37,068 nucleotides of DNA. Origin: Promethearchaeota archaeon (GTDB taxonomy: Archaea > Asgardarchaeota > Lokiarchaeia > Sigyniarchaeales > SOKP01). The DNA is taken from contig SDNY01000027.1 in NCBI GenBank assembly GCA_004524535.1, forward strand, positions 1 through 37,068. The letters are read 5' to 3'. Shown here piece by piece: positions 1-37,068 of this stretch. A program made the position numbers and the translations under genes. How positions within the stretch are numbered: position 1 is the first letter of the stretch; each line of letters begins with the position of its first letter. The notes below the pieces were generated by a model. It was given only the letters and a program-made list of their open reading frames with translations. It did no database searches and had not been told where the DNA came from.

Positions 1-28
1 AATTTAAGTAATTTTTTAATGAAATAGT

Positions 29-1234
29 TTATTTAGTTTTGCTTTTTTCTTTGGCTGCTTTCTTTTCTGCTTCTCTTTCTGCTTTTTCTCTAGCTTTTCT
101 TACTTTTTCAACCTGCTTTTTGCTTGTTTTTACATGTTTCTTCTTCAATTTAACTCTTTTTCTCTCTTTCTTCATCCCACCATATTTAGCGATTCCAACA
201 ATAGCCATTGCAATCATTAAAGGTATTACGAGATAGAATATCGCGACACCTTTCATTGCTGTTAATTGACCACCAGGTAGTAAATAATCAGAATATTCAT
301 ATGCAGCCTTAGCAAATATCAACCAGATTAAAATAGCATCGGAATTAATTACTTTTAATTTTTGACCAATAAGATCAGCTTTTTTTCCCACAAGTCCACC
401 AATACTTATAAGCAAAATGAACATATCAAAAGCAAACATGACAATCCTAGTAATAAATATTGGTAGTGTGCTACCTCCCTGTACTGTGAATAATGCAGTT
501 ATCATTAAAAAAGAAACATATCCGCCAATAAAAATGAAATAAATACCAAGCCACGCATTAAATTTTCTTGTAATAAGTGTAATTATAATTGTGGTAACAA
601 CAAGAAAAAAGATCATCAAAATAGTAATTATTGGCATCCAATACAACATAAATCTTAATGATGGGTGCACATTCTCCTTTGGTTGCAATGGAGCTTGTCC
701 TGCTATTATATTAGGGGCAAATAATATTAAAAAAATACTTATAAGAGCGCCTAATAAGAATAATCCCCACCGCACAAAAAAAGCAACTCCTTTAGGAGCT
801 TTGTAAACTTTATCGTCGAATTGAACTCCTTTTTCAAAACAAAAATACATCGCAAATAAAGCAGTGATGAAAATATAAGAAAATATTGAAACTACAAACA
901 TCAATGAGGTAAAAAGATCGATCATAGTGAAAAAGACGATATATCCGAAGAATAAATAAACACCAATAGCAATTATAAAAAAACCGAGAGCTTTACCTAT
1001 GTTTTTCCACGAAATTTTTCGGACTTCTCCGCGAAATAATGCTGTGTAGAGAAATAATAATAAGCAAAGGAATAACAGCGGTAAAAACATTAATTGTGCA
1101 AATAAGACCATCCTAGGAACGCCCGTTATGTTCGCAAAGTATAGTGTAGTGAATCCCGTGATTAACCATATAACCAGAACCAAGAATGTAATATTTCTTT
1201 TTTTAAAAAGCTGTCCCAAGTCCCCAAGTCCCAT
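29..1234 (-). CDS. Polytopic membrane protein of unknown function with Lys/Glu-rich C-terminal tail
   Basis: 401-aa ORF with about 10-11 hydrophobic segments and a highly basic, coiled-coil-like tail (KKERKRVKLKKK...EKAEREAEKKAAKEK). No family recognised. Confidence 0.8.
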   Translation of the reverse strand: MGLGDLGQLFKKRNITFLVLVIWLITGFTTLYFANITGVPRMVLFAQLMFLPLLFLCLLLFLYTALFRGEVRKISWKNIGKALGFFIIAIGVYLFFGYIVFFTMIDLFTSLMFVVSIFSYIFITALFAMYFCFEKGVQFDDKVYKAPKGVAFFVRWGLFLLGALISIFLILFAPNIIAGQAPLQPKENVHPSLRFMLYWMPIITILMIFFLVVTTIIITLITRKFNAWLGIYFIFIGGYVSFLMITALFTVQGGSTLPIFITRIVMFAFDMFILLISIGGLVGKKADLIGQKLKVINSDAILIWLIFAKAAYEYSDYLLPGGQLTAMKGVAIFYLVIPLMIAMAIVGIAKYGGMKKERKRVKLKKKHVKTSKKQVEKVRKAREKAEREAEKKAAKEKSKTK

Positions 1235-1378
1235 TATAGATCATCTCATATCGTAAAAGGTTTTAAATCTTTAAAAACTATAAAGAAATTTAATTGTATA
1301 ATTGTATATAATTTTAAAAGTTTACATTTTAAAAAAAAAAAATTATGAATATTAATTCAATTTTTATATCAAATCTCC

Positions 1379-1969
1379 TTAAAGAACGCCTTTAGTAGAT
1401 GGTATCTCGTCTGAAACGACCGATTTTGCGATTTTTATCGCTCTGGCAAGAGCTTTGAATGCAGCTTCAACGATATGATGTTGATCCTCACCATAAAGAA
1501 CATGAAGATGTAAGTTCATTTTAGCATTTTCTGCGAAGGAATTGAAAAAATGTCGAATATCTTCTATGGCAACATCTTCTATATCACATTCCTCATTCAA
1601 TTTTAAATCCAAGACCAATGCCTTACGACCACTAAAATCAAGTGCACACCTGGCTAACGATTCATCCATTGGAATAAGAGCCGACCCATATCTATTTATT
1701 CCTCTCTTATCTCCTAACGCTTTCAAAAAACATTCTCCTAAGGTTATCCCTATATCTTCAATCGTGTGATGTGTTAAGTCTCCTGTTGCCTTTACTTTGA
1801 GATCGATACCGGAGTGTCGAGTCAATAAAACTAGCATGTGATCCATGAATTTATAGCTTGTGCTAATATCATTTTTGCCAGATCCATCTAAATCTAATTC
1901 GATAGTTATTTCAGTTTCAGTAGTATTCCTTGTTAGCTGTGCGGTTCTTCCCACTTTTATCAATCTCAT
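1379..1969 (-). CDS. hisB: Imidazoleglycerol-phosphate dehydratase
   Basis: RNTTETEI start, FMDHML, HHTIEDIGI, PMDESLA, HHIVEAAFKALARA and C-terminal IPSTKGVL: the IGPD signature motifs. Confidence 0.97.
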   Translation of the reverse strand: MRLIKVGRTAQLTRNTTETEITIELDLDGSGKNDISTSYKFMDHMLVLLTRHSGIDLKVKATGDLTHHTIEDIGITLGECFLKALGDKRGINRYGSALIPMDESLARCALDFSGRKALVLDLKLNEECDIEDVAIEDIRHFFNSFAENAKMNLHLHVLYGEDQHHIVEAAFKALARAIKIAKSVVSDEIPSTKGVL

Positions 1970-2001
1970 TCTTTTTTTATTATATTAATATAGGTAAATC
2001 A

Positions 2002-3942
2002 TCAAATTAAATTTTTCATAAAATTTGAGATGTATTTTTTATTTAATTTAGAAATTTGATAAATTTTATAAACAAGAACATCAATTTTGCTTTCTAATGT
2101 ATCTCGAATCACATCATTTTCAGAAATTAATTTGACATTTTTAGCGATGGCTGACGCAATTTTTCTTTCTTCTATGGATTCTGGAATTTTTATTGGTAGA
2201 TTTTTTATCTTTTCAATTAAAATTCTTGGAAATAATTTTTTATATGAGCCAAATGATTTTATAAAAAAATAAGAAAATAACTGAGAATTGATTAATCCTA
2301 ACAGATAATGATTATCGAATTCAGGAATAGGTGATTGAATTATCTTCAAATTGTAAAATGATTGAGATGTTAAGGATAATTTGTTATCATAAGCTGCACA
2401 GATGAGATTATTTTGGCTTAATTGTCTTATAATGATACGATCTTCATATAAGTTTAAATCTTTATAGTTGATTCCTTTCTTTTTTATATTAATGTTTTTA
2501 TATTCTTTTATCTGATATCTATTAATCGAATATAAAAATGGTTTAAAATCGTCTTTTAAATCTTTAGGACTATTATCCTGAATTATATTTTCGATGGCAT
2601 TCTGGTTTAACAAGCTTTTACATTCTCTACATTTTAATTTATTTTTAGGAAGGGGAAAATACTTCTTACAAGTATTACAATAAATAACCTTGCCAGATTT
2701 ACTTAATTCTACTCCTCTGCTTAGAGATATCTTGAATCCATCGCTTCTCATTAAATCCTCCAATTTAGGAAATTCATGATTAAGGATTTTGAGAATTGCT
2801 CTATCTGTATCATTTAAATTAATTAAAAATTTATAATTCCATTTTTCTAAAGTATTTTGCTGAATTATTCTTGGGGTGCTATATTTAGACGTGGGTATGC
2901 TGATTTTAATTACGTTTTCATCTCTCTCTTTTTTAGATCTTTCTTTTTGTAATATTAATATTATATTGGAAACTATAGGATCGTCAAATTTTGGACCTGT
3001 ATAATAGATTTCTTTAATTTTTGTATTATTTTTAATATAATTTCTAATAACTGCTCGATTTGATAATACTAAAAGTGAATCTGGGACTATATATCCTAAA
3101 TAACCGCTATTTTTTAATAACCGGATTCCAAGCTCTATAAATAACTGATAATAATCATATTGCCCTATATTTGTCTCATAATCTCCATTTTCAATAATTG
3201 CCCTTATTTCTGAAGGTATATCTCTAATAAAAATATAGGGGGGATTTCCAACAACATAATCAAATTTCTGATTGTGAATATCTAATGGAAATTTTAATTT
3301 TGTTAAGGCTAATGAGTTTACATTATAGACTTCAAAAAATGGTAGCTGATACTCTTTTTCCTGCTTTCTTATTAATTTATAAATCTTGAATAAACAATAA
3401 TGTATATTAATCTGACATAAAATACAAGCAATTGGGTTTATATCTATACCATAAATATTTTGTTTAACTTTTAAAATTAAATCCTTTCCTTCTCTAAGTG
3501 ATAATTCATTCAGATTTTGTTTATTGAGCTTCTGTTTAAACCGATTAATTAAAATATTAATGGCTTGAATAATAAAACTTCCAGAACCACAGCTAATATC
3601 AATGAGTTTTCTATCATCTATATGACTCTCAGAATTATATTGAACAGCATTTAAAATGTAATCAACTACGAATAAAGGAGTATAAAATTCTCCTAAACTT
3701 TTTCTAACTTCATATTTTAGACTTTTTTCGTAAATCTTTCCTATTAAATCTAAATTTGAACTAAAATGATTAATTTCTTTCCATTTAAGGATATTATCTT
3801 TAAAATTATCGGACTTAAATAATTGTTCAATAACTTCTTTAAGAGAATCTCCATCTTTTTCGCTTTGTAAATCTTTTTCATAATATTCAATTAGTTTAAT
3901 GACTATGTTTTCCTTTTTCAAATAAATTATAAAATCTTTCAT
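2002..3942 (-). CDS. N6-adenine DNA methyltransferase (Eco57I/TaqI-like, gamma-type motif order) with C-terminal target-recognition region
   Basis: GEFYTP (motif X), LIDISCGSGSF (motif I), YGIDINP, FDYVVGNPPY (motif IV), and YLLGLINS...IKNLPI typical of the TaqI-like C-terminal domain. Confidence 0.9.
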   Translation of the reverse strand: MKDFIIYLKKENIVIKLIEYYEKDLQSEKDGDSLKEVIEQLFKSDNFKDNILKWKEINHFSSNLDLIGKIYEKSLKYEVRKSLGEFYTPLFVVDYILNAVQYNSESHIDDRKLIDISCGSGSFIIQAINILINRFKQKLNKQNLNELSLREGKDLILKVKQNIYGIDINPIACILCQINIHYCLFKIYKLIRKQEKEYQLPFFEVYNVNSLALTKLKFPLDIHNQKFDYVVGNPPYIFIRDIPSEIRAIIENGDYETNIGQYDYYQLFIELGIRLLKNSGYLGYIVPDSLLVLSNRAVIRNYIKNNTKIKEIYYTGPKFDDPIVSNIILILQKERSKKERDENVIKISIPTSKYSTPRIIQQNTLEKWNYKFLINLNDTDRAILKILNHEFPKLEDLMRSDGFKISLSRGVELSKSGKVIYCNTCKKYFPLPKNKLKCRECKSLLNQNAIENIIQDNSPKDLKDDFKPFLYSINRYQIKEYKNINIKKKGINYKDLNLYEDRIIIRQLSQNNLICAAYDNKLSLTSQSFYNLKIIQSPIPEFDNHYLLGLINSQLFSYFFIKSFGSYKKLFPRILIEKIKNLPIKIPESIEERKIASAIAKNVKLISENDVIRDTLESKIDVLVYKIYQISKLNKKYISNFMKNLI

Positions 3943-4288
3943 AAAAGAACATAATTTAACGATTCTATCTCAAAAATAAGGTTTAAAATTATTTCTATTT
4001 TATTATTTGCTTTTTAATAAACTCAATAAATCTCCTTTTCGTCCCAATCCAATACAAGTTAAAAATATTGATATTTTAGATAAAACTCTAGTATTATTCA
4101 TCAACCCTTATGGTTCTCAATTTGCATTCAGAGAAACAACTAAAATTGGATGGGTTTCACGGAAAAATCAAGAAAAAAACAAGTTAATCTTTTTTTACAA
4201 AAAGAACAATATTTATATATTAAAATAAAATATATGAATCTTGGTTAAGAATTGGAAATTCAACCTTATCTAAAATTTAGAATTCAAT

Positions 4289-5404
4289 ATGATTATTACT
4301 ATAATTCTTATTTCCATCTCAATAACGATTTCTACTATTGGAATTATTTATGGTCTAACCCATCGTGAGAATTATGGAAATAAAATTAGTGTATATTTGA
4401 ACAATTTATTATTTCTTTTCTTTGGAATCTTTTTTTTTACTTTTTTTACTTTATCTTCTAATAAATATTTTAGTAAAGATATTGCATTAATATTATGGAA
4501 TATATCATTAATAATTTGGGTGATTTCAGTAGCATTGCTGAATGCAGCTCATGCATTTGCAATAGAACAAAAAAAAATCATAAATTTATCTACTTTTCTT
4601 TATTCATTTTTAGGAGGGATAAATGTTGTTTTATTACTTTCTCCAGACTCAATAAAGATAATTCAAGAAGAAAATAATTACAGTTTTATTTTTCAAAATT
4701 TTCATACATTATTTTTTACCCTAATATTAAATATTACCACCATTATTTTCATGACTCATCGATATATTCGAAATTTATCTAATTTTCGCGATAAAAAATC
4801 AAGTCTTTCATTAATGTTACTAAGCATTCCATTTTCTTATTTAATTATTATTTACTCAATATTTCTTATTACTCAAAATATTTTTATTAAAAATCTTTAT
4901 TTGCTCTCTTATTTAATATGTTTGATTTTGTCATTCTATATGATTACAAAAAGACCTTCTCTATTTTTTGAACTTACTAATAGAATCTATAATTTCATAG
5001 TTTTCCATAAAAGTGGGCTACTTTTATATTCATATAATTTTGAAACAGGCAAAGAGGGTGTAGATTCCTTCTTAAAGGGACCTATATTAATAGGAATTTC
5101 GCATATTCTTTCAAACTTCGCAGATAAAAAAGAACAATTAAACCTTCTTAAAATGGAGGAATTAGATATAGTCTTTGAATATGATAATAAATTTAGTTAT
5201 GCTATTTTGTTAATAACAAATCGTAAAAATTCTATTATTGAAAAAGGAGTACAGAGATTTATGGCAAAATTTTCTGAGCTAAATAAAGAGAATTTAATTG
5301 AGATTAGTAATTCCAACAAATTAATTGATATCTCAAAATTTAAAAATGCAAAGGAAATTATTATTGAATATTTTACTCCTTATCTTATAAAACAAATTGA
5401 ATGA
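4289..5404 (+). CDS. Seven-TM membrane protein with C-terminal longin-like cytoplasmic domain
   Basis: About 7 hydrophobic helices, then a soluble domain IYNFIVFHKSGLLLYSYNF...LIGISHILSNF...YAILLITN...FMAKF. Paralog of the next gene. Longin-like fold is inferred. Confidence 0.75.
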   Translation: MIITIILISISITISTIGIIYGLTHRENYGNKISVYLNNLLFLFFGIFFFTFFTLSSNKYFSKDIALILWNISLIIWVISVALLNAAHAFAIEQKKIINLSTFLYSFLGGINVVLLLSPDSIKIIQEENNYSFIFQNFHTLFFTLILNITTIIFMTHRYIRNLSNFRDKKSSLSLMLLSIPFSYLIIIYSIFLITQNIFIKNLYLLSYLICLILSFYMITKRPSLFFELTNRIYNFIVFHKSGLLLYSYNFETGKEGVDSFLKGPILIGISHILSNFADKKEQLNLLKMEELDIVFEYDNKFSYAILLITNRKNSIIEKGVQRFMAKFSELNKENLIEISNSNKLIDISKFKNAKEIIIEYFTPYLIKQIE

Positions 5405-5519
5405 AATTCTCATTAAAATAAAACCAATCAATCTTGAATTTTTGATAAAATTATTTGTATAAAAGTCGTTATTCCGATAAAAATTTAAATAAGGTTATGC
5501 ATAATAGTCATGTTAAACA

Positions 5520-6665
5520 ATGTATAATCCTTTAACGATTTCTGTAATTATAGTTTATTTTATATGTTTAATTATAATCATATTTACAATAGTTCATGTT
5601 GCTCGTCATCATAAAAACTTCGGCACAGTTCTAAACTCAATTTTAACCATTATATCTGTCTTTTTTATTGGAATAATTTATTCTACTCTTTTTATCTTTT
5701 CTATAATTATTTATCTATCAGAATATGTCAATCTTCTACTATGGAAGTTGTCCATTATTATGGGTTTTGTATCTTTAGAAATAGTTATTCTTGTCAGTTC
5801 TTTTATGATAGAGTATAAAAAGATACCATTTTTTCCACTTTTATGTTATACAATTCTTCTTGGATTTCTAATAGGATCTCTGTTTTTCCTTGAATCAATT
5901 CAAATTATTCATAAATCATCCAATTCATCACCTTATTTAGTTATAGATACATCAGAGATTAATTTCATTTTTAATCCCTTAACAGGTTTAATAACTATCA
6001 TATTTTTAACTTTAATTTTGATTAATTTATTATATGTAGGGATTATATTATATTTCAAATCAAGAGAACCAAAAGTCATTATAGGATTTTCGATAAATGC
6101 TATTATTTTATGGAACCCATTAATATTGTATATACTTTATATTATTTTCCAATTAACTGTCTATAGAGAATTACATATTATATTTATCATGATAAATTCA
6201 ATTGTTTTATGTATAACATTAATTAAGAGACCTGAAATGTTTCAAGTATTAACAAATAAAGTCTACTTTCTTAATATTTACCATAAATCTGGAATTTTAT
6301 TATATTCTTATGAATTCGAAAAAGAAGGGATTTTGACTGATTCTGTCATATGGGGTAATATATTAATAGGTATAAACCATATACTTTCAGAGTTCATTGA
6401 TTCAAGAGATAAAATAGATATGCTTCAAACCAAAAAGGCTAAAATTATCGTCAACTACAATAATGAATATGGATTTGCTGTCTTAGTCATTTCTAACCAA
6501 AAGAATGAAATTTTAGTAAATTTAATGGAAAATTTTACGAATGATTTTAAAGATCGATATAAGAATGAACTAATGGAAATTCAAGATTTAAATAAAATAA
6601 TAGATGTATCAGATTTTAAAGATACTAGAGAGATGATCTTAAAAAATTTTAAAATTTATTTATAG
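5520..6665 (+). CDS. Seven-TM membrane protein with C-terminal longin-like domain (tandem paralog)
   Basis: Same layout: KRPEMFQVLTNKVYFLNIYHKSGILLYSYEF...LIGINHILSEF...IIDVSDFKDTREMI aligns by eye with 4289..5404. Confidence 0.75.
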   Translation: MYNPLTISVIIVYFICLIIIIFTIVHVARHHKNFGTVLNSILTIISVFFIGIIYSTLFIFSIIIYLSEYVNLLLWKLSIIMGFVSLEIVILVSSFMIEYKKIPFFPLLCYTILLGFLIGSLFFLESIQIIHKSSNSSPYLVIDTSEINFIFNPLTGLITIIFLTLILINLLYVGIILYFKSREPKVIIGFSINAIILWNPLILYILYIIFQLTVYRELHIIFIMINSIVLCITLIKRPEMFQVLTNKVYFLNIYHKSGILLYSYEFEKEGILTDSVIWGNILIGINHILSEFIDSRDKIDMLQTKKAKIIVNYNNEYGFAVLVISNQKNEILVNLMENFTNDFKDRYKNELMEIQDLNKIIDVSDFKDTREMILKNFKIYL

Positions 6666-6717
6666 GTAATAATTTATTTAGGGCCATCTCTTTTTGAGAA
6701 TTTCTTCTATGGATGTT

Positions 6718-8331
6718 TTACCAATTTGATTTATCCTTAAGTAATTTAAATATATAACTATCGACTAATGCATCCCAGGAAGCTACTATAATATTTTCAT
6801 GCGCACCAATTGTCCCCCAAGAACTATCTTTGTCGTATGTTTCTGCTAGAACCCTCACTTTTGATGCCGTTCCTTCTTGATTTATTATTCTAACTTTAAA
6901 ATCTGATAAATCAATTTCCTTTATACTTGGATAAAAGTAGACCAATGCTTTTTTGAGTGCATTGTCAAGGGAATTAACCGGTCCGTTGCCTTCAGCTGCT
7001 GTGTGGAATAATTCATTACCAACTTTAACTTTAATAGTTGCTTCAGAGATTAAATTACCTTTATACACTTCCGTAAGTACCCTAAATCCCTCCAATTCGA
7101 AAAACTTGTTTCTATAATAATTTGGATCTTGTATGTTCATATCCATACTTCTCATTATGATTTCTAGCGATCCTTCAGCACCTTCAAATGAAAAACCCAT
7201 ATTTTCTTTTTCTTTTATTACCCCAAGGATTGCGTTAACTTTAGGATTCTTTTCTGCCAGGGCTATACCAAATTTTTTAGCCATATGCAAAATCGAACTT
7301 TTACCTGCTAATTCTGAAATTTTTATATTTCGGGAATTGCCTACTAATTCAGGTTCTATATGTTCATAAGTTCTAACGTCTTTTAACATAGCTGAAATAT
7401 GGACACCTCCCTTATGTGAAAAAGCATTTTTCCCTACGAATGGTTGATCTAGATCACCTTGCAAATTCGCCATTTCATATACAAAGTGAGAAACTTCGGT
7501 TAAATTTGTCAAATTTTCATCTCTTATACAATTTATTCCCATTTTTAATTTTAGAATAGGTATAATTGACGTTAAATCCGTATTTCCGCATCTTTCTCCA
7601 AATCCGTTAATAGTGCCTTGAATTAAATTAGCCCCATTTAAGTAACTCTCTAATGTGATTGCGTTTGCTAATCCCGAATCGTTATGAGCGTGGATTCCCA
7701 AAGGAACATCCCCCAATTTACTTTTTACATCTGTGAATATTGGTCCCAATTCATGAGGTAGTACACCTCCATTAGTATCGCATAATACAATCCAAGACGC
7801 TCCAGCATCTCTAGCGGTTTTCAATGTCTCTAATGCATATTCTTTATTGCTCTTATATCCATCAAAAAAATGTTCTGCATCATAAATTACATCCATTCCA
7901 TGTTGGTTCAAGAAATTAACGGTATCTTTTATCATTTCTAAATTTTCTTCTAGAGTTGTTTCTAAAGCTGTCTTGACATGTAATTCCCAACTTTTCCCAA
8001 AAACAGTCACATTTTCAATACCAGTCTTGAGAAAGGCTTGAATATTTTTATCCTCATCAATTTTTGTATTTTTTCTTCTTGTACTGCCGAATTGATATAT
8101 TTTTGTACCATCTACTCCCATTTCACTTATTCTTTTAAGGAATTCGATGTCTTTAGGATTAGAACCTGGCCAACCAGCCTCAATCATGGGAATATGTAAA
8201 TCCTGAATCAACCTTTCTAAGATTCTTAATTTATCTTCTATTGAAAAAGCAATACTGGTTTTTTGACAACCCTCCCGGAGTGTTGCATCATATATGTATA
8301 CATTTTTATCTTCCAATGCTATTTTCACCAT
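6718..8331 (-). CDS. cimA: Citramalate synthase (LeuA/CimA family; threonine-independent isoleucine route)
   Basis: YDATLREGCQ, EAGWPGSNPKD, FGKSWELHV, YDAEHFFDG, LCDTNGG, GIHAHND, GERCGN and a C-terminal regulatory domain (AEGNGPVNSLD). Start moved to ATG 8331 (MVKIALE) because the ORF-track TTG extension to 8409 runs through the leader hairpin. Confidence 0.9.
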   Translation of the reverse strand: MVKIALEDKNVYIYDATLREGCQKTSIAFSIEDKLRILERLIQDLHIPMIEAGWPGSNPKDIEFLKRISEMGVDGTKIYQFGSTRRKNTKIDEDKNIQAFLKTGIENVTVFGKSWELHVKTALETTLEENLEMIKDTVNFLNQHGMDVIYDAEHFFDGYKSNKEYALETLKTARDAGASWIVLCDTNGGVLPHELGPIFTDVKSKLGDVPLGIHAHNDSGLANAITLESYLNGANLIQGTINGFGERCGNTDLTSIIPILKLKMGINCIRDENLTNLTEVSHFVYEMANLQGDLDQPFVGKNAFSHKGGVHISAMLKDVRTYEHIEPELVGNSRNIKISELAGKSSILHMAKKFGIALAEKNPKVNAILGVIKEKENMGFSFEGAEGSLEIIMRSMDMNIQDPNYYRNKFFELEGFRVLTEVYKGNLISEATIKVKVGNELFHTAAEGNGPVNSLDNALKKALVYFYPSIKEIDLSDFKVRIINQEGTASKVRVLAETYDKDSSWGTIGAHENIIVASWDALVDSYIFKLLKDKSNW

Positions 8332-8361
8332 CTTATTGAATTTTTTTTTTAATAATCGAAA

Positions 8362-8428
8362 AAGAAATTTTAAACCAGAAAGCGTAATAAAAGAAAAGTC
8401 AAATCGCAAAAGGAGTTTAAAATTTCTT
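8362..8428 (-). promoter_or_regulatory. Perfect 14-bp inverted repeat with 39-nt pyrimidine-rich loop in the cimA leader (candidate attenuator structure)
   Basis: In mRNA sense AAGAAATTTTAAAC (8428-8415) pairs with GTTTAAAATTTCTT (8375-8362). The loop carries several U-tracts (TCCTTTTG...CTTTTCTTTT...CTTTCT). Confidence 0.7.
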
Positions 8429-8435
8429 AATGAAA

Positions 8436-8492
8436 TTAAATAATTCCAATAATAATAATACCTATGACACTAATAGGAACTATTTTTTTCAT
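8436..8492 (-). CDS. Putative Ile-rich leader peptide MKKIVPISVIGIIIIGII
   Basis: Read directly: ATG at 8492, TAA at 8438-8436. 9 of 18 codons are Ile, including ATT x4, plus 2 Val. Ends about 105 nt upstream of cimA on the same strand. Confidence 0.75.
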   Translation of the reverse strand: MKKIVPISVIGIIIIGII

Positions 8493-8513
8493 TAGTTTTT
8501 ATATATAATTGAT

Positions 8514-8530
8514 TATTTATATTTTTTTTT
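8514..8530 (-). promoter_or_regulatory. Putative TATA box/BRE for a leaderless leader-cimA transcript
   Basis: Minus strand AAAAAAAAA-TATAAATA lies about 22-29 nt upstream of the leader ATG, the usual archaeal spacing. The region is very AT-rich, so specificity is low. Confidence 0.45.
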
Positions 8531-8620
8531 AAAAATTGGACTCATCTAAACTTAAGTATATCAATAATTTTAAATCCTATATAAGTAATTTTAAGAATAT
8601 TCTTTTAATGGTAAAAGAAA

Positions 8621-9199
8621 ATGTCATTGAAATTTTGTCCATTTTGCGGTGGAGAATTAGATAGAGATGAAGATTTTTGTCCATCCTGCGGTTCAGATTT
8701 AAGAGAGAGAAAATTAACGGAAAAAGAAGCCATACCTGCACCAGCAATTCCTTCACCTCCATCAGAAAAAGTAGAAAAAGCTGAAATATCTGGAAAACAA
8801 ATTGCTGATGCATTACCAAGAATAGGTGCGTTGGTTATAGATTGTGTAGCAATTTCTGGACTAATTGCTTTAGCTATTATTATATTATTAATGAGTAGAT
8901 TAAATTTAATCATTCTTCTAATTATTGTTCCTTGCATAATGTTTTTCTATTTTTGGATAATGGAAATAATAACGGATGGTCGAACATTAGGAAAAATGGC
9001 TTTTAGTTTAAGGACTGTGAATGCCAAGACGCTTGAGCCCGCCAAACCAGGAGGTTATTTAGTTAATAATTTATTAAAAAGTACTCCCCTAACATTCATC
9101 ATTGATATAATAATTGGTTTTTTTGTAAATATAGGTTCTTCAAAGAAGAGATTACGAATCATGCAAAATCTCTCTAATACTTGCGTGATTCGGACTTAG
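8621..9199 (+). CDS. Zinc-ribbon + RDD family membrane protein
   Basis: N-terminal CPFCG...FCPSCG; RIGALVID, GRTLGKMAFSLRTV and terminal RIMQNLSNTCVI of RDD type. Confidence 0.85.
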   Translation: MSLKFCPFCGGELDRDEDFCPSCGSDLRERKLTEKEAIPAPAIPSPPSEKVEKAEISGKQIADALPRIGALVIDCVAISGLIALAIIILLMSRLNLIILLIIVPCIMFFYFWIMEIITDGRTLGKMAFSLRTVNAKTLEPAKPGGYLVNNLLKSTPLTFIIDIIIGFFVNIGSSKKRLRIMQNLSNTCVIRT

Positions 9200-9843
9200 T
9201 GAAATTAAAAAATATAATTTTTATTAAATAATTTTTTTTAAAAAAAGTTCCTTTTTAATAGTAAATCTAAAGTTCATATTTTCTTTCTTATTGATATATG
9301 TCAAAAACAAAACCTATGATAAGGAAAAATAAACCATCAGATGTAGAATTCGCAAGAATTGGTTTGAGAATTCTCGCTTGGATAATTGATATTGTATTTA
9401 TTTACATAATTGCTTGGGTCCTTCTATTTTTATCCTTTTGGAGTATAGAGATTCCTTTTTTTATCATTTTAAATACTCTTGCTTATTTAATAGGTTTATT
9501 TTATTTTTGTTTGTTAGAATCAATAAATGGTCAAACATTAGGTAAATTACTTTTAGGATTAAAAACAGTGGATGAGGATACATTTGAAGTATCTTCTTTT
9601 ACTGAAAATCTAAAAAATTGTATTCTTAAATGCCATTGGTTTCCTTGCATAATAGACTTAATTATTGGTATATTCAAAAATTCTGAGGATATGAAGAAAA
9701 AATTGCGAATCATGCAAAATTTCTCTAATACTTGCGTGATTCGAACTTAGTAAAATTAAAAAAATCTAATTATTATTAAATAATTTTTTATTAAAAAGTT
9801 CCTTATAGATACTAATATCTAAAGTTCATATTTTTTTTTTATT
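9151..9843 (+). repeat. Imperfect ~140-bp direct repeat (about 9151-9292 and 9702-9843) covering RDD gene 3' ends and downstream spacers
   Basis: Both copies read cgaatcatgcaaaat(c/t)tctctaatacttgcgtgattcg(g/a)acttagt(g/a)aaattaaaaaa...aaaaagttcctt...atctaaagttcatatttt. Confidence 0.85.
9298..9750 (+). CDS. RDD family membrane protein (no zinc ribbon)
   Basis: FARIGLRILAWIID, GQTLGKLLLGLKTVD, RIMQNFSNTCVI. Confidence 0.85.
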   Translation: MSKTKPMIRKNKPSDVEFARIGLRILAWIIDIVFIYIIAWVLLFLSFWSIEIPFFIILNTLAYLIGLFYFCLLESINGQTLGKLLLGLKTVDEDTFEVSSFTENLKNCILKCHWFPCIIDLIIGIFKNSEDMKKKLRIMQNFSNTCVIRT

Positions 9844-9857
9844 AAAGGTAAATAAAA

Positions 9858-10427
9858 ATGTCATTGAAAATTTGTGAAAAATGTGGTGCTGAAATTGGAA
9901 AGGATGAAGAATTTTGTCCATCCTGTGGCACAGATTTAAAAGATAGAAAACAAATGAATATGTCAAACACAAAACCTGAGATGAAGGAAAATAAACCATC
10001 AGAAGTAGAATTCGCAGATCTTGGTTGGAGGTTTCTAGCTTGGATAATTGATTTTTTGGTTATTTCTGCGATATATCTTTTTTTACTTATACCTTATTAC
10101 TTATGGAGAATAATTCTTCGTTATTGGTTCGTCATTGGCGTCAGTTATTACCTTATTTGGTATTTAATATGTTTATTATATTTTTTGATTTTAGAATCAA
10201 TTCTTGGTCAAACATTAGGTAAATTACTTTTAGGATTAAAGACAGTGGATGAAGAAACATTTGAAAAACCTTCTTTTATTCAAAATCTAAAAAATTGTTG
10301 TCTTAAATGCTGGTTTACTTGTTTGATTGATTTTATCATTGGAGTAAAAAAAAATTCTGATGATCCCCAAAAAAGGAAAAGAATTATGCAAAATGTATCC
10401 CATACAGTAGTTATTAAAATAACATAG
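9858..10427 (+). CDS. Zinc-ribbon + RDD family membrane protein
   Basis: CEKCG...FCPSCG; FADLGWRFLAWIID, GQTLGKLLLGLKTVD. Confidence 0.85.
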   Translation: MSLKICEKCGAEIGKDEEFCPSCGTDLKDRKQMNMSNTKPEMKENKPSEVEFADLGWRFLAWIIDFLVISAIYLFLLIPYYLWRIILRYWFVIGVSYYLIWYLICLLYFLILESILGQTLGKLLLGLKTVDEETFEKPSFIQNLKNCCLKCWFTCLIDFIIGVKKNSDDPQKRKRIMQNVSHTVVIKIT

Positions 10428-10567
10428 AAAATAAATCCATGTATCTATTTAATATAAATTACTTTTTTTTTAGTATCTAAACATTTTTTAATTAGTATTT
10501 ATATACAATTGCTTAGAGAATATTAATATTATATATTTACTGAAATGAGGTTTTAAACATAGAAAAT

Positions 10568-10774
10568 TTGGAATATCAAGATTTAGAGTGGGCCAATGAT
10601 TGGAAAACCATAGTTAAAATTTTTGATACTATAGATAAATTAAAAGGTCTTTTTGGAAAATTAGATGTTTCATATCTCCGCACCATTGAACAAAAGGTCT
10701 TAATTTTAAATTTAGAAAAATATGCTTGTTCTCTGCAGAATTACATCATTGAGAAGTATTCAAAAGAATATTAA
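10568..10774 (+). CDS. Small hypothetical alpha-helical protein
   Basis: 68 aa, TTG start with GAGGT upstream, protein-like composition, fills an otherwise empty gap. Confidence 0.6.
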   Translation: MEYQDLEWANDWKTIVKIFDTIDKLKGLFGKLDVSYLRTIEQKVLILNLEKYACSLQNYIIEKYSKEY

Positions 10775-10788
10775 ATATCACCATTATC

Positions 10789-10920
10789 CTACAATCTAAA
10801 CTTTAGATCTTCAATATATCCGTTAACATCTAATATTTATAAAGCATCAATTTGCTCTAAAATTAGTAGAGTCTCTTGGACATAATTCAATGCTTCTTCT
10901 AATTCGCCATTAATATCCAA
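10789..10920 (-). pseudogene. TPR-like gene remnant
   Basis: Hand translation LDINGELEEALNYVQETLLILEQIDAL*ILDVNGYIEDLKFRL* resembles a terminal TPR unit (G-x-x-EEAL-x-Y) with an internal stop. Confidence 0.45.
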
Positions 10921-10928
10921 TTATGTTC

Positions 10929-11639
10929 CTATTTTGATTCGTTTTTTAATTGATTCCTACCTAAAATTTTTGAGAAATCTATCCGAATTAAGAGATATGC
11001 TGAGATTAATATAACATATAATGTCACAATACTTAGAATCCAGCTTTCCCCTCCGAGTAAACTGCAGATATTTAATAAATTATATGCGAAAATTAACATC
11101 ATACAAAATTTTCCTAACCAACAAAACAAAACTGTTTTCTTCGGAGAATATTTAATTAATCCTAAAGGGACCATCAATATATCATCTGACAAGGGGGTTA
11201 AACCAAATAAAAAAATAAGAAGAGGTGCGATTTTTGGATGATTTACTAAATATTGCTCTAATTTTTTTAAATTTTTTGTTCTTTCTTCTGAAATAATTTC
11301 AGCAGAACCTCTTCCAACTATATATCCAATTAATTCCCCTATTAAACATCCAAAGCTTCCAATAAAAGCCACTAATAAAGGGATGAATAGATTGACCATG
11401 AACGGTTGAGAACTATAACACACCACCCATGTGTATGGAGTAGGAATAGGCAGAAGATTTCCTATTACACAGACCCAGAAGGTTATTATGAGCCCCGTAC
11501 CTAAATTTTGAAACGGTTCGTATTTAGAAATGTTTTCTATGGCTTCTTGATGAGCTTTATTAAAAAGAAGATCAACTGAAATAACCGTCAGAATTGCGAT
11601 TATAACAATAAATGTGGCATCTATTTTTTTTAATTTCAA
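10929..11639 (-). CDS. DedA/VTT (SNARE-associated) family membrane protein
   Basis: GNLLPIPTPY, GCLIGELIGYIVGR, LIFLFGLTPLSDDILMVPLGLIKY, CWLGK. Confidence 0.88.
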   Translation of the reverse strand: MKLKKIDATFIVIIAILTVISVDLLFNKAHQEAIENISKYEPFQNLGTGLIITFWVCVIGNLLPIPTPYTWVVCYSSQPFMVNLFIPLLVAFIGSFGCLIGELIGYIVGRGSAEIISEERTKNLKKLEQYLVNHPKIAPLLIFLFGLTPLSDDILMVPLGLIKYSPKKTVLFCWLGKFCMMLIFAYNLLNICSLLGGESWILSIVTLYVILISAYLLIRIDFSKILGRNQLKNESK

Positions 11640-11711
11640 GATAATTAACCATTATTATTATAATAATTTAAATTAAATACAATTTTAATTGAGATGCAAT
11701 TTTAATTAAGG

Positions 11712-11855
11712 CTATGAAAAATAAAAATAACCCATTAAAAGACTTAATATTATAAGAATTAATAGGAAGATACTCCAACATTGTCTGGATTTATCTCTTT
11801 TTTTTTTAACAGCCCTAGTGGATTGACGTGGGTGTTTTCGTTTCACATGGCTCAT
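11712..11855 (-). CDS. Unannotated 47-aa basic, tail-anchored membrane microprotein
   Basis: Hand translation MSHVKRKHPRQSTRAVKKKRDKSRQCWSIFLLILIILSLLMGYFYFS*. ATG lies 3 nt after the stop of the upstream gelsolin gene. Single C-terminal hydrophobic helix. Confidence 0.7.
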   Translation of the reverse strand: MSHVKRKHPRQSTRAVKKKRDKSRQCWSIFLLILIILSLLMGYFYFS

Positions 11856-11858
11856 GTT

Positions 11859-12623
11859 TTACTCTTCTGAATTTTTTTCATCATTTTTTTTTGACTTTTC
11901 TTTTACAGAACTATTCTGTTTGTCTGTCTTTTCAAGCAGTTCTGTCAATACAACATTATTGTAAGAAAATAGCATTCTGGCAACATAATTTTCTGCCAAA
12001 TAAGGTCCATCAGGGACTTGTTCTTGTAATGGAAAAATCTTTTTTTCTTTTATTATTGATCCTAAATAATTTCTTTCATATTCACGGTATCCGAACAATT
12101 GATTTTTAACTATGACCATTTTCCTTTCGTAACCTTCTGGAATTCCTGTTTTTTCAAGCAGTAAAATAATTTTTTCTCTAGATAATTCCTCAAGTAATTC
12201 TAAGTCTTCTACTGTTCCAGCATATGCGGGGCCCACTTTTTTTTCTTTTTCCAAATCTCTTTCTTTAATTATTCCAACTCTTACTTTAAACCCCTTCATT
12301 TCATTCCCTTCATCAACAGCTGTTATTTTATATCCAATTCCATATTTATCTCTAATTTTAGGCGAGATCTTAGCTGCGATAAATTTCATCCGTGTGGTTG
12401 TGTTGCTTCCATGCCATAACCATACCCTAAAAAATTTATGGTCCACAAATAATAATATAAAATCGGGATCTAGCAATTCTTCTAAGGCAACACCTTCTTC
12501 GACTTCCAATTCTTCAAATTCTCCTAATTGATCGTTGAATTGAAAAACAATAAGTTTCTCTTCCTCTTTATCAGGAATTTCACCTTTTTTTAAAGTTTCA
12601 AATAGTTCTTTATCGTCTGTCAT
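11859..12623 (-). CDS. Gelsolin-domain protein with C-terminal extension (Asgard 1DGelX-like actin regulator)
   Basis: FILLFVD..RVWLWHGSNTTTRMKFIAA...ITAVDEGNE..F gelsolin pattern, followed by IPEGYERKMVIV...PDGPYLAENYVARML, which resembles the Asgard 'X' domain. Confidence 0.8.
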   Translation of the reverse strand: MTDDKELFETLKKGEIPDKEEEKLIVFQFNDQLGEFEELEVEEGVALEELLDPDFILLFVDHKFFRVWLWHGSNTTTRMKFIAAKISPKIRDKYGIGYKITAVDEGNEMKGFKVRVGIIKERDLEKEKKVGPAYAGTVEDLELLEELSREKIILLLEKTGIPEGYERKMVIVKNQLFGYREYERNYLGSIIKEKKIFPLQEQVPDGPYLAENYVARMLFSYNNVVLTELLEKTDKQNSSVKEKSKKNDEKNSEE

Positions 12624-12668
12624 AATCTTGTTTTATTATAATTTTCAATTTAATTTGGAATTTTATTA

Positions 12669-13004
12669 TTATGCCAATCCAGCGCATTTTTTGAAATCTA
12701 AAGGTTCTTCTCCGTCGTCAACTGAAATGATGGTATAATCAATTCCGTATCTATCCCTTATTGTAGGTGCTAATTGTGCAGCAAGAAATTTCATTCTTGT
12801 TGTTGCCCCTCTACCCTTCCATATCCAAACTGCTTTATGCTTTGGATCGACAAAAAAAAGTACTAAATCATGATATAGTAATTCGGAAAAGAGAGTTGAT
12901 TTAGTCATATCAATTTCATCAAATTTTTCTAATATTGCATTTAATTGAAATACTAAAATGTTTTCTTTTTTTTCATTTTCAATGATTTGATGTTCGTTTG
13001 TCAT
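12669..13004 (-). CDS. Single-domain gelsolin-like protein
   Basis: LVLFFVDPKHKAVWIWKGRGATTRMKFLAA...IISVDDGEEPLDF. Clear paralog of the N-terminal half of 11859..12623. Confidence 0.82.
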   Translation of the reverse strand: MTNEHQIIENEKKENILVFQLNAILEKFDEIDMTKSTLFSELLYHDLVLFFVDPKHKAVWIWKGRGATTRMKFLAAQLAPTIRDRYGIDYTIISVDDGEEPLDFKKCAGLA

Positions 13005-13088
13005 ATTATTGGTTAAAAATTGATGTTAATAATATAATAGTAGTTAGTTTTAATTATATATTTTTTTTACTCTTTAAAACAAAATAAG

Positions 13089-13172
13089 TGCGGGAAGGGA
13101 GATTTGAACTCCCGAACTCCTACGAGACTGGATTCTGAGTCCAGCGCCTTTACCAAACTTGGCAATTCCCGC
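13089..13172 (-). tRNA. tRNA-Leu (anticodon CAG), intronless, CCA not encoded
   Basis: GCGGGAA/TTCCCGC acceptor stem with discriminator A, D-arm GCCAAGTTTGGTAAAGGC, anticodon arm CTGGA-CTCAGAA-TCCAG, long variable arm CTCGTAGGAG, T-arm GGGAG-TTCAAAT-CTCCC. Confidence 0.96.
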
Positions 13173-13324
13173 TTATACACTCTCTCACTTAGTAATTTTA
13201 ATTAATTTTCAAATAAAGATGGACTATATTAAAATGATTTATTGTCAATTTTAAAGTTTAATAATTTATAATCAAATCAGTAAGTACAGATTTAATAAAG
13301 TAAAAACTCTTTATTTCTTTAGAG

Positions 13325-13684
13325 ATGATAGATGAAATTAATAAATGGTTTATTTTAGCAGAAAGAGATTTTATTAGCGCAAAAAAAAATTTCAAAAAGA
13401 GAATTTATTATGTTTCTGCTTTTCTCTGTCAACAATCTATTGAAAAAGCTTTAAAAGCACTTTACATCAAAAAATATCAAAAATTATTAAAAATTCATGA
13501 TTTAGTTAAATTAGCAAAAAAGGTTGGAGCAGATATTAATATTTTAGATATCTGTGCTGAATTAAATCCTATATACATCGAAACGAGATACCCTGATGTC
13601 CCAACATCCTATAATAAAGTGGATCTTAAAAAGTTATTAAAAGATACTGAAAAGGTGTTAATATGGATAAAGACGAACTTATAA
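13325..13684 (+). CDS. HEPN domain protein
   Basis: WFILAERDF, AFLCQQSIEKALKA, IHDLVKL, YIETRYPD. Overlaps the MNT gene. Confidence 0.9.
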   Translation: MIDEINKWFILAERDFISAKKNFKKRIYYVSAFLCQQSIEKALKALYIKKYQKLLKIHDLVKLAKKVGADINILDICAELNPIYIETRYPDVPTSYNKVDLKKLLKDTEKVLIWIKTNL

Positions 13685-13986
13685 TCAAATTGAAAGAGTT
13701 TAAGCAACAGGTTATTAAAAAGTATGGAGTAAAAAAGATTATTTTATTCGGGAGCTATTCCAAAGATAGCGCAAATGAACAAAGTGATGTAGACTTAATT
13801 ATTGTAGGCGATTTTGAAGGTAAAGGAAATCTACACAGGGCACCAATTTTTTATAAAGAATGGCATTTAGTTCAAAATATTGATTTGCCAGTGGATATTA
13901 TTTGTTATACATCAGAGGAATTTGATAAACTTAAAAATCAAATAACTATTGTAAAAGAAGCTATAGAAGAAGGAATGGAAATTTAA
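13663..13986 (+). CDS. Minimal nucleotidyltransferase (MNT)
   Basis: IILFGSYSKD....SDVDLIIV, VDIICYTSEEF. Confidence 0.9.
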   Translation: MDKDELIIKLKEFKQQVIKKYGVKKIILFGSYSKDSANEQSDVDLIIVGDFEGKGNLHRAPIFYKEWHLVQNIDLPVDIICYTSEEFDKLKNQITIVKEAIEEGMEI

Positions 13987-14185
13987 TATTTAAAAAATTT
14001 TTTTTCATATTTTTTTCTTGTAGAAAAATTAATTTTTTTATTTCTAAGATTTTTTTCATATGCTTTAATGTATGAAATTCTCATTCAAAAGCAAAGTTAA
14101 ATAATCAAGATAGAGACCATACAAAAACGTATATTCTATAATAGATTATAATAATATATTATAAATTATTGCTGAGGTTTTAATA

Positions 14186-14440
14186 CTGACAAAAGAAAAA
14201 ACGAAAGTGGTCCATACTGAACTTAAAGAAAATTTATCATCTCGGTTCGAAATAATCAAGTCTGCTATAGGAATCCAAAATGATGCTGAAGTTGTGCGTT
14301 TTTTAATCCAAAACTATTATAGAGAGCATTTGGAAGGAGGAATGAAAATCGCATTAGATGAAATAGAAGAAGATCGAAAAATTATCAAAAAATTTATGCA
14401 AAAATATGGAGACGAGTGGCGCAAACTCGGTGAAGATTAA
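14186..14440 (+). CDS. Putative ribbon-helix-helix antitoxin
   Basis: TKVVHTEL beta-strand plus two helices (NDAEVVRFLI). Stop overlaps the Doc-like start (TAATG). Start may be CTG 14186, 7 nt after GAGGT, rather than GTG 14207. Confidence 0.6.
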   Translation: MTKEKTKVVHTELKENLSSRFEIIKSAIGIQNDAEVVRFLIQNYYREHLEGGMKIALDEIEEDRKIIKKFMQKYGDEWRKLGED

Positions 14441-14823
14441 TGGTCTGGATTCCATCTATGGAGTATGTGGAAATTCTTTTTGCTGATCAGATTAAGGCAG
14501 GAAAACTCATGAATCGAGAAGGTTTAATCTCTACGTTGGATAAGGTTAAGTGGGGTATTCCTTTCCAGAATATTCCAACAATTTGGGATCAAGTATCCAT
14601 TCTTTATCAAGAAATTGTAGAAAATTATTATTATTCAGATGGAAATAGGAGATTAGGTTCTCTTTTAGCTTATATTTTTTTGTATAAAAACAATTATGAG
14701 TTTTCTCCGCCAGGAGGAGAAATTCTAAATTTTACATTGTTAGTTGCTCAAGGATTAAAATCATTTGAAGAAATAAAAAAATGGTTCCAGACAAATTCTA
14801 GTAAAATAAAAAATGAATTTTAA
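14440..14823 (+). CDS. Fic/Doc family protein with degenerate catalytic motif
   Basis: NYYYSDGNRRLG aligns to HxFxDGNKR. Size and layout match Doc-type toxins. Confidence 0.8.
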   Translation: MVWIPSMEYVEILFADQIKAGKLMNREGLISTLDKVKWGIPFQNIPTIWDQVSILYQEIVENYYYSDGNRRLGSLLAYIFLYKNNYEFSPPGGEILNFTLLVAQGLKSFEEIKKWFQTNSSKIKNEF

Positions 14824-14831
14824 TAATTATT

Positions 14832-16976
14832 TCATTTTAATTTCAATCCATTTTTGCAGTGAGGACAGAAGAGAGGTAATTCTTCTTGACAGACTTCTAA
14901 ATCATCGTCATTAAATAATTTTCTCCAGCACACCAAGCTTTCACCTTCCTTTAGCATGTCCCTACCATGATGTTGTGGTATGATTTTCTTTGTTTTACAC
15001 GTTTCACATATCAACAATTGTGCTTCACTTTCCAAATTTTCAATCGGTTTTTCTTTAAATTTTGGCTTGTATCTGAATAAAGTCATGCTATTAAACAATA
15101 CGAGGAGAGAAACTCCCATGTCACCAATTCCAACGGCAAGCCATAACGTCATTAATCCGATAACAGTTAGAACAGCAAACGATACCTTAACTATAATTGA
15201 TGTCCATATGTTTTGTTTTATTTTATTGTTGGTTTTTTTAGAGATATCAATGAAAGTTAATATTTTTTTCAAATCATCTCCCATAATAATTACATCAGCG
15301 GTTTCAAGAGTAACATCCGTTGCTGATGCTCCTATTGCTATGCCCAGATCAGAAATTGCTAAGGCTGGAGCATCATTGATTCCATCTCCGACCATCGCCA
15401 CACCCTTATAATGAGCCTTTAAATCTTCAATTTCTTGTAATTTTTGGTCGGGTAAAAGTTCACCATAAGTGTTAGTTATATCTAAACACTCGCCAATTGT
15501 ATTACAGACAGATTGATTGTCACCAGAGATTAAAACCGAATCAAACCCTCGTTTTTTTAAGCCATAAATAAGAAAAGGAGCGGAAATTCTTAACACATCT
15601 CTTATAGTAATAATTCCTAATAACTTCCCATTATTCCCTAATAGGACTGGGATAGTTCCTGTAATCTCTATATTCTCAAGGTCTTCCATTGGCAATTTAT
15701 AATTTAATTCTTCAAAATATCTTTGACTTCCAACAGTGAATAATTCTCCATTAATTTCCCCTTTAATTCCCTTACCTTTTAATATTTCAAAATTGTCAAC
15801 TGTAAGTAAAGGGACCTTAAGATCTTCTGCTTTTTTAATTATAGCTTTCGCAATTGGATGTTCAGATAATAATTCTAAGCTTGCAGCTAGGCTTAGTATA
15901 TCTTCTTGACTGCCTGAATAAGCAAATATCTCAAAAACTCTTAGTTTTCCTTCCGTTAATGTACCTGTTTTGTCAAATGCAAAAACCTTAATTTCATCAA
16001 TCTTTTCAATAAATTTGTTCCCTTTCACTAAGATACCTTCTCGTGCTAATTTCGTGAGTGCTGAGACATTAGCTAATGGTGTTGATAAAGTCAATGCGCA
16101 TGGACATGACACAACCAATAGAATTAATCCGCGATAGAACCAAGTATTAAAATCTAAGCCAAAAAATAAAGAAGGTATTATCATAACCGCTAACGCAGCA
16201 AATAAAATCATAGGAGTGTAATATTTTGCGAATTTTTCGATAAATTTTTCATTCCCGCTTTTATTTTGTTGGGCAATTTTTATACTTTCTGCTATTTGAG
16301 CCACTATTGTGTTTGAACTTTCTCTTAATACTTCAATTTCAATGAAACTATCAGAATTCATGCTAGCAGCAAAGATTTCATCACCCTTTTGTTTAAACAC
16401 GGGAACTGATTCTCCGGTTATTGCACTTTCGTCAAAATAAGATTCTCCCTTAACAATTACACCATCTAAGGGGGCTTTCATTCCTGGTCTAATCCCGATT
16501 ATATCCCCTGTTTTAACTTCCTCGGCAGGTACAGGAGTATATCCTTCATCAGTCTTCAATAATGCATCATTAGGAGTTAATTCAAGCAACTCTTTTATAG
16601 CATTTCTCGATTTCTCGGTTGTTAATTCTTCCAAATGCTCGGCGATCGCATAAAGCAAAATAGCAGTTGCCCCTTCCTGTCCATGTAAAATAAAAAAAGC
16701 TGCCACAGCAGCGAATAACATTAAAATGTTAGCTGTGATTTTTTTATTCACTATGTCATGAAGAGATTCTTTAATAACGCCATAGCTGGAAAATCCAATA
16801 GAGATAATTGCTAATAATTGGCTTAAAAATACTAATTCTGTTGTAAATTCAAGATAAATAGAGATAGCTAAAATAATAGCAGAAGGAATAATGAAAAACC
16901 AAAAAAATCGCTCGAAGAAGCTTTCTTCTTTATCTTCTTCAAATTCAATATCACATATTTCAGAAGAGCAACTAAT
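14832..16976 (-). CDS. P1B-type heavy-metal (Zn/Cd/Pb-type) translocating ATPase
   Basis: TGES, SCPCAL, DKTGTLT, SEHPIA, GDGINDAPAL. The frame stays open 75 codons upstream of the ORF-track GTG, to ATT 16976, adding two TM helices. Confidence 0.92.
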   Translation of the reverse strand: MSCSSEICDIEFEEDKEESFFERFFWFFIIPSAIILAISIYLEFTTELVFLSQLLAIISIGFSSYGVIKESLHDIVNKKITANILMLFAAVAAFFILHGQEGATAILLYAIAEHLEELTTEKSRNAIKELLELTPNDALLKTDEGYTPVPAEEVKTGDIIGIRPGMKAPLDGVIVKGESYFDESAITGESVPVFKQKGDEIFAASMNSDSFIEIEVLRESSNTIVAQIAESIKIAQQNKSGNEKFIEKFAKYYTPMILFAALAVMIIPSLFFGLDFNTWFYRGLILLVVSCPCALTLSTPLANVSALTKLAREGILVKGNKFIEKIDEIKVFAFDKTGTLTEGKLRVFEIFAYSGSQEDILSLAASLELLSEHPIAKAIIKKAEDLKVPLLTVDNFEILKGKGIKGEINGELFTVGSQRYFEELNYKLPMEDLENIEITGTIPVLLGNNGKLLGIITIRDVLRISAPFLIYGLKKRGFDSVLISGDNQSVCNTIGECLDITNTYGELLPDQKLQEIEDLKAHYKGVAMVGDGINDAPALAISDLGIAIGASATDVTLETADVIIMGDDLKKILTFIDISKKTNNKIKQNIWTSIIVKVSFAVLTVIGLMTLWLAVGIGDMGVSLLVLFNSMTLFRYKPKFKEKPIENLESEAQLLICETCKTKKIIPQHHGRDMLKEGESLVCWRKLFNDDDLEVCQEELPLFCPHCKNGLKLK

Positions 16977-17123
16977 TCAATATCACCAATTAATAAATAC
17001 GAAAGAAATCATAAATAATTGATTTTTATATTGTATAAAAAAACACTACAACAAAATTTCCTTTTAATCGGTTATTATAATTTTCTTTTATGTGTTATAA
17101 AAAGTGTGATCTTGTTGTGGTGA

Positions 17124-17570
17124 TTACTTCTTATTTTGATTTGATAATTGATCTTTAAATTTGGAAAAAATCTGTTTTTTGAAAAGATTGAAATCACTCA
17201 GATTTTCTTGGAGAATCTCATAAATTATTTCATTATTGATTTCCATATATAAATGACCTCTTAGATTACGAAATTTTGTCATTTTAATGAGTTTTTCTTT
17301 TAATTCATCATCAATTATATCTATTTTTGCTAAATCAATAAAGATCTCACTGTATGTTTCAGGCTTTCCATTTTTATTATTTGAGAGAATATGGTTCCCA
17401 ATATCAATACATATATTTATACATGTTTCTAAAGCCCGTTGAGCACTTAAATAAAAGAGATAATTGGAAAGAAAATCATCTTTAGATTTTTTCTTTAATT
17501 CTTCTAAGATTTCAATTAATTCATCTATTTTTTTGAATCTATTCAAAATGATATTAGGATCAATAATCAT
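17124..17570 (-). CDS. HepT-like HEPN ribonuclease toxin (DUF86)
   Basis: RALETCINICIDI, KPETYSEIF, FRNLRGHLY (Rx4HxY). Confidence 0.9.
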   Translation of the reverse strand: MIIDPNIILNRFKKIDELIEILEELKKKSKDDFLSNYLFYLSAQRALETCINICIDIGNHILSNNKNGKPETYSEIFIDLAKIDIIDDELKEKLIKMTKFRNLRGHLYMEINNEIIYEILQENLSDFNLFKKQIFSKFKDQLSNQNKK

Positions 17571-18003
17571 CCTCTAATACCTCTTTTATTGAAATTTCAT
17601 CGTACATATCAAGCATCGGTTTAATTTCTTGATACATATATAATACTTTTAACTCAAATTCATGAGTAATTGTTCTATTCTTTTGAAATATAATTCTACC
17701 ATTCTTTATGACATGAAATAAAAATCGAGGTGTGGTTTTGTTAATTATCCTTAAATCAACATTAATCTTGTAGTTAAAATGACTTTCAATCTTTAGACTT
17801 AAATCAGCAAAATATAAGTGAGGTGGTTTAAAATCTTCTTTTAAAATAATACCAATATCAATATCGCTATATTCTGTTTGAGTCCCTTTAGCATAGGAAC
17901 CATATAAATATGCTATTTGAATTTCTTCATGGTTTTTAAATAAAGTTTCAATAACACGTTCTAATTCTTTTATTTGTACCATTTGGTATTTAATTCTCTT
18001 CAT
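17560..18003 (-). CDS. MntA-like nucleotidyltransferase antitoxin
   Basis: AYLYGSYAKG....SDIDIGI, VDLRII. Overlaps the HepT-like gene. Confidence 0.9.
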   Translation of the reverse strand: MKRIKYQMVQIKELERVIETLFKNHEEIQIAYLYGSYAKGTQTEYSDIDIGIILKEDFKPPHLYFADLSLKIESHFNYKINVDLRIINKTTPRFLFHVIKNGRIIFQKNRTITHEFELKVLYMYQEIKPMLDMYDEISIKEVLEDDY

Positions 18004-18069
18004 ATAATATAAAGAAGAGTCTTACATATTTAAATCCGAGCTGTATGGGAGATATATTGATTTTTTTTC

Positions 18070-18180
18070 TTATTTGATAACATATGCTAGTTTTTGTCCT
18101 TCTTCTTCAAGATTCAATTCCCTTCGGATGGCATTTCTAACCAAATACCCTCCAATATGGAGAATAGAATCTTTTAGAAT
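18070..18180 (-). pseudogene. Orphan diverged copy of the DUF166 gene 3' end
   Basis: Translates ILKDSILHIGGYLVRNAIRRELNLEEEGQKLAYVIK*, versus MLKDSILHVGGYLVRNAIRRELGLEEQIGERLTYIIK* at the end of 20233..21132. No start; an in-frame TAA lies at 18189-18187. Confidence 0.9.
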
Positions 18181-18392
18181 TGTAGATTAACAATGACCTA
18201 AGTATAGTCTTGAATTTTTTATTGAAATTATTAAATTGGTAGAGAATCTACATTTAAATTTAAGATTTTTTAAATTTAAATTATAGAATTTTTAGAATGT
18301 TTAAATAAAAACGAATTCATCATATTGTAGGAAAAAATTTCTTTATAAATCAATTGAAAAACTTGAGTTCGTAAAAAACAAACATAATTAAA

Positions 18393-20225
18393 ATGTCAGA
18401 AAAACGGAAATGGATTGGAAAATGTCGTGTTGAAGAAGGATTAGATGATGAACCTGTTGTTAAGGATTTTATTAACAATTATTGCGATGATGTTGAGGTT
18501 ATTAGAAAAAATAATAGACAAGAATTAGAGATGACAAAATTTAAACCTATAACTTTTTCTAAAGCAGTAATTGAATATATTAAAAAGAGAATTAGAGTAT
18601 CGAATAACGAATTCGATAAATATCTTGATTACATGAAAGATCATGGTATAAACAATGATAAACTCCTTAAAATAATATTTTCCGAAAAGAATTTAGATGA
18701 ACTTCTGAGAAAAGCTAATATCAAAAGTGGTAAACAAAATCGACTTCAAGCAAAAAGATGTATGACAGTAATTTCCCTTGCACTTCTTAAATGTTCTAAT
18801 TATAATGACCTTCGAAATTCTTTACATGCATTAACTGGTTTATCTAATAGATATATTTATGATGTAATTAAAAAATGTATTCCCATTTTGAATAGTATAA
18901 ATCCTAGCGTAAAAATTAATAGATGGCTACCTCAAAAACCATTTGAATACAATCTCATATTAATTAATAAAATGATAAAAAAAAGAGGTTGGAAATTATT
19001 ATTTCCCAAAACTCAAGAAGAATTTGATAAGTTAAGAAAAAAACATAATCGTGAACCAGCTAGAATTCCCCTATATGTAGAATGCGATAGAGATCATAAA
19101 TTTTCTACTAATGCTTTCAATTTACAGCGAAGGGAAAAAGGTTGTAGAAAATGTGCAGATGATGATAAAATTAAATATAATATGGATACAATAAAAAAAT
19201 TGGTTAATCAGAAAGATTGGATTTTGAAATATCCTAAAAATCAAGAGCAACTTGATTTACTTGTAGAAAAACTCAATTGTGCTCCAAATGCAGCTCCTCT
19301 AAGTATCGAGTGTAGCTTAGGTCACCCAATTTTAACAAAAGCACATAGATTAAACCAAAAATTATTAAAGGATACAGAAGGCTGTTTAAAGTGTAGTCAT
19401 ATTAAAAAAAGGAAATATAATATAAATGTAGTGAATAAAATGATTAGAGATAGAGGTGCTATTCTTATTTATCCAAAAACTCAAGAACATTATAATGCTT
19501 TAAAAAAATCTCATCAGTGTAAACCCTTTAAAGTTCCTCTTAAAATAGAATGTATAAGAGGTCATATTTTTAATAGTAATGCTTCTTTAATACAACAGAA
19601 CCATTGGTGTCCTTATTGCAAACAAATTAAATCTGCTATAGGTAGACTTACTCATATCATTTTTGAATATCTTACTATTAAATATCTCCTATTAAAAGGT
19701 TGTCAAGCTGATTTCGAACAACAGATAAATCTTAATACAAAACATCAGGTTGATATTCTAGTAAAAAGAGATAGGAATTTTATGAAACATATTGAAAAAT
19801 TTCAATCTATTATTTCGATTCCTAATATTATTAGAGAAATAGCGATTGATTTTACTTTTTCTCTTGAAAAAAAGTTCATTTTATCAAAGTTTTATAAAAA
19901 TTATCAAAATAAAAATAGGTTTCTAATTGTTGTGTTGCTAGATGGAGATATTAAAAAATGTAGTGTAGAACAAATTATTCAATTTTCTTCTAATATTAAT
20001 TTTAAAAAATATATCAAAATATTATCTTTTAATGAGTTCCTCGAATTTTTATGTCTATTACAAAGAATAATCGATTGGAGATTAATTTCCAAAGACGAGA
20101 AGGGAATACTTTCGGAATTTAATAATATTTATAACCTCGCCATTGATGCTATTGATTCAGAAGAAGAGCTCAAAAAATTAATTAAAATTGGTGAAAAATT
20201 TAAAAATAAAATTGGGAATTTGTAA
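18393..20225 (+). CDS. Protein with three Zn-binding repeats and a putative C-terminal PD-(D/E)XK-like nuclease domain
   Basis: Three ~75-80 aa repeats YN...PK(T/N)QE...PL.(V/I)EC..(D/G)H...CxxC, then HIIFE...QVDILVKR...IAIDFT. Nuclease assignment is inference. Confidence 0.6.
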   Translation: MSEKRKWIGKCRVEEGLDDEPVVKDFINNYCDDVEVIRKNNRQELEMTKFKPITFSKAVIEYIKKRIRVSNNEFDKYLDYMKDHGINNDKLLKIIFSEKNLDELLRKANIKSGKQNRLQAKRCMTVISLALLKCSNYNDLRNSLHALTGLSNRYIYDVIKKCIPILNSINPSVKINRWLPQKPFEYNLILINKMIKKRGWKLLFPKTQEEFDKLRKKHNREPARIPLYVECDRDHKFSTNAFNLQRREKGCRKCADDDKIKYNMDTIKKLVNQKDWILKYPKNQEQLDLLVEKLNCAPNAAPLSIECSLGHPILTKAHRLNQKLLKDTEGCLKCSHIKKRKYNINVVNKMIRDRGAILIYPKTQEHYNALKKSHQCKPFKVPLKIECIRGHIFNSNASLIQQNHWCPYCKQIKSAIGRLTHIIFEYLTIKYLLLKGCQADFEQQINLNTKHQVDILVKRDRNFMKHIEKFQSIISIPNIIREIAIDFTFSLEKKFILSKFYKNYQNKNRFLIVVLLDGDIKKCSVEQIIQFSSNINFKKYIKILSFNEFLEFLCLLQRIIDWRLISKDEKGILSEFNNIYNLAIDAIDSEEELKKLIKIGEKFKNKIGNL

Positions 20226-20232
20226 ATATTAT

Positions 20233-21132
20233 TTATTTTATAATATATGTTAGTCTCTCACCTATTTGCTCTTCCAATCCAAGTTCTCTTCTTATTGCAT
20301 TTCTCACTAAATAACCTCCTACATGGAGTATTGAGTCTTTTAGCATACTGTCAGCCTGCATGCTAGCATTACAAGGATAAGCGTGATGTGCTTTACTAAT
20401 TTTTTCATTAAGAGATAAATCACCATTTTCGATGTATTTTGCTCTTAACTGTTGTAATATGTAATATGTAGAACCACATGGAGCACTTTGAAGAACACAT
20501 GCGTCTACAATTGATTTTCCATCCTTACTTAATAAAAATGATACTATGGGTACTCCAATTTGAAAATGTTCTATAAAGTCATGAATATAATCATGCTTAT
20601 TAGTGAGGTGGAATCCAATTTTATTATATTCGTTATAATCTTTACTCAATGAACAAAATGGTTTTGGAAATGCCGCTTGAATACCATATTTTTCAAAATC
20701 TTCAAGCACTTGTACTTGCAATCCCGCAGGAACCCATTTAGGATCTTCTATAGGAACTATTACCGCTTTTACTCCTTTGTCTTTTAAATAAAAGGGCAGT
20801 TCTGCTAATAAATCTGGATGAATTCCTACAACTATTAAAAAATCGACAGGTGGCAAATTTTTAGGTAAATATTTTTCTGAATCTTCTACAAAATCAGGAA
20901 GACCTTCACCAATTTTCTCATAAAAATAAATTGAGCTTGCATAACCTTTTAAATTTTCGCGACATTTATCGCATTTAATATTCATTTCCAAATCTTCACA
21001 TGCTTTACAAAAATCCTCAGAATTTATCAAATTTCCTACAAATTTCGCGGTTAGCATCTCGGTATCTGGATCTACTCCATACAAAAACCCTAAAGTGTAT
21101 TTTTTATTATTTTTACTCATCACGGGATACAT
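20233..21132 (-). CDS. DUF166 family protein
   Basis: LPPVDFLIVVGIHPDL, FPKPFCSL, SAPCGST, HHAYPCNASM. Confidence 0.82.
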   Translation of the reverse strand: MYPVMSKNNKKYTLGFLYGVDPDTEMLTAKFVGNLINSEDFCKACEDLEMNIKCDKCRENLKGYASSIYFYEKIGEGLPDFVEDSEKYLPKNLPPVDFLIVVGIHPDLLAELPFYLKDKGVKAVIVPIEDPKWVPAGLQVQVLEDFEKYGIQAAFPKPFCSLSKDYNEYNKIGFHLTNKHDYIHDFIEHFQIGVPIVSFLLSKDGKSIVDACVLQSAPCGSTYYILQQLRAKYIENGDLSLNEKISKAHHAYPCNASMQADSMLKDSILHVGGYLVRNAIRRELGLEEQIGERLTYIIK

Positions 21133-21305
21133 AAATTATATGTTTTTATTTGTTTTTTTAATAATTAATAAACCATATAATTTTTTAGTAGAACATGTTC
21201 AAAGAAAGATATTCTATTTCAAAAATTAGATGCTTATAAAAGAAGAAATTGTTTTTATATATGACAATTAAAAATTTAAATTAAAATTCACGAGATACGA
21301 TTGTT

Positions 21306-22997
21306 TTGAGTGAAAAGAGTGTTGGCTTTAATTCTGACGAAAAGCTTGAAGAAATAAGTAGATTTTATAGACATAAACTCCCTTTTACTTTTAAATCTTT
21401 TATGAAAGATATAGAGATTACAAAAAAGGAGTTCTTTCTGCTGTTTTTAATTTTTAATTCGTTGGTTTTTTTGGGTCTTTATCAATTTGGAATAATAATT
21501 GGAATGCCTATTGAACATGAGAACCCTCATTTAAGAGAATTGAATTTATTTAAAGCAGTATCTATATTCAGTGGTTTTATAATAGGATTTTTACTTTCGA
21601 TATATTTTATTGATAAAATAAAGAAACCTATAAGTTTCATCAAAAGTGTTATAGTGACCTCATTAATATTAATTTTTATACAAATTCCTTTAATTTTACT
21701 TAAAATGGAAATGCTCTTGAATATCTTTTACTTTACGAATATTCTAATTCTAATTATTGCTATTATGACAACTGGTAAAATATTTCTTATTAAAACTAGT
21801 ATCTTGGAAAGAGGTAGGATAATGTCTTATTTATTATTCTTTACAATTCTATGTATCGCTATTGTTTTGGGTTCAGCACTTATCAATATCTTGATTATTA
21901 TTCCAATTGTTTTCGTAGTTCTTACAATTATTTTACTTAAGATAAATAAAGATAAATATAATATTAAGTTCCAAACATCTATAATTGAAGGGGAAAAGAA
22001 AAGTTTACTGAAAAGTTTTCAGCTCGATTTAATAAAATATTATCTCTTTTTTTTCTGTTTTAGTTTTACGGGTGGTCTTGCGTTCCCACTTCAAGATTCA
22101 ATTCAATTCGGCGTTAATGCGCTGGCAGGGAATACAGTCTTGATCTTTTCACTTGTTATAATTTATGCAATTATTATTGTGATTTTAATTGGTCTTTTAT
22201 TTGATTATGCCGGTAGAATTTTTCCACTAAATTATATTATTTTAGCAATAGCATTGGCCACGTACATACACATCTTTAGAGATAGGTATTATGATTTCCC
22301 TCTTGCGATTGTATTTAGCGCTTATATCGCTGCTCTTATGTGCGTTCCTCTCCTAATCGGAGACACAATTACGCGGGAAAATTTTGGAAGTTCATTATCC
22401 ATTTCTTATTTTATCATTATCATAGGGATGATTATTGGTTTAAGTTTTAATATGTTTATAACAGAATCATTAGAATCTAGTTCTTTTAAAGAAATTTTTC
22501 TAATGGGGACAATATTTATGTTTTGTATCATCTGTTTGTTGTTTTTAGTATATATGCGTGAGACTTTACCTCGGAAAGAGCAGGCGTGGAAAAATTTTTT
22601 ACATCATCTCTACATTATTCACGATTCTGGAATTTTACTTTACGAATATGCTTTTATAAAAGAAAAACAGACGGAGGGGAGTAGCGTTGATTCTGATTTG
22701 AGGGCAGGAGGTATAATTGGCGTAAGATCTATTTTGAAAGAAATAGTACAAGGAGAAGAAGAAGTTAAAACGATTGATAGTGGGGATAGGGTTCTTATGA
22801 TTAACCATTCTAATCAAGTTATTTTTGCTCTTATAATAAAAGAGGAATTAATTGTATTAAGAAAAAAAATGGAGGCTTTAATCGAAGATTTTAATAAGGA
22901 ATTTGGAGAACTAATTAATGAGGTTAGTTCAATTGGCGCCGCTATACACAAATTTAAACCAACTGAACATATTGTTTTGAAATATTTTGGAAATTAA
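21306..22997 (+). CDS. MFS-like 12-TM protein fused to a C-terminal longin-like domain
   Basis: About 12 hydrophobic segments with MFS-like loops (YFIDKIKK, ERGR, GLLFDYAGR, MRETLP), then HLYIIHDSGILLYEYAF...GGIIGVRSILKEI...FALIIKEEL..LRKKME. Confidence 0.72.
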   Translation: MSEKSVGFNSDEKLEEISRFYRHKLPFTFKSFMKDIEITKKEFFLLFLIFNSLVFLGLYQFGIIIGMPIEHENPHLRELNLFKAVSIFSGFIIGFLLSIYFIDKIKKPISFIKSVIVTSLILIFIQIPLILLKMEMLLNIFYFTNILILIIAIMTTGKIFLIKTSILERGRIMSYLLFFTILCIAIVLGSALINILIIIPIVFVVLTIILLKINKDKYNIKFQTSIIEGEKKSLLKSFQLDLIKYYLFFFCFSFTGGLAFPLQDSIQFGVNALAGNTVLIFSLVIIYAIIIVILIGLLFDYAGRIFPLNYIILAIALATYIHIFRDRYYDFPLAIVFSAYIAALMCVPLLIGDTITRENFGSSLSISYFIIIIGMIIGLSFNMFITESLESSSFKEIFLMGTIFMFCIICLLFLVYMRETLPRKEQAWKNFLHHLYIIHDSGILLYEYAFIKEKQTEGSSVDSDLRAGGIIGVRSILKEIVQGEEEVKTIDSGDRVLMINHSNQVIFALIIKEELIVLRKKMEALIEDFNKEFGELINEVSSIGAAIHKFKPTEHIVLKYFGN

Positions 22998-23044
22998 ATA
23001 CTGTTGTATCGAAATTAAAATTATTCTTTTTGTTATTTTTAAAA

Positions 23045-23887
23045 ATGGATGTCCATAAGATAAAAAATAAAGTATTAAATGATTTAAGACAAGAAATCCC
23101 AGATTTAATTGAAGGAAAAGATACTTTTTCTCTTACTCGTCTTAGCAGCAAAAAAAATATAGTATATGAATTGATTTTTGATAAGAAACCAGAAAAATTA
23201 CCCAAAGAAGTAATCCTCAAACTTTTCAGAACTAACTATGCTGAAAAAGAATATAAAGCCTTAATCAAACTAGAAAAACAGGAGCTACCAATCCCTAAAG
23301 TATTATATTTTAAAAAACCTTATTTAATCCTTAAAAAACTCGAGGGTGTTAATCTTTGCGATTTTATAAATGATAACTTATTAAATATTTCCACTATAGA
23401 TGAATTAAATTTGGAGATCCGTGATAAAATTATAGTTAGCGTAAAGAAATTAGCTGAATGGATAGCTAATTTGCATAGGCAAAACATAATTACTAAGAAA
23501 AATACACTTGAGATTATTGTGTTTAACAAAGGAGATACTCGACTGAGAGATTTTATATATAATTCAACAAAAAATGTTATTTACGGCATCGATTTTGAAG
23601 AATCATATGAAGGGAATTTCTTAGACGATTTAGCTTGGATTTGTTGTTCTTTATTAGATACGAATCCTGGAATTTTTGAAATACCTGAACCAAAACATAA
23701 AATAGAGCTAATTAACTACTTTTTAAAGGAGTATTTCCGAATTAATAAGAAATTTTTGTTCTCATTCAATTATTTCGCAGAAAAATTAATTGATTATTTA
23801 AACATCGTAATTGAAAGGAGAGCTATAGAATTAAGCCCTGTTAGAAAAAATGTTATTCTGAGAAATATCTCTAAAAAATATACCTAA
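23045..23887 (+). CDS. Protein-kinase-like (APH/RIO-type) phosphotransferase
   Basis: SKKNIVY, VILKLF, EKEY, IPKVL, NKGDTRLRDF, YGIDFEES, DDLA. ATG 23045 preferred over TTG 23030. Confidence 0.75.
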   Translation: MDVHKIKNKVLNDLRQEIPDLIEGKDTFSLTRLSSKKNIVYELIFDKKPEKLPKEVILKLFRTNYAEKEYKALIKLEKQELPIPKVLYFKKPYLILKKLEGVNLCDFINDNLLNISTIDELNLEIRDKIIVSVKKLAEWIANLHRQNIITKKNTLEIIVFNKGDTRLRDFIYNSTKNVIYGIDFEESYEGNFLDDLAWICCSLLDTNPGIFEIPEPKHKIELINYFLKEYFRINKKFLFSFNYFAEKLIDYLNIVIERRAIELSPVRKNVILRNISKKYT

Positions 23888-24004
23888 TAACTTATAAAAA
23901 AGCACAATAGATAATATTTTTAAGTAACACATCGTTAGGTTTAATAATACATATCGAACAAAAAAATAAATTGTAATATAAAATAAAGAGATATTGAATA
24001 GAAA

Positions 24005-25252
24005 ATGAGCGATGTAGGCACAAAAGAAGTTGCGATTGGTATATTACTTATTGGACTCGTTGCGATGGCAGGATGGGTTGGATTTCTTTATGTGAATCCC
24101 GTTACTAAGACAAAAACAGAAGAAGAAGAGGAAACTATATATATTACAACTACAACAAAAGTTATCGAGGAAACAGGTTTACCAGATGATTGGGGTTTAG
24201 CAGAATTGGATGCTTCCTTTTCTGTATTTAATGAAACGGGTGGAGAGATAACAGTAAAAATGTCTGATATTTTAAATGGTATTTCTCTCTATTATAATCA
24301 AGAAGCGGACCCATTGGGTCGTAAAACACTAGAACATAAATACGAGTATATGGAATTACGAACGGTCGACGATCCATTATCAGGTCGAACTTTTACTGGT
24401 GTAAATATTTTAGATGTATTGGAATTTGCTGGTACATTTTTTGCTTGGAATATTTCTTGCAAAACAAATAATGAGGATTTATATCCCAATACTTATTTTA
24501 ATGTTTCAACTGGAGATATAGTTAATTTGGATAGTAAAAATGGTGGATACATTCCTACAATTATTGCTATTGCTGCTGATGGATTATGGTTACCTGACCT
24601 TGGTTATGGAAATTTTTCAATTATCCAAGGACAATCATCACAATCTATTTATGATCTTAAAGAAATAAGGACTCTTTCAGAATGGCAAGTAGACATAATT
24701 GTTAATGGAGATCCAAGATATCAAGTTAATAGGACAAATATTAGTGATCCTCATTATCCAGATGGATGGCATTGGGAATATCATAAGAATTTTACAGGGC
24801 CTGATAATGCATACATGGGTGGGAGAATGACATATAATCGTACATTTTGGGGAGTAAATATGTCATATATAATAAACCAAACTAATGCTAAAGATCTTAA
24901 TTATACTATGAGTGCAGTATCTGTAGATGGTTGGGCATCTGATACATATAACAATACTGATATTAACTCTGGTTTAGTTTATCCAGTAAACTATGGATAT
25001 GTTAATTATACAGATAATCCTCCTACAGGGGTTCCTTTACCAAAAACAGATCTGTTAATAACATTGGTTTATATGGAACAAAGATTCTATGAATACGGTT
25101 TATTCCCTTCTGATCCAATATGGGATAAGGGATATTACGATGGATATTATGGTGGACCGTTTCACCTCGTAATCCCTGGAATGACAAAAAATAAACATGC
25201 GGGATGTGTAAAAAGTATCATAATAACTACATATGCTGGTCCAATTCCTTAA
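24005..25252 (+). CDS. Membrane-anchored surface protein with two degenerate sulfite-oxidase-like molybdopterin-binding domains
   Basis: N-terminal TM anchor, Thr/Glu linker, FTGVNILDVLE and FWGVNMSYII...SVDGW...GGPFHLVIPG...VKSIII. Many NxS/T sequons. Confidence 0.65.
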   Translation: MSDVGTKEVAIGILLIGLVAMAGWVGFLYVNPVTKTKTEEEEETIYITTTTKVIEETGLPDDWGLAELDASFSVFNETGGEITVKMSDILNGISLYYNQEADPLGRKTLEHKYEYMELRTVDDPLSGRTFTGVNILDVLEFAGTFFAWNISCKTNNEDLYPNTYFNVSTGDIVNLDSKNGGYIPTIIAIAADGLWLPDLGYGNFSIIQGQSSQSIYDLKEIRTLSEWQVDIIVNGDPRYQVNRTNISDPHYPDGWHWEYHKNFTGPDNAYMGGRMTYNRTFWGVNMSYIINQTNAKDLNYTMSAVSVDGWASDTYNNTDINSGLVYPVNYGYVNYTDNPPTGVPLPKTDLLITLVYMEQRFYEYGLFPSDPIWDKGYYDGYYGGPFHLVIPGMTKNKHAGCVKSIIITTYAGPIP

Positions 25253-25316
25253 AATATTTTTTTTTTTTTTAAATCAACAATCTAATATTTATTTATAGAA
25301 AACAATAATAAAAATA

Positions 25317-26264
25317 ATGAAAAAACTTAGAGTTAACCTTATTTTTTCATTAATCCTGCTTTTTTTGATAGTTAGTTGGAAAATTCCATTTTCATTTTCA
25401 TATCCTGGAGATGGGGATTGTACCGATTATCATGGAATTACTAACATTAATGCTAATTATATTGAAAATTCTCAAATTGTTTTGGATGGTGTTTCAAATG
25501 AATCTTTTTGGAATGAAATTAAAATTAAAAATGGATTTATCACAATTCCTACAGCTAATATTCTTGGCAATCCTGGAGACGAAATAATTGAAGCTAAATT
25601 AATTTTCGTTTTAAATAATCAATATATTTATATTTATTGTGAGTGGAATGATACTACTTCCAAGCCAAGTGGTATAAACATTTTTGATGGTATTTATTTC
25701 TGTTGGAATATAAACACTCCTAATTTTACTTCATATTACCCCAATGATATGAATACAGAGCATATGGGAGGAGGATTGATAGACACTTGGGGAACTGAAT
25801 TTTATTTTGGAGATTCTCATGAAAATCATTCAAGTTTTGTAGGTAATGACGGATGTATTCAAGAAGATGGATGGCATTTAGGAGAAATTAATGATATTGA
25901 AATTGGTTTTTCATATGTTGTTGATCATTCCTATTCTATTGAGATTAAAAGAAAATTAATTACAAACCATGAATATGATGTACAATTTTATAAAGGAAAA
26001 TCATATCTCTTTAATATTGGATTATTTAATGATGGATACGGGATCGATCATACGATTTCTTGGGTTTATAGGTTAAATATATTAAGTGATGATTATGCTA
26101 TTAATAATGATGATGACGATAAATCGAGTAAGAATGATACGCAACTCGATATCGGATCAATTATAATAATAGGGACCATATCAATAATTTTAATTATAGC
26201 GATAATTACATATTACAAATCTAAAATTACTAAAAATAAAACTAATATAAAAAATGCAGACTAG
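25317..26264 (+). CDS. Secreted, C-terminally anchored DOMON-like (ethylbenzene dehydrogenase gamma-type) domain protein
   Basis: Signal peptide, IVLDG...E.FW, YIYIYCEWNDTT, HMGGG.IDTW, YSIEIKRKL.T...DVQF, DHTIS, C-terminal TM followed by a basic tail. Confidence 0.7.
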   Translation: MKKLRVNLIFSLILLFLIVSWKIPFSFSYPGDGDCTDYHGITNINANYIENSQIVLDGVSNESFWNEIKIKNGFITIPTANILGNPGDEIIEAKLIFVLNNQYIYIYCEWNDTTSKPSGINIFDGIYFCWNINTPNFTSYYPNDMNTEHMGGGLIDTWGTEFYFGDSHENHSSFVGNDGCIQEDGWHLGEINDIEIGFSYVVDHSYSIEIKRKLITNHEYDVQFYKGKSYLFNIGLFNDGYGIDHTISWVYRLNILSDDYAINNDDDDKSSKNDTQLDIGSIIIIGTISIILIIAIITYYKSKITKNKTNIKNAD

Positions 26265-26856
26265 AAATTTTAAGATTTTAGTCGCGGCAATATGCATTGG
26301 TTTAACAGCAGTTTGGCTTACTGCATATAATATTGTAAGATTAGGCATAGATCCTATTGGATATATTCAACAGAATACTTCAGGATCTTTTTCAGATGAA
26401 GAGTCAGAAGATTTAAAAACAATATTAACTATTAAAGGAAAAGTTAAAGAGGATTTACGTCTTTCATTGTCTGATCTCAAATCAGATAAATATAAACAGG
26501 TAACAGATGATTTTGACTTTAAAAATTCATATGGCACAGAATGGACTGCGGAATATACGGGAACGACTCTTTGGAGTATATTAGAAGCTGAAGGAATATT
26601 AGAATCTGATGATTTAACATTTATATTTATCGGACAAGATGGATATGAATCTCCAGTAGCTCTATCAATTGAAGATATTGCCAAGAAACATGAAAATAAA
26701 GTAATATTAGCTTATGAGCTAGAAGGTCAACCCTTAAGTGATGATAATGGTCCTGTAAGATCTATAATAGACAGAGAAGTTATACAATACCTTGAACCAA
26801 ATCATTATAATTCTCAATTTGCCGTAAAAAGTTTGAAATATGTTGAGATCAAATAG
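26254..26856 (+). CDS. Membrane-anchored sulfite-oxidase-like molybdopterin-binding domain protein
   Basis: LTIKGKV...LSLSDL, YTGTTLWSILE, GQDGY, VILAYELEGQPL...GPVRSII, VKSLKYVEI. Confidence 0.8.
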   Translation: MQTRNFKILVAAICIGLTAVWLTAYNIVRLGIDPIGYIQQNTSGSFSDEESEDLKTILTIKGKVKEDLRLSLSDLKSDKYKQVTDDFDFKNSYGTEWTAEYTGTTLWSILEAEGILESDDLTFIFIGQDGYESPVALSIEDIAKKHENKVILAYELEGQPLSDDNGPVRSIIDREVIQYLEPNHYNSQFAVKSLKYVEIK

Positions 26857-26871
26857 GAGTGATATATTAAA

Positions 26872-27510
26872 ATGAATGATAATAAACAAAAAACTGTCCA
26901 AAAAGAAGAGAATTCGAATCAATTAGAAGAATTTAAAGAAACGGGTTATAGCCAAGATAGTTCTAAAAAATTAGCAACCATTGATTTATTATATAGTACA
27001 ATCCTTGGTGTCATTGGTGGTTTTATATCTAGCTTGATTCCCTTTAGTCTATTAATTAAAGTGTGGTATCCATTGACAGGTGGTACTCAACTTATAAGTG
27101 GACACCATGTTATATGGGCGTCTATAGTCTATGGTTTAACTCGGAAAAAAAGAAATATCCTGATTACAATGTTCACAAAAGGTATTATAGAGTTTATGTT
27201 AGGAGATGTGTGGGGGTTATTAATCTTGTTTGTTAATGTTATGGAAGGTTCATGCTTGGCGGTTGGATTTTTTTGGATGGAGAAAATAGGAGAAGGGGAG
27301 ACCAAATTAGGTTGGGGAATTGCTGGTGGATTTGGTAACTTTTTTCAAGCACCATTTTTTTGGATTTTAAATCAAAGATGGCATTTGCATTGGACTTTAT
27401 GGGTCCTTGCATTTATGTTTGCTTTTATTTCAGGAATTTTAATCACAGGATTATTAGGAAAGTTAGTAAAGGAATATATAATCAAAGCTGGAGTACCTAC
27501 AACATTTTAA
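26872..27510 (+). CDS. ECF transporter substrate-binding (S) component
   Basis: About 210 aa, 5-6 TM, Gly-rich, YkoE-like pattern (GIIEFMLG, ISGILITGLLG...IIKAGV). Directly upstream of ECF A and T genes. Confidence 0.8.
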   Translation: MNDNKQKTVQKEENSNQLEEFKETGYSQDSSKKLATIDLLYSTILGVIGGFISSLIPFSLLIKVWYPLTGGTQLISGHHVIWASIVYGLTRKKRNILITMFTKGIIEFMLGDVWGLLILFVNVMEGSCLAVGFFWMEKIGEGETKLGWGIAGGFGNFFQAPFFWILNQRWHLHWTLWVLAFMFAFISGILITGLLGKLVKEYIIKAGVPTTF

Positions 27511-27517
27511 ATGGTGA

Positions 27518-29344
27518 ATTACGTTTCTCAATTCAATTAACTCTCCAGCAATAGTTTTCAAGAATTTTTCTTTTATTTATGGTAAAGATAACTCTAAGAA
27601 CCCTGCAGTTTCAAATATAAATTTAAGTTTAAATACCGGGGATGTATTAATTTTAGCTGGTCCAAGCGGTAGTGGAAAATCAACTCTTTCTTATGCTATG
27701 AATGGAATAATTCCATGGAGACTAAAAGGATTTATGAAAGGGGATGTTGAGATTTTTAGTAAAAGCATCTGGGACTATAATTTTATGGAATTAAGTAAAA
27801 TAGTAGGTCTAATTAAGCAAAATCCCCTTGAACAATTAGTGACATTTAAAGTTAGAGATGAGATTGGATTTGGATTAGAGAATCTTAAATATTCAGCAAA
27901 TGAGATCAAGAAAAAGATTGATGAAATTGCTAAATTTATGGGAATTTCCCATTTATTAGATCGTGATATTGATCAATTAAGTGGAGGCCAAAAGCAATTA
28001 ACCATTCTCTGTTCATTTTTGGTAATGAATCCTAAAATTCTCATCTTAGATGAACCAATTGCATTTTTAGATCAAAAATCTGAAAGTCTTCTCTTAGAAA
28101 GATTGCAACGATTGGTTAAAAAATTAGATGATAAGTTAACTATTGTCATAATTGAACATAGATTATCCAGAATAATAAATATAGCAAATAAGATTGTTGT
28201 CTTAGATGATAAAGGAAAAATAAAATTCATGGGCAATATCTCAGAAATAATACATAACAAATATGATCAACTTAGAGCTTCTAACGTGAGAGTGCCTTGG
28301 ATAATTGATACTTTTTATAAATTTAAACAAGCTCTTAATTATCATAATCAAAAATTCAAGATTCCAGTTAATTTTCAGCAATTAATTGATTTAGTGGATA
28401 AATTAAATAATTTTGAACTTGAAACACTTCAAAAAATTCTCATTAATAGTGAGATAAAACCAAATTCAATGGAAAAATTCCAGAAATATAAAGATAAAAT
28501 ACATTTTGACGAGATATATCTTGAGAAATTAAAAGATACTAGATTTCAATTAATTAATGCACTCAATCCAAATATAAATGAAAAAAATCAAGAAGAAAAT
28601 TTAATTTTAGAAACTAAAAATTTATGTTTCACTTATCCTAATTCTAATATAAATGCTATTCGAGATTTATCAATTAAAATTGACCAAGGAGATTTTCTAG
28701 GACTTATAGGACCAAATGGCTCTGGAAAAACAACGTTATTATATCTCTTGGCAAATCTTTACGATCCCGCAGAAGGTATTATTTTTTATAAAGATAGAAA
28801 TTTAAGAGATCTAGACTCTTATGAATATGCCAAGAAAATTGGTTTTATTTTTCAGAATCCTGAAAATATGATTTTTAAGTCAACTTTAAAAGAAGAAATT
28901 TTATATGGTCCAAAAAATTTTGGAATAGAAAAAAAAATTACAGAAGATTATCTTTTAAAATTAATTAACCTAATAGGTAATGAAGATCCCGATAAAAATC
29001 CTTATAATTTAAGCTGGGGGCAAAAAAGGAGATTAAATTTAAGTTCTATTTTTATTTATGATCCTGAGATTATATTACTAGATGAACCATTTATTGGACA
29101 AGATCAAAGAACTATAGATTCTCTAATTGAGACTCTTTTTATTGAAAATAAGAGAGGGAAAACGATAATTATCTCTTCACACGATTACCATCTCCTCCTT
29201 AAATATACAAATAGAATTATTGAACTTAATCATGATGGAACTCTTAGAGAATATGATATGAAATTAGATTATTTTATGAAACATAACAATTTAGGACCAA
29301 TCATCCTTCTCAACAAAATTAAAGAAAAATTAGGGGCAAATTAA
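27518..29344 (+). CDS. ECF transporter duplicated ATPase (A-A' fusion)
   Basis: First Walker A GPSGSGKST lies upstream of the ORF-track ATG in the same frame (open from 27518). QNP, LSGGQKQ, LDEP; second domain GPNGSGKTT, FQNPE, LSWGQKRR, LDEP. True start uncertain. Confidence 0.9.
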   Translation: MTFLNSINSPAIVFKNFSFIYGKDNSKNPAVSNINLSLNTGDVLILAGPSGSGKSTLSYAMNGIIPWRLKGFMKGDVEIFSKSIWDYNFMELSKIVGLIKQNPLEQLVTFKVRDEIGFGLENLKYSANEIKKKIDEIAKFMGISHLLDRDIDQLSGGQKQLTILCSFLVMNPKILILDEPIAFLDQKSESLLLERLQRLVKKLDDKLTIVIIEHRLSRIINIANKIVVLDDKGKIKFMGNISEIIHNKYDQLRASNVRVPWIIDTFYKFKQALNYHNQKFKIPVNFQQLIDLVDKLNNFELETLQKILINSEIKPNSMEKFQKYKDKIHFDEIYLEKLKDTRFQLINALNPNINEKNQEENLILETKNLCFTYPNSNINAIRDLSIKIDQGDFLGLIGPNGSGKTTLLYLLANLYDPAEGIIFYKDRNLRDLDSYEYAKKIGFIFQNPENMIFKSTLKEEILYGPKNFGIEKKITEDYLLKLINLIGNEDPDKNPYNLSWGQKRRLNLSSIFIYDPEIILLDEPFIGQDQRTIDSLIETLFIENKRGKTIIISSHDYHLLLKYTNRIIELNHDGTLREYDMKLDYFMKHNNLGPIILLNKIKEKLGAN

Positions 29345-29347
29345 ATA

Positions 29348-30232
29348 GTGAAAAGAAAAAACAAAAACAAAATACTAGACAAGAAACAATATTTATTTGC
29401 ATATGTTCCCGGTAATTCAATTTTTCATAAATTAAATCCTCTCTCTAAATTATTTTTTTTAATCTTTCTTACGATAATTACTTTGGTGAGCAATAGTCTC
29501 ATTTTTATGGCATTCATTTTTCTAATTGTATTATTAATGGCTTTACTTAGTGGGATCTCCCTCATGAATTTAATTCATAAATTAAAGTTTATCGTTATGA
29601 TTTTAATAGTAAGTGTTATTTTGAATATTTTTTTTAACGCTATTCCAAATGAAGAAGAAGTAATTCTTTTTTATTTACTCGGATTAAAATTTTTACCAAT
29701 TCGAAAACTTGCTGTATATTATGCCCTTAAAGCAATGTTTATCGTGTTAATTCTTTACACTTCTACAATTATTTATACAAATACAACAGATATTAGAGAT
29801 TTTGTTTATGCTTTGATGAAGTTAAAAATACCATACAGATATTGCTTTGCATTAATGGTTGGGATTAGATATATTCCTATTATTGAAGAGGAGGCAAGAA
29901 CCATTTCATTAGCTCAAAGAGCAAGAGGATTTGGGTTAGAAAAAGTAAATTCAGTAAAAAAAGCTTACCGATTTATTTTTGAAAGATTAATTGCAACCTT
30001 AGTTGTGGTATTGAGAAAGGCTTATGTGACATCAATATCCATGGAAAATAGGTGTTTTGGGATTTACAAAGAAAGAACAAATTTGATAGAAATAAAATTT
30101 AAACTATTAGATATTGTTTTTATGATTATTGTTTCAATAATTTTCGTTGGAATTTTATTTTATTTATTTCAATTGCTCCCGTTACCACAATTCCCTTCTC
30201 TATATCGCATTTTTTTAAAGAATTTTAAATAA
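29348..30232 (+). CDS. ecfT: ECF transporter transmembrane (T) component
   Basis: SIFHKLNPLSKL, RYIPII, AQRARG and SMENRCF coupling motifs. Confidence 0.9.
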   Translation: MKRKNKNKILDKKQYLFAYVPGNSIFHKLNPLSKLFFLIFLTIITLVSNSLIFMAFIFLIVLLMALLSGISLMNLIHKLKFIVMILIVSVILNIFFNAIPNEEEVILFYLLGLKFLPIRKLAVYYALKAMFIVLILYTSTIIYTNTTDIRDFVYALMKLKIPYRYCFALMVGIRYIPIIEEEARTISLAQRARGFGLEKVNSVKKAYRFIFERLIATLVVVLRKAYVTSISMENRCFGIYKERTNLIEIKFKLLDIVFMIIVSIIFVGILFYLFQLLPLPQFPSLYRIFLKNFK

Positions 30233-30268
30233 TTTGAAAAACCGAAATAATAATATTATCATTTTATA

Positions 30269-31102
30269 CTAGTGAATATTTTTTAGAAGTTCTAAATAAT
30301 CACTATAATTTTCTCGCGTAATTGAATATTTTTTAGTAGTAGAACCCCATCTTATATTATTTCGAATATTATGTAAAAAGCCCTTTGCATTAATAATCCT
30401 AGTACCCCCAACTACATTAATTCCCCTTTTAAAGAGAGGATCGGGTAAAAATCCAGCAGTAGGCCCTATAATCGAAGTTTTTTCTGCATTTGAGCAAAAT
30501 TTTAGAATATCATCGATTGTATCGTTCAATATTGTGGTACTAGTTAATAATACTTTATTGCAGTCTTCTAAATTAGTGGGATCTAAAGTAACTACCCAGT
30601 TCTTTTCTTTTTTCACTAAATCCTCTTTTAATTCAATAATAACTAATTTATTCCCTCTTTCCTCAATCTTTTTAACAAGCGGTGGAAAAAAACCGACCAT
30701 TCCCACTATATCTTTTTCATATATGTTTAATAAGCCTAAAGAATCTGAAGTATGATCAAAGGAAAAATTAGTTTTTTTAAAAAAAAATTGACTAATTGCA
30801 TTAATAGCTCCCATACTTAAGGATTTTTTATACAAATTATTGGATGTAAAATTCTTTACTAAATCCATTGGAGAAATATCTTTATATTCTTTTGAATCGA
30901 TTTTAAGAATTTCTTTCTTGACTTCTCGAGTTAATGCTACAAAGAAAATACCGATTGAGTTATCTTCTAATATTATTGCTGCAAAATTTGATTTTTTTGC
31001 TTTCTCATCAACAGCTGGAACAATAATTTCTTTAATTAATGGAATTTGAACTCTCTTAGCAATATCATTTAAGATTACCTGATATTCGGAAGATATTGTC
31101 AT
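30269..31102 (-). CDS. DUF364 (Rossmann-like) family protein
   Basis: MGAINAISQ, VGMVGFFPP, IIEL, LLTSTTILNDTID, IIGPTA, GVNV-like VVGG. Confidence 0.85.
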   Translation of the reverse strand: MTISSEYQVILNDIAKRVQIPLIKEIIVPAVDEKAKKSNFAAIILEDNSIGIFFVALTREVKKEILKIDSKEYKDISPMDLVKNFTSNNLYKKSLSMGAINAISQFFFKKTNFSFDHTSDSLGLLNIYEKDIVGMVGFFPPLVKKIEERGNKLVIIELKEDLVKKEKNWVVTLDPTNLEDCNKVLLTSTTILNDTIDDILKFCSNAEKTSIIGPTAGFLPDPLFKRGINVVGGTRIINAKGFLHNIRNNIRWGSTTKKYSITRENYSDYLELLKNIH

Positions 31103-31147
31103 CTTTAAATTAATTAATTGTAAAATTTAAAAGAAGTTCTAATAACT

Positions 31148-33337
31148 TTATTGATAGGGTTTAATAACGTGAATAACGTCATCAAAATCGATTCCTAACT
31201 CTTTTACTAACTCAATGGTTGGGCAACCAAACGCATTCCAACCACGTTGTTGATATACCGCCTCTTGAAGTTTAAAATACTGAATTTCTCTATATTTTCG
31301 CAAAATTTTCATTTTTTCTTCAGTAGATTTACCTTCGATATCTATATCGAGCTCTTTTAATTGGTCATCATATCTTTTTTGGCGACTTTCATATTCCATT
31401 TTTGTTACGGGTCCCATTGCTCTATAAGGTATATTGGAATCATGTTCCCTTAAACCCTTACCTTGACGAATATTAAAAATCCTTTGTAAATTATAGACAC
31501 GTTCGGACATTCGGATAAGATCATCAGGATCTGCTTTGATGCCTGTTACTGCTGTATAATAATCTGCATACCATTGAACATGTTGTGGAATTTTAGCTTG
31601 TAATAGTTCCCCTGCCATCTTAATCGGCAAATCAAAATTAGATGGAGGAGGGACGTCATTCCAAGGGAGTTTACAGAGTCCACATAACCCAAACCAAGTT
31701 CTCCATAAAGGGAACCAATACAATGCTTTAGCTTTATCTTCAAATGTCGGAATTGAATGACGCACGACATCCTCAAAAATCAACCATGCTTCATCATGTT
31801 GAGGCCCTTTGTTTGTTAAAGCATATCCTCCTTGTTGAGTGAGTGATTCTTTTGTAACATATTCAGAAAATTCAAGTCCTTTATGCTCCATACCTATATC
31901 TTGAAGAAATCGTGGGTTGCCACCATATTTAGCTGCAAATATCTCTTTCATTTTTTTAATTCCTTGACCAACGACCAGACCAAAACCCTCTCCTCGTGCC
32001 ATTTGATGAATTAATTCAATTGCGGCTTCAGCATTTCCAAACTGTAATTCAAGCCCTCCCGTGATTTCTTTATTTATAATTCCCTCTTCATAACATTCCA
32101 TCACAAACGCAATTCCAGTTCCGACTCCTATGGTATCCAAACCATAAGTATCACAGTAAAAATTTGCCTCCATAACCCATTGAGGATCCCATACACCCCA
32201 ATTTGATCCACATCCCGCAATAGTTTCATATTCAGGACCATCAATTATTACTTTTTCTCCTTTAAACTCCCCCGTCATAACTTCATAGCCTTCCACCCAG
32301 TGACTACAGCTAACGCTACACCCAAAAAAGCATCCATCTGATCCCTTTCCCGTATGTTCCCCGAAAAGATCTGCCCATACTTGGCGTTTATAAGGGATTT
32401 CTTTATCTTTAATTTCACGATGTTGTCCAAATCGAAAATTTTCAGTCGGGAGTAAATCTGTAATATTCATAATATCTGGAAGGTATCCAGTTCCTACAAT
32501 TCTCATTTGGTTCATAGAAGGATCGTAGGTTATTATTTCTTTTTTGTGTTTCCTCCCGATCTCAATTAATTTTTCTGGATCAGCAGGATTATTATTTTTA
32601 ACATCATATCGAGGAGATCGACATATTAATGCTTTAATTTTTTTATTAGCAAATACACTCCCAATTCCACCCCTACCTGCTTGTTTACAAGAAGCCCATT
32701 TCCTTTTTCGTGCATACCACGAGGAATTTAGCATCCCCCATCTTGTGTGCTTTGCGGCAGGTCCTGTACTAACTACAGAAACCATCTGTTTTTCTTTTTC
32801 CGTAGGTTCTTTCGCAAAGTTTTCTGTTAACTGTTGAGTAAGAAGATGTGATAAGTCTGAAAGATTGTCTGATTCTTCAACCTTTATAATTTGAACCATG
32901 TGATCTTGCCCATTAATAAATATCAACACATCATTTTCGGCTTTTCCTTGAATTTCGAGGGTATCAAAACCAGAATATTTTAGATAGGGTCCGAAATGCC
33001 CTCCTACATTACTGTCTATCACAATTCCAGTCAGAGGGGAAATTGCAGTAACTATAGATTTACCTCCTCCAGGATAATATGTACTGGCTCCTAAAGGACC
33101 TGTTGCCCAACAGATTTCATTTTCAGGGTCGTCCCATTTAACAATTCTGTCTTTCGGTAAGCTGTTCCACATAAGCCAAAGATCAAAACCCCTACCACCG
33201 ATGAATTTTTCTTTCATTTCATCAGTTACAGGTTTAATTTTAATTTCGTTTGTTGTTAAATTAATGTATAAAGTTCGATTTGTATATCCTCGACTCATAT
33301 CTTGGTGGTCATACTTGAGTTCTGCTAATATCAACAC
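31148..33337 (-). CDS. aor: Aldehyde:ferredoxin oxidoreductase family tungstoenzyme
   Basis: FIGGRG, SPLTG...SNVGG, AGRGGIGSVFANKKIKA, CFFGCSVSC, GPEYET, DTYGLDTI, GLCKLPW, YQQRGW. Confidence 0.93.
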   Translation of the reverse strand: MLILAELKYDHQDMSRGYTNRTLYINLTTNEIKIKPVTDEMKEKFIGGRGFDLWLMWNSLPKDRIVKWDDPENEICWATGPLGASTYYPGGGKSIVTAISPLTGIVIDSNVGGHFGPYLKYSGFDTLEIQGKAENDVLIFINGQDHMVQIIKVEESDNLSDLSHLLTQQLTENFAKEPTEKEKQMVSVVSTGPAAKHTRWGMLNSSWYARKRKWASCKQAGRGGIGSVFANKKIKALICRSPRYDVKNNNPADPEKLIEIGRKHKKEIITYDPSMNQMRIVGTGYLPDIMNITDLLPTENFRFGQHREIKDKEIPYKRQVWADLFGEHTGKGSDGCFFGCSVSCSHWVEGYEVMTGEFKGEKVIIDGPEYETIAGCGSNWGVWDPQWVMEANFYCDTYGLDTIGVGTGIAFVMECYEEGIINKEITGGLELQFGNAEAAIELIHQMARGEGFGLVVGQGIKKMKEIFAAKYGGNPRFLQDIGMEHKGLEFSEYVTKESLTQQGGYALTNKGPQHDEAWLIFEDVVRHSIPTFEDKAKALYWFPLWRTWFGLCGLCKLPWNDVPPPSNFDLPIKMAGELLQAKIPQHVQWYADYYTAVTGIKADPDDLIRMSERVYNLQRIFNIRQGKGLREHDSNIPYRAMGPVTKMEYESRQKRYDDQLKELDIDIEGKSTEEKMKILRKYREIQYFKLQEAVYQQRGWNAFGCPTIELVKELGIDFDDVIHVIKPYQ

Positions 33338-33548
33338 ATATCACATCGATTTTAAACTAGAATATTATAATTAGGATATTACTATGAAATTCTTTAATTA
33401 AATTAAGTTTAAGGTTTAATTATCTTTTATTAATCCCTTTAAAATTTAAGAAAAATTTTTTTTTCATTTTTTAATGATGTGTAACATCTTTATTTTGTTT
33501 TTAATGAAAATTACCAAAAATTTTTAGAAATAGTTCATTTTAAACTGT

Positions 33549-34418
33549 ATGGATGATATAACCGAAAAAGTTCGAGAAATACAGAAAAAATTTAAGATCA
33601 TTGGACGATCAGAGGAGCTTAAAAAAATTATTCTAGCCCGCATTGTTGGCAAGAACATATTAATTGAAGGAGAAGTAGGTGTTGGCAAAACAACACTTGC
33701 ACAGGCGATTTCGAATTATTTTGATTCAGATTTTAATCGTATTGATTGTTCAGAAGATACTCTTACTCACAATTTAGTGGGACATTGGGATCCTCCATTA
33801 GTTATTTCAAATGGATATATAGAGGATTCATATGTATATGGTCCTCTTGCTTCAGCTATGTCCAATGGTGGATGCTTATTCATAAATGAAATAAATAGAA
33901 TGCCCGAAAGTACTCAAAATGCCTTATTAACTGCATTAGACGAGAGAATTCTTGATATTCCTAAATTAAAAACAATCCACGCTACTGATAATTTCTTTGT
34001 AGTTGCCACCCTAAATCCTTCGGCTCATGTGGGTGTATCTGTATTAGGAGAAGCCATAAAAGATAGATTTATTTGGATTAAGATTGATTATCAGAAGCCG
34101 GAAGAAGAGATTGAAATTATTAAACAAGAAGTTAAACTTAATGGGGATTTAGACGATAAAATTGCTAGAATTTCCCAGGAAATAGTTCAAATAACAAGAA
34201 ATAACCCCTCACTCCGTAGAGGAAGCTCTATAAGAGGATCTATTGATTTAGCAGCGCTTATATCTCAATACGATACAAATAATAGTACCAAAAACTGGAT
34301 TGAAGCAGCTATTATGGCTCTTTATAATAAAATTGAACTTGAAGACGGTGTGTCAAAATCCAAAAAGGAAATTATAACTGAGATTGTTTTATCGGTATTG
34401 AATAGTTCGGATTTTTAG
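33549..34418 (+). CDS. MoxR-like AAA+ ATPase
   Basis: IIGRSEEL, GEVGVGKTT (Walker A), LFINEINRMP (Walker B with N for D), ATLNP, AIKDRF, SSIRG. Confidence 0.92.
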   Translation: MDDITEKVREIQKKFKIIGRSEELKKIILARIVGKNILIEGEVGVGKTTLAQAISNYFDSDFNRIDCSEDTLTHNLVGHWDPPLVISNGYIEDSYVYGPLASAMSNGGCLFINEINRMPESTQNALLTALDERILDIPKLKTIHATDNFFVVATLNPSAHVGVSVLGEAIKDRFIWIKIDYQKPEEEIEIIKQEVKLNGDLDDKIARISQEIVQITRNNPSLRRGSSIRGSIDLAALISQYDTNNSTKNWIEAAIMALYNKIELEDGVSKSKKEIITEIVLSVLNSSDF

Positions 34419-34458
34419 TAATCGATGATTTCTCGACGGAAAATTCCGAAGAGATTGA
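34409..34458 (+). promoter_or_regulatory. Candidate -1 ribosomal frameshift signal (G_GAT_TTT + stop + bulged stem-loop)
   Basis: Heptamer 34409-34415 immediately before the MoxR TAG. The -1 frame is open to 35533. Downstream pairing TCGAT/ATTGA, CTC/GAG and CGGA-AAAT-TCCG starts 6 nt after the heptamer. Confidence 0.6.
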
Positions 34459-35533
34459 GAGTAAAAGGCTTAAAGTTAGACTTACGGAAAGACCTCCTGA
34501 TAAAGAGATTTTAAGATTAGAGATAATTAGAAAAAAGAAAAATAAACCCGATTATTATCGACATTTGGCAAATTCGTTAGATTATAAACAAATAAAGGAA
34601 ATGACATACTTAGCAATCCAGTATAAAAACCTTGAAGCTATTATGGGTATGCTTAAGTCAAACGTTTACGCAGCGACGGATGCCTTAGACTGCGAAGAGG
34701 GGGTAAAATTTTTTACCGAAAAATCTAAAGAATCAAATATGGTTATGCCGGAGATATATTTTTTTATTAGACGACCAATTTCTACAAAATATAAAAATAT
34801 CTTTAGAAGGCTTGCCCGTCAAAGCATTTTAAAAACGTCCCTTAAAATCACAAGCAGAGGTATTAAAGGAAAGGTAAAAAAGACTTTCCCTTATTATGAA
34901 ATTGGAATGCCTGAATTTGATTTGGATGAGACCATACAGCATAAACCTTTGAAGATCTATGAGAAAAGTTTATCTTACAATGATATATATGGAATTAAAA
35001 GGCAACAACAAAAGAGAAATGTGGTTTTAATTCTTGATACGAGTGGTAGTATGTATGGAAAAACACTATTAAATGCCGCTCTTACAACATCTGTTCTAGC
35101 CTATAATATGGAGAAAGAAAATTATGGTATAGTGCTTTTCAATTCAACAGCTATGACATTAAAAAAAATTAAAGAGAAAAAATCAGTTATTTCTATTATC
35201 GATGAAATTCTAGATTCCGAGGCTGTAGGATTTACTAACATCCAAATTGGTTTAGAGAAAGGTTTAAAACAATTAAATCAAGTTAAAGAAAATAGAAAAC
35301 ATAAATTTGGTATTTTAATTACTGATGGAAATTATAATCGTGGAGAAAATCCTCTTGCTATCTCAAAAAAATATCCTAAATTGCATGTAATAGGGATGCC
35401 CGCAGAAAATGACGCTGATAGAGGTATTGATACTTGTCGAGAACTTGCTAAAGCTGGAAAAGGAAAATTTTTTGCCGTAACCGATTATAAAGAAATTCCG
35501 AGAGCACTCATAAATTTATTATCTCAAACTTAG
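34415..35533 (+). CDS. von Willebrand factor A domain protein (MoxR partner), possibly expressed as a frameshift fusion
   Basis: EFDLDETI, LILDTSGSM (MIDAS), GFTNI..GL, ILITDG. The frame is open from 34406, about 50 codons before the first TTG at 34565. Confidence 0.88.
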   Translation, partial: LVIDDFSTENSEEIESKRLKVRLTERPPDKEILRLEIIRKKKNKPDYYRHLANSLDYKQIKEMTYLAIQYKNLEAIMGMLKSNVYAATDALDCEEGVKFFTEKSKESNMVMPEIYFFIRRPISTKYKNIFRRLARQSILKTSLKITSRGIKGKVKKTFPYYEIGMPEFDLDETIQHKPLKIYEKSLSYNDIYGIKRQQQKRNVVLILDTSGSMYGKTLLNAALTTSVLAYNMEKENYGIVLFNSTAMTLKKIKEKKSVISIIDEILDSEAVGFTNIQIGLEKGLKQLNQVKENRKHKFGILITDGNYNRGENPLAISKKYPKLHVIGMPAENDADRGIDTCRELAKAGKGKFFAVTDYKEIPRALINLLSQT

Positions 35534-35667
35534 TATAAATCTATTTTAATGCTTTTAATGCTTTTATTTTTTATAATTATTAAAAATTTAAGCTCTTATA
35601 CTTTATTTATAATAAAAAAGAATTTTATTATTAAGGTCAATTCATTTTAGAGAGAGAAAAGAGAAAA

Positions 35668-36999
35668 GTGGTAAGACCACCGACAAAAAGAAATATTTGT
35701 TTGCTTTGTAAAGGTGCCCGGTTATATTGTGGGAAAAAAACATGTCCAATCTTATTAAAGCAATCTATCCTAAAATCTATCATCCCTTTTGAATGGGGAA
35801 AATCTAAACGGAATGTTGAGATTTTCGGCGCAAGTCCACCTGGATTTTTTGTTGGAAGATACAATTATCCAAATGTAGCTGTTGGTCCCCTCATCCCTTT
35901 TAAAGAATTTGAATCAAATCTCAATATTGAAGATCATCACATTCTTGATGCTCCTGAACTTTGGTTTGGCAAACAAATGGCTGAAGTTATTCAATATAGG
36001 AGTAGTTTAGTTCGGAGTAATTTTAAAATAAATATTAAAATTGACGAGCAAAAATTAAAAAATACTCCTCCGATAAGTGCTCAAAAATTATTAGAAACCT
36101 CGCAGGAACTTTCAATGGCCGCCCGTCCGGTAGATACGGAAACAAAATTGCAAAAATTAAATCTACGGATGATAATGGATAATCATGCTCTACCCGTAGG
36201 TCCTTCGGGTATTACAGAAAAAATAAGAATTACAGAAAATGTAAAGGTCCATCCAAAGGTGGATTATTGCGTATCTGATACTGATTTAAAGGCCCAAGAG
36301 GCTATATCTGAACATCTTTATCTTAAAGGAAGTGTTCCATTATCGTCAATTCAAAGAGTTTTTTCAGCAGGATTGCTTGGGGAAAAAAATAAGCGAAAAT
36401 TGGTACCTACGCGATGGGCAATAACTGCAATAGATGATATGATCTCAAAAAGATTAATTAATGAAGTTAAAAAATTCCCTGAGATTAACGATTATAGAAT
36501 TTTTGAAGCTAAATATCTTGATAATCATTTTAAAATTCTCTTGTTTCCCGGAAAATTCACCTATGAAATGAACGAAGTTTGGGCACCAAATTCATTATGG
36601 AATATTTCTCTTTCTGGAAATAATCGCAATTTAAAACCCCAAATAATGACAGATTTTGAATTTTATAGAGGCCGGAAATCATACGCAAGTAATATAACGG
36701 GTGCGTATTACGCTGCCCGAAAAGCAGTTTGCGATTATTTATTTAAATTAAGAAGACAAGCACGCATTTTAATTTTTCGAGAGGTCTCTTCTGGATATGT
36801 GGTTCCGTTAGGCGTATGGGTTATAAGGGAAACTGTAAAAAACGCTGTTGAATCGAATGAACCTATAATTTTAGATAATTTCGATGCTGCACTTAATAAA
36901 ATGACTGAAGGGCTAATTGTTGATATAAAACTCTGGAAAAAAAGTAGTAAATTAATTGATTTTATTAAAACACAAACTACTCTTGATAACTTTTTATAA
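35668..36999 (+). CDS. nreA: Archaeal DNA repair protein NreA
   Basis: N-terminal CLLCKG..LYCG...CP, GASPP.FVG..NYP, RKLVPTRWAITAID, GAYYAAR, PLGVWVIRE, C-terminal PIP box QTTLDNFL. Confidence 0.93.
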   Translation: MVRPPTKRNICLLCKGARLYCGKKTCPILLKQSILKSIIPFEWGKSKRNVEIFGASPPGFFVGRYNYPNVAVGPLIPFKEFESNLNIEDHHILDAPELWFGKQMAEVIQYRSSLVRSNFKINIKIDEQKLKNTPPISAQKLLETSQELSMAARPVDTETKLQKLNLRMIMDNHALPVGPSGITEKIRITENVKVHPKVDYCVSDTDLKAQEAISEHLYLKGSVPLSSIQRVFSAGLLGEKNKRKLVPTRWAITAIDDMISKRLINEVKKFPEINDYRIFEAKYLDNHFKILLFPGKFTYEMNEVWAPNSLWNISLSGNNRNLKPQIMTDFEFYRGRKSYASNITGAYYAARKAVCDYLFKLRRQARILIFREVSSGYVVPLGVWVIRETVKNAVESNEPIILDNFDAALNKMTEGLIVDIKLWKKSSKLIDFIKTQTTLDNFL

Positions 37000-37068
37000 T
37001 GTTTTCAATTTTGATAAATATCATTCGTTTAAGCTCGGAGAGAGCTATAAATAAAGAATTTAAGTAAT

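Follow-up and report, generated by a model that had tools for sequence, protein, structure and literature searches.

The aldolase gene FBA1 of Torulaspora and Lachancea yeasts hosts WHO elements (Coughlan et al. 2020, PMC7282813; Osborne et al. 2026 bioRxiv 10.64898/2026.08.13.744650). As described there, the nuclease gene closely follows a host gene that is essential or conserved; each integration swaps the 3' end of that gene for an element-borne version, and the old end becomes a downstream fragment. Ancestry is discordant between the 5' and 3' portions of the gene, splicing plays no role, the nuclease has zinc-binding modules and nuclease genes can stack (PMC7282813). In fungal mitochondria, mORFs form gene hybrids at atp6 of Allomyces macrogynus and at atp6, atp9, cox2 and nad3 of Glomus, with a foreign C-terminus, an endonuclease ORF and the displaced native C-terminus (PMC3630166). 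By these accounts, spread through the replacement of gene ends has so far been described in yeasts and in fungal mitochondria. The Seg and Mob genes of T-even phages spread by 'intronless homing', in which break repair co-converts flanking markers (PMC2790892, PMC2988022), and PD-(D/E)XK is listed in PMC6083498 as one of six recognised homing endonuclease families.

Here we analysed a window of 37,068 nt (contig SDNY01000027.1, assembly GCA_004524535.1) from a Promethearchaeota archaeon of the class Lokiarchaeia, in which a DUF166 gene (20233-21132, minus strand; Pfam PF02593, E 1.9e-47) converges with an ORF for a protein of 610 amino acids (18393-20225, plus strand), both taken from the ORF list. 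We propose that positions 18183-20365 are, with fair probability, a 2.18-kb splicing-independent, end-replacing homing element similar to WHO elements and mORFs, with a new type of nuclease. The locus is divided as follows; G008 is the closest relative, G002 a further one, and L098 is a metagenome contig.

17109..18069, minus strand: separate 961-nt insertion with HepT-like RNase and MNT nucleotidyltransferase genes, outside the element
18070..18182, minus strand: orphan native DUF166 tail, codons ~262-299 and TAA stop, one codon deleted; nearest to the G008 tail
18183..18392, plus strand: non-coding right end of the proposed element, 5' of the nuclease gene; absent from G008 and the empty-site contigs
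18393..20225, plus strand: gene for the 610-aa putative site-specific endonuclease, with zinc modules and a modelled fold
20226..20232, no strand: spacer of 7 nt between the two convergent stop codons; also 7 nt in L098
20233..20365, minus strand: presumed element-borne DUF166 replacement tail, codons 256-299 and stop; sharp break at 20365
20366..20492, minus strand: part of DUF166 probably co-converted from a G002-like donor, 122/127 nt identical to G002
20493-20532: ambiguous transition in DUF166
20533..21132, minus strand: native 5' body of DUF166, 568/600 nt identical to G008

An earlier note, made from the letters alone, had described an integrase-free insert between two copies of the DUF166 3' end in the same orientation, and this description held. 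The last 37-38 codons are present on the minus strand both at 18070-18186 (orphan) and at 20233-20346 (live gene). In a whole-genome search, the orphan matched live residues 261-299 over 18073-18186 (minus strand; 74% identity, E 7.5e-11), and the two flanks of the 610-aa gene matched each other in a tblastx comparison of flank against flank (E 9e-12). The orphan has kept its reading frame and its own TAA stop. Among the 36 codons aligned from I262, 13 are identical, 14 differ only synonymously and 9 change the amino acid, with one additional codon indel; the claim that the tails differ mostly at synonymous sites is thus roughly right and not strictly so, and the single codon indel was correctly seen. 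The 610-aa gene is, as stated in that note, the sole gene between the doubled ends, where the ORF list otherwise contains only 42-aa antisense ORFs, and its stop lies 7 nt from that of DUF166. Neither an integrase nor a second ORF of at least 60 amino acids was found in the 2.18 kb of 18183-20365 (ORF list, Pfam). The stretch 18183..18392 probably holds the promoter of the nuclease gene and includes, near 18300-18310, a TTTAAATA-like box; a short block surrounding this box is common to the window and the region upstream of the orthologue on a second metagenome contig, L099. The only Rfam match in the window is a tRNA at 13089-13172.

Empty-site relatives, proposed in the earlier note as a check, exist and carry the orphan-type end. 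In G008, window position 17108 is joined straight to 20221, and nothing in this genome matches the 610-aa protein. In contigs of four other runs of metagenome data, 18176-18182 is connected with 20365/20366 through 16-22 letters, which read S-M-D-Q-D on the minus strand. DUF166 is unbroken in G008 and in these contigs, and the 610-aa gene is lacking; L098 and L099 are filled, so that presence and absence are polymorphic at a fixed DUF166 site. Coverage of the 610-aa gene was near zero in four metagenome runs, which we did not take as absence of the gene because these runs are contigs.

The match of the orphan to the native alleles stops at 18182/18183, and the junction lacks about 16 nt of native sequence. 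The orphan is 86.2% identical to G008 (94/109 nt), 80.7% to G002 and 71.6% to the live tail. The live tail (20233-20365) is 68.5% identical to G008, 67.7% to G002 and at most 74% to any of 17 relatives, with G008 and G002 80.8% identical to each other in the same region. Upstream of the sharp identity break at 20365, positions 20366-20492 are 96.1% identical to G002 versus 79.5% to G008, and positions 20533-21132 are 94.7% identical to G008 versus 79.7% to G002; in the control comparison, G008 and G002 showed a uniform 79-81% along DUF166. The live gene is therefore a mosaic of a G008-like part, a G002-like part and a divergent tail. Judged by these alignments, the orphan is the native DUF166 end and the live end is the foreign one, with the strongest respelling (about 10 of 21 nt) exactly at the junction, in line with the suggestion that a recoded gene end had been swapped in. 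The 127-nt G002-like tract is compatible with the footprint of co-conversion. It could also come from an unrelated recombination event.

A metagenome scan with the single 610-aa protein as query found nothing, and an alignment of eight sequences was too divergent to serve as query; an alignment of five sequences retrieved the two independent contigs L098 and L099, whose orthologues are 56-60% identical and lie at the same DUF166 site. On L098, the orthologue (60% identical) and DUF166 converge across a spacer of 7 nt. In L099 the order is the start of an ATPase gene, an orphan DUF166 tail, an HNH gene and then the 610-aa orthologue; the orphan tail is 89% identical to that of the window and broken at the same codon. 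The live tail of the window and the tail of L098 both have an AGC codon for Ser256 and x-Ala-Asp, at positions where relatives have a TCN serine codon (16/17) and Asp-Gln (14/17), and over the first 54 nt past the junction these two tails are mutually nearest (81.5%). Further orthologues are P0003, 69% identical to the 610-aa protein, and P0006 (54%); a close orthologue (>42% identity) was not found in 160 genomes of the class. Only three or four instances of the element are known, and both flanks are seen only in the window. The earlier note had asked whether homologues elsewhere are also flanked by duplicated gene ends: L098 and L099 each show one half of the layout, at the same DUF166 site, and among more distant paralogues none of the 12 testable loci (8 of them covered for 4 kb to either side; a further locus had no flank) was convincing. 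The sole match among them, at L072, covers 24 aa (37.5% identity, E 0.006).

The 610-aa protein consists of an N-terminal helical domain (~42-195), a zinc-module region (~205-410) and a C-terminal PD-(D/E)XK-like domain (405-610). The three C-x3-H...C-x2-C repeats read by the earlier note are indeed present (C231/H235/C251/C254, C307/H311/C331/C334 and C387/H391/C406/C409), and their Cys and His residues are invariant in the five closest homologues. Residues 207-431 are matched by phrog_559, annotated 'HNH endonuclease' (E 3.7e-7). The protein has no Pfam match at E ≤0.1 and no PADLOC match, and a whole-protein profile against PDB sequences returned only chance bL31 matches; the treble-clef zinc finger DUF4379 (PF14311) matches 16 of 78 proteins that share the C-domain, the window protein not being among them. 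The N-terminal model (residues 42-195) has a pLDDT of 87.8. Its reading as a TFIIB-like cyclin repeat was unsupported (best Foldseek E 0.56, best VIA Z 4.6) and was dropped.

In structure prediction, the C-terminal domain takes a restriction-endonuclease-like (PD-(D/E)XK) fold, as had been guessed from the sequence. The AF2 model of residues 405-610 (pLDDT 84.6, pTM 0.85) contains H3-30, E35-42, E47-54, H57-64, E78-84, H89-97 and E105-111 in model numbering, giving the core order alpha-beta-beta-(alpha)-beta-alpha-beta, which differs from the canonical one by an additional short helix that separates strands 2 and 3. Almost all VIA and Foldseek matches were restriction-type nucleases. With VIA these included AF1548 (Z 7.5, 133 aligned residues, rmsd 3.9), Can2 (7.2), BglII (6.2), McrC (6.0) and EcoRII (5.7); the top 50 rows were mostly nucleases of the PD-(D/E)XK fold, as was every function-named entry of the top ten, in which AF1548 and VC1899 were deposited with no assigned function. 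The best Foldseek matches were Ecl18kI, NgoMIV, MspJI and BspD6I. The fold scores are modest (best Z 7.5, best Foldseek E 7e-3), and by sequence the domain had no Pfam model and its profile no PDB match at E ≤10. Within the domain family of 288 cluster representatives, the conserved residues are H421, E425, E442, D454, D486, K499 and Y504, of which E442, D454, D486 and K499 reach 90% conservation or more both in 78 and in 109 members. In the model, D454 lies on strand 2 and D486 on strand 3; the lysine position of the canonical (D/E)-x-K is Thr488, and Lys499, on the next helix, may substitute for the catalytic lysine.

The proposed element would thus comprise a promoter region, the putative nuclease gene, the 7-nt spacer and its own DUF166 codons 256-299. 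The nuclease would cut element-free DUF166 near codons 256-262, in the conserved N-A-S-M-D-Q-D-S-I stretch, and the element-bearing copy would serve as template for break repair. On the 5' side, pairing inside the DUF166 body would leave the co-conversion tract; the recipient would gain a respelled, presumably uncuttable tail together with the nuclease gene, and its native tail would be shifted downstream as a dead fragment. No splicing would be needed because DUF166 stays intact. In this scheme we infer cleavage, the target site, the resistance of the new end and the passage of DNA between cells; the one indirect sign of allele-specific cutting is the respelling of about 10 of 21 nt at the junction.

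The layout is of the WHO and mORF type, with the host end supplied by the element and the native end beyond the nuclease gene. All the WHO traits listed above on the authority of PMC7282813 recur here, the stacking in L099, which has two nuclease genes. Unlike in the WHO systems so described, where a LAGLIDADG/intein-derived nuclease domain acts in a diploid yeast in meiosis, the host here is an archaeon, the nuclease has a PD-(D/E)XK-like domain, its gene is convergent with the host gene, the replacement spans only 44 codons and cleavage is predicted. Membership of the WHO protein family proper (HO-like, LAGLIDADG/Hint) was rejected on the missing Pfam match at E ≤0.1 and the different modelled fold; the proposed element would work like a WHO element and stands outside the WHO protein family. 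It also shares the three-part arrangement of the fungal mORFs, and in both cases the sister species is matched better by the native fragment than by the inserted one (91-98% versus 64-81% for the mORFs reported in PMC3630166, 86% versus 68% in the window). The mORFs in that report are organellar, encode LAGLIDADG or GIY-YIG enzymes and often continue the reading frame of the host gene, whereas the window gene is chromosomal, on the opposite strand and with its own putative promoter.

I-Ssp6803I is an example of a PD-(D/E)XK homing endonuclease. Free-standing homing genes of phages, to our knowledge, lie between genes, carry no replacement gene end and leave no orphan. The proposed element resembles Seg and Mob, as portrayed in PMC2790892 and PMC2988022, in having neither integrase nor intron and in the predicted break repair with flanking co-conversion. 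The modelled restriction-enzyme-like fold is shared with the PD-(D/E)XK homing endonucleases listed in PMC6083498. No sequence relation to them was detectable with Pfam or PDB profiles, and, unlike them, the window protein has zinc-module arrays and is encoded by a free-standing gene, not within an intron.

The main rival to a homing element is passive capture, by which foreign DNA with the 3' part of DUF166 and a downstream nuclease-like or defence gene would have recombined, anchored on one side in DUF166 and joined illegitimately inside the native tail, the nuclease playing no part. We regard this as unlikely, though it deserves real weight. The region 3' of DUF166 is variable in relatives, with a GNAT gene in G002, a gene for a TPR-like protein in G021 and others in G004, the MNT/HepT pair has inserted next door, and the distant paralogues lack flanking duplications. 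In G066 an orphan DUF166 tail (residues 224-299) lies behind an ABC-transporter pair and without a nuclease; duplication of the DUF166 tail therefore needs no nuclease. That tail, however, is broken at another codon (224), and orthologues only 56-60% identical share position, 7-nt spacing and the orphan's break codon across independent contigs. The derived junction signature common to both element-linked tails and a cargo of exactly one nuclease-like gene likewise speak against capture.

Elements that restore the 3' end of their target gene are common, and an integrative element with its attachment site over the gene end and its integrase since lost would give the same layout of two ends. It is very improbable here, given the lack of an integrase or any other ORF of at least 60 aa in the insert, two copies only 72% identical and without an identical core, and the ~16 nt of native sequence gone from the junction; no related element with a recombinase gene and identical att cores was seen at this site. 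Still less can be said for a tandem paralogue, once full-length and now decayed to its last 38 codons, which the earlier note had itself named as the competing account. The source genome does have other DUF166 fragments (C63, residues 4-91, 74% identity), and G011, G023 and G075 have a second, divergent DUF166 copy, but the single gene at the G008 locus has a tail that matches the orphan and not the live tail, the live gene is mosaic and breaks off sharply at 20365, and the empty-site alleles join the orphan-type tail directly to the gene body; such a history is thereby excluded. A chimeric contig joined at the repeated tail is hardly credible. The assembly has 198 contigs and 4.4% contamination, and contigs of several relatives break within DUF166; yet a 28% difference between the tails is too large to mislead an assembler, L098 and L099 each independently repeat one half of the layout, and a contig from another run crosses the 17108 junction without a difference.

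Returning to the proposed end-replacing homing element, its mode of spread would also account for the discordant evolution of DUF166 ends and for the assembly breaks there. Putative nuclease genes 3' of DUF166 comprise the PD-(D/E)XK-like gene of the window and the HNH gene of L099. It is possible, and we put it forward tentatively, that an undescribed homing endonuclease family, with a PD-(D/E)XK-like C-domain, zinc-module arrays and variable DNA-binding heads, drives WHO-like homing without splicing in Asgard archaea, DUF166 being an arms-race hotspot with its ends under attack from several nuclease genes that seem to differ in type. Such a family would imply frequent cell-to-cell DNA exchange and break repair between diverged Lokiarchaeal lineages. 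Should the nuclease be active, end-replacing homing, defined in yeast as a 'third category' beside introns and inteins, would operate in archaea near the eukaryotic stem, homing endonucleases would gain a new catalytic family, and the target would be testable as ~20-30 bp around DUF166 codons 256-262. The co-conversion tract, coming from a different species-level lineage, would then directly record how Asgard lineages exchange DNA and carry out homologous repair with it, a little-known matter.

Among the neighbours of DUF166, a 613-aa gene of G021, at the same position as the 610-aa gene, was considered as a homologue and rejected as an unrelated helical-repeat protein, TPR-like by eye. In G020, an ORF of 664 aa that is rich in Cys and His and matched no library lies at the DUF166 5' end; under the hotspot reading it would be a candidate for a nuclease gene attacking that end. 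The 961-nt MNT/HepT insertion of the window sits just past the orphan's stop and is absent in G008; it consists of a HepT-like RNase gene (17124-17570, minus strand; Pfam HepT-like, E 4e-26) and an MNT nucleotidyltransferase gene (17560-18003, minus strand; Pfam Polbeta, E 8e-22). The pair is a separate insertion outside the element, and contigs of runs X4 and X5 join 17108 to 18070 via 12-13 other letters.

The window comes from a metagenome-assembled genome (198 contigs, 30% G+C), and the locus has the following layout:

13089-13172, minus strand: tRNA gene, the sole Rfam match within the window
17109-18069: MNT/HepT toxin-antitoxin-like pair, a 961-nt insertion right after the orphan stop that replaces a 12-13-nt spacer
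18070-18186, minus strand: orphan DUF166 tail, an in-frame copy of the final 38 codons with its own TAA stop
18393-20225, plus strand: 610-aa ORF, convergent with DUF166, 7 nt separating both stop codons
20233-21132, minus strand: DUF166 gene, 299 aa (Pfam PF02593, E 1.9e-47)

The 3' end of DUF166 had been read in the earlier note as occurring twice around the 610-aa gene, and this was borne out: the orphan tail was detected at E 7.5e-11 in a search across the whole genome and at E 9e-12 when both flanks of the gene were compared with each other. Counted from I262, 13 codons of the orphan and live tails are identical, 14 differ synonymously only, 9 change the amino acid, and one codon is an indel.

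To assign the two ends, the DUF166 genes of 17 relatives were aligned by codon, with the pair formed by the closest relative genome (G008) and another relative (G002) serving as the control.

Identity of the live DUF166 gene to two relatives, by alignment segment
Columns 0-600 (window 21132-20533): live vs G008 568/600 = 94.7%; live vs G002 79.7%; G008 vs G002 79.0%
Columns 640-779 (window 20492-20366): live vs G008 79.5%; live vs G002 122/127 = 96.1%; G008 vs G002 80.3%
Columns 779-end (window 20365-20233): live vs G008 68.5%; live vs G002 67.7%; G008 vs G002 80.8%

The control showed even identity over the whole gene, and the live gene an abrupt shift at column 779. The orphan was closest to G008 (94/109 = 86.2%), ahead of G002 (80.7%) and the live tail (71.6%). 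Its protein end, ...ELNLEE-EGQKLAYVIK, resembles that of G008, ...ELNLEEEEGQKLAYVIK; the live protein ends in ...ELGLEEQIGERLTYIIK. The nearness of the orphan to G008 and the drop in the live gene at column 779 show the orphan to be the original end of DUF166, and the end now in use to be of foreign origin. The history in which a 2.18-kb insert carried a foreign gene end and pushed the native one aside is well supported, and we consider it very probable.

The earlier note had proposed to seek relatives with an empty site and to see which end they carry; such relatives were found in G008 and in contigs of four metagenome runs. In G008, DNA homologous to the window up to 17108 abuts DNA homologous to 20221 onward (blastn, 93.6% and 89.3% identity), and a search of that genome with the 610-aa protein gave no match. 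Logan contigs of four other runs (three from other studies, one a run of the source study) were compared with 16500-21500 at a likeness of at least 85%. Joints from 18176, 18177 or 18182 to 20365 or 20366, skipping 2182-2188 nt, were present in 4/4 runs. Those with longer sides have 78 letters (runs X2 and X4) and 32 letters (X3); the remaining ones are weak, with a short side of 20-22 letters. These contigs derive from related organisms and not from the window's strain, which suits an empty-site comparison. On the minus strand, the 16-22 letters bridging the joints spell TCA ATG GAC CAA GAT... (S-M-D-Q-D), the native sequence. In the window, about 16 nt of native sequence (codons 256-261) is missing between the element's two junctions. 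Uninterrupted DUF166 genes in nature, those of these contigs included, bear the orphan-type tail. A different joint was found in runs X4 and X5: it links 17108 with 18070 across 12-13 unrelated letters and leaves out 961 nt. The MNT/HepT pair is absent from G008 and present in other runs at about 97-99% identity. The window thus differs from the simplest state by two separate insertions, the MNT/HepT pair (17109-18069) and the nuclease element (18183-20365).

The same DUF166 site proved to be occupied elsewhere. When its five nearest homologues were used to scan metagenome contigs from JGI and other sources, four loci emerged. On one contig (L098, 5754 nt), the 610-aa protein has a 60% identical orthologue of 608 aa, after which come a 7-nt spacer, a convergent 294-aa DUF166 gene and a RIO-like kinase, a neighbour shared with the window; upstream of the orthologue no orphan was detectable, and a metallophosphoesterase gene lies there instead. 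Another contig (L099, 2898 nt) carries the start of a P-type ATPase gene, followed by an orphan tail of DUF166 (409-534; 89% protein identity to the window's orphan), an HNH_2 endonuclease gene (692-1378, 228 aa, Pfam E 1.3e-4) and a 56% identical orthologue running off the contig. With the HNH_2 gene between orphan and orthologue, DUF166 is there followed by a stack of two nuclease genes of different kinds. The orphans of the window and L099 start at the same codon, I262/L263. In the element-linked live genes (window and L098), Ser256 is AGC, followed by x-Ala-Asp, as against TCN in 16/17 and Asp-Gln in 14/17 relatives. Over the first 54 nt past the junction these two genes are mutually nearest (81.5%; the next, genome G011, at 74-76%), and their DUF166 bodies are not each other's nearest. 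This shared spelling, with mutual nearness only near the junction, suggests that the junction-proximal DUF166 tail travels with the nuclease gene, as it appears to do here.

The 610-aa protein had no match in Pfam or PADLOC, and PHROG 559, annotated 'HNH endonuclease', matched its zinc-module region (207-431, E 3.7e-7). A word-indexed search of 5.8 billion sequences returned just seven others, four at 54-69% and three at 30-32% identity; two homologues are named Promethearchaeota at NCBI. A profile of its C-terminal 206 residues, built from 11 sequences of the source and related genomes, found 288 cluster representatives at E <=1e-3 among 1.84 billion proteins, with this C-domain nearly always C-terminal and preceded by variable N-terminal parts. 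In 78 such proteins, no Pfam model covered the C-domain; their other domains included DUF4379 treble-clef zinc fingers (16), TFIIB repeats (4) and DUF723 (3).

The AlphaFold2 model of residues 405-610 (pLDDT 84.6, pTM 0.85) runs helix, two strands, short helix, strand, helix, strand. Among 48,161 chains, VIA-align placed AF1548 best (Z 7.5, rmsd 3.9, 133 aligned), then Can2 (7.2), BglII (6.2), VC1899 (6.1) and McrC (6.0), with BsaWI, BspD6I, EcoRII, R2 endonuclease, NucA and PspGI also in the list; Foldseek matched Ecl18kI, NgoMIV, MspJI and BspD6I (best E 7e-3). These scores are modest, yet the top matches to the predicted fold are mostly of one class, restriction-type nucleases, in agreement with the PD-(D/E)XK-like tail proposed earlier. 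Conservation reaches 90% or more, in sets of 78 and of 109 C-domain members, at H421, E425, E442, D454, D486, K499 and Y504. In the model, D454 on strand 2 and D486 on strand 3 occupy the places of the PD and (D/E)xK acids; where the catalytic lysine is usually found there is Thr488, for which Lys499 on the following helix may substitute. Structure comparison of the N-terminal helical domain (pLDDT 87.8) gave no informative fold match, and no sequence link to characterised PD-(D/E)XK homing endonucleases was found. A paralogue of the nuclease on another contig of the source genome (G000:C111:5952-7931; 660 aa, 34% identical) ends 232 nt before the contig end.

In layout and ancestry pattern, the element matches WHO elements and fungal mitochondrial mORF gene hybrids (PMC3630166). 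For WHO elements, Coughlan et al. (PMC7282813) report that identity is 85% on one side of the cut and 99% on the other, that the trees of the two parts disagree, that a 3' fragment is displaced, and that the nuclease gene forms a unit with a 3' end conferring resistance; Osborne et al. (bioRxiv 10.64898/2026.08.13.744650) present WHO-type homing as a third category of homing element. Unlike the WHO and mORF enzymes, the window's predicted catalytic domain is neither LAGLIDADG nor GIY-YIG; PD-(D/E)XK is one of six recognised homing endonuclease families (PMC6083498). In the literature searched, partial in coverage and including Asgard mobile-element papers, we met with no account of archaeal homing elements that replace a gene end.

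The putative nuclease itself likely drives insertion, and we favour, with moderate confidence, end-replacing homing, whereby the enzyme would cut element-free DUF166 and repair would install the element-borne end. That the insert entered by ordinary recombination, the nuclease having no role, we regard as rather unlikely; several points keep such passive capture alive. Class-wide (160 genomes), no orthologue of the 610-aa protein exceeds 42% identity; 16/160 genomes have any match at E <=1e-20, and none of the eight other genomes of the genus does. The earlier note had proposed to check whether homologues elsewhere are also flanked by duplicated gene ends; at paralogous loci (23-42% identity), convincing flank duplication was seen at 0/12 testable. 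In genome G066 (L091, G066:C40, 2838-6252), an orphan DUF166 tail (residues 224-299, some degenerate) lies 2.2 kb downstream of the intact gene behind an ABC ATPase and permease, a pair lacking in the relatives G067 and G075; nuclease-free cargo can thus come with DUF166 tail duplication. The interval between the ATPase gene and DUF166 also differs in every relative examined, for example:

L060 (genome G002): GNAT acetyltransferase
L061 (genome G004): 315-aa and 363-aa membrane protein
L063 (genome G021): 613-aa helical-repeat protein, TPR-like by eye

Several further observations concern DUF166. At the putative target, DUF166 codons 256-259, locus L023 (G011:C220) is alone among the relatives in having an AGT serine and Asp-Ala-Asp, which partly resembles the spelling carried by the element; the gene downstream is cupin-like and not a nuclease gene. 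The source genome holds a second DUF166 fragment (G000:C63:10497-10763; L007 1504-1785; residues 4-91, 74% identical), followed by an FkbM-type methyltransferase ORF off the contig end, with the 11-residue TIDLTYYPKCS repeated at the joint. Locus L075 (G020:C243, 648-4785) has a mirror-image arrangement at the 5' end: a full-length DUF166 is preceded by a 133-aa orphan piece of the DUF166 5' end that breaks off after ...KAVIVPI, and between the two lies a Cys/His-rich ORF of 664 aa with candidate HNH-like motifs by eye and no match in Pfam or PHROG. Contigs end inside DUF166 in genomes G005, G065, G102, G118, G125, G137, G138 and G148 (e.g. at residues 254, 258 and 256), which fits strain-level variation and may also be an assembly effect.

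Follow-up and report, generated by a model that had tools for sequence, protein, structure and literature searches.

Which substrate is carried by an ECF transporter whose genes lie beside those of membrane-anchored proteins with a sulfite oxidase (SUOX) fold? This question is raised by a cluster of six co-oriented genes (24005-30232, + strand) of the window, i.e. the whole 37,068-nucleotide stretch of Promethearchaeota DNA that was analysed (contig SDNY01000027.1). A sequence-only reading had described the six genes as ending 36 nt short of a convergent pair encoding DUF364 and AOR, and had proposed that non-catalytic pterin-capture proteins feed an S component importing an intact metal-pterin cofactor. 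These eight genes were all re-found at the claimed positions, followed by two further genes:

24005..25252, + strand: p415 (415 aa), SUOX/PruR fold from its AF2 model; no match in a Pfam search
25317..26264, + strand: p315 (315 aa), sub-threshold Pfam EB_dh
26254..26856, + strand: p200 (200 aa), Pfam Oxidored_molyb
26872..27510, + strand: ECF S component (212 aa), PF09819 ABC_cobalt (YkoE family)
27518..29344 (listed as 27698-29344, 548 aa), + strand: fused ECF ATPase A-A', two ABC_tran domains
29348..30232, + strand: ECF T component (294 aa), Pfam CbiQ, E 1e-23
30269..31102, - strand: DUF364 protein (277 aa), Pfam DUF364, E 2e-33
31148..33337, - strand: AOR-family enzyme (729 aa), AFOR_N E 2e-46, AFOR_C E 5e-94
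33549..34418, + strand: MoxR-type AAA+ ATPase, Pfam AAA_5/AAA_3
34565..35533, + strand: VWA-domain partner of MoxR, VWA E 2e-13, VWA_CoxE E 6e-5

The overall order in the window is p285-[ECF cluster]-DUF364-AOR-MoxR-VWA-Nre. The p315 gene runs 11 nt into the p200 gene, a 15-nt gap separates p200 from S, and the 36-nt interval runs from the end of the T gene (30232) to the DUF364 stop (30269). The order p200-S-AA'-T was colinear in 20/20 loci from relatives, one of which reaches its contig end after S; the T gene itself was colinear in 19/20, the 20th being interrupted by the contig end. The cluster was accompanied by p415 in 19/20 and by p315 in 15/20 of these loci. The conserved order in relatives indicates that the arrangement is not due to chance.

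By its sequence, the S component is a distant member of PF09819, with a score of 29.8 bits (cut-off 25.2). Its sole PDB sequence match was YkoE (5edl, E 0.097). It is highly conserved: members of the family-level group f1 share 66-80% identity, and 55 columns of the alignment are invariant. From the Pfam assignment, we take it to be of the organic-substrate (YkoE) type and not CbiM/NikM-like. For the fused ATPase, which has two ABC_tran domains, the identity and place given by the earlier reading were confirmed, but not the listed start. The frame is open from 27518, and its first ATG/GTG/TTG is found only at 27698. Because the Walker A motif (~27650-27676) precedes this codon, translation probably starts near 27518 at a non-canonical codon. 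The same arrangement was found in two other genomes (G037 and G119), and A-A' of relatives is 604-611 aa long. The top NCBIfam matches of A-A' were ECF_ATPase_1/2, both sub-threshold.

The surface proteins were then compared with known folds. In p200 (Pfam Oxidored_molyb, E 7e-12), an N-terminal membrane anchor is followed by a predicted Cys-less SUOX Moco-domain fold (residues ~49-200, AF2 pLDDT 84.6). Compared through this model, p200 resembled SorA (Z 16.2, 29% identity), PruR (Z 15.8, 18-20% identity) and chicken SO (Z 15.8, 27% identity). As the sequence-only reading had claimed, its soluble domain contains no Cys: the sole one, C14, lies within the membrane helix. Asn91 occupies the aligned position at which a genuine SUOX enzyme has its Mo-ligating Cys; among the 36 p200 homologues, this column is Asn 25 times, Thr 10 times and Lys once, and never Cys. 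Y131 and R169 were conserved in 35/36 and 34/36 homologues, respectively. Tat export, which depends on a twin-arginine motif, is the route for proteins loaded before export. This motif is missing from p200, which is therefore not exportable in a pre-loaded form.

The p415 model (AF2 pLDDT 80.5) comprises an N-terminal membrane anchor, a SUOX/PruR-fold domain (~64-228) and a second beta domain (~226-408). Its best Foldseek match was PruR (7kom, E 2.5e-5). Residues 64-228 aligned with 7kom at Z 13.7 (rmsd 2.2 over 118 aa) and with chicken SO at Z 13.5; the C-terminal domain reached only Z 8.1, to 9a64_A. No Cys is conserved in p415, as no alignment column held Cys in more than 10/19 homologues. 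Finally, p315 displays a signal peptide, an EB_dh/DOMON-like domain and a C-terminal membrane anchor. It scored 24 bits against Pfam EB_dh, under the 33.3 cut-off, and the families closest to it by feature and by structure are of EB_dh type. GDCxxYH, M145 and H245 are invariant in its alignment, and p315 is possibly a haem-b or ligand-binding accessory. Thus two membrane-anchored SUOX-fold proteins, p200 by Pfam and model and p415 by model, were recovered together with the DOMON-like protein. A predicted Moco-domain fold without Cys, resembling the pterin binder PruR, also agrees with the non-catalytic, pterin-type role claimed for them, and we propose from the models that both p200 and p415 are surface proteins capturing Mo/W-pterin cofactor.

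AOR-family enzymes use tungsto- or molybdo-bispterin, and the host genome (G000, 99.1% complete) encodes many candidate users of such cofactors. It contains 13 AFOR_C matches, one of them the window AOR, and two FwdB that pass the NCBIfam cut-off. Two Fdh-alpha-like enzymes, in which Fe4S4, Molybdopterin and Molydop_binding domains were recognised, are encoded as well. A MobA-like gene is also present (best match NF001457, E 1e-36, under cut-off). Profile searches of this genome gave no match to the MoaC, MoeA_N, Mob_synth_C and MoaE families, nor to SBP_bac_11 (PF13531; ModA/WtpA). Likewise, tblastn of G000 with MoaC, MoaD, MoaE, the two MoeA, MoaB and TOBE of a congener, or with TupA of another genome, returned nothing, and the congener's MoaA gave weak radical-SAM matches only. 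The sole MoCF_biosynth match is CinA/NMN-deamidase-like. Thus moaA, moaC and moeA, which the sequence-only reading had thought worth looking for, are all without a family match in the host despite its 13 AFOR_C matches.

The same relation was found across the class. We compared 138 genomes, each at least 80% complete, taking E of 1e-40 or lower for S orthologues and MoaC or MoeA as the mark of Moco biosynthesis. AOR was present in 137/138, with about 2 to at least 12 AFOR matches per cluster-bearing genome. S orthologues were found in 57 genomes and MoaC or MoeA in 77: 49 genomes had S only, 69 Moco biosynthesis only, 8 both and 12 neither (Fisher p = 2e-17, a value that overstates independence, as genomes of one class are kin). 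The co-occurrence suggested as a check on the S clade therefore took the form of near-complementarity with Moco biosynthesis. Both states occur within each of the genera g1, g5, g6, g10, g11 and g16, and three single-contig genomes (G011, G014, G017) carry the cluster with no MoaC, MoeA or TupA. Moreover, TupA was present in 0/49 S-only genomes vs 55/81 S-lacking ones; the S-only genomes have lost the metal (tungstate) route too. An SBP_bac_11-type binding protein of unassigned specificity occurs in 12/49 S-only genomes, which counts against cofactor import, as do the 12 genomes with neither trait. The VWA marker of the flank is likewise missing from eight of these 12, and three others have it 1.3-2.7 kb from a contig start, a pattern that points to gaps in the assemblies and not to a third state.

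Replacement was also seen at the locus itself. In a cluster-less sibling species of the same genus (G040), the order is TupABC-moaC-A-D-E-[orthologous AOR]-moeA-moaB-moeA-MoxR-VWA-Nre. TupABC and moa/moe occupy roughly the place that the ECF cluster has in the window, upstream of MoxR-VWA-Nre. The same swap was found in genus g10 (G070 vs G050/G055). In genus g6, the moa/moe island of G029 is flanked in the same way; the VWA marker of the cluster-bearing G032 is on another contig. Genes for cofactor biosynthesis and oxyanion uptake are thus replaced by the cluster at one chromosomal position. In 10/21 loci, the cluster adjoins moa/moe, a bis-MGD enzyme, an AOR, or a genuine SUOX enzyme with MoaD/MoaB orthologues.

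Many Mo/W enzymes, no pterin-cofactor genes and a cluster at the same place together suggest that the cofactor is taken from the surroundings. We consider it fairly probable that the six genes encode a dedicated (group-I-like) ECF system that imports finished Mo/W-pterin cofactor after its capture by the surface proteins. With similar confidence, we infer that the imported species would be Moco/W-co itself or a metal-bound compound derived closely from it. The proposal of the sequence-only reading thus gains support from the missing moa/moe genes, the complementarity and the predicted folds. Sec-inserted and anchored, p200 and p415 would capture the cofactor outside the cell, possibly assisted by p315, and pass it to the S component, with A-A' and T driving uptake. 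Inside, AORs would use it directly, and the retained MobA-like enzyme would guanylylate it for FwdB and the Fdh-like enzymes; DUF364 and MoxR-VWA may aid its handling or insertion. An Asgard archaeon would then obtain a finished pterin cofactor from its surroundings rather than make its own. Our literature search found no prokaryotic counterpart of such an importer described. Some observations count against import. The AOR bis-pterin would have to arise from a mono-pterin species without MoeA, and free Moco is chemically labile. According to a review abstract, most organisms are unable to use free Moco from outside as a nutrient (PMC9026282).

Alternatively, tungstate or molybdate might be what the cluster imports; in that case, the Cys-less SUOX-fold proteins would bind oxyanions and the cluster would replace TupABC only. 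We regard this as unlikely. The eight genomes with both cluster and biosynthesis weigh against cofactor import and are of interest here: the cluster lies directly upstream of moaC in G041, where both sets are present, and in G132 and G133, i.e. in the place of TupABC in G040 and G070, and this placement also fits a metal-oxyanion importer. In G131, TupABC-moaC follows shortly downstream of it. TupA and ModA/WtpA were missing from the host searches, and SUOX active sites bind oxyanions, as in PDB 6y0k, which by its title contains phosphate. In two reports, the DUF364 family is tied to molybdate/tungstate transporters and to pterin/flavin-like ligands (PMC2954201; bioRxiv 10.1101/2024.03.05.583561). 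However, 49/57 cluster genomes show no MoaC/MoeA, and MoaA, MoaD, MoaE and MoaB were also not found in G000; metal alone could therefore not give cofactor for their AORs. Retention of TupABC beside the cluster in G131 indicates that the two are not simple equivalents, and the S component is presumably of the organic-substrate type.

Import of another pterin or precursor (neopterin/monapterin-type, a folate/methanopterin precursor, or metal-free molybdopterin/cPMP) through PruR-like binders also appears improbable. ECF transporters are known for folate and queuosine precursors. PruR, reported as a solved, non-catalytic periplasmic binder of small non-Moco pterins (PMC11194511), is among the solved structures that resemble the surface proteins most, with Z values on a par with those of genuine SUOX enzymes. 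However, the hairpin truncated in PruR (same source) is full length in p200, whose identity to Moco enzymes is 25-30% vs 18-20% to PruR. Complementarity and swap are specifically with Moco biosynthesis plus tungstate uptake. Furthermore, import of cPMP or metal-free molybdopterin would leave the cell dependent on MoaD/MoaE or MoeA, none of which was matched in G000.

It is very unlikely that an extracellular redox enzyme is built from the surface proteins (SUOX-like plus EB_dh-like haem subunits), with the ECF system exporting cofactor or being only co-regulated. Such domains are indeed parts of extracytoplasmic Mo enzymes, an ECF-type system exports FAD in Listeria, and the gene that comes after T in genus g10 encodes a genuine SUOX enzyme, Cys-bearing and fused to DUF4079. 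However, the Mo-ligating Cys is missing throughout the p200 homologues and p415 has no conserved Cys, the lack of MoaC/MoeA in most cluster genomes leaves no evident Moco source for export, and the exchange with genes for biosynthesis and uptake at one locus favours supply over use.

An ordinary thiamine/HMP importer with unrelated neighbours is extremely unlikely: the S component does fall in the YkoE Pfam family, as a grouping with thiamine-precursor carriers would have it, and some homologues are publicly named 'ABC-type thiamin/hydroxymethylpyrimidine transport system permease', both of which count against cofactor import, and ykoEDC has the same architecture (S, fused A-A', T), but the YkoE match is distant and marginal, the surface-protein genes are tightly spaced and colinear with S in every relative's locus, the neighbours are Moco-related and not thi genes, and ThiC, present in G000, occurs at near-equal rates in S-bearing (50/57) and S-lacking (74/81) genomes, i.e. 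with no link to HMP auxotrophy.

For import of finished cofactor, the bearing of the convergent DUF364-AOR pair is mixed. DUF364, single-copy in the host, adjoins the cluster in 2/21 loci (the window and G130 only), and AOR does so in 1/21; this adjacency is locus-specific and counts against the link drawn by the earlier reading. DUF364 could possibly be a cytoplasmic handler of imported cofactor, to which its link is weak. MoxR adjoins the cluster in 11/20 loci and moa/moe operons in cluster-less genomes, thus flanking the Mo/W-cofactor island in this class, and by analogy may be a cofactor-insertion chaperone. The VWA marker was found in 115/138 genomes, with or without the ECF cluster. The AOR part of the link is favoured by the cluster-less sibling: the orthologue of the window AOR (728 aa, phmmer E printed as 0) lies inside its moa/moe operon, between moaE and moeA.

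The sequence-only reading had described six co-oriented genes that end 36 nt from a convergent pair. This layout was borne out by the ORF list and the translations, which place the six genes at 24005-30232 and the pair at 30269-33337.

Genes of the cluster and of the adjoining convergent region, in window coordinates
24005-30232, + strand, six-gene cluster made up of the following, in order:
p415, + strand, predicted surface protein of 415 aa, no Pfam match
p315, + strand, predicted surface protein of 315 aa, EB_dh (PF09459) at 24 bits, below the cut-off of 33.3
p200, + strand, predicted surface protein of 200 aa, Pfam Oxidored_molyb, E 7e-12
S component, + strand, small integral-membrane protein of 212 aa, PF09819 (YkoE family) at 29.8 bits for a cut-off of 25.2
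A-A', + strand, 548 aa as listed, fused double ECF-type ATPase with two ABC_tran stretches
T component, + strand, 294 aa, CbiQ (PF02361), E 1e-23
30269-31102, - strand, DUF364 protein of 277 aa, Pfam DUF364
31148-33337, - strand, aldehyde:ferredoxin oxidoreductase (AOR) of 729 aa, AFOR_N (E 2e-46) and AFOR_C (E 5e-94)
Further downstream, MoxR AAA+, VWA and Nre proteins (Pfam/NCBIfam)

The best NCBIfam models for A-A' were ECF_ATPase_2 and ECF_ATPase_1, both under their equivalog cut-offs. The listed start of this gene lies too far into its reading frame: the first Walker A motif (GPSGSGKST) is encoded before any ATG, GTG or TTG (window 27518-27697), in a stretch that from 27518 onward has no stop codon and none of these three codons either. 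Walker A likewise precedes the first canonical start in the A-A' of two relatives (G037, locus L033, and G119, locus L040), and in other relatives A-A' begins at an ATG and has 604-611 aa. The arrangement points to a non-canonical start codon or to translational coupling.

The host genome (G000; 198 contigs totalling 3.66 Mb, completeness 99.1%, contamination 4.4%), placed among Lokiarchaeota/Promethearchaeota by homologues with public names, encodes users of the molybdenum- or tungsten-pterin cofactor (Moco/W-co). It displayed 13 AFOR_C matches and four Molybdopterin-family proteins. Two of the four are FwdB, scoring above the NCBIfam cut-off; the other two resemble Fdh-alpha and contain Fe4S4 and dinucleotide-binding domains. 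The makers of the cofactor were searched for in the same genome. MoaC, MoeA_N, the MoaA C-domain and MoaE gave 0 matches each, with models that each found their family in 11 of 14 control genomes. Tblastn of this genome with MoaC, MoaD, MoaE, two MoeA, MoaB and TOBE queries from a congener and a TupA query from a different genome returned nothing, and MoaA retrieved only radical-SAM genes, 22-30% identical. ModA/WtpA (PF13531) also gave 0 matches in G000. Its single MoCF_biosynth gene was considered as a possible MoaB and rejected, being CinA/NMN-deamidase-like. A 228-aa MobA-like protein is retained, for which the best models are all MobA (NF001457, E 1e-36, below cut-off). A genome that has given up both the pathway and the uptake of the metal, yet keeps the final tailoring enzyme and at least 17 users, bears the usual signature of salvage. 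Thus the search for moaA, moaC and moeA that the sequence-only reading had proposed found none of them in G000, which is consistent with cofactor import.

The survey was extended to the class, represented by 138 species-representative genomes of Lokiarchaeia, each at least 80% complete. AOR (AFOR_C) was found in 137 of the 138, MoaC in 71, MoeA in 75, and MoaC or MoeA in 77. S orthologues (E <= 1e-40) were present in 57, a count that leaves out four genomes with only ~32%-identical S paralogues. S was found alone in 49 genomes and together with MoaC or MoeA in 8; the Moco genes alone occurred in 69, and 12 had neither (Fisher p 2e-17, for genomes that are kin and not independent). Both S-only and Moco-only states are found inside each of genera g1, g5, g6, g10, g11 and g16. 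In the co-occurrence check suggested earlier, the S clade is nearly complementary to MoaC/MoeA, and the cluster genes are colinear with the Oxidored_molyb-type p200. Among the 12 genomes with neither, 9 are less than 90% complete and 8 lack the VWA marker, and in three further ones this marker lies 1.3-2.7 kb from the contig start. Since VWA is missing or near a contig start, most of these genomes look like assembly gaps.

Metal uptake followed the same division. Of the 57 genomes with a TupA orthologue, none belongs to the 49 with S only; 2 are among the 8 that have both systems, and 55 among the 81 lacking S. PF13531 proteins were found in 52 genomes, including 12 of the 49 S-only ones, where they are of a ~375-385-aa type and not beside Moco genes; for the loss of metal uptake they leave a residual uncertainty. 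Three single-contig genomes of a sister family (G011, G014 and G017) carry a variant cluster and 6-7 AOR matches, and no MoaC, MoeA or TupA was found in them. Their loci (L069-L071) contain extra p200-like genes and one ORF of 853-874 aa that matches A-A'. No separate T ORF was labelled there, and from its length and match this ORF may be an A-A'-T fusion.

Outside the class, S orthologues were not detected: a phylum sample of 301 genomes contained them in 49, all Lokiarchaeia, and in 0 of the 194 genomes of other classes. The protein database held 290 S homologues. Among the best 120 of these 290, identity is nowhere below 69%, and each one with an organism name comes from an Asgard-labelled MAG. 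A pattern scan using one genome per species retrieved 47 loci, 46 of them in Asgard-labelled MAGs. The sole locus with a non-Asgard label (L115) is a 7.4-kb contig assigned to Candidatus Deferrimicrobium sp., with an S relative 57% identical; mis-binning or a transfer could account for it.

The neighbourhood of the p200 orthologue (up to 20 kb, ORFs labelled by phmmer and Pfam) was then compared in 20 relatives. p200-S-AA'-T are colinear in all 20 loci, one of them running no further than S; p415 accompanies them in 19 loci, p315 in 15, and MoxR(-VWA) follows the cluster in 11. In four genomes (G041, G131, G132 and G133), an operon of moaC-A-D-E, moeA, moaB and moeA lies directly beside the cluster, and in G131 TupABC sits between the two. 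The G025 locus (L047, contig G025:C182) contains two S genes, 58-61% identical to that of the window, and its cluster is interrupted midway by a split bis-MGD oxidoreductase encoded on the other strand (Molybdopterin + Molydop_binding). In four loci of genus g10 (L035, L037, L038 and L041), T is followed by a sulfite-oxidase family (SUOX) enzyme that has its Cys and matches Oxidored_molyb with E ~3e-40; a DUF4079 membrane domain is fused to it. The only moa genes at these loci come next, orthologues of MoaD and MoaB, and no MoaC or MoeA was found in the four genomes.

Comparison of sibling genomes revealed that the cluster occupies the metal-uptake and cofactor-synthesis position on the chromosome.

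Gene order at the same position in three genomes of one genus
G040, Moco genes and no cluster: TupA-TupB-TupC-MoaC-MoaA-MoaD-MoaE-[AOR]-MoeA-MoaB-MoeA-MoxR-VWA-Nre
Window, cluster only: DUF166-p563-p285-[p415-p315-p200-S-AA'-T]-DUF364-AOR-MoxR-VWA-Nre
G041, both: cluster, then moa/moe operon, with MoxR-VWA-Nre further downstream

The AOR of G040 (728 aa) is the orthologue of that of the window. In genus g10, either TupABC with moa/moe (G070) or the cluster (G050/G055) is found between p285-u254-u242 and MoxR-VWA. Genus g6 has the moa/moe form between the same borders in G029; the VWA marker of the cluster-bearing G032 is on a different contig, so that the swap is not directly seen in this genus. 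The MoxR-VWA genes border the island in both forms and were ruled out as a cluster-specific part, since VWA orthologues occur in 115 of the 138 genomes regardless of the cluster. On the left, the island is bordered by DUF166-p563-p285, a flank conserved in genera g1, g6, g11 and g12. In the window (20233-23887) this flank consists of DUF166 on the - strand, a 563-aa protein without Pfam match and a protein of 285 aa that weakly matches RIO/Bud32-like kinases. Many relatives have, between p285 and the island in both of its forms, a pair of ORFs of ~250 and ~245 aa without Pfam match (for example L037:1619-3111 and L066:1669-3140). This pair is absent from the window, and no copy was found in G000 by tblastn.

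The position of the cluster in place of tup/moa/moe genes argues for delivery of the same product. It might also be read as that of an oxyanion importer standing in for TupABC, since in three of the genomes with both systems the cluster sits exactly at the TupABC position; however, this fails for the 49 cluster genomes without any detected pterin pathway gene. The cluster resembles TupABC/WtpABC/ModABC plus moa/moe in its chromosomal slot and presumably in its end product. The proteins are unrelated, those systems being binding-protein-dependent ABC importers and a multi-enzyme pathway, and the cluster would replace tup/mod-type uptake and moa/moe synthesis together.

The surface proteins were analyzed on predicted structures. 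In the AF2 model of p200 (36-sequence alignment, pLDDT 84.6), an N-terminal hydrophobic anchor precedes a soluble domain (49-200) that matches the Moco-binding domain of SorA (Z 16.2, 29% identity) and chicken sulfite oxidase (Z 15.8, 27% identity). PruR was matched with Z 15.8 (rmsd 2.9-3.0 over 133-136 aa, 18-20% identity), so that by Z the matches to PruR and to SUOX Moco domains are equally good. In the p415 model (pLDDT 80.5), residues ~64-228 matched PruR (Z 13.7) and chicken sulfite oxidase (Z 13.5). The two SUOX-fold surface proteins proposed from sequence are thus recovered in predicted models. Sequence comparisons of p415 and p200 are weak: BLASTP gave no significant match, profile-profile comparison of the two families gave a probability of 5.9%, and Oxidored_molyb matched only 1 of 19 p415 homologues (E 1.3e-4). 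The SUOX-fold relation of p415 therefore rests on predicted structure. Its second domain (226-408) has a weak look-alike in 9a64_A (Z 8.1).

The claim that p200 lacks the Mo-ligating Cys was confirmed. When the p200 family was aligned by profile to a relative's SUOX enzyme that has the Cys, this Cys fell on Asn91 of p200, and the hairpin shows no deletion. Of 36 homologues, 25 have Asn in this column, 10 Thr and 1 Lys, and none has Cys. Cys residues after position 45 were found in 3 of the 36 only, at scattered positions. Tyr131 is kept in 35 of the 36 and Arg169 in 34. No conserved Cys was found in the p415 homologue alignment either.

p315 consists of a signal peptide, an EB_dh/DOMON-like domain and a C-terminal anchor. 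The EB_dh match is sub-threshold in Pfam; protein-atlas features (scores 0.92-0.94) and structure (TM 0.57-0.67 to EB_dh clusters) support it. GDCxxYH, Met145 and His245 are invariant, the latter two being candidate haem ligands. The twin-arginine motif is absent from the p200, p415 and p315 sequences. From what is known of Tat export, all three would therefore cross the membrane unfolded and meet the cofactor only outside the cell.

Altogether, the cluster is probably an importer of Moco/W-co; import of the intact metal-pterin cofactor, as first proposed from sequence, was supported by every genomic test run. We infer each step of the mechanism. p200 and p415 would capture metal-bound pterin cofactor shed by other cells and pass it to S, and the ECF module would carry it into the cell. 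There, AORs would use the imported cofactor, and MobA would convert part of it for FwdB and the Fdh-like enzymes. Points against cofactor import are these: free Moco is labile, the bis-pterin of AOR would have to arise from mono-pterin species without MoeA, and S belongs formally to the YkoE family (PF09819). DUF364 is a plausible cytoplasmic partner, its family being tied, in the portions of the literature available, to molybdate/tungstate transporters and pterin-like ligands (PMC2954201; bioRxiv 10.1101/2024.03.05.583561). It adjoins the cluster in only 2 of 21 loci.

The YkoE assignment was weighed against the known system. Like the group I ECF transporter YkoEDC of Bacillus subtilis, the cluster encodes together an S component in PF09819, a fused A-A' and a CbiQ-type T. 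Unlike in YkoEDC, its context is Moco, and the sequence of S is very distant: phmmer against the PDB gave E 0.097 and 15.7 bits for YkoE (5edl), so that only the Pfam family is shared. As a control for the public label of "thiamin/HMP permease", ThiC was surveyed and found in 124 of the 138 genomes, G000 included (50 of the 57 S-bearing vs 74 of the 81 S-lacking). There were no thi neighbours at the loci, and a tie of S to loss of ThiC or to a thi context was not borne out. As regards grouping of S with carriers of known substrate, membership in PF09819 thus stands formally; S is very distant from YkoE, and its presence shows no link to ThiC.

To our knowledge, ECF systems normally need no extracytoplasmic substrate-binding protein. 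This cluster differs from ECF systems generally in co-encoding three extracytoplasmic membrane-anchored proteins, conserved in 15-20 of 20 loci. The proposed novelty for ECF transporters is a substrate class together with extracytoplasmic SUOX-fold and EB_dh-like accessory proteins.

p200 can be compared with two groups of SUOX-fold proteins. With PruR (Agrobacterium, Vibrio, Klebsiella; PDB 7kos, 7kom, 7kp2, 7rkb) it shares a small secreted fold of non-catalytic type without Mo-Cys. PruR is described, in the sections available, as a periplasmic, non-catalytic pterin binder: its SUOX fold lacks the Cys, the hairpin that would bear this residue is truncated and carries Pro-Trp, and the pocket is too short for Moco and suits small pterins (PMC11194511). 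PruR signals to the DcpA cyclase, and its operon contains a DcpA-type GGDEF-EAL protein (PMC11194511, same sections). The presumed counterpart of the pterin-stacking Tyr of PruR, in the DGY motif of p200, appears to be conserved. Unlike PruR, p200 has a full-length hairpin with Asn or Thr at the Cys position and no Pro-Trp truncation; p200 and p415 are membrane-anchored, and their neighbours are ECF genes and not a DcpA-type gene. With SUOX enzymes (SorA, chicken sulfite oxidase, YedY/MsrP), p200 shares the Moco-binding fold and an Oxidored_molyb match above cut-off. Unlike them, it has no Mo-ligating Cys, twin-arginine signal, dimerisation domain or haem domain, and it is encoded in genomes without detected Moco synthesis genes.

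The general view of Moco and W-co is that each cell must make its own. For 49 of the 138 Lokiarchaeia, we lean, a little less firmly than for the importer itself, towards a loss of tungstate uptake and of the entire molybdopterin pathway, the cofactor being obtained from others through the ECF module and Cys-less SUOX-fold capture proteins. The literature searched described no prokaryotic Moco/W-co transporter, ECF system with SUOX-fold partners or Asgard Moco auxotrophy. If true, this would be the first dedicated Moco/W-co transporter within that literature, and the first candidate named for this cofactor. The nearest precedent for acquisition of finished Moco, in the sections available, is Caenorhabditis elegans, which takes it in protein-bound form from its diet (PMC7849362, PMC9793310); that is an animal, for which the abstracts name no transporter, and here the candidate is a dedicated transporter in a prokaryote. 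In the passages available from the Prometheoarchaeum paper, the exchanged cofactors are B12, biotin, lipoate and TPP, not Moco, and its Extended Data Fig. 5, which deals with cofactor biosynthesis capacities of Asgard genomes, may already reveal a Moco gap (PMC7015854).

If this is right, a large share of Lokiarchaeia would rely on neighbours for the cofactor of AORs, their most abundant redox enzymes. AORs are central to their amino-acid and aldehyde fermentation, so that the finding would bear on syntrophy models and on cultivation. Moco/W-co would be exchanged as a kind of "vitamin" in anoxic sediments, and Asgard archaea would have a hidden dependence on their partners. ECF transporters would gain a substrate class and an accessory-protein architecture, and the Cys-less SUOX fold a second non-catalytic role beside PruR signalling.

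Other features were observed in the window. A tRNA gene lies at 13089-13172 (- strand); a tRNA was the sole Rfam match at gathering thresholds in the window, which thus shows no riboswitch. Two HEPN/minimal nucleotidyltransferase pairs, at 13325-13986 and 17124-18003 (HEPN + NTP_transf_2; HepT-like + Polbeta), are likely toxin-antitoxin modules. An Eco57I/MmeI-type DNA methylase of 646 aa with a TaqI-like specificity domain (2002-3942, - strand) is probably a type IIG/IIL restriction-modification enzyme. Finally, three RDD-family membrane protein genes stand in tandem at 8621-10427; one of the three proteins has a zinc ribbon at its N-terminus.

Follow-up and report, generated by a model that had tools for sequence, protein, structure and literature searches.

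Known AAA+-vWA systems and -1 shift sites

Chelatase genes of the chlD/bchD type use programmed -1 frameshifting (Antonov et al. 2013, PMC3711429; Kuznetsov et al. 2022, PMC9227772). In these genes, one region yields an AAA+ protein by normal decoding and an AAA+-linker-vWA protein by a -1 shift. The shift occurs at A_AAA_AAR or at longer poly-A, and the cases come from Pseudomonas, Burkholderia, Delftia, Herpetosiphon and Methanococcales. In CbbQ-CbbO and NorQ-NorD, a hexameric AAA_5 motor acts together with a second protein that carries a C-terminal vWA/MIDAS domain, and for CbbQO one adaptor per hexamer is reported (PMC4660213, PMC13036017). Tsai et al. drew an analogy between CbbQO and midasin (PMC4660213).

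The -1 site of pea enation mosaic virus 2 (PEMV2, an umbravirus), G_GAU_UUU_UGG_UAG, was proven by experiment (PMC4737148), and the stop codon 3 nt past G_GAU_UUU is needed for frameshifting (PMC5009743). In archaea, the frameshifts treated in the relevant part of a 2021 review of recoding are only Saccharolobus fucA1, those of a few haloviruses and one predicted chelatase example (PMC8211752). According to the same review, the interruption of fucA1 in Saccharolobus solfataricus is limited to two strains of one species, and the gene is full-length in its relatives.

Here we analyzed a stretch of 37,068 nt from a Promethearchaeota archaeon (the window), in which an earlier note had proposed a programmed -1 frameshift with chlD and the viral G_GAU_UUU site as precedents. 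Both precedents hold in the papers cited above. The locus is best read as analogous to chlD frameshifting, but with a different AAA+ family and a virus-like shift site. As with chlD/bchD, one region would give an AAA+ protein by normal decoding and an AAA+-linker-vWA protein by a -1 shift, homologues fused in frame are found elsewhere, and public records annotate two adjacent genes. Unlike in chlD/bchD, the taxa are Asgard archaea, the AAA+ module is of the AAA_5/AAA_3 kind, and the shift site is a U-rich N_NNT_TTN beside a stop.

The ATPase and vWA frames overlap at a -1 junction

The features of the locus are as follows.

33549..34418, + strand: AAA+ ORF in frame 0, encoding a MoxR-class AAA+ ATPase of 289 aa with stop TAG at 34416-34418 (read directly and by Pfam)
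34409..34415, + strand: shift site G_GAT_TTT; the 0-frame codons are GAT TTT, and tRNA-Phe could re-pair on T_TT one base back
34410..34434, + strand: near-invariant 25-nt block comprising the shift site, the stop and 16 nt 3' of the stop
34415..35533, + strand: predicted -1 continuation after a slip, 372 codons and a stop; acidic linker, helical domain and vWA domain
34416..34418, + strand: 0-frame stop TAG, directly 3' of the shift site; possible stimulator
34422..34458, + strand: bulged stem-loop, a predicted fold indistinguishable from chance
34565..34567, + strand: TTG, the first canonical start in the -1 frame (codon 54); not conserved, and inside a confidently folded helix
35018..35500, + strand: vWA domain (P0001 residues 205-365; Pfam VWA, 50.7 bits)

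The 3' end of the ATPase ORF reads AGT TCG GAT TTT TAG. In the -1 frame, a TAG at 34403-34405 is followed by an open frame from 34406 to the TAG at 35531-35533, whose 375 codons encode P0001. This anatomy (the end of the 289-aa MoxR ORF, the -1 opening at 34406 and the run to 35533) is exactly as the earlier note had given it. A slip on TTT is predicted to give 289 + 372 = 661 aa, in agreement with the fusion of about 661 aa that the note had put forward. Direct reading of the window sequence revealed no purine-rich SD-like motif before TTG 34565, again as described earlier, and none before the ATPase/vWA junction. A search of 34250-34700 against Rfam gave no match at E <= 1.

The ATPase ORF scores above the Pfam gathering cut-offs for AAA_5 (83.9 bits, cut-off 22) and AAA_3 (70.4 bits, cut-off 27) and has a Walker A motif, G-x-x-G-x-G-K-T, at residues 41-48. 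By these sequence criteria, it belongs to the MoxR class. Its Walker B is N-E, where D-E is usual. The closest single-domain relatives of solved structure are 2r44 (61 bits), NorQ (47.7 bits) and CbbQ (43.8 bits). We rejected a ChlI/ChlD (BchI/BchD) chelatase identity for the AAA+ module on the Mg_chelatase and BchD-ChlD models. Mg_chelatase (PF01078) gave a partial match of 25.8 bits over profile positions 4-44, and the window ATPase scored 18.6 bits against a cut-off of 499.55 for TIGR02031 (BchD-ChlD) and 27.5 against 779.45 for TIGR02442. For the ATPase/vWA pair, no NCBIfam model came near its cut-off, the NorD and CbbO families included.

P0001 matches Pfam VWA at residues 205-365 with 50.7 bits (cut-off 23.8). 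It contains the D-x-S-x-S motif, and the MIDAS residues D211, S213 and S215 are invariant among aligned orthologues. The VWA_CoxE score of P0001, 22.5 bits, is under the cut-off of 26.4. In the AF2 model of P0001, residues 1-27 have pLDDT <50, helices at 32-148 are confident and a vWA fold occupies 205-375; the TTG at codon 54 sits in the helix 48-55. The fold matches of the vWA model are vWA domains, and the top ones include NorD chains from NorQD complexes. Given its vWA fold, its MIDAS motif and the adjoining AAA+ gene, the protein has the features of a vWA adaptor of the NorD/CbbO/CoxE type. CbbO and NorD are separate polypeptides with their own starts, whereas the adaptor in the window lacks a start and is predicted to be covalently joined to one ATPase subunit.

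The sequence, Pfam and the AF2 model give the long product the order AAA+, acidic linker, vWA. Midasin/Rea1 has a matching architecture, with its AAA_5 ring followed by an acidic linker and, at the C terminus, a MIDAS domain; unlike the window pair, it carries six AAA modules on one chain. A specific affinity to midasin was rejected, as seven weak module matches, each scoring 8-37 bits, together make up the E-value of 2e-43. Among the fold matches of the vWA model, Rea1-MIDAS comes no higher than 32nd.

The -1 phase and the shift site are conserved across Asgard archaea

We determined the phase of the vWA frame in 177 related Asgard loci; the public records among them carry Promethearchaeota and other Asgard names. 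The vWA frame is at -1 in 161 loci, is fused in frame in 5, is at +1 in 6 and is cut by a contig end in 5. The recurrence of the arrangement in 161 of 177 loci is far beyond chance on sequence comparison, although the loci are mutually related and the counts overstate their independence. The -1 state was found in 20 families of the phylum, and the phase among orthologues, one of the checks proposed earlier, is conserved. A -1 phase alone is also expected from ordinary ATGA or TGATG gene overlaps.

Junction statistics were taken over 141 distinct -1 junctions. A TTN codon preceded by T lies 0-2 codons 5' of the stop in 139 of them, with the stop 0 codons after the shift codon in 39, 1 codon after in 99 and 2 codons after in 1. 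The heptamer G_GAT_TTT is present in 76/141. It is non-canonical because the P-site tRNA-Asp re-pairs poorly. Canonical X_XXY_YYZ heptamers, among them A_AAT_TTT, T_TTT_TTC, T_TTT_TTA and G_GGT_TTT, account for a further class of 41/141. In locus L026, a -1-frame TGA stands directly before TTT, and entry into the -1 frame is therefore confined there to T_TTT...stop.

The site is kept in positions that the protein does not require. The amino acid of the codon before TTT varies (Asp, Asn, His, Leu, Pro) and its final T is retained. Likewise, the codon before GAT varies (Ser, Ala, Thr, Met, Val, Leu), and its final G is found in 68/85 family junctions compared to a background of 12.4% G at third positions overall. 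At the junction, synonymous variation drops sharply over a stretch of 27 nt. In an alignment of 40 family sequences, 34410..34434 is near-invariant, silent positions included. Across 85 unique junctions, third-position entropy is 0-0.37 bits within this block, 0.65-1.85 bits upstream (mostly >1.1) and mostly 1.0-1.6 bits downstream. These data indicate that the slippery sequence, which by its letters permits -1 re-pairing, is conserved beyond coding need, and they answer the earlier call to look for a conserved slippery site.

The site has the same non-canonical heptamer as PEMV2, and a 0-frame stop follows 0-1 codons later, where the viral stop is required. PEMV2 is a plant RNA virus translated by eukaryotic ribosomes, and its site comes with defined hairpins downstream and a long-range interaction. 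In contrast, the window site lies in a cellular archaeal gene, and no significant local structure was detected in the window's family.

The stretch ahead of the first start codon is coding

A canonical start lies within -7..+15 nt of the stop at only 18/141 junctions. In some of these lineages the start overlaps the stop (TTGA in L045, TTG ATG in L137, ATGA in L178), and coupled initiation may therefore operate there. The vWA genes of families f32 and f23 carry an ATG of their own, 7-10 nt 3' of the stop, and thus a free-standing vWA protein is viable. Among orthologues generally, the first ATG, GTG or TTG in the vWA frame falls anywhere from codon 1 to codon 97 and no start is conserved. An independent vWA start in orthologues, named beforehand as a result that would speak against frameshifting, was accordingly not seen as a conserved feature.

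Protein matches begin at residue 2-3 of the open -1 frame. The junction Phe is at least 90% conserved, and nothing N-terminal of it is conserved in the -1 frame. In the pre-start stretch, 34415-34564, entropy at codon positions 1/2/3 is 0.73/0.39/1.44, which bears out the coding conservation expected of this segment. In the AF2 model, P0001 residues 32-55 form confidently folded helices. From this periodicity, the protein conservation and the modeled helices, the stretch ahead of the first start is coding. By sequence, the downstream frame is at -1, overlaps the upstream ORF and has no initiation codon of its own.

Natural fusions break at the same residue

In-frame fusions, sought as a further check, exist and break at the same residue. 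P0026 (711 aa) is 50% identical to ATPase residues 1-289 and continues in frame right after S-D-F. AAA_5 and VWA occur together in 10 of the 15 long matches tested. Five genomes of one family have open frames of 669-733 aa with TTT TTT at the junction, and in one family in-frame and +1 versions share the same T run.

The T5 run is intact in independent DNA and RNA contigs

The T5 run had been flagged as a possible homopolymer error. The DNA contig X6 (1277 nt), which an independent study produced, differs from the window by 42 substitutions and 0 gaps and crosses T5 unchanged. The probable source contig, X1, also crosses the site unchanged, as do orthologous assemblies, and an error is excluded. 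A metatranscriptome contig of 151 nt spanning 34317-34467 has T5 and no indel. It leaves room for a minority of slipped transcripts, because contigs drop rare variants, and it bears on the RNA and not on its translation.

A downstream hairpin is found in other families

The stem-loop at 34422-34458, noted earlier as starting 6 nt past the heptamer, is the predicted MFE fold (-12 kcal/mol). It was rejected as a stimulator, since 41/200 dinucleotide shuffles fold equally well or better (z -0.68). It was also rejected as a family feature, with 85.1% paired vs 83.1% in shuffles and the inner pair broken in 21/37. RNAalifold on 40 family sequences gave -4.6 kcal/mol and just two helices, one of 4 bp that includes the shift site and one that pairs UCUC with GAGA. 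No downstream structure in the window's family or order beats shuffles (window z -1.1 and -0.68; positive in 8 of the 19 sequences tested across the order). Other families have a GC-rich hairpin starting about 6-24 nt 3' of the heptamer, with z of -2.5 to -4.6 and compensatory changes. In the window's family, the adjacent stop and the conserved stretch of 16 nt may take the place of a hairpin.

A GATGA pentamer, present 3' of the shift site in many families, was considered as a signal and rejected. It resembles Asp-Asp/Glu codons of the acidic linker (in this region Asp is encoded by GAT 114 times and by GAC 3 times), and we dropped it because it is unaligned between the window's family and a sister family.

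Alternative explanations

The vWA part could instead be translated from a start of its own. Re-initiation or fresh initiation on a non-canonical junction codon (ATA, ATC or GTA, lying in the -1 frame over the stop) would give two proteins, one of them a free vWA protein of 370 aa. Overlaps of the ATGA and TGATG types likewise put the downstream gene at -1, and near-cognate codons (ATA or GTA, then ATC) are near-invariant right after the stop in the family. These near-cognates, however, arise because the 0-frame stop is read one base earlier (NTA), and their identity differs between families. The 18/141 junctions with a nearby canonical start and the f32 and f23 genes with their own ATG also fit two proteins, but this reading leaves unexplained the retention of T ahead of TTT and of G ahead of GAT despite amino-acid changes, the canonical heptamers and hairpins of other families and the in-frame fusions that break at one residue, and the window junction has no SD-like motif before it. 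We consider it unlikely. Initiation further in, at TTG 34565, is less likely still. It would yield the 322 aa of public annotation and make 34419-34564 an untranslated spacer. A relative, P0009, is annotated as a 322-aa 'vWA domain-containing protein', and gene callers gave many matches of 280-360 aa, but the supposed spacer has coding periodicity and protein conservation, the first start shifts between codons 1 and 97 among orthologues, and a start at codon 54 would cut the helices modeled with confidence at 32-55.

The frame could also be changed in the nucleic acid. In transcriptional slippage, RNA polymerase would add or drop a U in the T run, and some mRNAs would encode the fusion in one frame. 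A run of 4-7 T is present at every junction, the run is indel-prone, given the in-frame and +1 versions at the same run in one family, and efficiency at chlD rose with poly-A length in the frameshift study of PMC3711429. The downstream hairpins and the heptamer-type conservation 5' of the run fit ribosomal slippage instead, and the RNA contig has T5 with no indel, though contigs hide minor variants. Moreover, only four T occur at most junctions of the window's family (G_GAT_TTT C), and polymerase slippage is known from far longer runs. We regard this explanation as improbable, somewhat more so than two separately initiated proteins. A sequencing or assembly error in T5, or a decaying pseudogene of a fused gene, would suit a homopolymer site with fused relatives, but the phase is common to 161 loci from many assemblies, the independent contig has 0 gaps across the site, and both frames are intact and conserved. 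This last explanation is barely credible.

Neighboring genes

The divergent AOR gene had been suggested as a possible client. By tblastn, AOR is upstream in only 1 of the 70 loci with >=900 nt of upstream DNA. It was rejected as the client, and synteny gives the suggestion no support. Nre is downstream in 12/64 full-length loci. The commonest neighbors are a Ras-family GTPase (27/80), MoeA (23/80) and FTR1 (23/80), and none is general. No chelatase large subunit was found nearby in the window or among the commonest neighbors.

A model for production of the ATPase and the fusion

A programmed -1 ribosomal frameshift is the likely source, on comparative sequence evidence, of both the ATPase and a 661-aa ATPase-linker-vWA fusion. 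The comparative tests (phase, site, coding, starts and fusions) support the core claim of the earlier note, that a programmed -1 frameshift yields an AAA+ and an AAA+-vWA product. Most ribosomes would stop at TAG 34416 and release the 289-aa MoxR-class ATPase. A fraction would slip back one base with tRNA-Phe on TTT 34413-34415, such that T_TTT is re-read as TTT, and would then read TTA GTA ATC... in the -1 frame to 35533. The 661-aa product would start with the complete ATPase, followed by about 25 residues of acidic disordered linker, then a helical domain and a vWA (MIDAS) domain. Because it has no initiation codon of its own, the vWA part would be made only as a fusion.

If CbbQ6-CbbO1 and NorQ-NorD are a guide, free ATPase and fusion might co-assemble into one hexameric ring with one or a few tethered vWA adaptors holding the client. 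The efficiency of frameshifting would then set the number of tethered adaptors. The sequences themselves show the anatomy, its conservation, the absence of a conserved start and the natural fusions; from these we infer the ribosomal nature of the slippage, its efficiency, the co-assembly and the client. It is plausible that the fusion is a minority product that sets the ring:adaptor stoichiometry, as was proposed earlier.

Significance

In the freely accessible literature on frameshifting in MoxR/vWA genes, Asgard archaea and Lokiarchaeota, the supplementary list of 146 frameshift clusters in PMC3711429 apart, no report of the site was found. A paper found on Asgard ribosomal frameshifting concerns IS982. 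Like fucA1, the locus is a cellular archaeal gene with two overlapping frames, a slippery heptamer and full-length relatives. Unlike fucA1, the site is kept across 20 families, and the shift would give two useful products, as opposed to the rescue of one enzyme. If true, it would be one of few conserved frameshifts known in archaeal cell genes.

More tentatively, we suggest an ancient and obligatory -1 frameshift common to most Asgard archaea, in which the vWA adaptor exists only as an ATPase tail. The number of adaptors per hexamer might then be set at the ribosome and be tunable by release-factor or tRNA-Phe status at the stop. The signals would be of the eukaryotic-RNA-virus type (G_GAU_UUU plus stop, U_UUU_UUA, G_GGU_UUU, hairpins), and in the window's order a conserved 16-nt linear element may have replaced the hairpin. 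This broader scenario is possible but doubtful. If true, the linear element in place of a hairpin would be a new kind of stimulator.

The finding also bears on annotation, as one public record has the vWA protein of a relative truncated at 322 aa and many matches are similarly short. If confirmed, it would represent a cellular frameshift conserved in 20 sampled families of the closest archaeal relatives of eukaryotes, at shift sites also known from eukaryotic viruses, and would offer a natural system for studying recoding by Asgard ribosomes. Mechanistically, ATPase and adaptor are predicted to form one covalent subunit of a MoxR-type machine, a point relevant to the matching of one adaptor to a six-fold ring.

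The ATPase gene and its overlapping -1 frame

The window carries an ATPase gene of the MoxR class whose end overlaps an open frame in the -1 phase. The features of this region are:

33549-34418, + strand: ATPase ORF, 289 aa, ending AGT TCG GAT TTT TAG
34403-34405, + strand: -1 frame stop upstream of the open stretch
34406 to 35533, + strand: -1 open frame P0001, 375 codons
P0001 residues 205-365, + strand: vWA domain in the C-terminal half, 50.7 bits
30269-33337, - strand: DUF364 'heavy-metal chelation' protein and 729-aa aldehyde:ferredoxin oxidoreductase (AOR), divergently upstream of the ATPase
35668-36999, + strand: archaeal Nre protein, downstream of the pair

The ATPase matches the Pfam models AAA_5 (83.9 bits) and AAA_3 (70.4 bits). 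Codon 54 of the -1 frame, TTG 34565, is its earliest ATG, GTG or TTG. Slippage on TTT 34413-34415 would fuse 289 residues to 372, giving a protein of 661 aa. An earlier note had proposed such a programmed frameshift, and its account of the ORF end, the opening at 34406, the first TTG and the fusion length is exact. In the ATPase frame, ATG 34424-34426 lies two codons past the ATPase stop and opens a 30-codon ORF in the window; this ATG is invariant in the window's family because it falls within the vWA frame's Asp-Asp codons.

The -1 phase is conserved among relatives

When 60 related genomes were searched with P0001, most had an orthologue, with open frames of 367-466 aa. Within the open frame, the first matching residue was 2-3 in the window's family and 6-25 in sister families. 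Loci were assembled in five batches: this search supplied 30, retrieval via coordinates gave 17, and public genome records bearing the titles Promethearchaeota, Promethearchaeia or other Asgard names gave 80; a fused relative, used as query against 301 genomes of the phylum, added 30, and a further 20 were picked for families still unsampled. One script sorted all 177 loci into vWA-frame states. The vWA frame lay at -1 relative to the ATPase frame in 161/177, indicating a conserved phase, and at +1 in 6/177; ATPase and vWA shared a single open frame in 5/177, and one gene was missing at a contig end in 5/177. Because the two genome collections overlap, loci were de-duplicated by a 180-nt segment at the junction; 141 distinct -1 junctions remained, in what the collections label as 20 families. 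These loci are kin and not independent.

A slippery site is conserved at the junction

A T-preceded TTN codon lies close to the ATPase stop in 139 of the 141 distinct -1 junctions, at a distance of 0 codons in 39, 1 in 99 and 2 in 1. The heptamer is G_GAT_TTT in 76 junctions, a canonical X_XXY_YYZ in 41 (including A_AAT_TTT, T_TTT_TTC, T_TTT_TTA and G_GGT_TTT), A_GAT_TTT in 17 and another sequence in 5. The two exceptions are L045, where TTG overlaps the TGA stop, and L169, with T_TTT_TTC five codons ahead of the stop. The codon preceding TTT specifies Asp, Asn, His, Leu or Pro and has a final T in every case. In the window's family, the codon preceding GAT ends in G (TCG, GCG, ACG, ATG, TTG, GTG or CTG) in 68/85 distinct junctions, in A in 16/85 and in T in 1/85, against a background of 12.4% G at third positions in these genes. 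Such behaviour of the silent bases is what a slippery site predicts. In L026, a -1-frame TGA stands immediately 5' of TTT, so the vWA frame must be entered no earlier than T_TTT and no later than the stop two codons on.

Third-position entropy is 0.65-1.85 bits (mostly >1.1) over the last 20 ATPase codons, 0-0.37 bits across a 27-nt block running from GAT as far as a TTC that lies six codons into the -1 frame, and back to mostly 1.0-1.6 bits past this block. The block is partly double-coding; its 12-13 nt past the stop are single-coding and still nearly invariant.

Other families of the phylum carry a GC-rich hairpin beginning about 6-24 nt past the heptamer, with z-scores against mononucleotide shuffles of -4.6 (L144), -3.1 (L147), -3.2 (L155) and -2.5 (L156) in f27, about -3 (L148 and L159) in f20 and -4.1 (L171) in f19. 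Substitutions in the hairpin arms preserve pairing in L156 of f27. In these loci and L178 (f33), taken as a group, the hairpins begin 6-10 nt past the canonical heptamers T_TTT_TTA, A_AAT_TTT or T_TTT_TTC, again with arm substitutions that preserve pairing. An ATGA start/stop overlap is present in L178 as well, and both routes may be open there.

No comparable hairpin was found in the window's family and order (z -1.1). The stem-loop drawn in the earlier note did not hold up: 85.1% of cells were paired versus 83.1% when shuffled, and its inner helix was broken in 21 of 37 sequences. Against dinucleotide shuffles the window fold gave z -0.68, with 41/200 shuffles folding equally well, and RNAalifold on the family gave -4.6 kcal/mol. 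The window's family instead has a stop directly or one codon past the heptamer, together with 16 invariant nt. The pea enation mosaic virus 2 site reads G_GAU_UUU_UGG_UAG; its heptamer was mapped via mutation (excerpt of PMC4737148), and its stop is needed for frameshifting (excerpt of PMC5009743). From this precedent, we infer that the adjacent stop may help frameshifting in the window's family too.

The vWA frame is coding from the junction and lacks a conserved start

The first canonical start in the orthologues' vWA frame ranges from codon 1 to codon 97, and only 18/141 junctions have one within -7 to +15 nt of the ATPase stop. The vWA-frame protein is conserved from the junction Phe on (Phe at least 90%), with no conservation upstream of it. 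In the stretch before TTG 34565, entropy at codon positions 1/2/3 of the -1 frame is 0.73/0.39/1.44 bits, bearing out the coding conservation sought there. An AlphaFold2 model built from 24 sequences (mean pLDDT 82) has residues 1-27 disordered, confident helices from 32 to 148 and a vWA fold at 205-375. One public relative, P0009 (322 aa), is named 'vWA domain-containing protein [Candidatus Freyarchaeota archaeon]'; its length fits an internal-start call, so about 50 N-terminal residues, and the connection with the ATPase, are missing from current annotation.

Protein identity and neighbours

The NCBIfam scan gave no model at cut-off, the nearest being GvpN (71.5 bits vs 266.8) and MadB. The nearest solved single-domain relatives of the ATPase are 2r44, NorQ and CbbQ. 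D-E are the usual Walker B residues of AAA+ proteins; here the position reads hydrophobic-N-E in the window ATPase and the fused relatives P0026, P0031 and P0042, and E-E in P0077. Affinity to midasin was rejected, its E-value of 2e-43 being a sum across repeated modules, and model scores ruled out a ChlI/ChlD chelatase. For the vWA model, the matches are to generic vWA domains and to NorD chains of NorQD complexes. NorD has a pore-inserting finger (excerpt of PMC13036017), and CbbQ-CbbO has a CbbQ6-CbbO1 stoichiometry with the vWA domain as adaptor (excerpt of PMC4660213).

AOR had been suggested as a client; it sits divergently upstream of the ATPase here, and is upstream in just 1/70 relatives. 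Among the flanks of 80 loci (L050-L129) there is no general neighbour gene; the commonest are a Ras-family small GTPase downstream (27/80), MoeA upstream on the same strand (23/80) and FTR1 iron permease upstream (23/80). A link to metal cofactors is weakly hinted at by MoeA beside the relatives' pairs and by AOR, a tungsten enzyme, in the window.

Natural fusions and separate genes

From 1.84 billion representative proteins, a profile built on 24 vWA frames returned many matches of 560-710 aa with the vWA part C-terminal; 10 of the 15 long matches scanned had AAA_5 or AAA_3 plus VWA. The best fusion, P0026 (711 aa), shares 50% identity with the window ATPase over the whole ATPase length, continues in frame right after S-D-F, the same residues as in the window, and has a linker resembling the window's -1 frame. 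In f25 (L130-L136), five genomes have a single frame of 669-733 aa with TTT TTT at the junction. Natural in-frame fusions, raised as a possible check, thus exist. Two other f25 genomes have the vWA frame at +1 across the same T6 run without a nearby ATG; a +1 shift, an indel in the homopolymer or decay could account for this. In f32 (three loci, L175-L177) and f23 (L139), a vWA gene at +1 has an ATG of its own, 7-10 nt past the ATPase stop, and the ATPases end F-F-R, as at the junction of fused forms; these pairs look like conventional separate genes. One genome also holds 834- and 857-aa frames with a related C-terminal vWA (G000:C26:37045-38022 and G000:C32:8038-8901; L031, L032); P0125 and P0148, long proteins of a similar kind, have Pfam VWA alone, without an AAA+ domain.

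Programmed frameshifting and its alternatives

Taken with the phase, site, coding and fusion comparisons, the junction is probably a programmed -1 ribosomal frameshift, the best-supported reading and the core of the earlier note. Non-canonical re-initiation at the junction is unlikely, and polymerase slippage somewhat more so. A 151-nt metatranscriptome contig spans 34317-34467 without a gap and with a single substitution: the junction is crossed unedited by a message, or by DNA contaminating the RNA library, and contigs hide minor slipped transcripts. An internal start for the vWA protein is improbable, since the first start wanders among orthologues and codon 54 would cut the confident helices. 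Sequencing error or gene decay is the least credible explanation. We compared contigs from four sequencing runs with positions 33900-35000; the probable source contig was identical across 33900-34752, and a 1277-nt contig of a separate study differed by 42 substitutions, without gaps, over 33900-34840. This shows the T5 run to be real, and the homopolymer error that the earlier note wished to exclude is excluded.

A search of the openly accessible literature on MoxR/vWA and Asgard frameshifting found no earlier report of this site. The closest functional precedent for programmed frameshifting here is that of the chelatase gene chlD (excerpts of PMC3711429 and PMC9227772). The logic is shared, but the ATPase family differs, and the site here is U-rich, virus-like and conserved across Asgard archaea. 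Since fusions, own-ATG genes and -1 loci are all seen, separate, fused and frameshifted states all exist, and among the sampled loci the frameshifted ones far outnumber the others.
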